Shown: one piece after another, positions 1-64,000 of the stretch
How the letters are laid out: every line of letters begins with the position of its first letter
Numbering within the stretch: the first letter of the stretch is position 1
Source of the DNA: Obrimoposthia wandeli
Taxonomy: Eukaryota
Length of the DNA stretch: 64,000 bases
NCBI GenBank assembly: GCA_977020255.1
Contig: CDROCS010000279.1
Location: 62,001 to 126,000, forward strand
Direction: 5' to 3'
Made by a program: the position numbers and the translations under genes
Notes under the pieces: model-generated
Seen by the model: the letters and a program-made list of their open reading frames with translations, nothing else
What the model was told of the DNA's origin: nothing
The model's database searches: none

Positions 1-146
1 TCCCCTCCTCCACCATGATGCCAATAAATATTTTTGAAACTAGATTTGAAAATAGATTCATTTTGCAACAATTTACAGACGAAATGTGTCTTTCCACTTC
101 CACTAGGGCCAACTATTTGAAATACAGCATTATTATTTAGCTCCAT
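1..146 (-). CDS. FtsK/HerA (A32-like) DNA-packaging ATPase, N-terminal part, truncated by window edge
   Basis: ATG at 146; reads MELNNNAVFQIVGPSGSGKTHFVCKLLQNE..., with Walker A GPSGSGKT. Near-identical to 63633-63778. Confidence 0.85.
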   Translation of the reverse strand, partial: MELNNNAVFQIVGPSGSGKTHFVCKLLQNESIFKSSFKNIYWHHGGGG

Positions 147-183
147 TGCATATACTCTTTCATTTTTAATATTGTTTATATTA

Positions 184-456
184 TCATAGAAGTTTCCTTA
201 TTGAAATGTACAATGTTAGAGCTATTGTAGAATAAATACAAAAATTAATTAATGAATATTTGGCTATAATTTTATTTATTTGTGTACGATTTCTAAATTC
301 TCGAATAACGTGTGATCTAACCAATATTTCAATGTTATCTCTTGTTATATCATTATTTTTTAATTCTGATAAAATTTCTTTACCCCTAATTTTTCCAGAA
401 AATATTTCATCGGCAAGCCGATCCACTTCATTGTCTCTATTTATAGTATTATTCAT
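184..456 (-). CDS. 90-aa Maverick ORF with a C-terminal hydrophobic segment (putative small membrane protein)
   Basis: Intact ORF between the TBP-like gene and the ATPase; C-terminus YSLINFCIYSTIALTLYISIRKLL. Homologue at 63321-63595. Confidence 0.7.
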   Translation of the reverse strand: MNNTINRDNEVDRLADEIFSGKIRGKEILSELKNNDITRDNIEILVRSHVIREFRNRTQINKIIAKYSLINFCIYSTIALTLYISIRKLL

Positions 457-554
457 TCAAAACAATAAGTTTAAACGGGTTTGTTTATAGAAAAGATAAC
501 AAGATGTAATAAGATATATTTTCTAAAATAAAATCAACAATGTCTAGAGTTTTT

Positions 555-988
555 TCAATATATTTTCAATCCCAATATCATAACTTTACCACTGGAAAAT
601 ATATTTATACATAGCGGTTTAAACTTCAAATAACTGAGAGCAGGAAAAATTTCTGGTTCAAACATGCATTCTTCTTTCATTTTCTCTGCAGTTTTAAAAA
701 GATTTGTCTGTTTCCCGAGATTAGCCGAAATCGTGATTGATTGTATTGCAATGATTTGAATTCCAAATGGAAAATTGAACCCAAGCATTGGTATTTTGCA
801 TCCCATAACACGACAATTTCCTAAAGAATTCAATATGAAAATAAAATAAAAAACTAACCTGTAGGAAAAATAACAACTGTGAAATTGTCAAACTTTTCTA
901 CATATTGTCTCGGTTTCCATTCATTGAATGGTAAGTACGAAACATCATCTTCTGTTCTACCTTTATAATTTATATTTACGAGTTTCAT
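555..988 (-). CDS. TATA-binding-protein-like gene, two exons (988-859, 820-555; 38-nt GT-AG intron 858-821), 131 aa
   Basis: Spliced product MKLVNINYKGRTEDDVSYLPFNEWKPRQYVEKFDNFTVVIFPT^GNCRVMGCK...IQSITISANLG...FEPEIFPALSYLKFKPLCINIFSSGKVMILGLKIY. It matches both TBP repeats (TALIFSSGKMVCTGAK; YEPELFPGLIY...LIFVSGKVVLTGAK). Relative to copy C a 4-nt length difference near the 3' end gives an early stop before the last helix. The intron is inferred. Confidence 0.75.
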
Positions 989-1084
989 TAGACTAAAATT
1001 GTATTCTGTAAAATCTTCTTTATATATGTCTGAACCTGCTTTTTTATTGCACGTTTCTTGTAATTATCTTGTAAACCTATTATA

Positions 1085-1190
1085 ATTGGATGATATATTT
1101 AGTCCAATCTAATCCAATGCTTTTGTTATATTAACCAATGAGATTCATGTTTTTTGTTAGAAATTAGTATAAAAGAATGCGCCATTGGAG
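1085..1190. promoter_or_regulatory. Candidate divergent Pol II promoter (CCAAT boxes plus TATA box) between the TBP-like gene and ORF158
   Basis: ATTGG 1085-1089; CCAAT 1104-1108, 1114-1118, 1135-1139; TATAAAAG 1168-1175, about 30 bp upstream of ATG 1206. The TATA and several CCAAT/ATTGG motifs are retained in copy C. Confidence 0.45.
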
Positions 1191-1205
1191 GACAAATCAC
1201 AGTAA

Positions 1206-1682
1206 ATGCATTCATATCAAAGACAATTATCAACGATGGACGATAGCCAACGGGTATTAAGCGATGACAAAGAAATGTTTGAAGAATCCGATAAGGATAT
1301 GTATGAAGAAGTGAAACAATATTTCAAATACAAAGTCAGATTTTTGAAGAAGGCTCAGCTGATTGCTTTAGTAAATCCTGTGACAATTGAAAGAAGAAAG
1401 TTCAGCTACTATCTATCAGGTATTCAAAAACCTGATTTTCAATATCTTAAACAGAAAATAGAAAAGGCAGTTCCAAATTTTACTTTCAATAAGAACGAAT
1501 TTTATATCCGAGGAGCCGATGAAGCATTTCTAGATGACTATGGAAGATATGTTGATATTGATGCGTTTCCGAAAAGGAAGCATTGGACTGTAACAATTCG
1601 ACTTTATGGTTACAAGAAAGATGAAATGGGAACAAAGTTGCCTATGTGGAAAATTGAACGTGCTCATATTTCTATGTTTTAA
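1206..1682 (+). CDS. Maverick ORF158, unknown function (paralogue of the adjacent ORF134)
   Basis: Intact 158-aa ORF; homologues at 56545-56976, 61906-62545, about 11340-11650 and a scrap near 26475-26525. Confidence 0.75.
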   Translation: MHSYQRQLSTMDDSQRVLSDDKEMFEESDKDMYEEVKQYFKYKVRFLKKAQLIALVNPVTIERRKFSYYLSGIQKPDFQYLKQKIEKAVPNFTFNKNEFYIRGADEAFLDDYGRYVDIDAFPKRKHWTVTIRLYGYKKDEMGTKLPMWKIERAHISMF

Positions 1683-1815
1683 CTTTTGTGTGTAATAAAT
1701 TGTAATCGGTTTTACTATGTTTCTTTCATTTAATAATCAGTTTTATTTGTATCTTATTTGTATCTTTTGTGTATTTTTTATAAATATTGTTTTTAATCAG
1801 TTTCCTTATTTTAGA

Positions 1816-2220
1816 ATGGATAAGAAATGTGTAGCAAATTTTTATTATCCCGAAAGAATTTCAAAAGAAAAACTATGTAATATATTAAAGAGGCATCAAA
1901 TTATACGAGTTATGAATCCTGTGAAAATATCAAAAGTGGAGAAAAAATATCTCATCGAAATTTTAACAACAACTGATTTTGATCAACTGAAAAATATTTT
2001 GGGATTTTACATTCCTGATTATGTATATGAAGGAAATTGTTTCGAGCTTGATACTGATCCCAGTCTGGATTTTAAAGATGATCTAGGATATTTGATTGCT
2101 CCAATTCTAGATGAAGAAATATGGAATATCTCAATACGTCTGAATGGATATTTTGCTGATGACGAGAAAATGCAGCCTCTCTGGACTTTGAGTGAAGCCA
2201 ATATGTTGTTTTATGTTTAA
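1816..2220 (+). CDS. Maverick ORF134 (track start 1717 probably over-extended; likely start MDKKCVANF at 1816), unknown function
   Basis: Intact ORF; homologues at 56011-56408, 61353-61760 and a diverged one at about 10810-10990. It shares Q(L/I)I..VNPV.I, DF..LK, W...IRL.GY..D and P.W....A with ORF158. Confidence 0.7.
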   Translation: MDKKCVANFYYPERISKEKLCNILKRHQIIRVMNPVKISKVEKKYLIEILTTTDFDQLKNILGFYIPDYVYEGNCFELDTDPSLDFKDDLGYLIAPILDEEIWNISIRLNGYFADDEKMQPLWTLSEANMLFYV

Positions 2221-2337
2221 TAAATATTTTGAAAAATAATTTTGTCTCGTATTTTGTTTTTGCTCCTCTAAATTATATAGATCTGACCGATGTTTTTCGT
2301 GCCTGTAGATCAAGAATGAAGCCCGCCCCGCAGGGGC

Positions 2338-3075
2338 NNNNNNNNNNNNNNNNNNNNNNNNNNNNNNNNNNNNNNNNNNNNNNNNNNNNNNNNNNNNNNN
2401 NNNNNNNNNNNNNNNNNNNNNNNNNNNNNNNNNNNNNNNNNNNNNNNNNNNNNNNNNNNNNNNNNNNNNNNNNNNNNNNNNNNNNNNNNNNNNNNNNNNN
2501 NNNNNNNNNNNNNNNNNNNNNNNNNNNNNNNNNNNNNNNNNNNNNNNNNNNNNNNNNNNNNNNNNNNNNNNNNNNNNNNNNNNNNNNNNNNNNNNNNNNN
2601 NNNNNNNNNNNNNNNNNNNNNNNNNNNNNNNNNNNNNNNNNNNNNNNNNNNNNNNNNNNNNNNNNNNNNNNNNNNNNNNNNNNNNNNNNNNNNNNNNNNN
2701 NNNNNNNNNNNNNNNNNNNNNNNNNNNNNNNNNNNNNNNNNNNNNNNNNNNNNNNNNNNNNNNNNNNNNNNNNNNNNNNNNNNNNNNNNNNNNNNNNNNN
2801 NNNNNNNNNNNNNNNNNNNNNNNNNNNNNNNNNNNNNNNNNNNNNNNNNNNNNNNNNNNNNNNNNNNNNNNNNNNNNNNNNNNNNNNNNNNNNNNNNNNN
2901 NNNNNNNNNNNNNNNNNNNNNNNNNNNNNNNNNNNNNNNNNNNNNNNNNNNNNNNNNNNNNNNNNNNNNNNNNNNNNNNNNNNNNNNNNNNNNNNNNNNN
3001 NNNNNNNNNNNNNNNNNNNNNNNNNNNNNNNNNNNNNNNNNNNNNNNNNNNNNNNNNNNNNNNNNNNNNNNNNNN
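2338..3075. other. Assembly gap (738 N)
   Basis: Run of N; ORF-track entries spanning it are artefacts. Confidence 1.
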
Positions 3076-3285
3076 GTACATCGCCAAGCTAGTCTGTGAC
3101 CTATATGTGAGCGAGATATCCGTACATTGCAGGGCTAGTCTGTGACCTATATGAGAGCGAGATATCCGTACATCGCAGGGCTAGTCTGTGACCTATATGA
3201 GAGCGAGATATCCGTACATCGCAGGGCTAGTCTGTGACCTATATGAGAGCGAGATATCCGTACATCGCAGGACTAGTCTGTGACC
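3076..3285 (+). repeat. 46-bp tandem array (about 4.6 copies visible; probably continues into the gap)
   Basis: Unit GTACATCGCAGGGCTAGTCTGTGACCTATATGAGAGCGAGATATCC starts at 3076, 3122, 3168, 3214 and 3260 (partial). Confidence 0.95.
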
Positions 3286-3335
3286 AATGTCTGTCCCGAG
3301 CCCTTCGCGCCGATAGGCGCGAAAAATGTTTAGGG

Positions 3336-3450
3336 CCCCCCCTCTTGTCCTTTAAAACCGTGCATGTGTGTGGAGTGAAATTTCACTCCACACACCTACA
3401 CGAAATTTCACTCCACACACATGCACGGTTTTAAAGGACAAGTGGGGGGG
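3336..3450. repeat. Subterminal palindrome/hairpin of the Maverick end
   Basis: About 48-bp arms CCCCCCTCTTGTCCTTTAAAACCGTGCATGTGTGTGGAGTGAAATTTC and its near-perfect reverse complement, with a 17-nt spacer. There is also a perfect 8-bp GC stem TTCGCGCC-GATA-GGCGCGAA at 3304-3323. Confidence 0.9.
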
Positions 3451-6400
3451 GAGGGGGGTGTGGATTAGATTTCAAAAAGTCGTCATCAAAATAAAAATCC
3501 GTTTATTTAATACGAAGCTTCAGTCCATCTAGTGGGAGTTGAATAATCTAATATCGCATTTTCGTACTTACCACCAAATACAACTTCTGAAATTTAGCCT
3601 TTAGACCAAGGGATAATTGGATCTGTTAACAGTTCCATATACAGATTTTAATGATAACGATAAAACTATCCGATGTGGGTCATATGGTATTATTATTGTG
3701 ACATAGAGTAACATACGAAACGTTTAATGTCTGTTTCAAAAGACCAATTCAAAAGTCGGAGCAAGAATTAAATGAGTTTCTTCTATATCCTTCTTTCCTT
3801 TGGGAGCAGATTTTGTCAGTTTTTTTCAAACTATTCAGTTATGTGAAGATAGTAAAGATTATAGTGGACACTGATGAAGAATTTTAGATCACTTCCTAAG
3901 AAGCAAATTTGTCCATTCAAAATATGGAAGGATTTTTTTGACAAATTTCAAAACTGAACTCTAAAAAGAAAAACAATCAAAACATTTAACTATGTAGTAC
4001 TCTGTGACGAGAAATAAAAAAATTAAATAGGAAAATATTATTGTTAATATTTCTCTCCCCTTCTCTATAAAATGACCACGTAATATCAATATTGTGGGAT
4101 CTGTTGTTGTGGATAATAATATCAAAAGTATCAAGAATTGCAAATAGTTTATTAACGGTATAATAAAGATCACAGATATAGTAGAGTTTGTCTGGTTTCT
4201 GGCGGTTTGTTTGTAGTTGAGGAGATTTGTTGTTTTTTGTTTGTTTGAATAGCTTTCGGTTCTTTCTTCGATTTATTCTTATTTTTCTTAGTTTCACTAA
4301 TTAGATTAGCAACCATGTAATTGTGGATTTATGCCTCAATGGCAATCGATATATCAAATGCATAAATTATTATTATTCATCTTTTCAACCTAATCATCAT
4401 CATTTTTATTATTATTTATTTAATTAATTTTATTTATTTACAATTTCATTTGAAATTAAGTCACACATAATAATAAAAATCAGTATTGTTTTAAACCTGG
4501 GTAATACTAGAAATTTGGAACAGCTGTTGCGCAAAATGCTGACCTAACAAACTCAATAAGATATGAGTACTAAATCATTTTAGGAGGGTACGTTTCACTC
4601 AAATACGTTGTTAATGTAAAATTTGTAAAAGCAAGCCATTATTATATTGTGAAAATTGCGAAGAAACTTTTTGTTAGGTACTATTTTACACTTTATCACA
4701 CAAAATAATCGATTTTCAAGTACATTTTATAAATATTGAACTGTTTTCACTCAATCCTGCTGGCCTATTTTAAGTGCACATTATATTTCGACATAGGGAA
4801 ACTTAAAAAAGAAAAATACCTTACATTTACACTATTAAATGTTAACAACTATATTACACAAAAACAAAAGCTAAAATAAATTCAAAGGAGTTGGAGCATA
4901 CAGAATTCATTGCAACAACTTCTCGGTTTAATAGATGGAAAAGTAGAAAAATGTTATTTAGTTGCATGAAGAAAAAAGTATTTTGTATCGACAAGAGCAG
5001 TCCCTCACATATTTCCAAGCTACTCCAAATGGTCGTTTACTGTCTCAGTATGTATGTATGTATTATTCTAGATATATTAAATCATTAATAAAATGTTTGA
5101 CTTTCTTTGATTGTGTTTTTTACATTCCATTAGTAATATGTATTTGTAAAATAACATACTATGTATTAGAGAAATAAACGGATATATAGTTTTAGTAATA
5201 TATACATAAAAAGTCATAAATTTTATGTAAAATTCATAAAATTCATAATTTTTATCATGAAATCTTAAAAATCATATTTTTGTAATTAAAAAAATTAATT
5301 TTTTTTCAACAATATTATTATAATTGACAATAAAAGGATTAGAATTTATAATAGAAGGGTTAAAATTTGTGTAAATATTCTTTGCTCTAATAATTTTTTG
5401 CATTAATTCATTGCTTATTTATATTCATTGGTTATTATTTATATAATATATATTTAGCTAAAAGCTGGTATCAAAGAATAAAATAAAGAGGCATACAAAT
5501 TAATAAATTGTTTAAAGTTTGGAGAAGACGTTTGTTGCATTAAATTTCATATACAAAAGTTTGACAACAAATGACATTAGATAGATAATCTATATGGAGA
5601 AACTAAAAAATCCTACTACAGTGCTGGACAAAATATAAGCCAACATCTGGAGCTTTTGAATGATAATTATATTTAATGAAGAATATACTATAAAGAAACC
5701 GTAACTTTTCAACAGAAAATATATCAGCTTATATTAGTATTACTTTCAATCAAGATTTAGTGTAAATAAATAAATTTGAAACATTGTAAATATTTGTTTT
5801 TCGTTTGGTCATAAAAGTCACATTTTTCTGAATTTTTGGGTAATTAATAAACAGCCCTAATCTTTAGTAATATTTGTTATCCGGTTAATTTGGAAAAACA
5901 TACCAAAATATCTATGATTTAATTAGCGGTTAAACGGGAACGCCGAATTCAAAACCCAACAATAATCAAACTCAAAACAGTGAACAGTTACTCAACATGC
6001 AGGATAAATGAGTGCTCTTTAAACTCGTGAAGTTCACTGATGAATATAAATAAATGAAAGATGATTAGTTAATTAGGCCAATACACTTTCCACAATAATG
6101 ATATCTCATCACTGGGAATATACACTGATCCCGATGATCCCCATTTTGTCCCCAGGGGTCACTTCAATTCCGAGATCGATACGTTTAGGCTGCATCGATC
6201 CGGGATTGAAGTAATTGTAGTCCTGGGGGTCTATTTAGAGAAAATACGAAGATAGGGAATTCGAAATGGCGGCTGTGCTTTGTCTGGCAACAATATATAT
6301 TTGAAAATTTAGCAACCTTTACTGGCCATTCGGTTGTAAATTTCCCTTATAATTTGATCCTTTCTCACTTTACAATTGTCGCTTTAATTGCTTTAATTAT

Positions 6401-6916
6401 GGAGTCAAGCTTAAGAGTAAACCTATGTCCGGTTTCACTACTTGTGATAAATTCACGTATTTATCAAAGAGATATCGAGTAACGGAATTACTGCGGTATA
6501 AAATATTAAAAGTAACTGAACTTCCCAAAATGTTATAATGTCGAATTGGCCTGAGTGGAATAGATACCTTGCGGTCACATGAAACAAGACTAAAATACTA
6601 TACAGATTCAGAATGCAGACAAATATTTTCCACTGCTCTAAGGACTTTCACACAATTTACTTATGATAATTACAGCTACAAAAAGTTAAAACTTGGACAA
6701 AATGTGCCCAAGGGGTGTATTCAAAAACCTTTAACTTGAATGATCATTAAATAAAAAAAACTTTAACTGAGGAAAATGTTAAAGAAGCATTTTTGAAACT
6801 GAATTCTTTGATTCACACATTTCCAAATTTTAACATAAATCGAATTATTAAAATCATTAATATGAATACTACACTGAAGATGAGTATTGTGAATTTAGGA
6901 TTTTCTTTTAGGATTA

Positions 6917-7640
6917 GAACCTCCATTTGTAGTATATATCGACTCTGAGAGTGCTTGAACTGCATCCTGACTATAATCAACAACTTGTACCTATTTCAGT
7001 TGGTTTCATACTTAGCCATAATATGGGAGAACGATTAAACATTGTTCTCTTTACGATATTGATTATGTTAACGATTTAATTTATATATTATTTTCATTAA
7101 TTCAGTTAAACATAATCCTCACAATGCTACTCAGTGTTACTAGTGTAAGAAACAGCAACGCTATTATGTTCGCGACCATGATCATATCAGCGGTAAATAT
7201 ATGGGTGAGTTCAAAACCTAATATTTAATAAGGTTAAATTTTCATATAATTATGCCATTGACGACTCTAAACTACCTGAAATTCAATAACCAGCAAAATC
7301 AGATGTTCCTTATGATGTAACTAATGGTCAGTATGATAAAGCCTTTATGACGTGGAATAAATTAAATTGTGAAACGTTGAAGAATTATATGTTGGGAAAT
7401 ATGAGGCCTGGCGACTATTTATTATGTGATGTATTTGAATAATTTATAAAACAAGTTAGAATAAATGATAATTTCGAAGCATTGGATTTTTATACTATTC
7501 CTAGTTTGAGTTGGTCAATTGATATTAAATTGCTTTAAAATAAAGTTGAATTACTCCATACTCCCGAACTGTTCAGCATGTATGAATCAAGTATTCAAGG
7601 AGATACTACATTTATTAATAAACATTGTTGTAAAACAGCA
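6917..7640 (+). pseudogene. Degenerate Polinton-type protein-primed DNA polymerase B with an endonuclease VII-like insert
   Basis: Motifs in correct order with stops and deletions: EPPFVVYIDSES (Exo I, cf. PFVIYADFES), YVRDHDHISGKYMG (cf. VRDHCHLTGKYRG), KFSYNY, YDKAFMTWNKLNCETLKNY, LLCDVFE, YTIPSLSW, KVELL...ESSIQG. Confidence 0.8.
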
Positions 7641-9200
7641 TCTCATATATACACTAATAATTTAGATGATTGGGTATTGAACAAAAATTTACTATTTGGT
7701 ATTTACTTGAAATTGATTTACATGTTCTCAAAGTGATTTACTTATTGCTACAATCAAACAGTGTCCTCCTCTTTTTAAAGTTATTTTTAACTCATGAGGA
7801 CAAAAAAAACTATATAATATATTTCCAACTATTATAATTTTATGTGTTTCTAGGAGTCAAAGTTACTTAAGTGCTTAGAATTAATAAATTTCATCAAGAA
7901 ACGTGCTCAGTCTACAAATGCTTTTAATAACGCATATTATAAATTTCAAAATAAATCCATTTAATCCATTAAAACAGCAGAAATTTTGAAAAATTGTTTT
8001 GATATGTTTTAGTCCTTCGTTTCGTATACATACCAAAATTTCAGATGATTTGAATTTAATATTAATAAAAATGAAATACATTTGTCTTAATCGACCATCA
8101 TCAGCTCTTGACTTATCAAAGTTGAGAATGTAGCTCCAATATATTGAACTTGCTAAATAAAGAAACCAACTAAATTATCAAATGGAAATTGTGTCTATGG
8201 ACACAGACTTATTCTTTTTGGAAGTTCATAATATAAACGATGGAAAATGTTTGGCTGAACAATAGTACCGTCTCGTACGTTTATTTTTCTATTCTATAGT
8301 TTTTGTCAATGCTCCTGAGAGTTGATGTTTTACAAAAATTCCAATCTTACAAAGGACTGTATCATCACGTTTCACTTTTACATATTTGAGGAGAAGACTA
8401 TTTTTTTTCTTTTGATAATCTGAATCTTGATTTTGGATCCCTTTCACTTTCTGGTGACTCTTCTATATTCTGTTTTTTAGGTTGGCTAAGCTTTGCAAAC
8501 TTAAACTCAAGGCGGGAAACTGAGTCCCTCATTTGATCACCCCTTTCTTTCTACTGACTTGAGAGTGCAAACCAGGAAGAACACTGTGAGCATTCCAACT
8601 TCTTATGTTCTCTATTTTTCTTTATTTTGATACTTGTTTTCAGACATTCATCGTTGGATCGAGTGCAAACATAATTTTGTCTGTAATAATAAATAAATAA
8701 ATTATTTTAGCTATTATATCAGTGAAATAATTAAATTATTACGAATTATGTCAGTAAACATGATTTACTCAACGTCTTTCTAAAGTGTGTATTAACTTTC
8801 GAAATTTTAAGGAATCTGATTTCAGAAAATCGTTGTTCTCCCTTAATTGTAATCAGTTGTTTGATAAAGAAATAAAGGGATCGGAATCAGGGTTTTCCTC
8901 TTACAGCTAATCATTAACTGGAGTGCATTGAAATTAATTAATCGGAATTTTAATGTATTGAATGAATTAAAGTAAATTTAATTTAAGTGGTGTTGAATTT
9001 AGAGGGTTAAATTTAATATATTTGAATTAATTTGTTTTGATGCCTTTAGCAAAAATTTAAAATCAGCCCAAAATTTTAATGTAAGAAAGTTATTTGAATT
9101 TATGCCAGAATGTCTAAAATTTTAAAAGTTCAAAATTCTAAAATGACTCTGTGTCACTGAAAGACAACAATGGCGTTAGTTCTATTGAGATAATTATAAA

Positions 9201-9625
9201 GCTAACGCATGCAATTATTACATCAAGACTTGATTTTTCAAATTCCAGCATTGTTCAGACAAACGTTTTCCATCGAAAAAGTGACAGCGATTGAATGAAA
9301 ATCTCAGGTACAGAAATTGTTGAATGAAACTTTATAAAAAAATGTATAGGAAATTACAACAAACAGTAAAATGATTTTGTGAATTTTTAATCTGTATCAT
9401 TTCTATCATCGATCATTGTTTAAGTAATAAATCTTGGTTTATATTATGAACTTCCAAAAAGAATAAGTCTGTGTCCATAGACACAAATTTCTAGCTTATC
9501 AATTAAATCGCTTGCAAAAAAATTTTTAAACAAAGATGTCAGAAATATATTTAAATAAAAGAAAAATGTTAGTTCAAACAAACATTTAATGAAGATCCTT
9601 CGACTGCCGATCACTGCCAGAATTT
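9201..9625 (+). mobile_element. L2/CR1-type LINE ORF2 3' fragment, interrupted by a ~250-bp insertion
   Basis: HAIITSRLDF ... LMKILRLPITARI (cf. HAFITSRLDYCN ... LHWLPV..RI). Related to 36494-36685 and 41790-41985. Confidence 0.6.
9243..9494. mobile_element. Small non-autonomous insertion; an internally deleted, inverted copy lies at 8185-8265
   Basis: Absent from the two sibling L2 fragments. 9437-9491 is the near-perfect reverse complement of 8185-8238, and 9248-9275 matches the reverse complement of 8238-8265. Confidence 0.55.
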
Positions 9626-10546
9626 AATTTAAGATCCTTCTCGATCTGTACAACAATTTGCTGTCGGATATAAGTATATGTAACTATGTTGAAAATTTCA
9701 AAAAATCAGACGAAGACTTTACTTTTAAGAAAATGTTACGAAGAAAAACAGAAAACAAAAAGCACTTTTGAGTAATAAATTATATATTTTTGGATATATG
9801 CGCCATAATAAATATATTTTATTATTTTGTCTTTGTTCAGGTCGGGTTTGTTCGATGCCGTCCACTTTTATTGAGTATTTTCCTAGTATAAGTTGCTTTT
9901 ACATACAACTGTAAAGGTCAGAAGTTACTGTAGATAGACCTAAATGTCACAGAAAGTCTAACGACGTCTCCAAATCGAATCTGAATGTCTGTGGAATCGC
10001 AAATTAAATTTCGACTGTGTCAACAAGATTACACGTCAGACCGTCGTTGAGTCAATATCAGAATGTTTGAAATGACAACACAGGCCTCGTCTTATCTGAA
10101 GCGGGCTTATTTGCACGATGAGTCTAATGTATCCATTTACCATATGGTTAGTAGATGAAAACGGTGCCAAAATCCTCTTGCTCAAATGGTCTAAATCCCG
10201 TGAACTCATAATTACTTCAAGACTCTAAATTGCATTTAGTTCCCAATAATTGCTGCGCAAATTTAATTTCCATCCTTCTTTTCCCCGAGCAATTATGGCT
10301 GTTTAAACTCTGAATTACATAATTTAATTAAAATTCACTAATTTGATTTTTTTTTGAAAAATTGTTTTAGAAAAAACTACTTTAACATGAAATTGAGAAG
10401 CTCTACTGAGAAATGTCTGGTAGTAAAGTTATCAGTTTTGTAATTAACAGATAAAACAACATTTTAGAAAGGGTTTTAAACTTTTTAAAATGTAAGAATT
10501 TGTCATTATTGCCATGAAAGATTTATTTAAGAAGAAAAAACCAAAC

Positions 10547-11700
10547 AGTAGTTGGATATGTACGGTCTAATCCACCCTCCTCCTCCCCATTCTAGGCGAT
10601 ATGTGAGGGAGGGTAGTCATGTGTCTTATAAATATGTACATGTGTGTCTGGAGTGAAAATTCGCGTTGTGAGTATGATTTTAAAATTAAAGATAGTCTAT
10701 TTTTCTTGAACAATTGTAAAAATTTATTAACAGAAAGATTAAATATAAAACACCATATTAGCTTCATTTAAAGTTCAACGACGGTGCATATATAATTGGC
10801 AGGAACATGATTCGTATCGAAATATTTAATGCATCTCCTTCTAAATAAGTATCAAATACATAACCAAAGTCATATTTTAAAGCAAGATAGGGAACCACTT
10901 GAATCTTAAAAGAATTTCTTTAAAAAAGATAATCAAGCATAAAAAGTTCTAAAATATCTTTGAACTAATCAATATCAAAATTTCTTAAAATCCCCATTAA
11001 ATATTAATTTCAACTTTTGATATTTTCACGGATTTTCGAGATATTAAAATTTTGTATATAACTCAGAAAAAAATTCATTCTAAAAAAATAAAGAAAATTG
11101 ATTAAATACATATTTTTATAACAATTATATTTAAACAAGACACAAATATTATGAAACAAAATATAAAGAGATAAAAAATTAAAATTGATTACAATTTATT
11201 ACTTGAATAAAGTCAATACATACATATATACAATTTGAAAAAACATTAAACAATTAAATATAAAGTAAAAGTAAAATATATAGAAAGGAAAAATAGTCAA
11301 AACGTAGAGTTATGATTTCAAATTATAATTTATGTAGCTTTATTCAAAATTTCATTCTTCTAGCAACCATGAAGTCAACGTGTTACAGTCCAATGCATCT
11401 TTTTTAAAAACGCTTCAATATCATTTTTCTTCTCTATTTATCTAAAATTCTGAATATTATCTTTGAATATAAAATTCGTTTTTATCAAATTAAAAATTTT
11501 GGAACGGTTTTTTCAACTCTTTTTAAGATACAGAAAATCTGGCTTTTGAATATAACAGCTAAACGTTCTTATATCAACTGTCACAAGATTTACCAAAGCA
11601 ATTAGTTGAGCTTTCTTCAAGAACATCATTTTGTATTTGAAATATAATCCGGTTCGAGTTGTCTCTCCTTTAAAAGTACCCATGGCGCCATTTAAGTTGG
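10547..11700 (+). mobile_element. Diverged Maverick copy D (TIR plus decayed ORF134 and ORF158 homologues); right boundary unclear, may reach ~12800
   Basis: Starts AGTAGTTGGATATGTACGGTCTAATCCACCC (cf. AGTAGGTGGATGTGTCCGGTCTAATCC) and has CATGTGTGTCTGGAGTGAAA. The minus strand gives DID*FKDILELFMLDY...KYDFGYVFDTYLEGDALNISIR (ORF134-like) and YFKYKMMFLKKAQLIALVNLVTV...IQKPDFLYLK (ORF158-like). Same order as copies B and C. Confidence 0.8.
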
Positions 11701-12874
11701 ATTTTCGAAATAAATAAATTTTAAAAATGATTAAAATAAATAATTCACACTCATTCGTAGCCTTTATTATTCTTGCGTGTCTCACAGGTGTCAGAAACCT
11801 TTGAAAAACTGGTTCCGGCAGCAACATCAGATGATGGCGTAAGTTCGTCTCAGTCATCAGTGAAAAACCACTCGTTTTCATCTAACTCGATTCCTTTTAG
11901 CGGACTGTTCACAGCTTGCAGAAAGATCCGGAGTATATGGCATGATACAATCGCAATCGTCAAGAAAAGGAGTCAAATCCGTTTCCTTATTAAACTTGGT
12001 CAAAACGCTGTCGTTTGGGGGAAGAGCCATTCCAATCCTCAATGAAATGAGTCAAGTCCTTCTACTTCTCCTCGGGGGTTTCTGTTTCTTTTTCGGTACA
12101 AAAGTGATGGCATCTTTAGCCTTGTCGGCTTCGCAGTCACTTTTCTAAGTTTTATACAATGCAAACGCGTGAGATTTGCTTGCAGATGTTTTGATTGCTT
12201 AATTATTTCATTTACAAACCCTTCAGAAATATATTCCAATTGAAGAAAAGTGAACAACACCAGAATTGAATTCAAGATCCTGCATATTATCAAAAAATGT
12301 ATTCATTCATTGAAAATGTGATTGATTAGACAAAAATCCGAATGTTTAATAGATATCGTAAAGATATTCAATGAAAAATTATGATTTATTATTTTTGGAT
12401 CAGTTTAAAGGTTACATCAAGGTTGTTAAGGTTGCAAAAAGATTCAGGGAACAATATGAATTTCTTCTTGATATAAAACTGAGTATGGATTCTGAAGCTA
12501 ACATTATTGTTAAAAGTATTAATTTCGAATAAGAATAATAAGTACAATCAGAAAATATTCATCATATGTTACTTCTAGACGACCTTTGCAATTATATATA
12601 AACAGATATATATACAGATATATAAACAGAATTATTTGCAAAAAAATAAAAGAGATACATTTGCATAAACCTCTAGAAATAAAAATTCTAGGAAAAGTCC
12701 ATAATATAATACTGACAATCCAAAAATTTAAATCGAAGAAAGAAGATAATTTTCCCGGTGAATACATACTAGCTTTAAAGCAGTTTACTATAAGCAGTGA
12801 GAAAGTGTAATAATGTTAAAGAATTCAGGAGATTCGACTCAAGGCAGGATTCTTAAGAAAATAAGTCAGTTACC

Positions 12875-13439
12875 TATTCAAAGTTGCTGATTTGGGGAGC
12901 GTATTTGAATAATAATTCACATAATTACCGATAAATTGACGCTGTATTGAAGATGTTCCTGTTTAGAAGAGGCTGCAGTTAACTACTCAAAGTTGCTGAT
13001 TTGGGGAGCGTCTTTGAATAATAATTCCCACAATTATCGATAAATTGGCGCTGTATTAAAGATGTTCTTGTTTAGAAGAGGCTGCAGTTAACTACTCAAA
13101 GTTGCTGATTTGGGGAGCGTCTTTGAATAATAATTCCCACAATTATCGATAAATTGGCTCTGTAATGAAGATGTTCCTGTTTAGAAGAGGCTGCAGTTAA
13201 CTACTCAAAGTTGCTGATTTGGGGAGCGTCTTTGAATAATAATTCCCACAATTATCGATAAATTGGCGCTGTATTAAAGATGTTCTTGTTTAGAAGAGGC
13301 TGCAGTTAACTACTCAAAGTTGCTGATTTGGGGAGCGTCTTTGAATAATAATTCCCACAATTATCGATAAATTGGCTCTGTAATGAAGATGTTCCTGTTT
13401 AGAAGACGCTGCAGTTAACTACTCAAAGTTGCCGATTTG
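12875..13439 (+). repeat. 109-bp tandem array, about 5.2 units, with A/B alternation (218-bp higher-order unit)
   Basis: Units start at 12875, 12984, 13093, 13202, 13311, 13420. Units 2 and 4 have GGCGCTGTATTAAAGATGTTCTTG; units 3 and 5 have GGCTCTGTAATGAAGATGTTCCTG. Confidence 0.95.
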
Positions 13440-16400
13440 TAGATAAAATGTCCTGCTAAATAACATTCTTAAGTGAATCCAAATATTTATTGATTGTATT
13501 TTTTATTTAAATTTTTTTTAAAATAACTGTCTAAGCCCCCTTTCGTCTTTAATCTTTGGCTTTGCCACCACTGATTAACAATCCATAAAAAATTGATTGG
13601 TAATAATTACATTAATATTTGCACAATGAACCATTTTCCTCCATTCTCCATTGCTGATTTGCGGAGTAAAAAAGTCGAATAAAAATATTATACCTTTTTC
13701 TAGAAATTGACATGTTTAATAAATGGTATATGAAGCAAATAAATGATAAATTAGGTTACATTATTGTTTCAATCTAAATTTATCTATCTCTGAAATAATA
13801 TCCACTTCCTCGAAAGGTGTCCCGGAAACCTTTATAGTGATAAATAGCAATCAGTAGGAATATGCTAATTAAGGAAATGCCGTCTAATAATGTGGATATA
13901 ATGCTCGTCAAGATAAATCAATACAAATAAATTCGCTCAAATGGTTAAATAATTAGGATTTCAATGATTACTTACTAATTGACTTGCTAGCAAATCTTTG
14001 TCAGTTTCTAATTAGCTTTACTACGTACACAACTCGATTTGGTTCTACTCAAAGCTGCTATCATCAATGAAGTGGCTATTTCATCGTCTCTAGAAGACTC
14101 CTATCTCGCTCCAGTGAAATATTTTACTTCAAAAGTCGGGTTCGTCTCGGTTAAAGTTTGAAATGGGTTGAAATGTCTATTCGATAACAGAGGTAGGCAA
14201 TTTTCTTAATTTCTATTTATTTATTTCCGTTTTCAAATTGTTGCAATCTCAAATTTAGCTTAATTCAATGTAGTAAAAGTTTGGAATTTATTTATAATAA
14301 TACATTTGTTTGTTATTTTATTTTTTCGTTCGGATTTGAACCTGGATTTTTATTTTAACTTACCTTTTAGTGTAGAAAATTATTGATCACGAACTAAATT
14401 CCTAGACTGAATAAAGATTGACTAAAGATGAATTATGTGATTAATTCAAATATAATTTAATTTCTAAATTTAATGAAATGCTTTATATTTTATTAGTATG
14501 GCTTTTATCATATAAACTGTTTCTTATTAATCCTGGTTGTGGCTTCTCTTTCAAAATTGTGTCTATTCAGGAATAAGTTGGGTTGATTAGCTTAATTAAA
14601 TGAATTAATTACACACTCCCAAATTTTATCCTTTTTCAGAGCTTCATTTTATCATAATGTTCGATTCGTATTTTTTTCAAGTTCATACTTCATTAATATC
14701 CATGAAGAATTTTCTGAAAAATTACTGGTCAGAGACTTATTTCTAAATTAGCTTTAACATAATAAATTAGATTACTTTTATTATTTTAATAAACTTAGAT
14801 AATAATAATTTGTGATTTATTACTTTTAGTTGCTGTAGCTCAACAAAGTTTTAACGCGTTCAGCAACAACTGAATTTTTGTAGATTTGACAGTCTGACAC
14901 CACATCGAAATATGAGAGTAATATTTAATAAATAAAGGTTTGAAGTTGTCAATAAATTATGAAGAATTTGAAGCAGGTTCCAAGGCATTGCATAGCTTAT
15001 GCTGAGAAGATGTTGAGTGGATAATTGATGATCTCAGAGTTTATTATGCTACTCTCTTCCGAGGAAAGGAGACAACTCCCTCCCTCGTGATCAGTTTCCC
15101 ATTCGGCGCTATCACTAAGTTCCTATCAGAAGAGCAATTAACTGGGATTTTATCAAGTGATGGAGCTTCTGAATTCGGTTCTTGTTAACACAGACGATCA
15201 AATCATTTATCCATCTTTCTCTTGTATTCGCCTGAAGAATAAAACTCCACCATCACCATTGGCTGCAAAGTAATCGTTACATTCTATTGTTGCTGCATGG
15301 GCATTTCTATTATATACATTTGTGAGGCCCAAAGAAAGAATAGTTGCAAAATGTTTACTTTTTTTACATAATTGAAATTTTTTTATATAAATTTCGTGGA
15401 TTTTTATTGTGAAATATTTAAAACACTAAAAATTTAAAGATTATAAACCTTACCTAAAAATGTATGATTGATTTTATTGACTTAGTTAAGATATTTCAAG
15501 AAATTATCAATATAACTTTCGTAGATTTATCTAATATTAAACCAAAAAAGGATATAAATCATGAGGTAGCTCAGAAAACTTTAGATTTGAAGGGAAAATA
15601 AAGTTAGTAAGAAGAGTTCAAAACAAAGGCGTTTTGAATATATGGAAATAAAATTAACACATACATAATTTTTCGAATTAGTTGAAGCAATCATAATTTC
15701 TTTTCCAACTATATAGCTCGTAGAAACAGGATAGCATGGTAGAATATGAAGTCACAATTAAACCAACAAAATGGATATAAATGAGCAAGACTTTACAAGG
15801 TTATTAGTATTGACTATTCGTTTTTTTGCAATTTTTGTGCGAATTTTTTATAAAAGTTTTTTGTGGCATTTACACGAACAAGGTTACATGCATCAAAAAA
15901 TCTCAAAATTAAATACACAATATTACAACAATCATAAAATAAAAATAACACGACATTAATCATAGTCATAATAATATGGAAGTTGTTTAAATCTAATAGT
16001 TCAGCATCCGTTGAGTCTAATGAGGCAAAGTCGGGATTGTTCCATGACACATGGCATCTAATAGATAAAATTCCACTGACCTATCATCACTCTAAATACA
16101 TTAAACATATTCATTTAAAGATGAATATAAAATTTTAATTCAATATAATTTGATTTGGAAAATTAAACTGCTTAAACCTCGAGTCCTATCCAAATATCGA
16201 CGTATGTATTTGTGTTTTATTTGAATAAACTTAGATATCAATGCTGTAGTGCGTTAATAAGTATTGACAGGGCATTGGGCACCGACTTAGTTCTAAATTA
16301 TTTAGAAGAAACATAACGTCTTACGCCATGAGTTTAAATCCAAAAATCATCTTACGTTTTTTCATTTTACATTAATGAAATGAATATTAAAAATAAGGTT

Positions 16401-16523
16401 TATTTCTCTTTCACATAATAAATTCATTTCTCACCAAACTATCGGCCTTACTAACATAAAAGCTTTGCCCTTGATAATGTGTATGCTCCTAAAATGACTG
16501 GAACGACCTTGACCATGATGTAG

Positions 16524-16724
16524 GTGAGCGCCTTCACGCATGTGGCGATCTCTATTGACCGATGTATCGTGGTTTTCCGGCCGATGCGACCACGAATCCG
16601 TCTTCGATCAGCCGCATTTATCCTCGTCTCGATCTGGGTCTTCGCTGTGATTGCAGTAGCCCCCGTACCGGCTGTGAGCAGCATCCACGCTGGGCCACCG
16701 CCAGACAATCTCTCCTACTGTCAG
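16524..16724 (+). CDS. Neuropeptide GPCR (RYamide/NPY-receptor-like), internal exon: TM3-ICL2-TM4-ECL2
   Basis: AG|VSAFTHVAISIDRCIVVFRPMRPR...SIWVFAVIAVAP...SYCQ|GTAGGT; 201 nt, phase 0, GC-rich. Confidence 0.9.
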
Positions 16725-17099
16725 GTAGGTCTCTCTTGGAGAAGAAGTCTCGAAATTGCAGACTTCTTCAGCACCATCTTCAGCCTTTCCTGTAGCCCTT
16801 CACGAAGCCTTTTTCTTCTGCTGTGAATTTCTTATGACTGACAGCGGCGGACAAATAAAGGATCAGTCCTTAATTTCGATTCATTGTCTATTTTATTAGT
16901 TGCTATTCAGATACTCATCAATTAACTTAGTTACATGCAACTATTATTATTGATACACTTTTATATGTAATTAACTTAATATAAATGTTGAAGAAATAAA
17001 TGAATCCATTTGATAAGGTTATATACTTAAATGACTTGAAATAGAACAAATCTGAAATAAACAGAAAAACTGGCATTAGTCAAAGTCCAATAATGAAAA

Positions 17100-17570
17100 C
17101 GAACTTTACGGTATAAACTATTGGAAGGATCTGGTAGTCCTAAAGTAACCAGAAAAAGAACCGATGGTCAAATAATTCGTCCCGTTGTATGAAATAGAAT
17201 TATCCCACTTATGAATTAAAAATATTTTAAAATTTTGTCTGGTATACCAACCAGAACTCTTAGACGACGTATAAATTATGCTGATTTATAAGTCGAAAAT
17301 CGCAAATCTAAAATTTATTTTACAGATCTTTAAAATATGCCCAGTTTAGATTTCTGGAGAAAATATTTTATGAAGAAATGACAGTGGTCAAGAGTGGTTA
17401 GGACAGATGGAGAATCTGTTCAACTATGGTGTCAAGATGGAAGAATCAAGATTTGGTTGTGGTCAGGAGATTTATTTATAACCAGAGGTATACTGATTAA
17501 TCAAATTAATTTAACCCAGAAAATATGAATTCTGAGATGTATATAAAAGTTCTTGAGAGTGATGTAACTG
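17100..17570 (+). pseudogene. Tc1-like transposase relic (N-terminal half)
   Basis: GSGSPKVTRKRTDGQIIR, TRTLRRRI, LDFWRKY...WSRVVRTD, NMNSEMYIKVL, with stops and frameshifts. Confidence 0.55.
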
Positions 17571-18151
17571 ACATTCCATCTATAAAAATGCTTAAACTCA
17601 CATAGCAGTAATGTCACAAACTATTACAAGCGGATGATGGGACAGTCCCCAGATATAAATCTGAATGAATGTACGGTATATCGTGATAAAATGGAAAAGG
17701 CAGGAATCAAACTCTTTTACAAGCACGGGAAAAACAGTAACAGAGAGAGTTGCTCCTTATAGTAAGTAGGTAAACACTTTAGACTTATCGATATTTTTAC
17801 AGTTAAAATTGTAAGATACTGTAAAATAAGCAACGTATAAAATAGACACAGTCAGTCATATCAAAAAAGATTTATTGAATGAGAAAAAACCTTCCTACTG
17901 ACACATGCAATTATTACACCAAGACTACATTTTCAAAATTCTTTTTTGATTGATATTCAGCTTATCAAAGAAATCAATTACGAAAATCTTTAAACAAATC
18001 CCCAAATCTTTCGAGCCACGTTTTGAGTTATAAATCATAGTTGAGCTCTTGATTTTGCTTAGATAAATTCAGAAACCTCTACTGGGAAAATGCTAATAAT
18101 GACTGACTCGTATCGGACAGGGGAACATGAATGCCTATTCTTCTCGTGCAG

Positions 18152-18385
18152 GAGGACTGGAGCGTCATCATCCGACACTGGCACAACAACGCCAGCACCA
18201 TCGCACTCGATGCGCGACACTACAGCATCGGCTACACCGTATTTTTGCTGGTGCTGCAGTACTTCCTGCCCCTCTGCGTGATCGTATCCACCTACTCGGC
18301 GGTGGCTCTACGCATCTGGCTGCGCAAGACTCCTGGAGAAGTCGACCTCAAGCGCGACCAGCGCATCGCCAAGTCCAAGCGGAAG
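18152..18385 (+). CDS. Neuropeptide GPCR internal exon: ECL2-TM5-ICL3
   Basis: TGCAG|EDW...YTVFLLVLQYFLPLCVIVSTYSAVALRIWLRKTPGEVDLKRDQRIAKSKRK|GT; 234 nt, phase 0. Joins the previous exon as C-Q-E-D-W. Confidence 0.92.
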
Positions 18386-20945
18386 GTTCGTCACAGGGAA
18401 ATAATAAACGAAGCTCCACTTCGAAGATAAACCTGAGATTGAATCATATTCTGAAGGAAAAAAACGCTTTTACATTCTAGGCTTGATACGGTTAGAATTG
18501 TTAACAAAAATTAAAAAAAGGAAGAACAAATAATTTTGTGTTTACAGACAGTTAACGAGGCTGTAGGTGATGAAGCTAGAGAGGACGGAGGTTGAATTAT
18601 TGCTGCGGTTTTCACTGTTTCGAACTGAAGGCAACAGCTCATGTCGCAGATTAGTAGAGCGTACCGACAATGAAAGTAGTAAATTTGACCAATGAAAACA
18701 ACCTAGATGTAAATATTGAAGAACGGAGATAAACCATCAAATATAAACAAAAACATGTGCGGAGTGGATGGTAACAAATCACAATAGCGTAGAAGATAAT
18801 TTATTAAGCTTACAAGATAACCTTCTCAACTGATAATCACAGACACAAATGAAATGAGCACAATTTAAATAATTAAACAAGTGACGTTGCGTAAGGATAT
18901 CCACATCTTTGTGTTTAGTGACAAAAAAGTAAACGGAAAATGTACTTGGGATAGATAAGTCTGCTAGTGGGTTCGATAAAAACAAAACAATAACATATCC
19001 CAATAACTTGCTGTCATATTACAAATGTGCGAATGACTGAACTCCTTTTGATAATTGGCTATTGGATTTCACCAAGAATGGTCATTAGTCACTAGTCATT
19101 GTTTATGAAAAATTGTCTGATTTAGAACGTTTTTGTTACCCCGAAATGTACAATGTTTACAAAACTCAATTTTATTGCTGATGATATCCGAATTGCAAAG
19201 GAAATTACATCATTAAACTCAACTTTTTATATTAATCGTTCTTAGAAGAAGCTAGAAAAGACTAATGAAGCGTTTTCTACACTCTGTAATCTCAAATCAC
19301 ACGAATGTCATAGCGACGTTGTTGAAGTAACAGACGATGATCTTATTAAAATGAATTATGCAATGGATCCAAATGTCTCTGCTGATATTGACTTAGATAA
19401 TTATTTTGTTAGCAAAGTTTTAAATATTTTACTTGTGAAAATGGTCTTATTGTTTCATTAAATATTTTGAATGATGAAAATATTCAATTTCAAATGAAAA
19501 AAAATGAAACAAAATAAAAAACTAAATTATACATATATTTTAATATATATTATCTGAATTATTGGATTCGTTATTTTGTTATTCCTCTTTTTAAATTACG
19601 ATCTTTTCCCAAGGACTGATTGAACTAAGAAACAAATGATGAAAACTTGACACGTTTTTGACAAGTATAGGAAAATAATTTCAAATTAAACAGTTGTTTA
19701 AAAATTATCCTTTAAGGAATATTTTTCATTTCTTTTTATAATTTACACAATTGAACGAACCAAATATATTCGATCTACTAAAATTTACTTCGAATTAACA
19801 TTTAATTTAGTTTGTTATTACTTAGGCTACCCAAGTTAAATAAAGTTAATATAGTTAAATATATTAAATTAAATTATGTTAACTTTTTTCAATACATATT
19901 TTGTTATTTTGCTTATTTTTTTTTGCAATTTACAGTTAAAACACTTTATTTTTAATATTTTTTTCAATATTGTAAATTTAATGGAACTTTAATGTCTTAA
20001 TCTCCTAGGTCAAATTAATGATATTATTACCGAATTTAGAGATGACTTTTATAAAGGATACAGGGATATGTTATTTTATATCATAGGTATGTAATTTTAA
20101 TGTTAAGTACAGTAAGATACATTGTAGAGATATACACCGTGAATTGAAGAGATATTTTGAAAAGACAAATTGAAGCTCTCATTGTAGAGCTGATATTCCA
20201 TTATAGCAATTGTACTCGTATTTGTAGAATCAATTTATGTAAATATACTGTCTGAATCCTCATCTAGACGACATATTGACGTAAAGTGTTAACACCTGAC
20301 GGAAATGTTTAAGCAGATAGTGTAGAAAAATACGTGATGTTGTATTATAACAATACAAAATAAAATTGTTAATATAACTGTTTTTAATTTAGTTTTTTTA
20401 ATATTTTTGATAATGCTTGAATGATCGTTAAATAACATTTTTAGGTTAGGTTAAATTTGGATAGCCCTAGTTACCACAGGTAATCAAGGTTAAAACTTAT
20501 AATTCATATAATTGAAATGAACAAACAAAGTGAGTAGAGATGTTTACTAAATAATTTAAAATTAGATAATAAGAACAATATAAAAATGTACCGATAATTT
20601 TAATATTTATATGCTTAATATTTCGAATCGAACTGTGATTATAATTATCAGTTGAAAAAGTTGCTTTGTCAGAGAGATTATCTTATGATGATTATCTATA
20701 ATTTAAATTTTAAGGAATAATTTAATAATATTTTGGATATTATTATTGTTCATCTTTATATATTTCCATGTTTTTATACGTGTATTTTGAAATAGATTAA
20801 TTTTGTGTCATTTAATATTGATATTCTGAAATCTAACAAATCCGTAGATAGATTAATTTAGTATTTAAATATTGTGCATAAGTTAAAACCACGACACCCA
20901 AGTCACATGAAGAAATAGATGTGCTATTAAAAGAAATCTTCGAAT

Positions 20946-21886
20946 ATGATGAAAGAAAAGAATTTTAGGGAATTTGCTGCTTTGAGCAAAACGCTTCAAA
21001 AAAGATGCCTAACTCCACTTGATGCATTTAATTTTGTACATGCGAAAATTAACAAAATAAGACAGAGATATCTTGGAGAAACTGTATTTTGGGGAGAAAA
21101 TGTGGATGATTTATTATCTAAAAACTCTAATAAAGAAGATATTGTTACATCCTGTATTGAGAGCCTGCAAGATTTCATAAAAATTCTATGTAATCATATG
21201 GTCGAAAGATTCCCAGAGGATGAAGTGCAAGACTGGGCGGCATTTGACTTAGTTTCATTAAAATCCCCCTCCTATGCTTTTGGCATCACACAAACTGAAT
21301 CCCTTTGGAACAAATATCAACATTTCTTGTCAGACCGTGCTCTCATAATTGAACAATATAATGAATTTAAGTACGTAATTGCTGAAAAAATTAAGTGTGG
21401 ATCAGTGAGCTCATTTTCAGACATGGTAGATTTTGTATTTCAATATGAACAATTTTCAGAGTTGTCTAAGCTGATGGACATCGGCGGGACTTTCTTGGCC
21501 TCAAGTGTTGACTGTGAACGTGGATTCAGTTTGATGAATTCCATTAAAACCAAGCTTAGGAGTAGTTTAGGAGAAGAACATTTGGACATTCTTATGAGGA
21601 CAAAGTCCTATTTACAAGATGGCTATGATGTAGACAAGGCAAAAGTTTACAAAGCGTGGATAAGTAGGAAAGATCGACGAGAAAAGAACTAAGAAAAATG
21701 TTTTTTAAATATAAATTGGATAATGTTTATTTCTGTTATATTAAAGTATGTAGTTATATTAGTAATATTAAAAATTGGTGTCAAAAATTTTATAAAATAT
21801 AGCGCACAAAAATTTTAATTTTTTGAAAACAGCGCACAAATCTCAAGTTTTCCGCACACGAGTAAAAAGAATTAGCGGGAGCCCTG
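20946..21886 (+). mobile_element. 5'-truncated hAT transposon: transposase C-terminus (dimerisation domain, ZNF862-like) plus 3' TIR
   Basis: 248-aa ORF 20946-21692 with ASSVDCERGFSLMNSIKTKLRSSL...LDILMR. The 3' end ...TTAGCGGGAGCCCTG (reverse complement CAGGGCTCCCGCTAA) ends at 21886. Confidence 0.8.
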
Positions 21887-23241
21887 TGCATAACACATGT
21901 TTAGAACCACTTGTTGGATTTGCATACACAGCATACATTAATTCGATTTTATTTAAGTTTAATATTTACTATATTGGAAATATCCACAAAGAGCGGCTTT
22001 TGCAGCCGTATAATGGCAATTTGCAAGGACTAATGAAGGAGACAAATTATCCATATTCCAACTCCAACTAAACGTACGATTTAAGATGGGTATCTAAAAA
22101 TTAAGGACTTTATAAAGTTATATAACCCAATTGACTTGTCAGATAATAATACAAATATTTTGGAGCTATTTTAATGCACACAGCCTCATTCTCGGCTCTT
22201 CACCGAAAGTATATTTAGAAACTTTACGATATCCCCCGCTCTCGTTGTTTACCCATTCGGCTGTGACGCTGAGATACCCCGGTGAATGCATTTGTTGATT
22301 CTGAAGCCGGTTCTGCGTCTCCCCATTGATTGGGACAATATTGACACAGGGATCAGTTAGAAGACCAATGATGGCTGGCACTCTTGAACCTCCCAGTTGA
22401 AGAAGCATTGCTGGGACACACACCTCTTTGCACTTTTCAAGTGCTTAACCATTCGCCGAGAATTCAATAATTCGATTTCAAACAGTTTAGTAATTGAAAA
22501 AAAAAGAAAGTCTTTTTAAATAAGTGCTTTAGAAAGTTGACATTTTGTTACCAAAATATGGGACGATTTAATGTTTCTTAATAACTTGTTTATTATGAAG
22601 TTGAAGTGAATGATTTAAATATATATCTACTTATTTGAATTGGGCTAACCAGATACAACATATATATACTGTATACCCCATCACGATATTTCACCTCAGA
22701 ATATTGATAAATTAATAATCAAGCATTATTTTAATTGTAACGTTTTATCACATTTTTAAAATGTGAAGTAGTCTAATGACATATTTTATATTTCGATTGA
22801 ATTGTTACACGGATTTATCTATTGATAGAAACAAAATTCGATAGTAGTTATCTTAGGAGAAAACAGAAGAATGGATTATTGCAGGAAGAAGATTGTGTTG
22901 ACTCAGACACACCATTTGGAGATGTAGCCTTGTCATTATATGGAGTACCGCTTTTTGGCTCGATGCGGACATTCTTTCACATATCAAGTATTATATGACC
23001 TAAATGTGCCACAATATAAATTAAATATATTTAGTAAAGTAGAACAATATGATTAATAATCAAATTATATAATTTTTTCCATTTATTGAAGTAGAAATCA
23101 CATAATAATTGTCAGAAACAATGTTCAAATATCAGCTCCCTAAAAACAGAATTTTAAAAATAAACTAATTAATGTAATAAATTTATACATTATAAAATTG
23201 ATAATTTTTACATAAACTCAATTTGAAAATGAAAAAAAAAC

Positions 23242-23612
23242 GGTACTATTGGTTTATCCGGTTATCTTTTTCCATTTTTGTAATTTTCTATTTGTTGAAC
23301 ATAAACGCTTCTAAGAGCACATATAAAAAAATACAATTAAAACAATTAAAACATTACAAAAATTGTAAAAGAGACCGGACAAACCAATTGTACCCAAAAA
23401 TGTTATTAATGAAACTTTCATATCTTCAGAATTTTAAAATATCAACAAGGTCTAAATGCATTGTATACAAATCTATTAAGATATCCCCATATCCCTGCTG
23501 AAATTTTTTATTTGTTTTTATTGATTTTTGTATATGCTCTTAGAAGTGTTTATGTTTGACAAATAAAAAATTACAAAAATTGAAAAAAGAAACCGGATTA
23601 ACCATTAGTACC
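23242..23612. mobile_element. MITE/foldback element with ~85-bp TIRs
   Basis: GGTACTATTGGTTTATCCGG...CTTCTAAGAGCACATATAAAAA pairs with the reverse complement ending ...CCGGATTAACCATTAGTACC. AAAAAAC lies on both flanks (possible 7-bp TSD, low complexity). Confidence 0.75.
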
Positions 23613-23620
23613 AAAAAACA

Positions 23621-26170
23621 TGTAATGAAGTTTCTTTGATGTTCGGTAAATTACAGACAATGTATACTGTTAGAAGATCGAAGCATACATAGCATAATAA
23701 ACAGTTATTGCTGTACTGAGGATATATATATATAAAAACCACAGTTTACACAATCTATTACATCTCCCTCGTTTTTTTCTTAAATTGCTTTAACCATTCT
23801 ATATTTCTTACTTTACATCTTTCCTTTATTTTGAAAGCTCTATCATGTATTTTCTCTGTTATGACTCCACAACCCTCATAGTGATTATCATCCTTATTTC
23901 GACCATCTTTTGCTATTAATACTTCGTCACCGATATTAAAATATCGTTGTCTTCAAACCATTGAAGAACAATTTTTTTCCAAATTTTATTTCGGCTGAAC
24001 TCATGTTTGTTGTTGCTTGTATAGTAATATTCTGAAAGAACGTAAGCTGTATATTTTGAGCATTTATTTCTCATTGTTAAATTTAATGAATCTTTGAATG
24101 TCCGAAATTGTCTTTCAATTTGTCCGTTATTTGAATGATGATATGAGATTGAAAATAGTAATATAATTTTAAATTTATTTTCTAGCACTTTCAAAAAATT
24201 TGATTCAAATGATTTCCCACGATCACAATGTATTTCTTTTTGGAGATCAAATTTTAGAATCCAATTGTTCATCATTTCTGTTGCTGTTGTTTTTTCGCTT
24301 TGACCAGCTACAGCGTTCAGTACTATGTACTTACTAAATTGATCAATTATAACAATTATATTATTTCCCCATTGTATGTTGTTTTCAATGGCCCACAAAA
24401 ATCTATAATTACACTACTAAAAAGACTGTAATCCGAATTTTCTTTATTTGATTCTTTTGTTCTTGTTGTCACTACTTTTCGTTTCTGACAATTTTCACAA
24501 CTTAGATCTATATTTTTAATAAATTTTTATCTTTCGACGAAGTCAAATCAATGAAAAATGTATTCATTTACTTTTCTCCAACCTGCATGACATAAAGTTT
24601 TGTGAACATGTAACTCTTTTATAATTTCTATTGGTATCCATACTTTACCATTGCCATTAAAATGTTATTGATAATTTTATAATCATATTCTATCTCATTA
24701 TTTACTTTTAATTTTCTTATCTCTTCGGAATTACTGTACAATTCTATACCAATATCTTTGATATCAAGTATAAAACTTTTGTTTTCAGATTCCCTGTTTT
24801 TGGATTTTCATGATTAGTTTTGCATTGAACACAAGTTCCACATTTACTTCTGGAAAGTGCATCAGCATTTGAGTGGTTTTCGCCTTTTCTGTACTCTAAA
24901 ACCATATCACGGCTACTCAGATGATTGCACCACGTTTGGAATTGAGGTGTTATTGGCTTTTTAGTTTTAAGCATGAAAGTTATAGCTTTTTGATCAGTTC
25001 GAAGACGAAATCTTTTGTCATAGAGATAGCGTTTGAAATAAACTGTAAAATGCACAATGGCCAGCATTTCTTTTCTTGTAATACAGTAACCTATTTCATG
25101 AGGATTCATAGCCTTTGACCCATATGATATTACTCTTTCATGACCCAAATCATCTACTTGAGATAATACTGCACCAATTCCATCAAAATTGGCATCGGTG
25201 CCTACTAAAAATTATAGCTTAAAATCTGAATAAACCAAAATTAGTGCTTCTATTAATTTTCTTTTTTAAAGTTTGAAATAAGTTCTCACATGTTTCATTC
25301 CAAAAACGTTTTTTCTCATTGCTACTTTATATTTTCTCTAATGGTCTCGCATATTCAATATAGATATTAATAAATCTTGTATAATAATTGGTAAGACCCA
25401 GGAAACTCCGTAGCTTCTTCACACATTTACGTCGTTCAAATGTTTTAATATCTTCAATTTTAGTCGGATCTGTTTGTATAACTTTCAGAGCGTGCATATG
25501 GGTATGTCTGAATGTCATGTTATACAATAGCCGGATGCGAATGAATAGTCCAGTAGCGGGATGTTTGTGACGTAACGCAGTCGAGTGTATGAACAAATCC
25601 GATTTTGATGAATATAAAATAGAAAAATGTACAAGTCTTTTTAATTATTTGTGAGCAACCAATCCATTTAGTAATGTCCTAAGCCATACAACCAAACTGC
25701 CACCTCCCCAGATTTTGGTTTGCATATATTTCATTTTTAGCTTCCAAATTCTAAGTAGATACTTTTTCATTTGTGAAAATTATTTTGTTCCAATTGTGCC
25801 TTTCATGTATCTTCTTTTGAACTGATTTAATTCGTTCATCTCCTGTTTGATAAAGCAGTAATTTCCTTCTCTATTCCTTTATATTTTAACAATAATTTAT
25901 TGGATAATAACCGCTTAACAGTTTGGTGTGGACTATTGAGCTTACAATTTCTATTTAATTTACGGATACATAATTCCTCATCTTTCCCTTTGAGAAACGC
26001 TAATTGGTTGCTTAACCGTCAGAAGATTCCTTTGTGTTATTTTTTCTTTACAACCTCATGTCGGCTTTGTTTTCTTAAATGTTTGACATTCATTTTGGAT
26101 TTGTTTCTTGTGATGCAACAAGCCATTTTTATTGCCCCTATATAATTCTATTAAATGCATCCAAATGACT
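23621..26170 (-). mobile_element. Degenerate Ty3/gypsy LTR retrotransposon (gag remnant, end of RT, RNase H, integrase, PPT, 142-bp 3' LTR)
   Basis: LRSFLGLTNYYTRFI (RT thumb); ISYGSKAM...RKEMLAIV...RFRLRTDQKA...YRKGENHSNADALSR (RNase H); IIDQFSKY...IHCDRGKSF...YHHSNNGQIER (integrase). PPT AAAAAACGAGGGAGA is followed by LTR 23762-23621 bounded by TGTAAT...ATTACA. The 5' LTR was not found. Confidence 0.85.
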
Positions 26171-26474
26171 CTTTCTTCAACTGCTTATTGTGACCAATTT
26201 AGGTAGCTAAAAGAATTGGTAGTAACAATTTCAATCTTAAAAGAATTTCTTTCATATAATTCTAAAATTATATAATATTTTTTAATTAGTAAATATCAGT
26301 TCTTGTTAAAATTCCATTTAAATGTATGAAGTAAAAATAAACTGTTCCCAAGTTATTACTAGAAAATCAGAAAACTACTAATGCAAATCTGGTTAAAGTT
26401 AAACTTACAAAACAATGAAATGAAAGAAATAGTCGCTAAAAATCGCTAAACTTTCTTCTTTCAAGTAACACTGA

Positions 26475-26525
26475 ATTTACCAAAGCAGTCTTTTTCAAGA
26501 ATCTGACTTTGTATTTGAAATATTG
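26475..26525 (-). pseudogene. Short scrap of Maverick ORF158
   Basis: TTTACCAAAGCAGTC...TTCAAGAATCTGACTTTGTATTTGAAATATTG matches 56853-56910 and 62397-62452. Confidence 0.6.
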
Positions 26526-27142
26526 CTTGAAACTTTAACTGGAACATATTTTGAAAAATTGGACACTTAGGAATTTGATAATAACATTTATTCTTAGGAA
26601 AGAAATCAACAGTAAGTAGAAATGATCACATAAGAAAGAAATAAAAGAATATAATTGTTATAATAGACAATAACTTTCAAATTGGATGTAAGAAAATTTA
26701 TATTTTTCTTCAAATGACTTTCGTTGAAGCAAAATATCCGTTATGGTGCATGGATATTTGAGGAATTGATTGCAACAATAACTACAAATGTAAGGAAATG
26801 TCTCCTTTTGTCTGGGTCTCTTCCTTCCACCTGTCAGGAAATATCTTTGCATTCTAACAGTTATTCTAATACAATGAATTACTAATAATAGTATGACATT
26901 TGAAAATGTTACGCTCTGGAATCTGCATAAACCAAATATATATTACGTGAACTAAGGTTATTTTTTGTTAAGATTAAAATTTATAAAAAAGGAAAAATTA
27001 TAGATAAAATAATTAATTTAAAATTAGCAAAAATATAATTTTAAAAAAAAATTCATCCGCATAATGTACAAGGTTGTTGGATAATTGACATCAGTTTAAA
27101 AATATAAATACAAGATAAATACAAACTTATTAAAACAATAAA

Positions 27143-27432
27143 TGATCAAAATAAAACCCTCTGATTCCATACATTTTTACAAGATTTACAAGAGAAAAAG
27201 TCTTGATTTCTATACTCGAAGAATTTGCGTGCCTTGACTTTATACTTTCAATATTATTAAATTTCTTCCAATCCAGCAATGACGATAAATGCTTGAAAAT
27301 TTAAAAATCGTCTGGAGCCGGGTCTGGTGAGTATGGAGGATTTGGAAGGACTTCATATTTCAAGTTACTTCATTTTTCCTGCTTTCAAATCCAAACATTT
27401 GATCTGACATTACCTTGGAGCAAAATGAGTCT
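27143..27432 (-). pseudogene. mariner transposase C-terminal relic
   Basis: LILLQGNVRS ... YEVLPNPPYSPDPAPDDF*IFKHL ... CMESEGFYFD (cf. LLHDNARPH, HPPYSPDLAPSD). Confidence 0.75.
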
Positions 27433-27599
27433 TTTTTGAGACTTTTTTGGATGGTTATTACATTTGAATATACAAACTAAAAAATATAAAATACACTGAT
27501 TTTTGTTGTTGGTATTTCTGTTATTCGTGAGCATATATAAATATCTATCAGAAATATTTTCATATTTTTAAATGAAATGAAAATTTTGACGGAATTTTG

Positions 27600-28200
27600 A
27601 TATTTAATTAATGTTCAAAGTTTTGAATCTTGCTCCACAATTCGTCTTTCGTTTCATATTGGCGGTGTTCGTACACTTCATCTTTCATGATCTTCCATAA
27701 ATTCTTAAGAATGTTGAGATCAGCACTGAATGACCTCTACTTGATTATCTCCAAACATTTCCTTAATCGTACCTCATACACGAGTCCTTTTCTTATCCAT
27801 TGATGCATTATTGGGGCTCTAAACCATCTTAGAAGCTCTGGTAATGTCTTCATTGAAAAGTGTTTATACGTTTCCACATTTAGAGTGCTAATAATTTTAC
27901 GAAATAAACTATTATCCAACGAGTTGACGGCAGCATGTATATACCATAATTGACTCCCCATAAAACTATCTGTCATCTTCCCATGAAGCTTTTGAAGCTT
28001 CTTTATTGACAATTTTAATTTAACTTTTTTCGAAGTCCTCTTCTTTTGTCTTTCTTAGATTTTGATTTAGCTGTGATTTGAGTGATCAAACGTCTGGTGA
28101 AAAGCCAAGCTTTCTACAGAGACTATTATGCTTCTCAATATTTTTGATCTTATATTGTAGAATGCGCTAAACGTAATTCTTGTGAAATTGTAGAGATTTG
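27600..28200 (-). pseudogene. Tc1-like transposase relic
   Basis: FRAPIMH ... SADLNILKNLWKIMKDEVYEHRQYETKDELW (cf. FQQDNAP.H, SPDLNPIENLW). Confidence 0.6.
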
Positions 28201-31200
28201 TCTTTCTAGAGATTCATCTTTCTATAATATATACTGTAAAAATAGCAAATATCAAAATTACTCAGTAATATATATTTTCTATTGATTCAATATTTATTAA
28301 AATTTGACATTGATTGCACAAATTATGAGATTTGTAATTTCTTAATTAATCTATAATTTTAAAATGAAAATAATCTAAATATTTGTCTGTTTTTTAAAAA
28401 ATTGTTTGACTTTCAAAATATATTTTTGTCAAAATTTTCACGTTCTTGACATTTATACGGTTTAATTGGCTGTTGTCACCAAATTCTACAGTTTCATTTT
28501 TCTGCACTTCTAAAGCTAAAAATCGAGAGTTTCGTAACCCTTAAAACCAATGTTTATTGGTAAACATTGTCTCGCGTAGAGAAAAAACATCAGTATGACA
28601 AAATTATATAAAATAAAGCTAAGAAGTACTTTGTAAAAATATTCAATTTTATTACATTTGTTTGATGAACAATTTTGTTATTTACAATTTAAAGTGAAAA
28701 TTAAGATAAACGTAAACAACAAACGGATTATTTCCCGCCAGTACCAGACAATTGGTGTTCGAATTAGGATTATCTGATGATACAAGTATTCTAAACAAAC
28801 AGATAAGCATTATTTATTCAAAATAAAAGAATTTGTCTCAAGATTATGATTTTTTAAATGCCCATAATTTCATTTTGACTAATTTTCACACATAAAATAA
28901 TTAGATAAAATTGATTAAAACCTAATAAAGCATTAAAACATTATTTTCGATGTAATTTCCGTCTGTTTTTAATTGTCTAATGACTATTTGTTTCCTTTTG
29001 ATTCTTATATCCGTAAAAAGACTGACTACTTAAAATTGTTCTCCATCAAAATCGAATGATAACTTTTAAAATATATATGAGAAGAGGGTAAATCCAGTAG
29101 AGTAAGTAATTCCAGACCCATTTAAATGTTTTTTCTTTATCTGCTTTACGTTGCTAGATAACAGTATTAATAGTATAAAAATGGCCCACACTCAAAACTG
29201 ATTTGAGAAATAAAAATACAAGTATTCTCAAAGAAGAAAGGTATTGTATTATTAAATGATTTAAACGGTGCAAACTTTCAAATAAACATCAATATAAAAA
29301 GCTTGTAGGGGTAATTTCGGCCGCGTGGCTGGATTCACTCGATCATATTAAATGTATATTAATTGTATTTCAATAGTGCTTGTTTCTTTGTAAATAAAAA
29401 AATTAATGTATACTAGCTTATTATTTTGCTTCAAAATTCGGTTTAAAAATATGTTTCTATTTGGAAAATTTTTAATTATTTTGTCTTTCTTTGACTAAAA
29501 TATCTCATTAATTTGTAAAATTATTGCATCGGAGGTGGATACTAGAGATATTTATATGGCAAATTATATTTCGGGTACAGATTATAAAATGGTGACGTCT
29601 AAGAACCTTTATTAATAAGTCAGGGTCATTAAAGCGACAAACTGAAATAATCGGTGCTCATTTGCAACAATGGAATCAATTATAAATCAGTACAAGCATT
29701 TAATATTTTCATCACAAATCGTTCTTGGTAATTAATTGTTATAACTAAATATACTGTTTCATATTTGTCGTTATTTTCCTGGAATTCGGTTTGTATTTAA
29801 TAATTTTTCTTTAGAATTCCTATTAAAGAAAGGATATTTTCGATAAAAATTTAATATATTTATAAGAAAAAAAAATTGAAAAGCGACAAAATTATTTATA
29901 TTGGAGTTATTTATGTTATTTCTTTAGAGATTTATTCAAAAATAAAACATGTTTTATAATATCGAGTGTTTAATTTACTAAGTAATTTATGGCTACCAGA
30001 ATTCAACGTTCTTCTATATTTTTAGAGCAGTTTACTTTTCTTAGTCAATTTATTACACCTTTTCTCACATTATTCACAATTTTTAAATGTCAATATTGGA
30101 TCCAAAAACATAAGTTTTATTTCCAAGTCTCACATATTAATGTTTACATTTGAACAGTTAGAAATATACCATAGGGTAAATATTTAATAAGAAGACGATA
30201 TTTTGCTGTCTGGTATTTTTCTTCTAGGATATAAATATCAGATGTAATGCCGTGGTATTATGAATTTCTTAGACAAATTGACAAATCCGTCAGTAAAAAG
30301 CCATTTTGAAATGAAATCGATGAATGAAATCAATTATAATCAAATATAATTTATATTCATACTTATCTCAATATTTTGATTGAATATGAAATGCTGTTGT
30401 TTCTGATTTGCATAAAATAAAATTCTTTACGCAACTGGGGTTATTTTTACAACATTATTACTTTGCCCGAGAATAAAAGTATAAAATTAAAATGCAAAAT
30501 TTATTTTAATTTATGTGCATTGGTCTACAAGGGTCACAAAGCCGAAGTTGAGTTTTAAAGGAGGAATGTACTTGTCAAATGTACGAATATGATATGAAGG
30601 AAAAACTGTAAAAATGAAAGTGACTCACGAAAATCAAATTATCACTCGGCGGAGAGCCAGATAAACATAGTCAGGTTGATTCACCCCCTCGACCATGAGG
30701 GTAACCTTGCCGGGAGGGTGTGGACCTAATCGATATAGGAGAGAGGCAACACTGTACAGTAAAGCAACAACAATCAACCACTGATTTGATTAATTTGTTG
30801 ATTCTTAGATTTGCGGAATTGATTTTCTCTGACGAATATTTGGTTGCACATTCACTGACAACTTTTCTTTCACATCACCGGACTTGTTCCCGAAAAAGAG
30901 CTCGATTATCGCCTTGTTTGCCGGTTGACTTTCTGATGTTCCATTTGTTTTTAATCTCGTTTATACCTTATTTAGAAGACAAAAAGTACATTTTAATGGA
31001 GATATTGCCGTAATCTTCCTAATACAGCAATACACAGATAGAATAGTTCACTTTTAAAATGTTTATATCTATATATAAATAGCATGGTGGCTTTTTAGGA
31101 GAAGTCACTTTTTTAATTAAAGATTTTTTTAACTTCACGTCTATTTCTAAATGTCTTTTGTACTATGTTAGCCGCAATTGGACTATTCATACTAATCGTT

Positions 31201-31539
31201 TCCATTAATTCAAAGACTTTACAAAATTCAAAATTTTATTTTATTTACAATATTTAAACAAATTTTGAGAAACTTCCACTTTGTATATTGTAGCCCACAT
31301 CCATTATAATATCTAATTCAAATGTCGTGTGAATAATGTTTATATATTTAAATTTTATTTATCAAACACTACATTCTTCTCAACCTCCTTACATACTATA
31401 AAGACTAAATATGTCAGAAATAAAAAAGGAAATCAATTTTTGAAATCCAGCAAAAATATTTATTATGAAAATTGGTTTGTAGAAGTTAATCAAAACGTAT
31501 AAGTTACACATGCTAAAGTCCATTATGAATGTCCATTAG

Positions 31540-32570
31540 GGTGCATCAAACGCCCCAATGTTCTCAGATAAACTTACTTGTTTGTGAAAATGTTACACAT
31601 GATATATAAACACTATCTGTCTAAAATAAAACGATTTTGATGATATGCCTGGGTACCCACCTTTTGGATTTGTCATGTTACCCCCTATCGACTGTTCTGA
31701 AACTCTCTTCGAATAAGATTTGTTGATGTAGCTTAGTCTATGTGAACCTTGGAAGATTGTTACTGCCACACATGGGTAGGACAGACGTTTTGCCAAATAT
31801 TGAAGTTTATTTTGTGCAAATTGGTTGAAAATTAGTGAAATAATGGCAAAGATCACCCCGATTTTCCCAGGAAAGTGCCATTTTTACTGTATTTATTAAA
31901 TAAATTTACCATGCTAATAACATACCGCATGCTCTAGGGCAATCTATGGCTAGATGATGGCATATATATTTGCCATACATGAGAATAATGTTGAATAACT
32001 GTTATAAAAAGACAATTACAAATTGGATCCATTAAATTGTCCAAGAAATGAATAGAGCCACATAGGAAGGATTGAAGGTAGATACAATGTCATACATGTA
32101 GATCTAACTGACCTGCACTTGCTTCCGAGAGAGATATCTATACAGAGAGTGGACATCCAATGTACAATATTTCCAGTGTCATCACGGAACCATTCCTGTA
32201 TCAAATCACTAATGACTTCGTTCTTTGTTGTAATCGTCTTTACAGATAATAGCATACGATAAACCCTATACAATGTCGATTGTGCTTAGATCTGGCGATA
32301 TTATTTGAGACCAAGAAATTTGTAACAAGCCTTTCCTTGGCGAGCATGAAAGCGCCCCTTTCTCCCGGTTCAAACCATTCACGCACCAATTTTATTAATT
32401 CGCTTTCGTCACTAAAACATACCTTTCTCCCGTCATGCATGGTCCAATGAGCATGAGCCGTGGCAAATGTCAGGCACTTCAATCTCATTGCTGAAGTCAG
32501 CCTCGGGACCCTCGTGGTTTGACTGATTTGACCCCCACCATCTAACAGTTCGATCGGAGACTTCATTTCC
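31540..32570 (-). pseudogene. Tc1-like transposase relic
   Basis: RVPRLTSAMRLKCLTFATAHAHWTMHDGRKVCFSDES at the 5' end; IFQG.HR and ENIGAF-like remnants downstream. Confidence 0.65.
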
Positions 32571-34789
32571 AATATGAGAAGAAGTTAACCCTTCGTTTAC
32601 TTTGCTGTCATGAGAAGTTACCCTTGCATCGTTCTCAATAAATATCTGTCACCTTGTACAGATTTTGTTCTCTTTGATATTCAATTCTACTTTTCAAACG
32701 ATTAATCGATTTTCATAATTCTCCTTTTTTATTGACAATAAAATATGTCCACAAATTACAAAATAAAGTTTGTTAAATAGAGTATGTTAAAATTATTCAA
32801 ATCGGTGTATATGTTTGGCAGATTGACCCAGCTGACTTATCCTATCTCCATTTTTTTGGAGTTTTCCCCTGCATACGGCTTGATCTGTTATGTAGTAACT
32901 CTTAACAGCACCCAAATTGAAGGTTGCTTGACTCCTTCAAACTTCTTTTTCAGCTGCGAATGCCGACTATCCAGGCAGCAAACGATATTTAAGTCTGGTA
33001 ACCAAACTTGAAGTAATCATCAGAATATTGCAGCATTTTATATTTCGCTATGTACGGGGCTTACTTTTCTTTTAGCCATATCCATTGTACAAACAAATGA
33101 GAGACTGAAAAAGGAAACAAATATTATCAGAATTTTGTCAATTAAAGTTATTGTTAACATTATATTCAACAGGTATGAATGAAGAAAAAGTTGGTAAATA
33201 AATATTCATTGCAGAGGTCTTAGAAAATTCTTCTTATCACAAATGTGGAACAGATCGTGAAATGTGGTGATTTAAAGTATAAGTGATATGCTACTTACTT
33301 TTTTTAATCATTTTCAAATAGAGAGCTTGCTTTTTAGAGTTTCGTGACGGTTAAATTATTAATTTACAATTAAATAAAATTTATTTCTATTTATGCTTCT
33401 TGGAATTTTCTTTTTATTATTGCCCAAGTTTGGGAAATATCGGGAACTCCAAAATCAGCGAAACAATATCAATTTCTGGTGGCATTAATTTCCATAAATT
33501 TACTTCATAAAATCTTACTGCATAATGAATTTCCCATTGTCCATTATTTCTGTTCTAAACAAATTTATATAAGAAAATCAATCTAAGTAGCACTAAGCTC
33601 CAATTTATTTTCAGATTATCACTGTAATTTAAGTCATTGCTACAGAAGATAACTTATCAAATGTTTTCAAGACCCTACCCTTTTATTTGTCAACCGCTTT
33701 TATATATGTTTGAGTTTTTACATATAAAAATATAATTGAACAATATCGGATAAGACATGAAGAAGAAAAAAATTTAGATGGCCCCGGAATACAAGATCAC
33801 GCGTTTATCAAACAATAATTTACATAATTATATACCCATATTTTTTGTATTTAATATTGTTCAATTATGATGAAACGTTTTGTGATCTTCAGAAAAAACC
33901 TTCAAAATACAATATAATTTTAAATACATGTGAAAAAAGAAGATACTTTAAATAGAAACATAAACCGTTAACGAATCATTTTAAATTGATAAACAATAAT
34001 GTTTTTAATTTATTTTGTTTGTTTATTCGAGTTATTTGTAATCCAAATTTATGATGTCTAAGCATCAATTAAATGAAAAGTAAATTCTAAAAGCTTTCAA
34101 CTTATTCAGACTGGATGCCATTAGTGATTATTATATAGTTTTGGCAAACATTTCGGTACTATAGATTACTCCCAACTGTAACCTGTCACTTTCCTGCATT
34201 TCTATTAGCTATATTAATTTCTATTATCTATTCGAATATTGTTAATTCGACAAAGTATTATTCGGCTTTAAGTGTGGCAATGATTAAAAAATAAACGTTA
34301 GTCAAATAAATATATACAACCAGTATAAAGCAATTTAGATGACTTATTTCTTGAATTGCACAATTTCTCGCACATTTTGCTGACATGCTTGTTGTGCTGC
34401 ATTGTGACTTGTTCCGATCTTCCAAAGCTGATCCTCGGAATTGTAAACGGTTTCATCGTAAATTTTACCTTTCGAAATGCCCGATAATTGTTCGATAGGT
34501 TTAATATGAGCACTGAACGAGATTCCATGATTAACAAAATAAGCTCGTTTATTTATTGACCTTGCATTTTTTGCTGATAATTAATTAATAATTGTAAAAG
34601 ACAACAATCCATCATCTTACAGTATTTGGAGCGATCTACAAAACCATTTATAGTATCATAAATAAAATTTCCCTCGTGTGTTAGCCTCCCAAGTTCCACC
34701 TTTGTTCAATCCCATATTTCAAACTATATCATCCTTATCTATGTAACTGTGTCAACTTTCACCACCATCTAGACTAAATGGTACCTTAT

Positions 34790-34846
34790 CACAGGACAGT
34801 GGTACCCCGGGGGAGGGGTTGATTAGACCGGACATATCCACTCACT
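34790..34846 (-). repeat. Solo Maverick TIR end
   Basis: GGACAGTGG...GGGAGGGGTTGATTAGACCGGACATATCCACTCACT; the reverse complement starts AGTGAGTGGATATGTCCGGTCTAATC. No matching TSD with copy D (ATGAAC vs CCAAAC). Confidence 0.75.
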
Positions 34847-36493
34847 ATGAACAGTCGAAATGAACAATGCCAAGAGCTTCGAAACAATTGATAATTATAT
34901 CAACCTCAGTAATTTTTGAAGATGTATTAATCTACTTAACTTAGCATCATAGTGACTTCACTTAGTAGACTTTCTTTCATAAATATTAATGTGAATCCCT
35001 TAGCAACTTAATATTTCAACATTATAACAATGTATAGATTTACTTATTTATATTTTTATAATAGTTTTGGGATCTAATATTTGTACGTTGTTCCTGTGGA
35101 TTATTTTTAGAGTATTTTGCAAATATGAAGAAGATTTGTGGTTTTCGATTCGTTATCTTTCTTTGATAAGCATGATTATTCAATGGACATTAAGGAATAA
35201 ATACTAAGACTCTTCGTGAAAAACGTATAGAGGAAATTATTATATTTTGAAAGTTTTGCCTCAGTTTTAAATTTTATTTGAACTAAATTGCTCGGTTTGT
35301 AAAGTAACGAACACTGTTTATCGTGAAACCAGTCTATAATGAAAAGAGAACGCGGTTTAAAGCTAATTTGTATGGTAAAATTAAATATATATATGAATCA
35401 CAAATGGGTTGTATGTTCGTATTGTATCGGTTATTTGATGACTTTCAACATTGTTTGCTAATTGTAAAATATAACAATCTGGGTTTGACTGAAAGTAAGT
35501 TAAGATCCTCTCCAACTTGTCGGTAGCCAGGGCTTTTACTCGATCAGGTATGATATACACATAGTGACTAATTAAATGAGTATTACATACTTTTTTATTT
35601 ATTTTTTACAATTTAAAATTTCGCCATGTTGAATTTTGGAATTTTGCTTAAATATTTATGAACATTTGAATTTTTAAAAATAAATTTTAGATTTTTTTAA
35701 TTGAAAATATTCCTTTATTTTAAAAAATTCTGAGTTTTTCATGTACAAAGATTTCTGAAACTGACGTGGTTTGATACTAAAATTAATTTATAAATATTTT
35801 TGGAACCATTGAATCAACCAATAAACCTCTTCTAATTGATTTTAGTGTATTTTTTCTATAAAATAGTATTAACTACTATTTTCTATTAAATTAATACTTT
35901 ATTACAATAAATACTTCTGATGTTTATTATAACTTAAATTTTTAAATATTTAATTTTTTATTCTTATTTGTATCTGCAAAAAAATTATGTATTGTAAAAT
36001 TTGTAAAATATAAAAAAATAACCAATAAAGATGTTAATTCATTATTTAAAGGTAAATTAAAAATTGTAAGTTGAATATTAAAATTCTTACTTCAAAAATT
36101 GTAAATTCATTAATAAAATTAAAAATAACGTTTGTTTAAAATTTGCCTTTAAACACACTTTAAAATTAAAAAAAATCAAATTGCAACATGATGTAACTCA
36201 TTTACATCAGGCGACCTTACATATATGCGGTTGCCAACGTAACACATTATGTAATAATATACACATGTACGTGATGTAGCGTAGAAACCGGGGATTTCAT
36301 AATAATACACGCCTACACGAGGTCACACACATGGGGTACCATTACTTTGGGCCAGAAGTCCCACATACATTTACTCAGTAAAATGAAGAGCAATGGCTCT
36401 GTTCTCGGTTAAAGATTACAATGAATTGTCAAATTAATATAATGATAAGAAGTTGCAAAAATTATATCAAAATACAATTTTCTACTGACAACT

Positions 36494-36685
36494 ACGCATG
36501 CGATTATTACAACAAGCCTTGATTTTCAAACCCATTTACCGTTTAATATTATAGATATTCAATTATCTCGCTTTCAAAATATTTAAACAAAGCCGACAGA
36601 ATATATTCAAATTTTTAAAAAAGTGCTGGTACAAGTGGCCATTTAATGAAGCTCCATTGGCTGCTGATCAATGCCAGAATTTAAA
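36494..36685 (+). mobile_element. L2/CR1-type LINE 3' fragment
   Basis: HAIITTSLDF ... LMKLHWLLINARI. Confidence 0.65.
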
Positions 36686-38769
36686 TCAGCACCCTACGTA
36701 TTATCACAAATGTATTCTCTCAAAACAAAGCTTAAATATTTATATGGTCTTTTCGAGCCTGGTTCAGTGAGCATGTTTAAGCATCTTAGGAACATCTTAT
36801 TTACCGATGAATATAGAAACTGCGACAATGTTGAAACATGCAAGAAGCAACCGAAGACTTTAGTACTAAAAATAATAGAAAATCGGATGTGATTTTGAGT
36901 AATGATTCTTAATTTAATATTTTAGTGTTATTGTTATAATCATTGCCGTATTTAACTTTAGTAACAATTTCCTCATTTTGTACTGAAGATTGACCATTTC
37001 TTGGTGTTTCAGAGAATTGCTTTCTTGAACCACTTTTCATGAACATCATAATTATGGATTTTTTATTTCAGTATATACAAAATGTGGTGCAGATATTGAA
37101 TGTTTCGTTTTGCAAACATAATTAAATTATTTATGACCTTCAAATATTGATTTCAAAAACTTTAAATGTGTTTAATTAATTATTAATTTATCGACTCGAT
37201 GAAACAATGGTGTCAGTTAAAATTCCTACTCATGTTAATATTAAATCGCAACACACTCCCAGTGTAATGTAAGGAATAATCTTCAATTGGTTTACATTAT
37301 ATGGATATCAGAATCAGTTTACGATTGGCAGTGGAAGTTCCAGTGAAATCCAGCTTCCAAACTCGAACTTCACAGGCTGATTCTGTTTCCGTGACTCGAG
37401 ATGAATGAGTTTCAGCAGCCACCCAAATTGCGGTCTTCTGTCAATATTTGCCAATAGATGAGCCAGCAAATTGGTTACCAATCTGATCTGCACTCCCGTG
37501 ATTGGGGTCTCTGTGACCCCTCCGGCACGGACCGTATTTCCCTCTAAGCTAGACTGGCTTGAGCTGAGCTGATTTTCCGCTTCTGGTTGGCGCCGGATAA
37601 TTAATAAAGCAAACAAATCTATTAGAGTTCACTTATATGACTGCTCAAGGTCAGTTTAGACATACACCAGTTTCTAAATAGGTTACATTTAATTCAAGCA
37701 AATTCCCATTGTAACTTTTTCCTTTTCTAAATAAAGATATCAGTCGTGAAATTTGGAGCATCAGCTGAAATCTGATCAATTAATAACCATTTAATACTGC
37801 TCGTCATACAAATTCGTTTTTGCTATAACAATTTGATAAAAGAAGTATAATAAAAATAATAATTATTAAAAAAATGCAGAATTTTGTATAAAACTTATTT
37901 CTTTATTTCAATTATATTATAAAAAATTCGTTGTTTTAATAATGCCAACTTACAAAGAAAGACTTTCAACTTGGACGTTAGGAATTGAATGAAATTTTGC
38001 ATATAAGTTATACTCTCTTAGGACCTTAATATGCGAGCTCAAAATAAGTATATCTATTCACAAAAGAAAGAGCAACATGCTATATTTATTATTTTGTAAA
38101 AAGTCACTTGTAGTGTTATGATAATCCGATATTTGTAGAAAAAATAAATAAATCTTATTTTAAAATTAAAATTACTTTGTTTTAAATTTACTCTATGACA
38201 AAATTTTGTAAAAATCTACTGTTTAGCGGCTCTTTAAAATTGTTAATAACTCTCAACAAGTAGGTATTAAATTATTATTCTACCTTTTTATATTATTAAT
38301 GCATGAAATTTCTATAGAAAAAAAAGTTGTATTGTCCTCTATCTTACCTAAGAAGCAAGCTTTCAAAATGCTTAAAAAATTCTATAGGATACGTACAAAA
38401 ATCTTTTAAGAAGCTTGAATAAATCAAAAACTGAAAGGGGTCAAAATAGTCGTATAAAACAAAAAGAAAATAATTATAAAGTTAAGGATGAAATAAGTGA
38501 TGATAGTAATTTATCTAAACGTACGAAATTTAGAATTCTGGGCAGCAAAACCTAGCACATGTTACTGAATATAACCCTTTTGTAAATAGTAAAACGAAAA
38601 ATAAAATTTAACATATTGTTATAAAATATATTCAAATAAAATTGAAATTTAGAAGGAAATTTGTTGTGATGAATCAATGATAAAAAATTATCATTAAAAG
38701 CTTTCCTGGCTTGTGTTAATACTGATGCATGTCAAAATATACTCGATAATAAAACTGGTATGTTACGTT

Positions 38770-39040
38770 TCTTCTTCAGAAATATCCCCCCAAGATAATG
38801 ACCACACACACAGCGCTTCAACAATGCCTAAGTTTCTGCAAGATAAAGGAATAATTTACCCAGACGATTGGCCACCGTGTTCTACCGATCTTAATATCAT
38901 TGAGAATTTATGGAGTTTGGTGAAGAAAAAAAGTAATAAAGAGCAAAACAAATGTAAGATCAAATGCTTAAAAGATACTTAGACCATGGCAAGAAATATA
39001 GAAAAACATTATCCAGCTTTATCAAAGTATTCCAAACCGA
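38770..39040 (+). pseudogene. Tc1-like transposase DDE C-terminal relic
   Basis: QDNDHTHSA...DWPPCSTDLNIIENLWSLVKKK. Confidence 0.8.
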
Positions 39041-40210
39041 TTGGATCTTGTATAGAAGTCAAAAGGAAATTCTACAAAATACAGGTTTCTGCAATTGTAA
39101 GATATTTTCAAGATATGAAACGGATTATTTATTTAATTGTTTTATTTATTAAAATTAGCTGAACAGCGGCTATATAAAGCAGGTATGATCAAAGATTGGT
39201 TTCAATGAATAAATTTTGATAAAGTCGTTTATAGTGTTGGAAAATTCTTCATGTCGGATGGAGAATGTGAAGACAGTCAAGGAGATGACAAATAATTTCC
39301 TGCTTTACCAATTCTGACGAAAATTTTCCATTAAATCATTTTACTTAATAAAATTATTTTTTACGCCTGAGTGTTCAAAAATTCTCAAAACAGCAAATTT
39401 AGCACCAGGATAAAGATTGTACATAGAAATAAAAGAGATATACATGCTGAATTTGACCACCATCGATACTTTGACATTTGGCTAAGGATATTTCACAATT
39501 CATTATTAAAAGATCGATAATTTTAAGTTCTTAAAGTGTTTTATTAACTTATAAACTTTATTTACAATTTTATTAATATGGAAATAAATAAATTAATGTA
39601 CACAAAAAAGTACTACGACAAAATCTTTTTAACATATTTATTAATATCAAATTTGGAAATATTACTAAACGGGAATAACTTGTAAAAAATACAACATATT
39701 CCGATGAACAATGAGATCATTCATAAACTTCCCGATATTTTGACAAGAAGTTGGGGAAATCAGTGTTATTTTGTGACTGAACTGTCATGTCAATTCCACA
39801 ACGGTTTTCTAATTTGCTAGGATGTACTGAAAAATGATATGTAATCCAACTAAACCCCCAACTGAGCACAAAATTAAACCGATTTTTTGTCGCTTTAAAT
39901 TTCTCTCTTACACTCACTGTCTATTAAAAAGCCAAATATGATCTAAAACTACTATTTTATTTTAGTTCCATTTTCTACGGTTACCCTCGGTTATTATCAT
40001 CATAAAAAGCAGAGCTAATTCCAAGAAATATTGAACAAATTTAGGTTTTTGTTATGTGAAATTGAGAAGAATTTAAATTATAAAAGCTGTAAATTTATAT
40101 AGAAAAAATTGAATTTTCTAAAATCTTTCTGTGAGATTTTTAACATAAAATAATTAACATTTTGCATCCTTTTCAAATTTAATTATATTATATTTCAATG
40201 TATTTAGGAT

Positions 40211-41400
40211 ATGATGTTTAATCTCTGTATTAACTCCGTCATTGAGGCAGTGAACAAAGTACCCAACGCTGGATTCAAACTTGGTTATACACATTTTGCT
40301 ACTCTCGCATATGCAGATGACCTGGCCTTACTCGCTGAGGACAAATCTGTACTGAAGACGACGGTGGATACTGCAACAAATACTGCATACAGGATCCAAT
40401 TGAGATTCAGACCTAGCAACTGTGGAATATTCCGAATTCCCTTCAGGGGCAGCAATAATAGAGATGTAAAGAAAGATATCAAGGAGGTCTTACTTGACGG
40501 AGACCCTATACCTGCGGTAACTACAGATAGTACCTACAGATACCTTGGTATGAACAGGAATGCGGATACAAACACAAATGCAAGGATCTATTTGAGGGGA
40601 ATCTTGACATGACTATGAAGATCATTAACAGTAGACTGTACTCTCACCAGAAATTCTCAGCGTACGAAATCTTTGTACACTTTAAGTTTGTATTCAGTTA
40701 AAGGCAAAACAACATCTCCTACGACAGATTCACCAATGATAGAAGTACTAATGGAGTAACAAAATACGCTTATTACCGACAAGGGAGGAAACAACTCCGG
40801 AGAATTGCAGGACTGTCTAAAAATACCCCTCTTGGAACCTTGCATGGTCACAAAGATCATGGAGGATTCGGTATCCCAAGTGTCACGGATGAGTATAATA
40901 TACAGGCCATAATCCAGGTCTTCAAAATTTCGAATGCAGACCGTGGAGGATTACAAAAAGCCTTTAGACTGGAATTAATCTTCTCAGTAAGTAAGCTAAT
41001 CCTGGAATGCAGAGACTTTTGGAGTTTCCTGGCCCAAGCCGTGAATGAAAAAGTCATTCAAGCAACGGACATAAATGAGTGGGCAAGATATACTGAGGCT
41101 CACAAGAAAATCAAGAATGCGTTGAATCTCGAAATTATAATCTTTAAAGGGTGAAAATGATGAAGTAGTAATTTGTATTAAGAAGAGTAATGTTAATACC
41201 GTACTCACAAGCAACGATAACAAAGAAATCAGTGCCAATCTCCACAACCAAATCGCAATTGCTAGGATTGAGCATCTAAGAATCAATGATAAACCAGGAT
41301 CGGTGATTTATGGAAATGCTACATCTGATACGGACATTAAGAGGTTTATCCTAAAGGGTAAACTCACTCATAAAGCATGGTACTTTATTCACAAAGCCCG
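40211..41400 (+). mobile_element. Truncated non-LTR retrotransposon of the R2/NeSL (RLE) group: RT domains 4-7 and thumb
   Basis: MFNLCINSVI...TLAYADDLALLAE...QLRFRPSNC...YRYLG; HGHKDHGGFGIPS; AWYFIHKAR (cf. WRFIHRAR). Frameshifted; no endonuclease domain seen. Confidence 0.75.
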
Positions 41401-41789
41401 AAAAGGGGGGGGGCTAGGTTCCTTGGTCTTAGTACTGACACTGTATACTACTACTCTCCCCTGGAGATTCATCGGTCCCACATGAAGTAGAAGACGCTTT
41501 ACGGTGTATTGCTTTAGGGAATTTAATTATCTGGATGTGTTTACTATGAATAGAGTTTTCCTATATTATCTTAACTTAGAAATATCGTAATTATTACTGT
41601 CAATACATCATCATTACATAATCACCACTAAATTATTATCATAAATGTCAGTGAAAATATTATTAGATTAAAAGTTTAAAAACCCCAATCCACAATGAAA
41701 ACAATTCAATGAACTGTCAAATCAATAAAATGACAAGAACATGCCACAGTCAAATCAAAAAGTCCTATATAATAAGAAAATACCTCATT

Positions 41790-41985
41790 ACTAATGCATC
41801 CGATTATTACATCAAGACGTGATTTTCAGAATTAATTACCGTTTAATATTCCAACGTTTCAATTAAATCGTCTACAGAAAATTTGAAAAAAGTCATCAAA
41901 ATTATATTCAAATTGAAGAAACGTGCCAGTACGAGTGAAGATTTAATGAAGCTCCATTGGCTGCCGGTCAATGCCAGAATTTTTT
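41790..41985 (+). mobile_element. L2/CR1-type LINE 3' fragment
   Basis: IITSRRDF ... LMKLHWLPVNARI. Confidence 0.7.
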
Positions 41986-43449
41986 CAAGATCCGGCATAT
42001 TATAAAAAAGCAGTTATCAAATCATTTGTGATACTTTGTCCACATTCAAAAATAAAGTTGAGCCATATTTGGCGACCATGATAGAAATTCTGTTCGTAGC
42101 TTCGTATCCAGAAAGTTACGTTTTTTTTCCATCTGTAAATTTGCAAAATAGCTTTTTAATATAAATTAAATTAAGTAATATTTTCTACAGTCTGCTTTTT
42201 ACAAAGTTGGCTTTTGTTTCGAGTAGCTGAAATCATTAAGTAGAGACAGATAATAACGAGAAAGTCTACAATATATTCACTTGAATTTATATTTCCCCTT
42301 CAAAATTCTTCGTAGATTAGTAAAGTTAATTCTCCAAAATGCGACATTATCACATTAATCTGACAAAAAACATTTAGTAGTTTTATCTGAAGATCTCTTT
42401 AAATTACGTTTTCATTTTCATTTTAGAAATGAATTAAACTGCATTGCAAAACAGGAAAATTTGGTAGAATTAATTTGAATAAATCAGAAAAAATAACAAC
42501 GTTCAGAAACGATAATTAATTGATTAATTAAATAAATGGCCATCGATTTTCTTCACGATTTTAAACCATAATTATGTTCTCAAATATGGATTAAAAATTT
42601 CTTGAGTACATTACTTTGTAAGAAATTTAAATTTTTATTTGTTCACTTTAACGAAAAAGCAAAATTTTAGTCTAAATGTTTTAGCTTTTTATGAAAATAG
42701 GAAAAACACAATTTTTAAACACCATATAAAGATTGGATATATTTGACATATACATAAAACGGTATATTTAGTTATAACAATTTATTGTCAGGTACGATCC
42801 GTTAGGACAACGTGAAATACTTGTATTGACTTCTGATAGATTCCGTTGCTGCAAACGTGAGCCAAGTACTTCAGCTTGTCACTTAGAAATATTCAAATTT
42901 CTTACTAAGTCATTTAACTGACCCTGACTTCTAATAGAGGTTCTCTAGACATCGACATTTCATAATCTGTATCGATAATATTATTTTCTATAATAAGCTC
43001 TTTAATATCCACTTCCGTTAAAAAGTTTACAAATTACTGTGCCATTAATTCTGTCCCTAAAATACGTATTGTCATTGGAGGGAAACGTTACATATTTCAC
43101 TGTGTACATTTATAAATTGTTAAAATTTCTAGACCCAGTGACATGGGAAAACTTGCGTGATTTAGGTCACTTATTAAGAACCGGGCGGTTGGCTTCTATG
43201 AGAGTAATAATCAATATCACACAGAGGCGTCAGCAGGTAATTTGGAATGAAAGTCACAAAATGTGAAAAAAAATTATAAATTTTAATTTTGCTATTATAA
43301 AATCAAAGTCATCTGTTGTTTTCTTATCTTGATGACAATACAGTTTGTACAATAAAAACTAGTATATTTAAAATGTCCAAACTTCGCTAAAGTATAATTT
43401 ACTACTTTTAATTATGAGTAATACATTTATGCATCATTTTAACTGTTTT

Positions 43450-44300
43450 CAATACTTTGCAAAAATGATAAAATCCTTAACACACAAAAATTAAGTTAAG
43501 CAAACTAAAACTTTTTATTGTAGAAAACGGACATGGTACTAAAATTACAGAATAGGAACCATTTGACTATAGCAAACATTGTCAAATGAAAAAAAATATT
43601 TCAGCAAAGGTTTACTCCGCCAATCGATAAGCTCATTTGTCTTTGTGCACTTTCTTTATCCATCAAATCTAAATGATACGTGAAAGGATTTCAAATCCAA
43701 ATATTAATTTTTGACACATCCTCATTGAAGTAAGTCTCGAAAGAGTTCATGAATGTATTCAAGTGACTAATAATTGCGTCTTGAATCTTCTCTGGAACCT
43801 TCTCTGTCTGGCCTTTACCAGAAACAGTGCTTTTCAACGCTGGGAAATTACCACACACTTCTCGTCCTTGGACAGAAATGATGGTGCATACAAATGCTCA
43901 AGTCTGTTTGCTATATAAGCCAAAAGTGATTCAAAGTCTGTACTAAAAAATCATGTTTCTTTACTCGAAGGGTAAAGTTGGTCACTTGCACGGCAATGTC
44001 TATTGTAGATTTAAGTGTCCAATGATTCTTGTCGTGCAAATACATTTACAGAAGCTCCATAGCCAGATTTCGTCCCAACATTGGAGGTGCATCATCAGTT
44101 CTTTCCATTCTACTTCATTTGTTGAAAGAAAATCATCATTTACCTTTCGTGGTAGAAAGAAGTGGTTTACAAAAGATTGATACAATGAAAAAGAATCTTT
44201 CAATTTTAAAGTTGTTCGATTGTTAATAGTTTTGTCTGCAAAATACATATTCAAAGATAACATCTTTTCTTGAAATGTTAATGGTATTTCTAAAAGCAAT
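43450..44300 (-). pseudogene. hAT (Buster/Charlie-like) transposase C-terminal relic
   Basis: DDFLSTNEVEW...IIGHLNLQ ... IISHLNTF...FRDL...ELIDWRSKPLLKYFFS, with many stops. Confidence 0.5.
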
Positions 44301-45549
44301 TGATTATAAAAAAAAAATTAGTCTGATATTTAATTTCTTTAAATTTAGCATTTTTTTAAAATTCTTAGTTTAAAAGTTTTAGAGCCACTTTTAAACTTTT
44401 TAATAAAGTTTTATTGTTGTATTAAGTTTACTATTCTAGCTTCTATATTTAAAGAAACTTTTGTAATACTAAACAATGTCTATCGATTCTTAGAAATAGA
44501 AGCTTTTAAATAAACTTTATAAATATGGAACAAGATTTTAAAAGCATACATTATACAAATTATTTTGTCTAGAATTTTTTTTACTGAGAAAAATAGTAAA
44601 TATTTTTCTGGGGCAATCAATATCTCTAGAGTTTGAATTTAACTAATTTGTCGAAAGTTCTGATAACATACATAATTAATCTTCATTATCTTACACTACT
44701 AGTCTATGTTGTTGACGGTCGTCAAATTATATTAACAAATCCATCAACCATCTTGTTTTTGTATCTCCCTTCACATGCACTGTCAGTTTATGTATATTTT
44801 ACAGGCAAACAGTTAAATGACTGAAATTATGTAATTAAAGTTCTCCTCAAAGTACAGATGAAATTATTTACATTTTTTAAAATCGTGATTTTGAAAATTT
44901 TAACTAGCTCAAAAGTCTTTGTCAAAGGAAAAATATATGCATGTTTAAGAGACAATTCAAAAACATATTGAATATTCAAATATACATTTCGTATTTCTTT
45001 CCATAAAAAACTTAAAAAATTCTATTGACCAAAACTCTGGTATATAATAATTTTATTTGATTTTAAATAATTTTCAAACACAACAAATACTATTTCAATT
45101 TACAATCGATAGCTTTGTGTCTTAGCCACTCTACTAAAGGGTCGAGAATTGTATAATATACGTCTTGTCCTTCAAACACCTGGGGCACTAAAAATAGTCA
45201 TTGTATGTCGCTCTTTTGGTTTGTTACAATCTTTGGTATGTCTTTTTAAGCTTATTAAATAATGTTCTTGCTACGGAAATTATTTTTCATTATCTTAGAC
45301 ACCGCCGATTGGTATATTTTGAAGAATAGAAAAACTTGCTTCTGACTAAACGGCTCCTCAATATATTGAAATATTCTGAATTTTGTGGCTTCATTCGTTT
45401 GATAATCTAACCTTAAATAAAGGTTAATATTAACTTATACTCGTACTTTACCTTTGGGTTGGTAAACATACGATCTTCACGAATTTACGGGTATGTTGAA
45501 TAAAGTTAGTTTATGTTCATCCAGAATCTGATTATGTTTACTAAAACCC

Positions 45550-46850
45550 ATTAGAAGTTCTTAACAATATATTCTTCGCTGTAGGTTGGAAGACTTCCTA
45601 CAAACCTGACCATGTTCCTTCACTCTTGGTTGGATGTGACGACTTTTCTCTCCTATGTATGCGGCATCAGTCACATGAAATTGAAACTTGTATTCTACAT
45701 TAGAAATGAGCGATTTTGGTGGAGAAGATTTGTTAGAAAATAAATTTTTTTGATTTATTTTGATTGTGAAACTCGTCTAAAATTTTGTCTATAGTCAAAC
45801 ATTTGGAATTTGGGACAACCACACTATTGTTTTGGAAGAAGTTCCTCTTGAATAAAACATATTTGTTGCTCAAAGAAAATATTCTTTGTATCTGTTTTAA
45901 GCTACCATCTTTTAAAGTTTGTGTCTGCATTCGTAAATTAGGAGGATAAAGATCAAATTATACAGACAAGTTCTTTTATTAAACTAATTTTGTAAGAGAA
46001 GCTGAGGCTGTATGGAGTTATATATCAACCAGGTGCTCCTTAAATGCTCTCACCTCCAGAAATGTTTAGAAGAGGACAGAAAAGGTTAATTACATCTCAA
46101 AGATTGATATTTTTGTTAGAAAAGACTAAAAATACGGAATTTGGGGAATAAAAACAATCCATTCTGTTCATATCACATTAATTATTATGGTTTAATGCTT
46201 TTTTTCGTCCATTTTTACTAATCTTATTTAAACTTTGTAAAGTTTTAATACTTTTCTATCCAACAAATCAGAACATTATGTATTTATTTGATAAAAATCG
46301 GATTATTTCAACTTAAATATATATGTTATAAAAATTCTAAAAGTTGCTTTTTCAAGTCTTTCTTTCAATCTTTTTAGCTAAAGCTATTTAAACATTAATA
46401 ACTCTGAAGTAGAAAACCATTTTACTAGAAATCTAGACAATTTGAAACTTCAGTAAAGATCCACCTTTTTATAGGGAAAAACTTTATTTAAAAGCAAATT
46501 TGTATTGTGGTTTAAGTAAAATCTGACAAAATAATTAGTTTTCATTTCGATTTTTTTCATTGACAAAATGGATAAGCATTGCCGTATACACTGTTCACCG
46601 TACATAGCTTGGTCAGCAGAAAAATGTTTTTGAAACTCATTTCCCGCTTCGGTGGGCAAAACCTTAATTTGTATCTCGTAGTACATTCTTGACAATGGCA
46701 GCGCTGTCTAGCATATTAATACTATGTCTCGAAACTTCTTGCTTTTTAATCAAATTTTTCTTCTCTCTAGGTGACATTTTCTTGTAGGCTTCATGTTCGT
46801 GAATTGGTTTAACGAAATATTTTTGTAAACAATACTTGATTCGATTCAAT
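45550..46850 (-). pseudogene. Penelope-like element relic (GIY-YIG endonuclease; RT region poorly preserved)
   Basis: SNVEYKFQFHVTDAAYIGEKSRHIQPRVKEH at about 45700-45610 (cf. NVVYKFQC..C...YIGETSR.L..RIKEH). The upstream extent is a guess. Confidence 0.55.
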
Positions 46851-47399
46851 TTCCTGCTATTTCTTCATATAACTTCGTTAACTTTATCATTGAATATTAA
46901 GATGGAAATGTGATAAATTCTAAAAGCTATCATGAAATGTGCTTAGATCTTGAACCGAATGAAACTGATCTCGCTACTTTTACTTTTGAGAACTCAGAAT
47001 TATATTTATGAGATGATTACGAGAATGTTGTAATTTGCTGCTTAGTTTTATCAAAGGTAACAAAATATAATTATTAAAACCCGGTGAAAACATCGGATCG
47101 ATGACTAAAATCGCTTTTTGCTTAAAGCACCCATTTAGAGAATAAATTAAACCGAAGAAATGAAAATATTTATACGGTTTCTTTATACAGGTTACTTTCC
47201 AATACTTTTCAAATTATAACAGTAACATTTTTTAGTTTTACTTTAAAACATAAATGACAATTAAACTTCTAAATTTAATACATTATTACTTATAACATAT
47301 TAAAAATGACTTTGAATGCATATTTGCAAAAGAAAAATTGCAACATCTTGTAAAATAAACTGTTAAGGCTAATAAACGTAAGTTTTTATACATTTATAC

Positions 47400-48147
47400 A
47401 TTTTACCTTAACTTCATATTTAGCAAACACAATATAAGATGGGTTTATCAAAGCATTTGTCAAAAGAAGAAAAATTACAATAGATATTCTTCTGGGATTG
47501 AAAATTAACCCATCCAATTTTCAGACGTTAAAGGACGAAATCTATCAACTATATATCGTTATATTAACGGATAGAACCCTTCGTCAAATAAAAAGTCTAT
47601 TAATTCAATTCCATGCACAACGAAATACATTAAATACACATTAAATATCAAGGTGTTTTGCCAAATCATCCGAAATTATATGAAGATAAATGATATTAGT
47701 AAGCAAAAGTGTGATAAAGATTTTCCACTCACCAAAAAATCCGTAGAAAACGTTTTGATATTTCCGAAATTTTACTATCAAAATTTCATGATTATAGATA
47801 CTTTAAATTTTAGTGTTGAAAAATGTTTCGGAAAGGATGGGATGGTAAATAATGCATATTGTTGGACCTATCAAAATAATCAAAAGACATTCTCGAGAAG
47901 GTTTAGTTATGGTTTGGTGCGTCATTGGGTATAATTTAAAAAGCGATTTAGCAGTTGTAATTGTAACATTAAAGAGTCCCGAATATAAATATACATTAGA
48001 AACATTGCTAATACCAATGCTATCAAATAATTCGGGTTTCCAACAAGTTAATTATCCAGTACATAATGCTAAAATTATTAAAAATGGCTTCAAGAACAAA
48101 ACACAGATTCTCTAAAATGGCCTCCTCAAAGTCCAGATCTAATTATC
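47400..48147 (+). pseudogene. Tc1-like transposase relic, cut off at the SPDL motif by the duplicated block
   Basis: GLVMVWCVIGYNLKS...Y.YTLETLLIP...FQQVNYPVHNAK...WPPQSPDL. Confidence 0.75.
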
Positions 48148-49244
48148 ATTGGTCCGGGAATTGGTCAAATAGTACACAACTTTAATATACTAATTTTTTT
48201 TTGTTACAGAAAAAGGTGCTATGATAATGTTTCCTTGAAATACACTCTAGGGATTATTATTCATTCAAATTCTGTCGATTCACCATCCCAATTCTCTTGG
48301 TTATAGTCTCCCTGAAATTGTACAACTACAAGATAAATTCATAACCGATTCACTAATTCTGACCACCCCGGTTTATCTGTAATAATTTACGGAGTCAGCA
48401 CCTATGACAATAAGAACTGTCCAGGCCGTTAACTATGATGACATAATGGATGGAATAAGTCCCTCTCATAATTAACAGCCAACAGAAATAGTTTTTATGG
48501 TATGATAATGAGAAATATCTCGAATTACTTATTAGAAGAGTAATTGAATTTTCTCATGAGTATGTTAATGAGTTATAACTATAGCAAACATAAATAAGTA
48601 CTCCTTGAATAAGTCTTAATCCTCTTGTTTTAGTCATATTTCACTTGTCATATGGAGAAGATCAAACGACGGAAATCCCTTCCCAATTAATTAGCAAATA
48701 GTTCTGCTTTGGCTGTACTTGTAAATGTCGGTTCAAGAGTAAGAAACGTTCTCTCTAGTTCATTTCTAACAAAATTGAATGGAGACTTTTGTTAGTTTCC
48801 ATTCTAAGACTCCAAACATTTTATGGTTTTCAGAAATACCCTTTAAATATTTTCCTCACTGATTTCGGTCCCTCTTTGAAGGTATTTTTATAAAATTTAA
48901 TGAACGTTTTTCTTTATTGTACATCTTTCAGTTAATTTGAAATGTATTCCCAAAATTGATCAGTTCCAGGATTTTTGTTGTTGTAGTTATACAATAAAAT
49001 AAGAATCTGCAAACATGGATTTAAAATTTTGACGTCTACTTGTCTACGTACACTTTTGATAGATTTTTCGAGCAGCTCCTAAATATTGAGGTTTTTCTCG
49101 TTCAGTTGTGAAATATTCTTTGACATGAGATTCAAATAAACAAGATTTTTCATCTCTCCCTATAAGAAGAAATCTAGAGAACGTACATTAGTGATATTTG
49201 CTATTTACTAAGTTTGTTTTTCATAACCTAAAAATTCAAAAAAG
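48148..49244 (+). repeat. 1,097-bp direct duplication, copy 1
   Basis: Near-identical to 52312-53408 (offset 4,164); one substitution noticed by eye (48943 T / 53107 G). Confidence 0.95.
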
Positions 49245-52200
49245 GTTTTATTTTGGCTAACATAAATACATAATTTTTATGCTATGTAGATTTTTAATGT
49301 ATAAATTACTTTCATATATAACATATTATATGAAATTATATGATTTTGAGTTTATTTTGTTTATTACATTAGAGAGTAAAATAATATTAATTCTATATAT
49401 AAACATTGAAACATTTTAATTTTTTAAATTAATAATACTATTTGCAAATATTATTTTGCTACCTGTAATTTTGAGTCCTTTCTTTTTATTTTACTCTAAA
49501 TTATAGTCCAATAAATTAATATATTTACATTTTTCATGTGTGAAACTGTCATAGCCTATGGTTTGTGATTAAAGTTACATATTTAGAATCATTTTTGAAT
49601 AACTAAAAAATTGAACAGTCTAAAGAATTACTAAGTAACCACTTCAACCAACGAATGTATATGAAATATGAAGCCTTACTTCATTGGTTTTTAGATGCCA
49701 GAAATTTGCTTAATTAAAACCAAATAATCGATGGACTAGAAGATCTAGGCAAGGTCGCATGGCCACAGCCTAGCCCTGACTTAACCATCTGGAGGGCCTC
49801 ACCACCGAAATTTAGCTGGTTTAAAGTACAAATCAAATTAAAATTGGTTCACTTTATTGTGAAAATTACATAATCAGCCAACCCTTCGTTTTTGGGCCGG
49901 AGATCTTCGAGGTACCTCAATTGCGTCATAATGATACAGTAAAGTTGAGAAGCCGGTATTATAATTTCTGTAGTGTGGAAAGTTAAACCTTATTTAGCCT
50001 AGATTCCAATTATTTTACTACCGAAGTGGTTTATAAAGTTTTCTTAGGTGACATTTATAGTACACAATCGCGTAACTGTCAGCGACATAAATTGCTTTTT
50101 AGTGTCTTATTTATTTGATTAATGTGAGGATCAGACCCGGCCTTCAGCCTCAGTGCGGTTATCGACGGCGGGAATGTGCCGCTCTTGTATATTCGTCTCT
50201 CGGGGATCAGATATCGCAAGCGCGGTGTAAACAGGCCACCGCGAATTTGTGGAAGTGCACTGGATTTTGAGGTGCAATCTGCTCTGTGATCTTCTTCCCT
50301 CTGCAGTTGCAGATACGAACCGCATTCCTGCGTCATCGGCAAACCGAACAATTCCGTCTAGAATTGCTAATCCGTATAAAAAGCAGACTTCGGTCGTAAT
50401 TTCGAGACATAGGTGGGAGTGTATTATACATTTGCACAACGATTTTGAATCAGTCGATTAGTAAGTCAATCTTTTCGTCATCTTTTAACTGACCAGTGTC
50501 GGCTTGACTGTCTTTGCGAGGCCATAAAAATCAAATTGTCTTCTGCTGAATGCTTAGTGAATTCGAAGATGTTTTAATTTCGAAATCCATAGAACAGTTC
50601 AAAACTATTTATCGTAAACAAACGGATGTCGGGCCTTATACTTATTCTCGAAGTTTTTGTGATGAAAAGGTTAAATCCAAATGTATAAAATGTTCTCAAT
50701 TTATTATGTTTTAAAAGTGTTTATTTAAAATTTTGTATCAATTTAAAACGAAATTAAAAAAATTATTTTTTAATAAATTAAAAATGCTTATTTCTGTTTT
50801 ATGGTAAATTTTTTTAAATAAATAAATTATAAAAATCTCAATTTACATTAACTTTAAAATAAAAACTAAAAGTTTGAAAATATCATGTGAAACAATTTTT
50901 TATTATGAATGACTAATTACTTTATATATTCTTTACATAGAAAATCAATATCAATTAAATGAATCATTATCACTTATGTAAGTCCCCTTTTAAATCAAAA
51001 TAATTTATTTATACATAATAATATTGTTAAAATGCTAAGTTGCTAAGGGTTTTATAAATTATGTATTTACAAACAATTTATCGCAATCGAAAAAAATCGA
51101 TTATATCATCATAGTTTTTTTATTTTTAGTAAAATTAGTTTCAGATAGGGGGCTACAATGTCGTTATCCAGCCCTACATACTTAATGATAAATCGGTGAA
51201 AAAAATGTCATCCACCAGTTGAATTGTGTTAAAAGTTCTTGTTCTGTGGTATAAGGAAGGTAGTAGCACTTATATCCGATTTGAGACGTTCACCGGAAGC
51301 TGCCAGCAACAATGGAGACGGAGGAGGATTATGAGAACCTGACCTTGAGGCGGAATTGGCCACATTGAAGAGGCATTAATGTGTCTAGTACTGATAGAGA
51401 TAGGATTATCTGTCTGCCAGTAATGGCTCGAGAACAGCTCAGGAGGGATCTTAGCAGCTATGCTGATCTTCTAGCTCATCGTCGATGCATATTTGTCAGT
51501 GGACATTGGTTTAAATAATCATTTCGTACAATTCTCCCCGAGCTTCAAAATAAATGAAGAATTAAAGTAAAGGGAAAATTTAACAAAAGTTTATCAGAAT
51601 TTATGTGTAGACTAAATACTCTATTCATAAACGGACACGTACACATACGGGTTATTTTGTTAGATATTCCAATAGGGAACCAATTATTTCAGCTTGCCGT
51701 TTAGAAAGATTCAAATCTCTTACTAAGTCATTTATTTCAACATGTTTTTTTAATGTAGGCGTTTTAGACTTCAACATGTATCATTATGTATCAATAGTCA
51801 TCATATCGGACTTTCGAATAGGATGCTGAATCAGATCCGAGAATCCGGTAAATTCTTCTGGTCACTAAGTTGGATTTAAAAACACTCCCGATACGCTTCT
51901 CATATTAAGAGGGTAATAGTTTTTTAAATTTAAACAATATATTCACAAATGATATTTATATAAATATATAATAAATAATTTTATTAATTACGATTATAAT
52001 TTAATTAAATGGAATAAAAATATTTGTAATGCATTTTTAGATATGAAATCATATTTTAATAATTTTTGTCCCAATCACAGTGCAAAACTATACATATACC
52101 ACTTATTTTCATTAGAGGGAACATTGTCATGTTGTGCTGTAATATTGTTAACATATGTATTTATATTTTATTTCATATAAACATTAATTCACTAAATATA

Positions 52201-52311
52201 TAGTGTCACATATTTTAAGTTAATAGTTTATTAGTAATACGACATTGTGTTTTTCTATTACCTCATGTCAACTCCATTTATGTTAATGGTTTCTTCGGCT
52301 TTCTTTCCATT

Positions 52312-53408
52312 ATTGGTCCGGGAATTGGTCAAATAGTACACAACTTTAATATACTAATTTTTTTTTGTTACAGAAAAAGGTGCTATGATAATGTTTCCTT
52401 GAAATACACTCTAGGGATTATTATTCATTCAAATTCTGTCGATTCACCATCCCAATTCTCTTGGTTATAGTCTCCCTGAAATTGTACAACTACAAGATAA
52501 ATTCATAACCGATTCACTAATTCTGACCACCCCGGTTTATCTGTAATAATTTACGGAGTCAGCACCTATGACAATAAGAACTGTCCAGGCCGTTAACTAT
52601 GATGACATAATGGATGGAATAAGTCCCTCTCATAATTAACAGCCAACAGAAATAGTTTTTATGGTATGATAATGAGAAATATCTCGAATTACTTATTAGA
52701 AGAGTAATTGAATTTTCTCATGAGTATGTTAATGAGTTATAACTATAGCAAACATAAATAAGTACTCCTTGAATAAGTCTTAATCCTCTTGTTTTAGTCA
52801 TATTTCACTTGTCATATGGAGAAGATCAAACGACGGAAATCCCTTCCCAATTAATTAGCAAATAGTTCTGCTTTGGCTGTACTTGTAAATGTCGGTTCAA
52901 GAGTAAGAAACGTTCTCTCTAGTTCATTTCTAACAAAATTGAATGGAGACTTTTGTTAGTTTCCATTCTAAGACTCCAAACATTTTATGGTTTTCAGAAA
53001 TACCCTTTAAATATTTTCCTCACTGATTTCGGTCCCTCTTTGAAGGTATTTTTATAAAATTTAATGAACGTTTTTCTTTATTGTACATCTTTCAGTTAAT
53101 TTGAAAGGTATTCCCAAAATTGATCAGTTCCAGGATTTTTGTTGTTGTAGTTATACAATAAAATAAGAATCTGCAAACATGGATTTAAAATTTTGACGTC
53201 TACTTGTCTACGTACACTTTTGATAGATTTTTCGAGCAGCTCCTAAATATTGAGGTTTTTCTCGTTCAGTTGTGAAATATTCTTTGACATGAGATTCAAA
53301 TAAACAAGATTTTTCATCTCTCCCTATAAGAAGAAATCTAGAGAACGTACATTAGTGATATTTGCTATTTACTAAGTTTGTTTTTCATAACCTAAAAATT
53401 CAAAAAAG
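52312..53408 (+). repeat. 1,097-bp direct duplication, copy 2
   Basis: See copy 1 at 48148-49244. Confidence 0.95.
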
Positions 53409-53639
53409 TATGACTTTTGTGACCGAAAGAAAAACAAATATTTACAATGTATTAAATTTATTTATTTACAGAAAAATTTTATTGAAATTTATAATAATGA
53501 AAGCTGATATTTTTTCTTCTAAAAAGTTACAATTACTCTCATAATAGAGAATGATTGTTCAACAGCTCCAGATATTGGCTGACAATTTTTGTTTATAAGA
53601 TTTAATGCCACATACGTCTTCTCCTAATTCTAAACTATT

Positions 53640-54050
53640 TATTAATTTGTATGCCTTTGTAATTGAACTATTAAAATTAAATAATTTTTTCCTATAGATG
53701 AATTTCTTAGGTAATTTTTAAATTTATTTATTATGTTTTCAGAAATTTTAGGAACTTTCATGCTACAAGAACATTTTGAGGGACATCGATTATGTGGTGT
53801 TTGCAGTAAATCCCGAATATGTTTATTGTTAAGTTTATCGAGAGGAATATTCACACTAAGAAAAGCACTAACCACTTTCAATGAATAATCGGCTTTATTC
53901 AGGAAAGTTTCGATTTTAAGAATTAGGTATTTAATAAATTTTTGATGATTTGCTCCCATCATATGCTGCTCTACAATAAAATTGTTTTTCTCCTCAGACC
54001 ACTATGGGACGCATTATAACAAAAAATATTTTAGAATGACCAATGGTCTG
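53640..54050 (-). pseudogene. CGGBP1-like / hAT-related transposase N-terminal relic
   Basis: SEEKNNFIVEQHMMGANHQK (zinc-finger end) followed by VVSAFLSVNIPLDKLNNKHIRDLL. Confidence 0.55.
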
Positions 54051-54149
54051 TGACTTCGTGACTATGTAAACTTATCGATTAAATATTTTCCCAAGTACAA
54101 CAACTGAAAGCACTCCTCATTGCCTTTCCATTTAGGTCAAAACGTTAGG

Positions 54150-54550
54150 TTTCAGTGATTGCAGGGCCTTCTTCGAGTTTTTTTGCTTCTTTGCTATGCC
54201 ATTGACTTAAAGGATGCTGCATAAAAAAAGCAAAATACTCAGGATATCTTTTAGATAATTCCACTCGCTTTTCCTAATGACCCTTCGTAAGTTTATGTCC
54301 CACCTTAATTTTGTATGGATATATCTTCAGATAGTTGTGCATTAACTTCCAGGCGGTGCAGCACTTCTTCAGCCATGTTCACATACATTTCATCAATAGC
54401 AGATCCTCTAAAATTCAGGCAACAGTTTCAAATTTTGCAATCATGCTTCTCAATGTTGATTATTTTGGAAATGATGAATTTTGTATCTAGGCCAGATTTC
54501 GTACTTTCATCTTTTAGCACATTCAATTGTATATCGATTAAACTGGTAAC
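54150..54550 (-). pseudogene. Tc1/mariner (Tc3/DUF4817-like) transposase relic
   Basis: IAKFETV ... MHNYLKIYPYKIKVGHKLT...KRVE. Confidence 0.5.
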
Positions 54551-56010
54551 ATGACTTAGAGTCGCCGGATTGCAGAATAAAGCGTATTTAACTATAAAAT
54601 TCCGGACACACAGTATTCGTACTCAGTATGCTAGAATGTTTGAAATTCACACAACCATGAGCATGCCATTGATTCGCCCTTAAGAAGTCAGGGAACGCGC
54701 TGGCCATTCTAGAGACCATGTTCTGCCAAGTGCAACATTAGAGAAATACAGACGAGCCACGACTTGCAGGTAAATATTTTCTTTACGACGCTTGTTAAAC
54801 AAAAATACTTATTCAACACACGACAACATTTTCTGTGTTCATGTTTGTGAAGTTTATGTCAAACTGATCAATCTTGAATTGGATACCATACATTATCTGT
54901 AGGGTCTACTAGTGAAGACTATTGTAGTTTGTGGAGACAATAAATATTTCATACCGAGTATGTCGAATTTGAATCATCAAAATAATATGACAAAAATTAC
55001 AACAACAAAATGTAGTTGGAGTTTGAAAAAGTTACAAAAGTTAAGCCTTTGTCGAACAATAACTTTCATACAATATAATAAAAAGTTCATAAAATAAAGC
55101 AAAATATCTTACAGCCAAATTTTAAAATAAAATTATTTATATATATAATACTTAATCTTCTTAAATTTTATTATATTAAATATCTCCAATTTCTATCAGT
55201 GCTTAATTAATATTTAAGCAAATATGCAATTTTGTTATTAACTTTTAAAAAATATTTTAATAAATAAAATAGATATTTTTTTTAATGATGCTTAATAAAA
55301 TATCCAATCAATACATATATTGTAGGGTTTTTTTCTTTTAAATTTTTAATCCTCGTACGAAGGCCCCCAACGTGATATGGCCTTCTGTAGCGATATGGCT
55401 TACATATGGATGTGGCCTACCTATTCAAGTCTCTAAAGGTTTTTGTGTTGTGTTAAGAGTTGTGAACAAGATAATTTAAAGTTCCCTAAAACTATTGTTG
55501 TGTGGTGTGGGTCTGAATCTTATGTTAGCGTCTCCCTGATTAATTCTCGGCTTAATACGGTTATCCTAGTTGCTATCAAGTTACGTTGACCTATCTGAAT
55601 ACGTGGGTGGTTCCCTAACAAGTCTTATGCTAAGGTATAGGTGGATGTGTCCGGTCTAATCCACACCCCCTACCCCCACTGTCCTTTAAAACCGTGCATG
55701 TGTGTGGAGTGAAATTTTGTGTATCTGTGTAGGGAAAAATTGAAAAAGCATCGAATAGGAAGGAAGTTCGGGGTACCCCCTATATTTTTATTTAACTTTG
55801 AAATTTATCTCGAAAGTGGTTAGAGAAGACCACGAGAATCCATATTGGACCCGACGGCTTTTCGCAGACGAGATTTCAAATAATATATTACAACTATTTT
55901 TAAGAAAGATTACTAGATGTTAAATATTTAGGTCAGAGAGAAAAATAGATCTATATAATTTAGAAGAGTAAAAACAAAATACGAGTCAAAATTATTTTTC
56001 AAAACATTTA

Positions 56011-56408
56011 TTAAACATAAAACAACATATTGGCTTCACTCAAAGTCCAGAGAGGATGCATTTTCCCATCATCAGCAAAATATCCATTGAGACGTATTGA
56101 GATATTCCATAGTTCTTCATCTAGAATTGGAGCAATCAAATATCCTAGATCATCTTTAAAATCCAGACTGGGATCAGTTTCAAGCTGGAAACAATTTCCT
56201 TCATATACATAATCAGGAATGTAAAATCCCAAAATATTTTTCAGTTGATCAAAATCAGTTGTTGTTAAAATTTTGATGAGATATTTATTCTGCACTTTTG
56301 ATATTTTCACAGGATTCATAACTCGTATAATTTGATGCTTCTTTAATATATTACATAGTTTTCCTTTTGAAATTCTTTCTGGATAATAATAATTTGCTAC
56401 ACATCCAT
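56011..56408 (-). pseudogene. ORF134 copy B; 7-nt deletion after the start codon, downstream frame open from Met at 56319
   Basis: ATGGAT-GTGTAGC versus ATGGATAAGAAATGTGTAGC in copy A; the remainder is about 90% identical. Confidence 0.8.
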
Positions 56409-56544
56409 TCTAAAATAAGGAAACTGATTAAAAACAATGTTTATAAAACAATACATATAAGATACATATATTGAAAAAATAAAACTGATTATTAAATGAA
56501 AGAAACATAGTAAAACTAATTACAATTTATTACACGTAAAAAGT

Positions 56545-56976
56545 TTAAAACATAGAAATATGAGCACGTTCAATTTTCCACATAGGCAACTTTGTCCCCA
56601 TTTCATCTTTCTTGTAACCATAAAGTCGAATTGTTACAATCCATTGTTTTTTTTTCGGAAATGCATCAATATCAACATATCTTCCATAGTCATATAGAAA
56701 TGCTTCATCGGGTCCTCGGATATAAAATTTGTTCTTATTGAAAGTAAAATTCGGAACTGCCTTTTCTATTTTCTGTTTAAGATATTGAAAATCAGATTTT
56801 TGAATATTTGATAGATAGTAGCTGAACTTTCTTCTTTCAATTGTCACAGGATTTACTAAAGCAATCAGTTGAGCCTTCTTCAAGAATCTGACTTTGTATT
56901 TGAAATATTGTTTCACTTCTTCATACATATTCTTATCCGATTCTTCAAACATTTCTATATCTTCGTCACCGCTTAA
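56545..56976 (-). CDS. ORF158 copy B (5' end lost in the gap)
   Basis: Open frame MFEESDKNMYEEVKQYFKYKVRF...KIERAHISMF. Confidence 0.75.
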   Translation of the reverse strand, partial: LSGDEDIEMFEESDKNMYEEVKQYFKYKVRFLKKAQLIALVNPVTIERRKFSYYLSNIQKSDFQYLKQKIEKAVPNFTFNKNKFYIRGPDEAFLYDYGRYVDIDAFPKKKQWIVTIRLYGYKKDEMGTKLPMWKIERAHISMF

Positions 56977-57134
56977 NNNNNNNNNNNNNNNNNNNNNNNN
57001 NNNNNNNNNNNNNNNNNNNNNNNNNNNNNNNNNNNNNNNNNNNNNNNNNNNNNNNNNNNNNNNNNNNNNNNNNNNNNNNNNNNNNNNNNNNNNNNNNNNN
57101 NNNNNNNNNNNNNNNNNNNNNNNNNNNNNNNNNN
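56977..57134. other. Assembly gap (158 N)
   Basis: Run of N inside Maverick copy B. Confidence 1.
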
Positions 57135-57145
57135 ATATTTTAGAC

Positions 57146-57229
57146 CTCCCCCTGTCCTTTAAAACCGTGCATGTGTGTGAAGTGAAATTTCACTCCATAC
57201 ACATGTACGATGTTAAAGGACAGGGGGAG
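57146..57229. repeat. Subterminal palindrome at the right end of copy B
   Basis: CTCCCCCTGTCCTTTAAAACCGTGCATGTGTGTGAAGTGAAA|TTTCACTCCATACACATGTACGATGTTAAAGGACAGGGGGAG; about 42-bp arms, about 5 mismatches, no spacer. Confidence 0.9.
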
Positions 57230-59352
57230 TGGGTGTGTGGATTAGACTGGACATATCCACCTACTCTAAGGCTTTGCGTTTAATTGAAACGATTTATTTC
57301 TATGACAACATGGACACTAATTCTCTACACAGAATTATTAGAAACAATTACTACTTCTCTACTGGAGAATCTACAAAGGAAACAGTTACCAATTCTCGAA
57401 TGCAGAATTCACAAGCTAATTAAGATCGACACTCTATACGTTCGTGACCAAATATCCTTTTAACAAATACGCTATTATCTCGCGGATAATTCAATCAAAT
57501 ACTTAATTATTAATTTTATAGATAATTTAAAAGGTTTTAACTTTTTAGTTCAATATATTTGCAAGAGATTTTAACTTTATATTTTTACGTTATATCTCAC
57601 GATTTGTTTTGGAGGATGTTGTCCAATTGATCGGTCTCCTTTTGCCATCTGATACACAGTCCTCAGATACGCAGTCCTCAGATACGCAGTCTTCCGATAC
57701 ACTTCTTCCAGCTCAGTCCCAATCTGTTATCATCTGATTTACCCGATTCAGTTTCTAGAATGATGTGTATCACACAATAAAGCAATCGCCATATATAATT
57801 GACTGATCGGTGATTTTCTCGAGGCCGGATGCTGTAATGACGAGATCGCGATGTTGCTGTGCGGCCAAGTTGTTGAATTGAAACATAATCGGCTGTTAAT
57901 TGCCGTTGTAAATGGTGACTTTCCTAATGCCGTTAATGGCGATGTGGAATTTGGATAAATTAATTTGTCACATATTAATTAATTTCCACCATGCGATTCC
58001 GTCGACCCCTCGAGCTTTTGCTCCAATCTTCAACAGGACTTTTTTTAACATTTTTCTTAGCTTAGAAACACATTTTCATGACCTTTTCAAGGTGCTATTT
58101 TTTTGCATTAATTAAATATTTTATTTTAATTTTATAAACTTCAATTTAGAAAGTTATTTATTTATTATAGATTCTTATTTTATTATTTTTATTCATTTTT
58201 CCTAAGTCTAACAATATAAATATTTAAAAAAAGAGAACATTTTGCCGATGCTGACTTTCTAAAAAGAGAAAGAACTACTAAACGAACAATTTAGGCTCCT
58301 GAAAGATGGGGATTTGACAGTTTAGATTTTCTGTCTGATCTCAATGTTTCAGAGCATGACGATTTGCCAAGTGATTGAGGGTGTGGACTTGAAAATATCG
58401 ATGATCAAATCCAGTTGAATAAATAAAACAGATGCAGATGTTAACCCTGAGTGGAGTAACGACGGAGACCACGACGTATATGGAAATATTGATAATCCAT
58501 CCTGCAACTTCAAATATATTTTACAGGGAGAATCACTAAATTGATATCCACAGAAATTTGCCAAATAAAGACATGTCAACCTACACTGATTAAATAAAGG
58601 TTCTTTTTGGTCTTTACATTAGAATGGACATTTTCAAAATTCTAAAAAATCGTATGTTATTGAGTAGAAAAGCGAGACTATCAATCATTGCCGATCATAC
58701 GGTCATAGGCCATCACAAAATGAAAAAACCATGTAAAACCCTCCGGCACGTGGTAAACTAATGAAGAAAGTGTAATGTTTTGTCAAAGATCAAAATTATT
58801 TGATTAAATTCCATACAAACAAAAATTTTATTTCCTTTATTGAATCCAGGTCTCTATCATTTTTTAAATGCATGTTTTGGGTTATTTTTATGTTTATCTG
58901 TACATCCGGAAGAAGGTAAAAACGTAATATATTTTCATATTTGCCAACAATAAAGGGTTAACATGAAATTTGACCGCATCGGAAAATAAGTTTAGCAGAA
59001 ATTACCGTTAATTTTTGAATACGAGTGCACTGGTATGTATGACGATTATCTTCTGAAAGCAATAGAAATGATTGATTAATAACAGTCTATCTTTGTAACT
59101 GTGGGAAATAGTTTCTTCTTGTCATCTCAGAATTTTCCTATGCAATACCGCATGAAACACAGTTTAGCTTTTTGTTCCATGCTTAGGCTCTCTTTATTAG
59201 AATGGCTGAAACTGAAATCCTTTACTAAAAGAAGCTAATTTGAAATTTGATTCATCGGTTTTCAGATTTTTAAAAATTGGAAATTTCTAAAACTATTTTT
59301 ATTGAAAAACTATTACAGTGGCTAAGTCTTGCTCTGAATATTCGGCCTGCAG

Positions 59353-59730
59353 CTGCTGAAGATGGTTGTCCTGGTGGCGAGTCTGTACGGCTTGAGCCAA
59401 TTGCCGCGCCACGTCTTCTTCCTCTTCAGCCTGAACCACTCCGAGATGTGGATCAGCGAGCGCAAGCACTTGTTACTGTACGGCTGGCTCTTCTGCATTC
59501 TCGCTGGCCTCTCCGCAACGGGCTACAATCCTCTGATATACTGTTGGATGAATCCCCAGTTCCGCCGAGCCTTCAGACGCATCTTGCGCCGTCTGCTACC
59601 TCCGCCATGTCGACCTGCCGTTACTCCAACTTCGGCTTCAGCAGTCACCAGGGGCCCCACTACTCGCTCTCTTCTAGCGCAGGGAGGCCCCCATCACCCC
59701 CACGACCAGCACCAACATGGAGACATGTGA
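59353..59730 (+). CDS. Neuropeptide GPCR last recognisable exon: TM6-TM7-helix 8-C tail
   Basis: CCTGCAG|LLKMVVLVASLYGLSQLPRH...LAGLSATGYNPLIYCWMNPQFRRAF...*. Phase 0; joins exon 18152-18385 as SKRK|LLKM; NPxxY present. Confidence 0.92.
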   Translation: MLKMVVLVASLYGLSQLPRHVFFLFSLNHSEMWISERKHLLLYGWLFCILAGLSATGYNPLIYCWMNPQFRRAFRRILRRLLPPPCRPAVTPTSASAVTRGPTTRSLLAQGGPHHPHDQHQHGDM

Positions 59731-60239
59731 GAGAGTTCAACACCCCCAAACAGTTGGCAACAAGTAACGACTTGTCTTCTGGCCACCCAATTGTCTTTCA
59801 ATCGATATTTTCAAATTAAAATTTAATATTAAACATTTCTATCATTATCTTGACAAAAAATTACAAAATTCAGAGAATAAGCTCTTAAAAGTTAAATATG
59901 TAAATTTTTTGCAATGCATAAATTTGAAAAATTAAAAAATATTTATATATAAAATTTATATTCATTTTAAAATAAAAAAAATAAAATTTTCCACTTTACA
60001 AATAATACTAAACAGTATCCTTCAATCTTAATCAGTTTAATTTTTTAACAAATAATATTAATTGACTACGAATCTGTGCTTAATATTTGCTAAATTTAAC
60101 TATTAAAAGAGAATTAGTTAAATAACATTATTTAAATTTTTTTGTCATGTTTAAAATATTTCAAAGTATAATTAAATTCAAAGTTACTTAAAATTTGTTT
60201 TTAAATAGGTTAAATACAATGTGAGTTAGCATACAGTGA

Positions 60240-60923
60240 AATGAGGTGAGGCACCGTCTTGTTGATATTACTTCTACCGGTTTCTCCAAATGTAGAGCTC
60301 AAATTCATCTCTGAGAAGGTCACAATATCGTCCTGAGTTCCCGGTTGCTGGGCTGATGTCGTAAGCCAACAGTCCACCACAACCAATGCATGCCCAAATC
60401 GCCAAGGCAGCAGTTTTACCCGGATTCATGAAACGAACCCTAGGATTTTCGGTGCCCTAATAATGCACATCGTATTTGTTCATTGTTCCATTGCGGTGAA
60501 TTACACATTCATCTGAGCATGTCATCTTTCGGTGAAAGGCGCGATCATCCAAACATTTATTGCGCATCACTCCACAAAGATCAAGTCGACGACCATCGTC
60601 TGCAGCACACAAAAATTGAGAATACAAAGGCTTATAGGGATGACATACGTTGAACCGACCCATAATACATATTCATTTGATGTTGTTTGATGTTCGTTCA
60701 CACAATCCGCATTTGAAGCCATATTGTAATCACCAGATGACCTCACTGGCCTTCCTCATCTAGGCTGACCGAGGCCAAATTTCCTGCCTGCAATATTTTA
60801 TACTTTCAATGCAGTATCGTCGTCTTGGTGGTGCTCTTTGTTGTATTTGTCAGCACTCTTAAATACAATTCCCTAAGCAGTGGCTGTAACATTTTCTGAG
60901 ATTGTCTATTCGTCATCGGCCAT
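60240..60923 (-). pseudogene. Tc1/mariner (Tc3/DUF4817-like) transposase relic
   Basis: ATG at 60923; CHPYK...CSDECVIHRNGTMNKYDVHY*GTENP...AIWACIG (cf. FSDEA.FH.NG.VN.HN.RYW..ENP). Confidence 0.7.
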
Positions 60924-61352
60924 GTTGCTATAGTAGGTGGATGTGTCCGGTCTAATCCCCACCTCCCCCCACTGTCCTTTAAAACCGAGCATGTGTGTGG
61001 AATGAAATTTCGTGTATGTGTGTGAAGTGAAATTTTGTGTATGTGTGTAGGGGAAAAAATTTAAAAATTGAAAAGTAACGAAGTACACCCCATCCCCCCA
61101 AAAAAAATTAAAATTTTACTTTGAAATTTATCTCGAAAGTGGTTAGAGAAGACCACGGGAATCCATATTGGACCTGGCGGCTTATTGCAGACGAGATTTC
61201 AAATAATATATTACTACTATTTTTAATTTTTAGATTTTAGATTTTAGATTACTACATGTTAAATATTTAAGTCAGATTTATAAGAGAAAAATAGATCTAT
61301 ATAATTTAGAGCAAAAAAAACAAAATACGAGTCAAAATTATTTTCAAAACAT

Positions 61353-61760
61353 TTATAAAACATAAAACAACATATTGGCTTCACTCAAAGTCCAAAGAGG
61401 CTACATTTTCCCGTCATCAGCAAAATATCCATTGAGACGTATTGAGATATTCCATAGTTCTTCATCTAGAATTGGAGCAATCAAATATCCTAGATCATCT
61501 TTAAAATCCAGACTGGGATCAGTTTCAAGCTGGAAACAATTTCCTTCATATACATAATCAGGAATGTAAAATCCCAAAATATTTTTCAATTGATCAATAT
61601 CAGATGTTGTTAAAATTTCGATGAGATATTTATTCTCCACTTTTGATATTTTCACAGGATTCATAACTCGTATAATTTGATGCCTCTTTAATATATTACA
61701 TAGTTTTCCTTTTGAAATTCTTTCTGGATAATAAAAATTTGCTACACATCTCTTATCCAT
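61353..61760 (-). pseudogene. ORF134 copy C with a premature stop near the C-terminus
   Basis: ...DDGKM*PLW versus KMQPLW in copy A (CAG to TAG). Confidence 0.8.
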
Positions 61761-61905
61761 TCTAAAATAAGGAAACTGATTAAAAACAATGTTTATAAAA
61801 AATACACATAAGATACATATAAGATACAAATATTTAAAAAATAATCCTGATTATTAAATGAAAGAAAAATAGTAAAACCGATTACAATTTATTACACGCA
61901 AAAAG

Positions 61906-62545
61906 TTAAAACATAGAAATATGAGCACGTTCAATTTTCCACTTAGGCAACTTTGTCCCCATTTCATCTTTCTTGTAACCATAAAGTCGAATTGTTACAA
62001 TCCATTGTTTCTTTTTTGGAAATGCATCAATATCAACATATCTTCCATAGTCATATAGAAATGCTTCATCGGGTCCTCGGATATAAAATTTGTTCTTATT
62101 GAAAGTAAAATTCGGAACTGCCTTTTCAACTTTCTGTTTAAGATATTGAAAATCTGGTTTTTGAATATTTGATAGATACAGTAATTATTCACCTATAAGG
62201 GGTCCCACCTATAAGGGTGTCCGGTCACCGAAAATTTCACGCTTCACCTATAATAGTACCTTTCCAAGCTTTTAAATAATGCATCTATAAGTGATTCGGT
62301 GTCGGTCTCTCTCAAAAACATGTTTTAATGAATACCCTTACAGGTGAATAATTACTGTAGTAGCTGAACTTTCTTCGTTCAATTGTCACAGGATTTACTA
62401 AAGCAATCAGTTCAGCCTTCTTCAAGAATCTGACTTTGTATTTGAAATATTGTTTCACTTCTTCATACATATCCTTATCCGATTCTTCAAACATTTCTAT
62501 ATCTTACTCATCGCTTAATACCCGTTGTCTTTGATATGAATGCAT
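61906..62545 (-). pseudogene. ORF158 copy C, disrupted by a MITE
   Basis: Collinear with 1206-1682 except for the insertion at 62179-62357. Confidence 0.85.
62179..62357. mobile_element. 179-bp Tc1/mariner-type MITE with TA target duplication
   Basis: TA|CAGTAATTATTCACCTATAAGGG ... CCCTTACAGGTGAATAATTACTG|TA; 23-bp TIR with 1 mismatch. The empty site GATAGATAGTAGCTG is in copy B. Confidence 0.95.
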
Positions 62546-62795
62546 TTACTATGATTTGTCATCCAATGACGCATTCTTTTATACTAATTTCTAACAAAGA
62601 CATGAATCTCTTTGGTTAATAAAACTAAAGCATTGAATTTGATTGGACTAAATCCATATTAAAAATCAAATTTGATTGGAAGAAATATATCATTCAATTA
62701 TAATAGGTTTACAAGATAATTACAAGAAACATGAAATAAAAAAGCAGGTTTCAGACTTATCTAAAGAAGATTTTATAGAATACAATTTTAGTCTA

Positions 62796-63328
62796 ATGAA
62801 ACTCGTAAATATAAATTAAAAAGCTAGAACCGAAGATGATGTTTCGTACTTACCATTCAATGAATGGAAGCCGAGACAATATGTAGAAAAGTTTGACAAT
62901 TTCACAGTTGTTATTTTTCCTACAGGTTAGTTTTTTTATTTTCATATTGAATTCTTTTAGGAAATTGTCGTGTTATGGGATACAAAATACCAATACTTGG
63001 GTTCAATTTACCATTTAGAATTCGAATCACTGCAATACAATCAATCACGATTTCGGCTAATCTTGGGAAACATATAAATCTTTTAAAAACTGCAGAGAAA
63101 ATGAAAGAAGAATGCATGTTTGAACCAGAAATGTTTCCTGCTCTCAGTTATTTGAAGTTTAAACCGCTATGTGTAAATATACTTTCCAGTGGTAAAGTAA
63201 TGATATTGGGATTGAAAATGTTTGATTATCCAGACATTGTTGATTTGATTTTAGAAAATATATCTTATTACATCTTGTTATCTTTTCTATCAACAAACCC
63301 GTTTAAATTTATTGTTTCAAATGAATAA
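62796..63328 (+). pseudogene. TBP-like gene, copy C (exons 62796-62925, 62961-63328; 35-nt intron); nonsense codon 8
   Basis: Same exon-1 length (130 nt) as copy A with TAT changed to TAA at 62817-62819. Intron GTTAG...TTTTAG at 62926-62960. Exon 2 is open through the C-terminal helix region. Confidence 0.75.
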
Positions 63329-63595
63329 TACTATAAATAGAGACAATGAAGTGGATCGTCTTGCCGACGAAATATTTTCTGGAAAAATTAGGGGTAACAA
63401 TATTTTTTTATCGGAATTAAAAAATAATGATATAACAAGAGATAACATTGAAATATTGGTAAGATCACACGTTATAAGAGAATTTAAAAATCGTCACAAA
63501 TAAATAAAATTTTATCCAAATATTCATTAATTAATTTTTGTATTTCATCTACAATAGCTCTATCATTGTACATTTCAATAAAGAAACTTCTATGA
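63321..63595 (+). pseudogene. Small membrane-protein ORF, copy C, frameshifted before the hydrophobic tail
   Basis: 1-nt deletion (CGT-CACAAATAA versus CGTACACAAATA in copy A). Confidence 0.7.
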
Positions 63596-63632
63596 TAATA
63601 TAAACAATATTAAAAATGAAAGAGTATATGCA

Positions 63633-64000
63633 ATGGAGCTAAATAATAATGCTGTATTTCAAATAGTTGGCCCAAGTGGAAGTGGAAAGACACATTTCGT
63701 CTGTAAATTGTTGCAAAATGAATCTCTTTTCAAATCTAGTTTCAAAAATATTTATTGGCATCATGGTGGAGGAGGGGAAAGCGGGTTAACCAAAACAGAA
63801 GTTTGCAAGTTGAAGGGTATAAAATTTATTGAAGGATTTGATGCAAATTGGTGTAAAAGATTGAAAAAAGAAGATGTAATAATACTTGATGATTTGTATG
63901 AGGAGGCTAACAAGGAATCGGACTTTAATAATTTATTTACAAAGATTGCAAGACATCGTGAAGTTACAGTTATATTTATCACTCAAAATCTGTTTCACCA
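63633..64000 (+). CDS. FtsK/HerA (A32-like) DNA-packaging ATPase of Maverick/Polinton type, truncated by window edge
   Basis: MELNNNAVFQIVGPSGSGKTHFV...VIILDDLY...LFTKIARHREVTVIFITQNLFH: Walker A, Walker B, the RH motif and ITQ motif in the expected order. Not listed in the ORF track because it has no stop in the window. Confidence 0.9.
   Translation, partial: MELNNNAVFQIVGPSGSGKTHFVCKLLQNESLFKSSFKNIYWHHGGGGESGLTKTEVCKLKGIKFIEGFDANWCKRLKKEDVIILDDLYEEANKESDFNNLFTKIARHREVTVIFITQNLFH

Follow-up and report, generated by a model that had tools for sequence, protein, structure and literature searches.

A minimal, intron-split TBP-fold gene in a Maverick lineage, a probable late-gene promoter factor

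We identified a gene for a TBP-fold protein of about 150 residues (hereafter mini-TBP), split by a short intron, in a high-copy family of Maverick/polintovirus elements. It is probable (roughly 0.62) that this protein is the elements' own late-gene promoter factor and binds the word YATAAACR. The intron-split gene is a real gene of a wide Maverick lineage, its splicing being deduced from sequence comparisons. Its likely role as promoter factor for the ATPase, integrase and capsid genes is suggested by the arrangement of the sequences and by analogy. The timing of virion gene expression in Mavericks, and their possible dependence on a helper virus, are open problems in the field. A dedicated TBP together with a fixed late-promoter word would point to an autonomous cycle in the nucleus that uses host Pol II, and makes the timing of Maverick genes testable with a single small protein and a site of eight bases.

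The window, the whole 64,000-nucleotide stretch of the Obrimoposthia wandeli genome that was analysed, contains the gene twice. Copy A, on the minus strand, has its ATG at 988 and an open exon 1 of 130 nt (859-988; 43 codons and 1 nt), which encodes the shortened repeat 1 of TBP as far as the junction Gly. It is followed by a 38-nt GT...AG segment (821-858), a putative intron in phase 1 in the Gly of F-x-x-G, and by an exon 2 of 87 codons (555-820) with the end of repeat 1 and a repeat 2 that includes the FEPEIF stirrup. Copy B, on the plus strand, consists of a 130-nt exon 1 (62796-62925), a 35-nt GT...AG segment (62926-62960) and an exon 2 of 121 codons (62961-63328). In both copies the unspliced frame meets a stop directly after the junction Gly, and exon 2 matches the Pfam TBP family (PF00352, E = 7.8e-11 and 3.1e-10). 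The exon 1 length, the two intron lengths and the stop in the unspliced frame had been claimed in the first-pass annotation and were all confirmed. Both window copies are broken: codon 8 of exon 1 is an in-frame stop in copy B, and the frame of copy A ends prematurely at 557-555, 87 codons into exon 2, and misses the last helix. Hence, neither encodes the whole protein. Exon 2 has 105-150 codons in 25 of the 26 A-type copies that were parsed (30 loci given, four not parsed).

The quality of this gene model was assessed with a profile built from 40 intron-less relatives, which had been found with exon 2 alone and included no sequence of the window. Among 1995 six-frame pieces of the window, the profile matched exon 1 of copy A over positions 4-49 (E = 1.7e-10), in agreement with the earlier claim that exon 1 restores repeat 1. 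Its match to exon 2 of copy B begins at position 49, so that the two matches, which are in different frames, meet at this position. A word-index search with exon 2 of copy B returned no relatives, whereas a full HMMER scan with exon 2 of a natural copy detected 779 representatives at E ≤ 0.001. The best-scoring ones include many proteins of 144-177 aa that are matched from around residue 45 and start with M(K)LVNINYK, like exon 1. The mini-TBP family is widespread and mostly intron-less. First-look searches of the host genome gave 1402 and 2120 candidates for the family, of which 40 were scored each time, and these figures are not copy numbers.

The GT-AG ends were found in 56 of the 57 parsed copies of the A/B families (60 fetched), with segments of 34-39 nt, and both exons were open in 26 of the 28 copies of A type and 23 of the 29 of B type. 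Two other families of the host genome have an intron at the same Gly: family D in seven of seven fetched copies (36-39 nt), and family E in 13 of 15 parsed copies (12 of 38 nt and one of 15 nt). Other mini-TBP families of this genome are intron-less. Among 80 metagenome loci, some truncated by contig ends, only L044 has an intron at this Gly (GT-AG, 40 nt). The intron sequences of these four groups (A/B, D, E and L044) align no better than shuffles, 20 to 206 of 300 shuffles doing at least as well, and the exon 1 ends differ with pS of 0.66-0.93 against pN of 0.27-0.42. A disabling insertion would not be expected to recur in this way, with different introns at one Gly and an exon 1 conserved at the protein level. 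The GT-AG ends, the frame colinear with intron-less relatives and the site common to several families are features of spliceosomal introns. The 821-858 joint was not among the joints listed in four runs of unspecified kind (contigs, one sample), a result that is uninformative either way.

An origin of the intron in the host TBP was rejected, because both host TBP exons run unbroken through the site. In a tree of 110 exon-2-equivalent segments (108 columns, quick search only), the intron-bearing rows fell into one weak group (support 81) of 11 rows, mixed with six intron-less rows. The tree may thus be read as one gain followed by losses, or as several gains. A family-E copy (L179/L196, G000:C4694) has an intron shrunk to 15 nt, in frame, and the inserts of L178 and L182 also read through without a stop. 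A second short, T-rich GT-AG segment follows the ATG of the next gene in L044 (820-870), and suggests that accessory genes of this lineage may have more introns. The Atlas holds clusters of TBP-domain proteins of 94-108 aa, with a few oomycete and nematode records, which may be split or spliced mini-TBPs of other hosts. The range of mini-TBP is likely undercounted, since simple ORF annotation misses a gene split in this way.

The dN/dS check proposed in the first-pass annotation gave different answers in different families. It was favourable in the intron-less sister families, with dN/dS around 0.16 in three pairs and around 0.12-0.13 in the part equivalent to exon 1. In the A/B families, variants present in a single copy are neutral (pN/pS of 1.0-1.15). 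The A/B variants common to at least four copies gave pN/pS of 0.26 in exon 1 and 2.7 in exon 2, from small counts. The differences between subfamilies A and B were synonymous in three of three cases in exon 1 and in one of four in exon 2. Given so few differences, and these values for exon 2, recent purifying selection on exon 2 of A/B is not supported.

The fold of the protein was studied in the intron-less relative P0002, which stands for the family and not for the spliced product of the window. Its predicted structure (pLDDT 96.5) matched cellular TBP with Foldseek (E = 1.8e-9, both repeats covered) and was superimposed on residues 66-240 of yeast TBP with Z = 13.6 (rmsd 2.5, 149 residues aligned), the next unrelated row having Z = 6.0. 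Profile-profile comparison with the TBP family gave 99.4% over 150 columns. According to the model, the family has the two-lobed TBP fold, as the earlier fold check anticipated, and the helices of repeat 1 are nearly gone: the strands are kept, and three-residue turns replace H1 and H2. The shortening of these helices had been noticed in the first-pass annotation, and amounts to 11 residues between N69 and F116 (36 vs 47 in host TBP) and 13 between F116 and N159 (30 vs 43). The names N69, F99, F116, N159, F190, P191 and F207 follow the numbering of yeast TBP.

The conservation of key residues was tallied in 104 parsed relatives out of 108, a set chosen by similarity, and the search pattern itself partly imposes F190 and the stirrup. 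We relied on this tally because the motif-anchored tally over the 40 rows of alignment A1 misplaced some rows. The places of N69, F116, F190, P191 and F207 and the stirrup Glu are kept in 100-104 of these relatives, and three of the four intercalating Phe in all 104. The glutamates of FEPEIF, which had been reported as kept, held up well: E/D and E were found in 104/104 (partly pattern-forced), and E97 and E99 are invariant in the 40 aligned relatives. The claims on the intercalating residues fared less well. The 17-residue spacing of W24 and F41 is present in the window gene, but the F99 place is aromatic in only 24 of the 104 relatives (2/40 in A1), which weakens the view of four intact intercalating residues. 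Judging from these sequences, the Trp of the window's family (W24) is a feature of a sub-lineage and not of the whole family. Both repeat-2 Phe had been described as present, but the second is a Leu in copy B, and the spacing is 16, not 17. The repeat-2 Asn of cellular TBP is a Ser in 39 of 40 aligned relatives. A mostly non-aromatic F99 place could result in weaker DNA bending.

The element carrying mini-TBP is, by its gene content, a Maverick/polintovirus, as stated in the first-pass annotation and supported by matches to PF03175, PF00665, PF04665 and PF00770 in the element or its relatives. The gene order is mini-TBP, A32-type ATPase, rve integrase with chromodomain, capsid-sized ORF, protease-like ORF, and family B polymerase. 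The A32-type packaging ATPase was matched with PF04665 (E = 6.4e-7). In element A its start lies at 1-146 (minus strand), the rest of the core being in the adjacent L031 (G000:C279:52001-62000). In element B it lies at 63633-64000 (plus strand) and continues in L033. The integrase was matched in both L031 and L033 (PF00665, E = 5.5e-12 and 7.5e-12), and the protein-primed family B DNA polymerase in L031 (PF03175, E = 1.9e-7), where its frame is broken into pieces. The adenovirus-type protease was matched in the relatives L055 and L071 (PF00770, E = 1e-5 and 1e-7), and with E = 0.034 in L031 itself. An ORF of 405 aa, capsid-sized and in the expected place, had no match in PDB or PHROGs, and a weak Capsid_N match (E = 0.007) was found in the relative L107. 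The labels capsid, minor capsid and pX-like were assigned from ORF size and order only. We saw no RNA polymerase gene in these elements, and no clear terminal repeat between the flanks and the window, where a run of N (2338-3075) may cover one end.

Between mini-TBP and the ATPase lies an ORF of 90 aa (184-456, minus strand), to which no family was assigned. On the other side lies a divergent ORF of 158 aa (1206-1682, plus strand), relatives of which occur in 17 of 81 related loci. It forms, with 1717-2220 (plus strand), a tandem that looks paralogous by eye. In the Atlas, the 158-aa ORF weakly resembles proteins of giant viruses, among them those of Pox_I3 and DUF2738 clusters (0.85), and the tandem ORFs possibly encode ssDNA-binding proteins. 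The divergent ORF of copy B is interrupted by an insertion of about 180 nt (62179-62357). Further fragments of the same Maverick, 68-94% identical, are found in the window at 10738-11645, 26445-26528 and 55947-56965. The polymerase shows a weak endonuclease VII-like match (L031:1759-3117 and L042:9125-12391, E from 0.003 to 8e-5).

Most core genes of L031 and L033 are preceded by TATAAACA or CATAAACA. In the window, TATAAACA, a YATAAACR form, precedes the 90-aa ORF (482-489, minus strand), the ATPase of element A (173-180, minus strand) and the ATPase of element B (63599-63606, plus strand). In 18 of 30 A-type loci, the word of the 482-489 type overlaps the end of the full-length mini-TBP frame, namely its last codon and its stop. 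Among the relatives, ATAAAC was found in the sense orientation at most 100 nt before the ATG of 26/27 ATPase, 10/10 capsid and 12/17 integrase genes, i.e., in 48 of 54 upstream regions, compared with none of 54 in antisense and one or two expected per gene set from shuffles. The preceding base is Y in 45/47 cases, the following one R in 47/47, and the word mostly lies 31-50 nt before the ATPase starts. Such strand bias, preceding Y and position are the behaviour of a core-promoter box.

The mini-TBP gene itself has a different upstream region. The word is present in 5 of 68 relatives, not enriched over the 4.3 expected, and a canonical TATA in 24 of 68, against 8.9 expected. In copy A, the canonical TATA-type box TATATAAA (1019-1026, minus strand) lies 31-38 nt before the start and is likely to be read by host TBP. 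The divergent promoter between this gene and the ORF at 1206 has five CCAAT/ATTGG boxes (1085-1188), although across relatives such boxes are not clearly enriched (15/68 vs 10.5 expected). It also holds TATAAAAG (1168-1175, plus strand), which had been put forward as a probe for binding by mini-TBP. We disfavour it as the target, because TATAAAAG is the canonical TATA box in the CCAAT-rich promoter of the divergent gene, and YATAAACR is the likelier candidate target.

The association between the gene and the word was compared with control contigs. We found 14 contigs by their integrase or ATPase, 11 of them with an ATPase; the integrase scan supplied the controls, and scans of viral contigs with capsid and ATPase queries found no contigs. 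Where no mini-TBP was visible, the word preceded the ATPase in one of ten Maverick/PLV contigs (L223, with no mini-TBP seen in 12.3 kb), and a canonical TATA did so in seven, by eye. L222, a contig retrieved only through its ATPase, carries mini-TBP as well as the word. The controls are fragments of 4-16 kb, mostly from one distant Maverick group, and the positive loci are mutually related, so the link is only suggestive, and gene and word may simply share ancestry. The earlier proposal that mini-TBP drives the element's own genes gains some support from the word before core genes and its near absence in controls. L221 and L222 are Maverick fragments within two bacterial metagenome-assembled genomes, one with mini-TBP, and this placement is likely due to binning contamination.

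These observations can be combined in a tentative mechanism. Host TBP and the spliceosome would express mini-TBP early, from its canonical TATA promoter. The intact repeat 2 would then grip the 5' end of the word, and its retained EPE(I/L)F stirrup would recruit host TFIIB. The contact of TBP with TFIIB depends on DNA. The word differs from the TATA box at base 7, beneath the lobe that is rebuilt in mini-TBP. The Phe residues of cellular TBP insert in pairs, those of the C-terminal pair at bases 1-2 and those of the N-terminal one at bases 7-8 (PMC3142196, PMC1935006). The rebuilt repeat 1, which covers bases 7-8 in cellular TBP, might accept C at position 7. In the TBP of Giardia, the loss of Phe can alter DNA binding (PMC12209930). 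Since H2 of TBP crosslinks to or contacts TFIIA and NC2 (PMC2577341), the loss of the repeat-1 helices would remove this surface and free mini-TBP from those host controls. It is about as likely as not that, more broadly, the Maverick lineage runs a one-protein early-late transcription programme, with a private YATAAACR box, TFIIB used without control by TFIIA or NC2, and intron gating in some families.

The host genome (1.35 Gb, AT-rich) encodes its own set of TBPs. Two canonical TBP genes, interrupted by short introns (L211 and L212, G000:C238:871771-873820), lie on opposite strands about 1.2 kb apart. Two near-identical divergent paralogues on other contigs (L213 and L214) are read from their sequences as TRF2-like, and TLF occurs in all metazoans (PMC3142196). 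The translations of two host TFIIB-family loci look, by eye, like split Brf-type genes.

Three other explanations of the data were considered. Mini-TBP could be a real spliced protein and a general stand-in when host TBP is scarce, with YATAAACR read by a host factor, which would be a Forkhead protein or host TBP bound to a variant box. ATAAACA matches the Forkhead motif RYAAAYA, there is a solved structure of TBP bound to a variant box with C(-25) (1qn3, as described in its entry), and L223 has the word with no mini-TBP in view. This explanation is unlikely, given the exclusively sense orientation of the word, its preceding Y and its position before the ATPase starts; moreover, the alternative Forkhead form GTAAAC is rare (3/54 sense). 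Mini-TBP might instead be a decoy that sequesters host TFIIB or blocks host TATA promoters, thereby dampening host transcription or defence. Such a function would suit invariant stirrup glutamates in a protein that has mostly lost the first repeat-1 Phe, and cellular TLF/TRF2 is described as able to inhibit TATA promoters by sequestering TFIIA (PMC3142196). It would leave the co-occurring word unexplained, however, and five residue places on the DNA face are conserved (F190 being pattern-forced); we regard it as still less plausible than a host reader. The competition with host TBP suggested in the first-pass annotation gained no support from these data.

The least credible explanation, to which we give very little weight, is that the gene is dead in the window's family and that the GT-AG segment is a disabling insertion. 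The damage to both window copies and the neutral single-copy variants would fit, as would the lack of introns in the intact vertebrate Mavericks described in PMC8097293. It is at odds with the unrelated segments of 35-40 nt at one phase 1 site in four families, next to a conserved exon 1, and with the many copies in which both exons are open; the introns of host TBP genes are similarly short. The reading of mini-TBP as a promoter factor of the element is thus the one that we prefer.

The elements share with other Maverick/Polintons (PMC8097293) the pPolB, the rve integrase with chromodomain, the A32 ATPase, the adenain-type protease and a capsid-sized ORF. In the available text of that study, the conserved set of vertebrate Mavericks has no TBP and is described as intron-less, whereas mini-TBP is an accessory gene conserved over a wide Maverick lineage, with a spliceosomal-type intron in some families. 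The suggestion that TBP had not been described in Mavericks is weakened. For midsize elements with adintovirus-like PolB (MELD viruses), Starrett et al. 2021 (PMC8502044; preprint 10.1101/697771) give the label 'TBP' in the legend to Fig. 5, as an entry in the section on non-animal datasets; the labelled element may or may not belong to the present family. The available text of that article has no TBP analysis, intron or promoter word, and one supplementary file has no TBP term. Neither PMC12220804 nor PMC8532177 contains the term, and the literature searched, with Repbase and most subscription papers outside its scope, gave no analysis of a Maverick mini-TBP gene. Hence, the conserved intron and the control contigs lacking mini-TBP are new relative to these sources, and the label itself dates from the 2021 legend.

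Giant DNA viruses also encode proteins with the TBP fold (BFVD: Heterosigma akashiwo virus, Mimiviridae, Marseillevirus; Foldseek E = 1.7e-8 and weaker), but these are longer and 9-20% identical to mini-TBP. Many giant DNA viruses bring their own RNA polymerase. Cellular and archaeal TBPs (PF00352; PDB 7o4i_O, 7egb_P, 2z8u, 1mp9) have the same two-lobed saddle (Z = 13.6, 148-149 residues aligned), and share with mini-TBP the EPE(I/L)FP stirrup, three of the four Phe and the strand-1 Asn. At about 23% identity, mini-TBP differs by being some 24 residues shorter in repeat 1, by the mostly non-aromatic F99 place, by the change of the repeat-2 Asn to Ser, and by the three-residue turns in place of H1 and H2. 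It is also a natural deletion experiment, in which the TFIIB stirrup is kept and the repeat-1 helices are dropped, and it would relax one Phe pair over the very base where its word departs from TATA.

The closest functional parallel is ORF24 of KSHV, a TBP mimic of beta/gamma-herpesviruses (PMC12529657). Both are virus-encoded TBP folds associated with a variant TATA word, and ORF24 acts on late promoters with TATTWAA. According to the available text of that article, ORF24 is a multi-domain protein of a six-member complex, binds Pol II directly, and has the four Phe without the TFIIB glutamates. Mini-TBP is a bare core of 144-165 aa with these glutamates, and its candidate word is YATAAACR. 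The function of ORF24 has been tested and that of mini-TBP is deduced, so the likeness is one of analogy and not of membership. If the proposed function is correct, a single protein would do in these Mavericks what takes a late complex of six proteins in herpesviruses.

Follow-up and report, generated by a model that had tools for sequence, protein, structure and literature searches.

According to the available parts of three descriptions, Mavericks/Polintons and the adintoviruses carry genes for a pPolB, an rve integrase, an ATPase and protease-like and capsid-like proteins in two opposed blocks, and vertebrate Mavericks, where intact, lack introns, and vertebrates have at most 287 copies (PMC8097293, PMC8502044, PMC6431247). 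In planarians, Polintons are reported to go up when PIWI is knocked down (PMC8532177). In the accessible text of PMC8502044, TBP appears just as a legend label, for a figure of non-animal MELD viruses; one supplement file of that paper holds none of the whole words TBP, SSB or TATA, and its figure maps may still label such genes. The literature that we covered on Polintons in connection with TBP, SSB/OB/gp2.5 proteins, promoter motifs or a late-gene TATA, which took in few subscription papers, does not report the system described below.

Viral TBPs are present in beta- and gammaherpesviruses, where KSHV ORF24, EBV BcRF1 and HCMV UL87 are described together with a TATT late box in the portions at hand of PMC12529657 and PMC4893493. 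SSBs of the T7 gp2.5 type have been reported for NCLDVs and mriyaviruses in the available section of PMC11253617, and the part of PMC4889955 that is accessible states that the SSBs of pPolB viruses are unrelated to gp2.5-type OB proteins.

We analysed a window of 64,000 nt of the Obrimoposthia wandeli genome (contig CDROCS010000279.1, positions 62,001 to 126,000), at the right end of which lies the element called copy C here. Its family resembles Mavericks/Polintons/adintoviruses in the same core genes in two opposed blocks, and in its TIRs, 6-bp target-site duplication (TSD) and uninterrupted long copies of 15-17 kb; unlike the known elements, it also has a TBP-like gene, an SSB-like gene duplicated in tandem, a uniform promoter box and mini-introns. 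The late genes of these herpesviruses depend on replication and on the viral TBP, which acts in a six-protein vPIC with ORF18, ORF30, ORF31, ORF34 and ORF66. As in the herpesviruses, and by analogy only, a TBP-like factor encoded by the element goes with a non-canonical TATA variant before virion genes, TATAAACA here and TATTWAA there. Unlike the herpesvirus proteins, the element TBP stands alone, measures 144-153 aa and is recognisable by sequence, and it keeps the acidic stirrup that is missing in ORF24.

Our reading, to which we give a probability of roughly 0.6, is that the broken Maverick copy C carries two paralogous genes for predicted SSBs and a short TBP-like gene whose product probably turns on the virion module by way of TATAAACA. 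One TBP gene and an 8-nt box would then be a much smaller counterpart of the TATT system of herpesviruses. They would predict where transcription starts, a division into early and late genes, and a phenotype on knock-down.

Copy C and its Maverick/Polinton family

Copy C is an internally deleted Maverick/Polinton of 10.05 kb from a recently amplified family (Table 1). Its far TIR, which the earlier note had predicted together with a following TGCTAT, was located and ends at G000:C279:132985, which gives copy C a length of 10,054 bp, and the first 27 nt of its two TIRs are identical. This 27-nt tip has 15,282 exact occurrences genome-wide (reversed control, 0), compared with the at most 287 copies given for vertebrates in the texts available. 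The 6-bp flanks are identical at six of seven tip pairs, the pair of copy B matches additionally, and ten copies of the family have a mean identity of 96.6%. The tip number and this identity bear out the recent activity that had been proposed for the family, and the identity of about 90% suggested for copies A, B and C also holds (A/C 90.0% and 93.8%, A/B 93.9%, B/C 88.5% and 96.3%). The family, with its more than 15,000 tips, has also placed many copies of a TBP-like gene in the host genome.

Table 1. Features of copy C and of the other copies in the window. Positions are those of the window; those with the prefix G000:C279 lie beyond it.
Feature	Position	Strand	Remarks
6-bp TSD, TGCTAT	60926..60931	.	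second copy at G000:C279:132986-132991, directly past the far tip
AG-tipped left TIR of copy C, about 80 bp	60932..61010	+	88.6% to the far TIR over 79 nt
ORF134 (SSB2)	61359..61760	-	predicted T7-gp2.5-type OB-fold SSB; in copy C, codon 120 is an in-frame stop
TATAAACA box	61790..61797	-	37 nt before ORF134 start
ORF158 (SSB1)	61909..62545	-	predicted T7-gp2.5-type SSB; broken in copy C by an early stop and the MITE
MITE-like insertion, 179 bp	62179..62357	.	inside ORF158, copy C only; 25-nt inverted arms including flanking TA
Canonical TATA-like TATAAAAG	62576..62583	-	38 nt before ORF158 start, divergent promoter region
TBP-like exon 1	62796..62925	+	43 codons + 1 nt; codon 8 is a stop in copy C; first TBP repeat shortened
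Phase-1 GT-AG intron	62926..62960	+	35 nt in copy C; 34-39 nt across the family
TBP-like exon 2	62961..63328	+	PF00352, E 3.3e-10; in copy C runs 12 codons past the usual family stop
Small ORF	63321..63592	+	90 aa in copy A, frameshifted in copy C; C-terminus borderline hydrophobic
TATAAACA box	63599..63606	+	34 nt before ATPase start
Packaging ATPase, 215 aa	63633..64000, on to G000:C279:126277	+	Pox_A32 PF04665, E 5.6e-7
Copy A, about 17 kb	1..3469	-	far tip G000:C279:48412; module inverted; near tip missing in the window
Copy B, non-autonomous mini-element	55636..57265	+	1.63 kb, both tips, TSD CTAAGG, SSB2 + SSB1 region
Copy D (diverged sister family, left end)	10547..11690	+	68-73% identical; degraded SSB2 + SSB1 homologues

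The order TIR - ORF134(-) - ORF158(-) - divergent gap - TBP-like(+) - small ORF(+) - ATPase(+), as first described, is present at 60932-64000 and recurs inverted in copy A. The ATPase is the sole open frame of this module in copy C, where ORF134, ORF158, the TBP-like gene and the small ORF are all broken by stops, a frameshift or the MITE. ORF158 is open in copy A (1206-1682, + strand), in which TBP exon 2 stops at 87 aa. For copy D, no far tip was found within the 64-kb window.

The core genes expected beyond both window edges, encoding an integrase, a capsid-like protein, a protease-like protein and a pPolB, were located there, and with the A32-like ATPase, the AG-tipped TIRs and the 6-bp TSD they confirm the Maverick/Polinton identity. 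The integrase matches rve (PF00665, E 5.5e-12) and shows a chromo domain below the cut-off. The pPolB of copy A matches PF03175 (E 1.9e-7); that of copy C has broken frames and its 5' part is deleted. The protease-like gene, whose adenain match stays below the cut-off (PF00770, E 0.034), is conserved and lies at the expected place. For the capsid-like protein, a candidate for the double-jelly-roll capsid of Mavericks, there was no Pfam match in lineage F1 and no match among PDB sequences, and the homologue in lineage F4 matches PF16903 at E 0.023; we take it to be capsid-like from its position, its size and a presumed N-terminal likeness. The small ORF, previously described as transmembrane, does exist, but its hydrophobic tail is borderline (best 19-residue Kyte-Doolittle mean 1.64), and searches with it found no function.

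The module is clade-wide: a short TBP with an SSB-like gene was found in several lineages of the genome and in public metagenome contigs, in terminal or internal position and with one or two SSB genes. Stop-free core-gene matches occur in two metagenome contigs. The earlier note had spoken of an unusual terminal module in a distinct lineage; the layout and the SSB duplication are indeed specific, whereas a module that is always terminal or unique to the family was rejected, since other lineages and metagenome loci carry it, also internally. Locus scans found no relatives of P0006 in metagenomes or of P0015 and A4 in viral contigs, a profile search with A1 returned three of its own members and nothing else, and an Rfam search of the right end of lineage F4 gave sub-threshold hairpin matches only.

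The TBP-like gene and the TATAAACA box

The TBP-like gene matches PF00352 over the cut-off (best E 1.3e-17), TBPs of the PDB (E 2e-8) and Atlas entries (scores 0.95-0.97); a word-index search with exon 2 gave 12 candidate homologues, none of which held up. The intron lies at an identical site and in the same phase in lineages F3, F4 and F6 and in contig L120, and the gene is intronless in the sister lineages F2 and F5, where it is collinear with exon 1 plus exon 2. An earlier reading of the window covered exon 2 alone and missed the intron, exon 1 and the promoter box, and it assigned ORF134 and ORF158 no role. Exon 2 encodes 121 aa in copy C, but 17 of the 33 copies scored have 109 aa, so the overlap of the TBP stop with the next ATG, once regarded as a packing trait of the family, is a lesion of copy C. 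Between lineages, pN is 0.26-0.35 and pS 0.47-0.86. The C-terminal repeat is kept, including two phenylalanines and the EPE-x-FP stirrup. A TBP saddle is formed by two full repeats; here the first one is shorter by about 35 aa, and alone, as exon 1, it gave no match to the Pfam TBP family, the PDB or the host TBP. The first repeat of the host TBP gave no useful alignment. Three positions of intercalating phenylalanines are kept in the element TBP and the first appears replaced, in an assignment that follows in part a presumed numbering. Four such phenylalanines are given for TBP in the available part of PMC12529657.

The TATAAACA box precedes most of the genes assigned to particle building. 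Analysis of the box revealed 64 sense and 2 antisense occurrences in the pooled data, with 37 of the 64 at 31-49 nt and 22 at 33-36 nt before gene starts. The sense/antisense counts were 7/1, 8/0 and 7/0 in the discovery lineages and 9/0, 9/0, 9/0, 6/1 and 5/1 in the held-out lineages, values that 0 of 200 shuffles reached in either set, and no box was found in three polymerase regions. Five metagenome contigs gave 27/0, and 19 of these 27 boxes, where 1.43 would be expected, precede an ORF start by 28-52 nt, a distance window that was set after inspection of the data. The variant with T at position 4 showed no enrichment (1/2). Around Polintons of another capsid class, a box at a distance of up to 60 nt was found for 0 of 54 long ORFs. 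None of the matches to the TBP and SSB profiles belonged to these control elements, which are fragmented.

In structures of TBP bound to DNA, it is the N-terminal repeat that contacts the box in its 3' half. This is the repeat that is shortened in the element TBP, and its half of TATAAACA is where the box departs from canonical TATA. We infer a late switch: in an early phase, the host's TBP and Pol II would use canonical TATA-like sites of the divergent promoter and transcribe SSB1 leftward and the TBP-like gene rightward. The spliced element TBP would then attach to TATAAACA and bring host Pol II to the genes for the ATPase, the small core-like protein, the capsid and the protease, and in the copy-C family to SSB2 too. 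The canonical TATA sites before presumed early genes were read by eye and are easily found in AT-rich DNA, and they are missing before several metagenome TBPs.

It is also conceivable, although we regard it as unlikely, that TATAAACA is a core promoter for host machinery (TBP, a TRF paralogue or another factor) and that the element TBP serves as a dominant-negative decoy, a host shut-off factor or the like. The host genome has a TBP plus several TRF-like genes, the first repeat of the element TBP is truncated, and the TBP-box link is a single clade contrast and is confounded with clade; in addition, EBV BcRF1 binds TATA and TATT alike in vitro, as reported in the accessible part of PMC4893493. 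A use by host machinery fits less well with the retention of the non-canonical C at position 7 (TATAAACA 64/2 against 10/4 for canonical TATAAAAA), with a box density of about 0.1 per kb per strand in the host DNA of the window, and with the DNA-facing residues QS-x-T, EPE-x-FP and VN-x-F, which are near-invariant between lineages.

The paralogous ORF158 and ORF134

ORF158 and ORF134 are, judged from their alignment (27% identity, E 1e-12), paralogues. Twenty-three remote homologues were found. Searches of Pfam, PHROGs and PDB sequences gave no match for the SSB family, and none of the 11 candidates of a word-index search with ORF158 held up. A structure model of ORF158 was built from a 25-sequence alignment (pLDDT 87.9); the single-sequence fold of ORF134 (pLDDT 32.6) gave no usable model. 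Among 48,161 chains, the ORF158 model matched T7 gp2.5 first (1je5; Z 7.8, rmsd 3.3, 110 aligned), followed by the Enc34 SSB (5odk, Z 7.4), DUF2815 (4klk, 7.4) and ASFV CP312R (8hw5/7yeq, 6.6), and the fifth match scored 5.2. Foldseek against the PDB gave probabilities of 0.97, 0.98 and 0.82 for the same SSBs, but at E values of at least 0.03. BFVD returned 28 matches at E<=1e-3, every named one from a large or giant DNA virus, and the leads in the ESM Atlas are DUF2738, DUF5871 and Pox_I3 clusters. Both ORFs are predicted to encode T7-gp2.5-type ssDNA-binding proteins, and from the model we infer an SSB activity in which the protein would coat the strand displaced in protein-primed pPolB replication.

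An acidic C-terminal tail is a feature of gp2.5; unlike gp2.5, ORF158 ends just past its last strand, and its acidic stretch is N-terminal instead. The absence of this tail, the structural matches at Z below 8 and 10-12% identity, the many other OB folds that score Z 4-5, the low identity of the paralogues and the 'late' box before SSB2 would suit OB-fold proteins with a different job, such as RNA binding, protection of ends or TIRs, or annealing. We consider this unlikely, given that the four best matches are all T7-type SSBs that stand above the other OB folds and that TBP has retained an SSB gene as its neighbour at 10 of 26 metagenome loci as well as in lineages F1, F2, F4, F5 and F6. SSBs are also often encoded by pPolB viruses, according to the text at hand of PMC4889955.

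If a protein-primed replicon has an SSB of the T7 gp2.5 type, a missing piece of the replication machinery of Polintons would be supplied. The one predicted here sits in such a replicon; it would contradict the statement in the accessible part of PMC4889955 and would be a further gene connecting Polintons with Nucleocytoviricota. For the Polinton clade as a whole, found here and in unrelated metagenomes, we propose only tentatively, and at somewhat less than even odds, a two-step programme in which a minimal TBP with an altered first repeat would read a private TATAAACA late box and turn on virion genes via host Pol II, and T7-type SSBs shared with giant viruses would aid protein-primed replication. 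If this is true, the elements are viruses under temporal regulation, and their viral-TBP system is the simplest one known.

Boxes outside the main pattern

The box is also present before the non-structural genes SSB2, orf111 and the IAP gene of lineage F4. Two boxes lie in the presumed early region of lineage F3, one on the polymerase strand of L101, and one faces outward in the F4 TIR, where no ORF comes after it. Of 43 boxes, 23 lack an ORF start at a distance of 28-52 nt downstream.

A forkhead-type site has the form RYAAAYA, and ATAAACA within TATAAACA counts 93 sense and 7 antisense; a box serving a host forkhead-type factor in tissue-specific expression, and not as a TATA substitute, is nevertheless very improbable, as the other words of this form are flat (GTAAACA 11/6, ACAAACA 9/8, ATAAATA 21/32, GTAAATA 11/15) and the box has a fixed orientation and a tight spacing of 33-36 nt. 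Equally slight is the chance that the box marks the 3' end of the gene upstream of it in a tightly packed tandem array, as a signal for polyadenylation or termination. TATAAA is similar to a variant poly(A) signal, a stop codon is overlapped or closely trailed by 9 of 43 boxes, and boxes follow the last ORFs at the F4 ends. Against this, 14 of 43 are located within long ORFs, 30 nt or more ahead of the stop, the distance to the next start varies little and that to the preceding stop widely, the last F1 genes (protease, SSB2) have no box behind them, and SSB1 has an AATAAA 13 nt past its stop.

Copy C and its family

Beyond the right edge of the window, the far TIR followed by TGCTAT that the earlier note had predicted for copy C is present. 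Core genes had also been expected past the window edges, and 3' of the copy C ATPase we found a small core-like ORF and integrase, minor-capsid-like, core-like, major-capsid-like and protease genes, followed on the opposite strand by a broken polymerase. Copy C has lost the right-hand genes found in longer copies, and its ATPase is the sole open frame; ORF134, TBP, the small ORF and ORF158, the last with a 179-bp MITE inside, are all broken. Self-comparison of the window gave identities of 90.0% and 93.8% (A/C), 93.9% (A/B) and 88.5% and 96.3% (B/C), in agreement with the earlier estimate of about 90% for these three copies, and of only 68–73% for copy D. The 6-bp flanks are identical in six of the seven tip pairs mapped on this and other contigs, whose lengths range from 4.0 to 22.3 kb, with 15.0 and 16.8 kb in two copies without nested elements. 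On the features tested the element is a Maverick/Polinton, as first proposed, with capsid and protease genes that are putative by sequence.

Positions of the features (bare positions are within the window, G000:C279:62001-126000; C, contigs of the genome G000; L, loci compared)
Feature	Position	Details
Copy A	to tip at C279:48412	leftward, same genes as copy C
Copy B		1.63-kb derivative, TSD CTAAGG
Copy C	60932 to C279:132985	10,054 bp, TGCTAT before start and after end
Ends of copy A	3076-3450; L015:6412-6700	46-bp tandem repeats and internal TIR fold-back
Palindrome of copy B	57146-57229	84 nt
Nested Maverick	G000:C1663:236450-247333	F2, in F1 copy
Host TBP	L023-L032	two inverted copies on C238
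Host TRF-like genes	L023-L032	on C60, C1092, C968
IAP genes of sister lineages	L065:691-3592; L087, L093, L095	BIR + RING
Outward boxes in F4 TIRs	L094:7690-7810 (+); L095 (minus strand)	in L095, after SSB gene
Tandem array	12867-13439	109 bp
Direct repeat	48145-49244; 52309-53408	1.1 kb
Presumed receptor-like exon frames	16584-16826; 18131-18430; 59273-59730
Presumed hAT-like frame	20946-21692	248 aa

The exact 27-nt tip has 7,723 + 7,559 occurrences in this AT-rich eukaryotic genome of 1.35 Gb (control, 0), mean identity among ten copies is 96.6%, and in a selected set of ORF158 candidates, the best 150 of 40,993 at first look, every sequence is free of stops and has 98% identity or more. 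This is a large, young family. Several tip pairs in the genome listing of tips are only ~170–300 bp apart, which suggests that some of the 15,282 tips belong to miniature derivatives without genes. The tandem repeats and fold-back that end copy A are missing from the short TIRs of copy C, and copy B has a similar palindrome. We also detected a diverged Maverick with intronless TBP (lineage F2) nested in a copy of F1, apparently the lineage of copies A–C.

ORF158 and ORF134 as predicted SSBs

The identity of 27% (E 1e-12) between ORF158 and ORF134 indicates that they are paralogues. Pfam, PHROG and PDB sequence searches returned no match, and an exhaustive search recovered 23 unnamed homologues at 24–32% identity, with which ORF158 was folded into a model of pLDDT 87.9. 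Of the 48,161 chains compared with this model, those that ranked highest were T7 gp2.5 (Z 7.8, rmsd 3.3 over 110), Enc34 SSB (7.4), DUF2815 (7.4) and ASFV CP312R (6.6), scores below 8 that can reflect a common arrangement; the remaining OB folds scored 5.2 or less. Foldseek against PDB agrees (probability 0.82–0.98), but with E of at least 0.03, and against BFVD it gave 28 matches at E<=1e-3, the named ones all from large or giant DNA viruses. DUF2738, DUF5871 and Pox_I3 (Atlas, 0.84–0.85) are leads only. From the structural neighbours of the ORF158 model we infer that ORF158 (SSB1) and ORF134 (SSB2) are probably T7-type SSBs, the predicted fold of ORF134 resting on its paralogy with ORF158; the acidic C-tail is absent.

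SSB homologues adjoin TBP in lineages F1, F2, F4, F5 and F6 of this genome, as they do at 10 of the 26 close metagenome loci, where a tandem pair occurs once; none was found in the stretch of F3 that was read. Passages of PMC4889955 place gp2.5-like SSBs in phages and Megavirales and describe the SSBs of protein-primed viruses as unrelated to such OB proteins, and a passage of PMC11253617 adds mriyaviruses.

The TBP-like gene and the putative promoter box

Exon 2 of the TBP-like gene matches PF00352 and is preceded by a 43-codon exon 1, with a phase-1 GT-AG intron between them that has an immediate in-frame stop. An intron of 34–39 nt was scored in 33 of 43 loci (six are without acceptor context and four without donor context), and in F3, F4, F6 and contig L120 an intron of 35–40 nt and different sequence interrupts the gene in the identical place and phase. 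The natural control provided by F2 and F5, with an intronless, collinear TBP of 144–147 aa, is decisive, and the junction is read through in 13 of the 14 metagenome homologues printed. These cross-lineage comparisons argue for splicing of the intron. Across lineages, TBP shows pN of 0.26–0.35 and pS of 0.47–0.86. Its second repeat retains EPE-x-FP and VN-x-F-x-x-GK; the first is shortened, keeps one Phe and was not recognised on its own. True host TBP and TRF-like genes are located at other loci. An IAP gene adjoins TBP in sister lineages, F3 additionally has a dual-specificity phosphatase gene, and the protease in F1–F3 (L074, L072, L013) apparently starts, by eye, with a micro-exon (ATG + 2 nt) and a short GT-AG intron.

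By eye, the box TATAAACA stands in front of most virion-module genes of F1–F3, whereas TBP, SSB1, IAP (F3), phosphatase and polymerase-side genes have canonical TATA-like words instead. Because the motif was picked by eye, it was tested on fresh data. The held-out F4 and F5 gave sense/antisense counts of 9/0, 9/0, 9/0, 6/1 and 5/1 (0/200 shuffles for each), the three F4 copies being mutually non-independent and the two F5 copies likewise, and the box was absent from three polymerase regions in this test. Of the 27 boxes (27/0) in five metagenome contigs that had been selected by TBP alone, 19 stand 28–52 nt before an ORF start (expected 1.43). The pooled count is 64/2, with 37 of 64 at 31–49 nt before a start, and forkhead-type and canonical variants were without enrichment in the pooled data. 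Of the 43 boxes in five genome lineages, 20 stand before a start (expected 1.84), 14 fall inside long ORFs well ahead of the stop, and 9 touch a stop, a placement that speaks for a promoter rather than a poly(A) signal.

As a negative control we used six 30-kb neighbourhoods of Polintons of another capsid class, where none of 54 ORFs of at least 150 aa, about half of them from those Polintons by reading, had the box within 60 nt, and the sole TBP profile match falls in an F1 fragment. The PF21738 matches of the genome (L151-L168) belong to a second Polinton class with PF21738-type capsids and ~30% polymerase identity, and no TBP, SSB or box was found in the stretches read.

Proposed mechanism and remaining features

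Building on the observed anatomy, conservation and box placement, we propose, with a probability of roughly 0.6, that SSB1 and TBP would be expressed early from the canonical divergent promoter, that SSB would aid strand-displacement replication, and that the element TBP would turn on the box genes late with host Pol II. Recruitment may proceed through TFIIB, a possible route because the acidic stirrup is kept. The changed first TBP repeat would suit the changed 3' half of the box, a fit grounded in the geometry of TBP on DNA. The main rival, in which the host reads the box and the element TBP has some other role, we consider unlikely. Boxes at SSB2, orf111 and the IAP of F4, and two in the presumed early region of F3, speak against a clean early/late split, and so does the box in the F4 TIRs, which has no ORF behind it. 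In both TIRs the outward TATAAACA is followed by a GC-richer stretch of ~85 nt, with AATAAA 108–109 nt after the box and no ORF of at least 40 aa; this stretch is a candidate small non-coding RNA, and an Rfam search there gave no match at threshold.

The proposed system would work like the herpesvirus vTBP/TATT system, as outlined in part of PMC4893493, but is no member of it, and the element TBP keeps an acidic stirrup, in contrast to KSHV ORF24 as described in a section of PMC12529657. Within the sections consulted, the adintovirus paper mentions TBP solely in legends that concern non-animal MELD viruses, 10.1101/2024.03.18.585575 has no passage on SSB, TBP or transcription, and PMC8097293 describes intact vertebrate Mavericks as intronless and low-copy. 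No paper was found in the literature searched on a Polinton TBP-box system or gp2.5-type SSB, for which figure supplements and Repbase entries may carry labels. The value of the finding is the TBP-box-SSB kit, clade-wide and testable.

Elsewhere in the window, three frames presumably resemble exons of a 7-transmembrane receptor gene, and copy B would sit in an intron of such a gene if the exon reading holds. Another frame resembles what we take to be the end of a hAT transposase. The two units of the direct repeat, 99.8% identical and with ~3 kb between them, probably represent the two LTRs of an element that inserted very recently.
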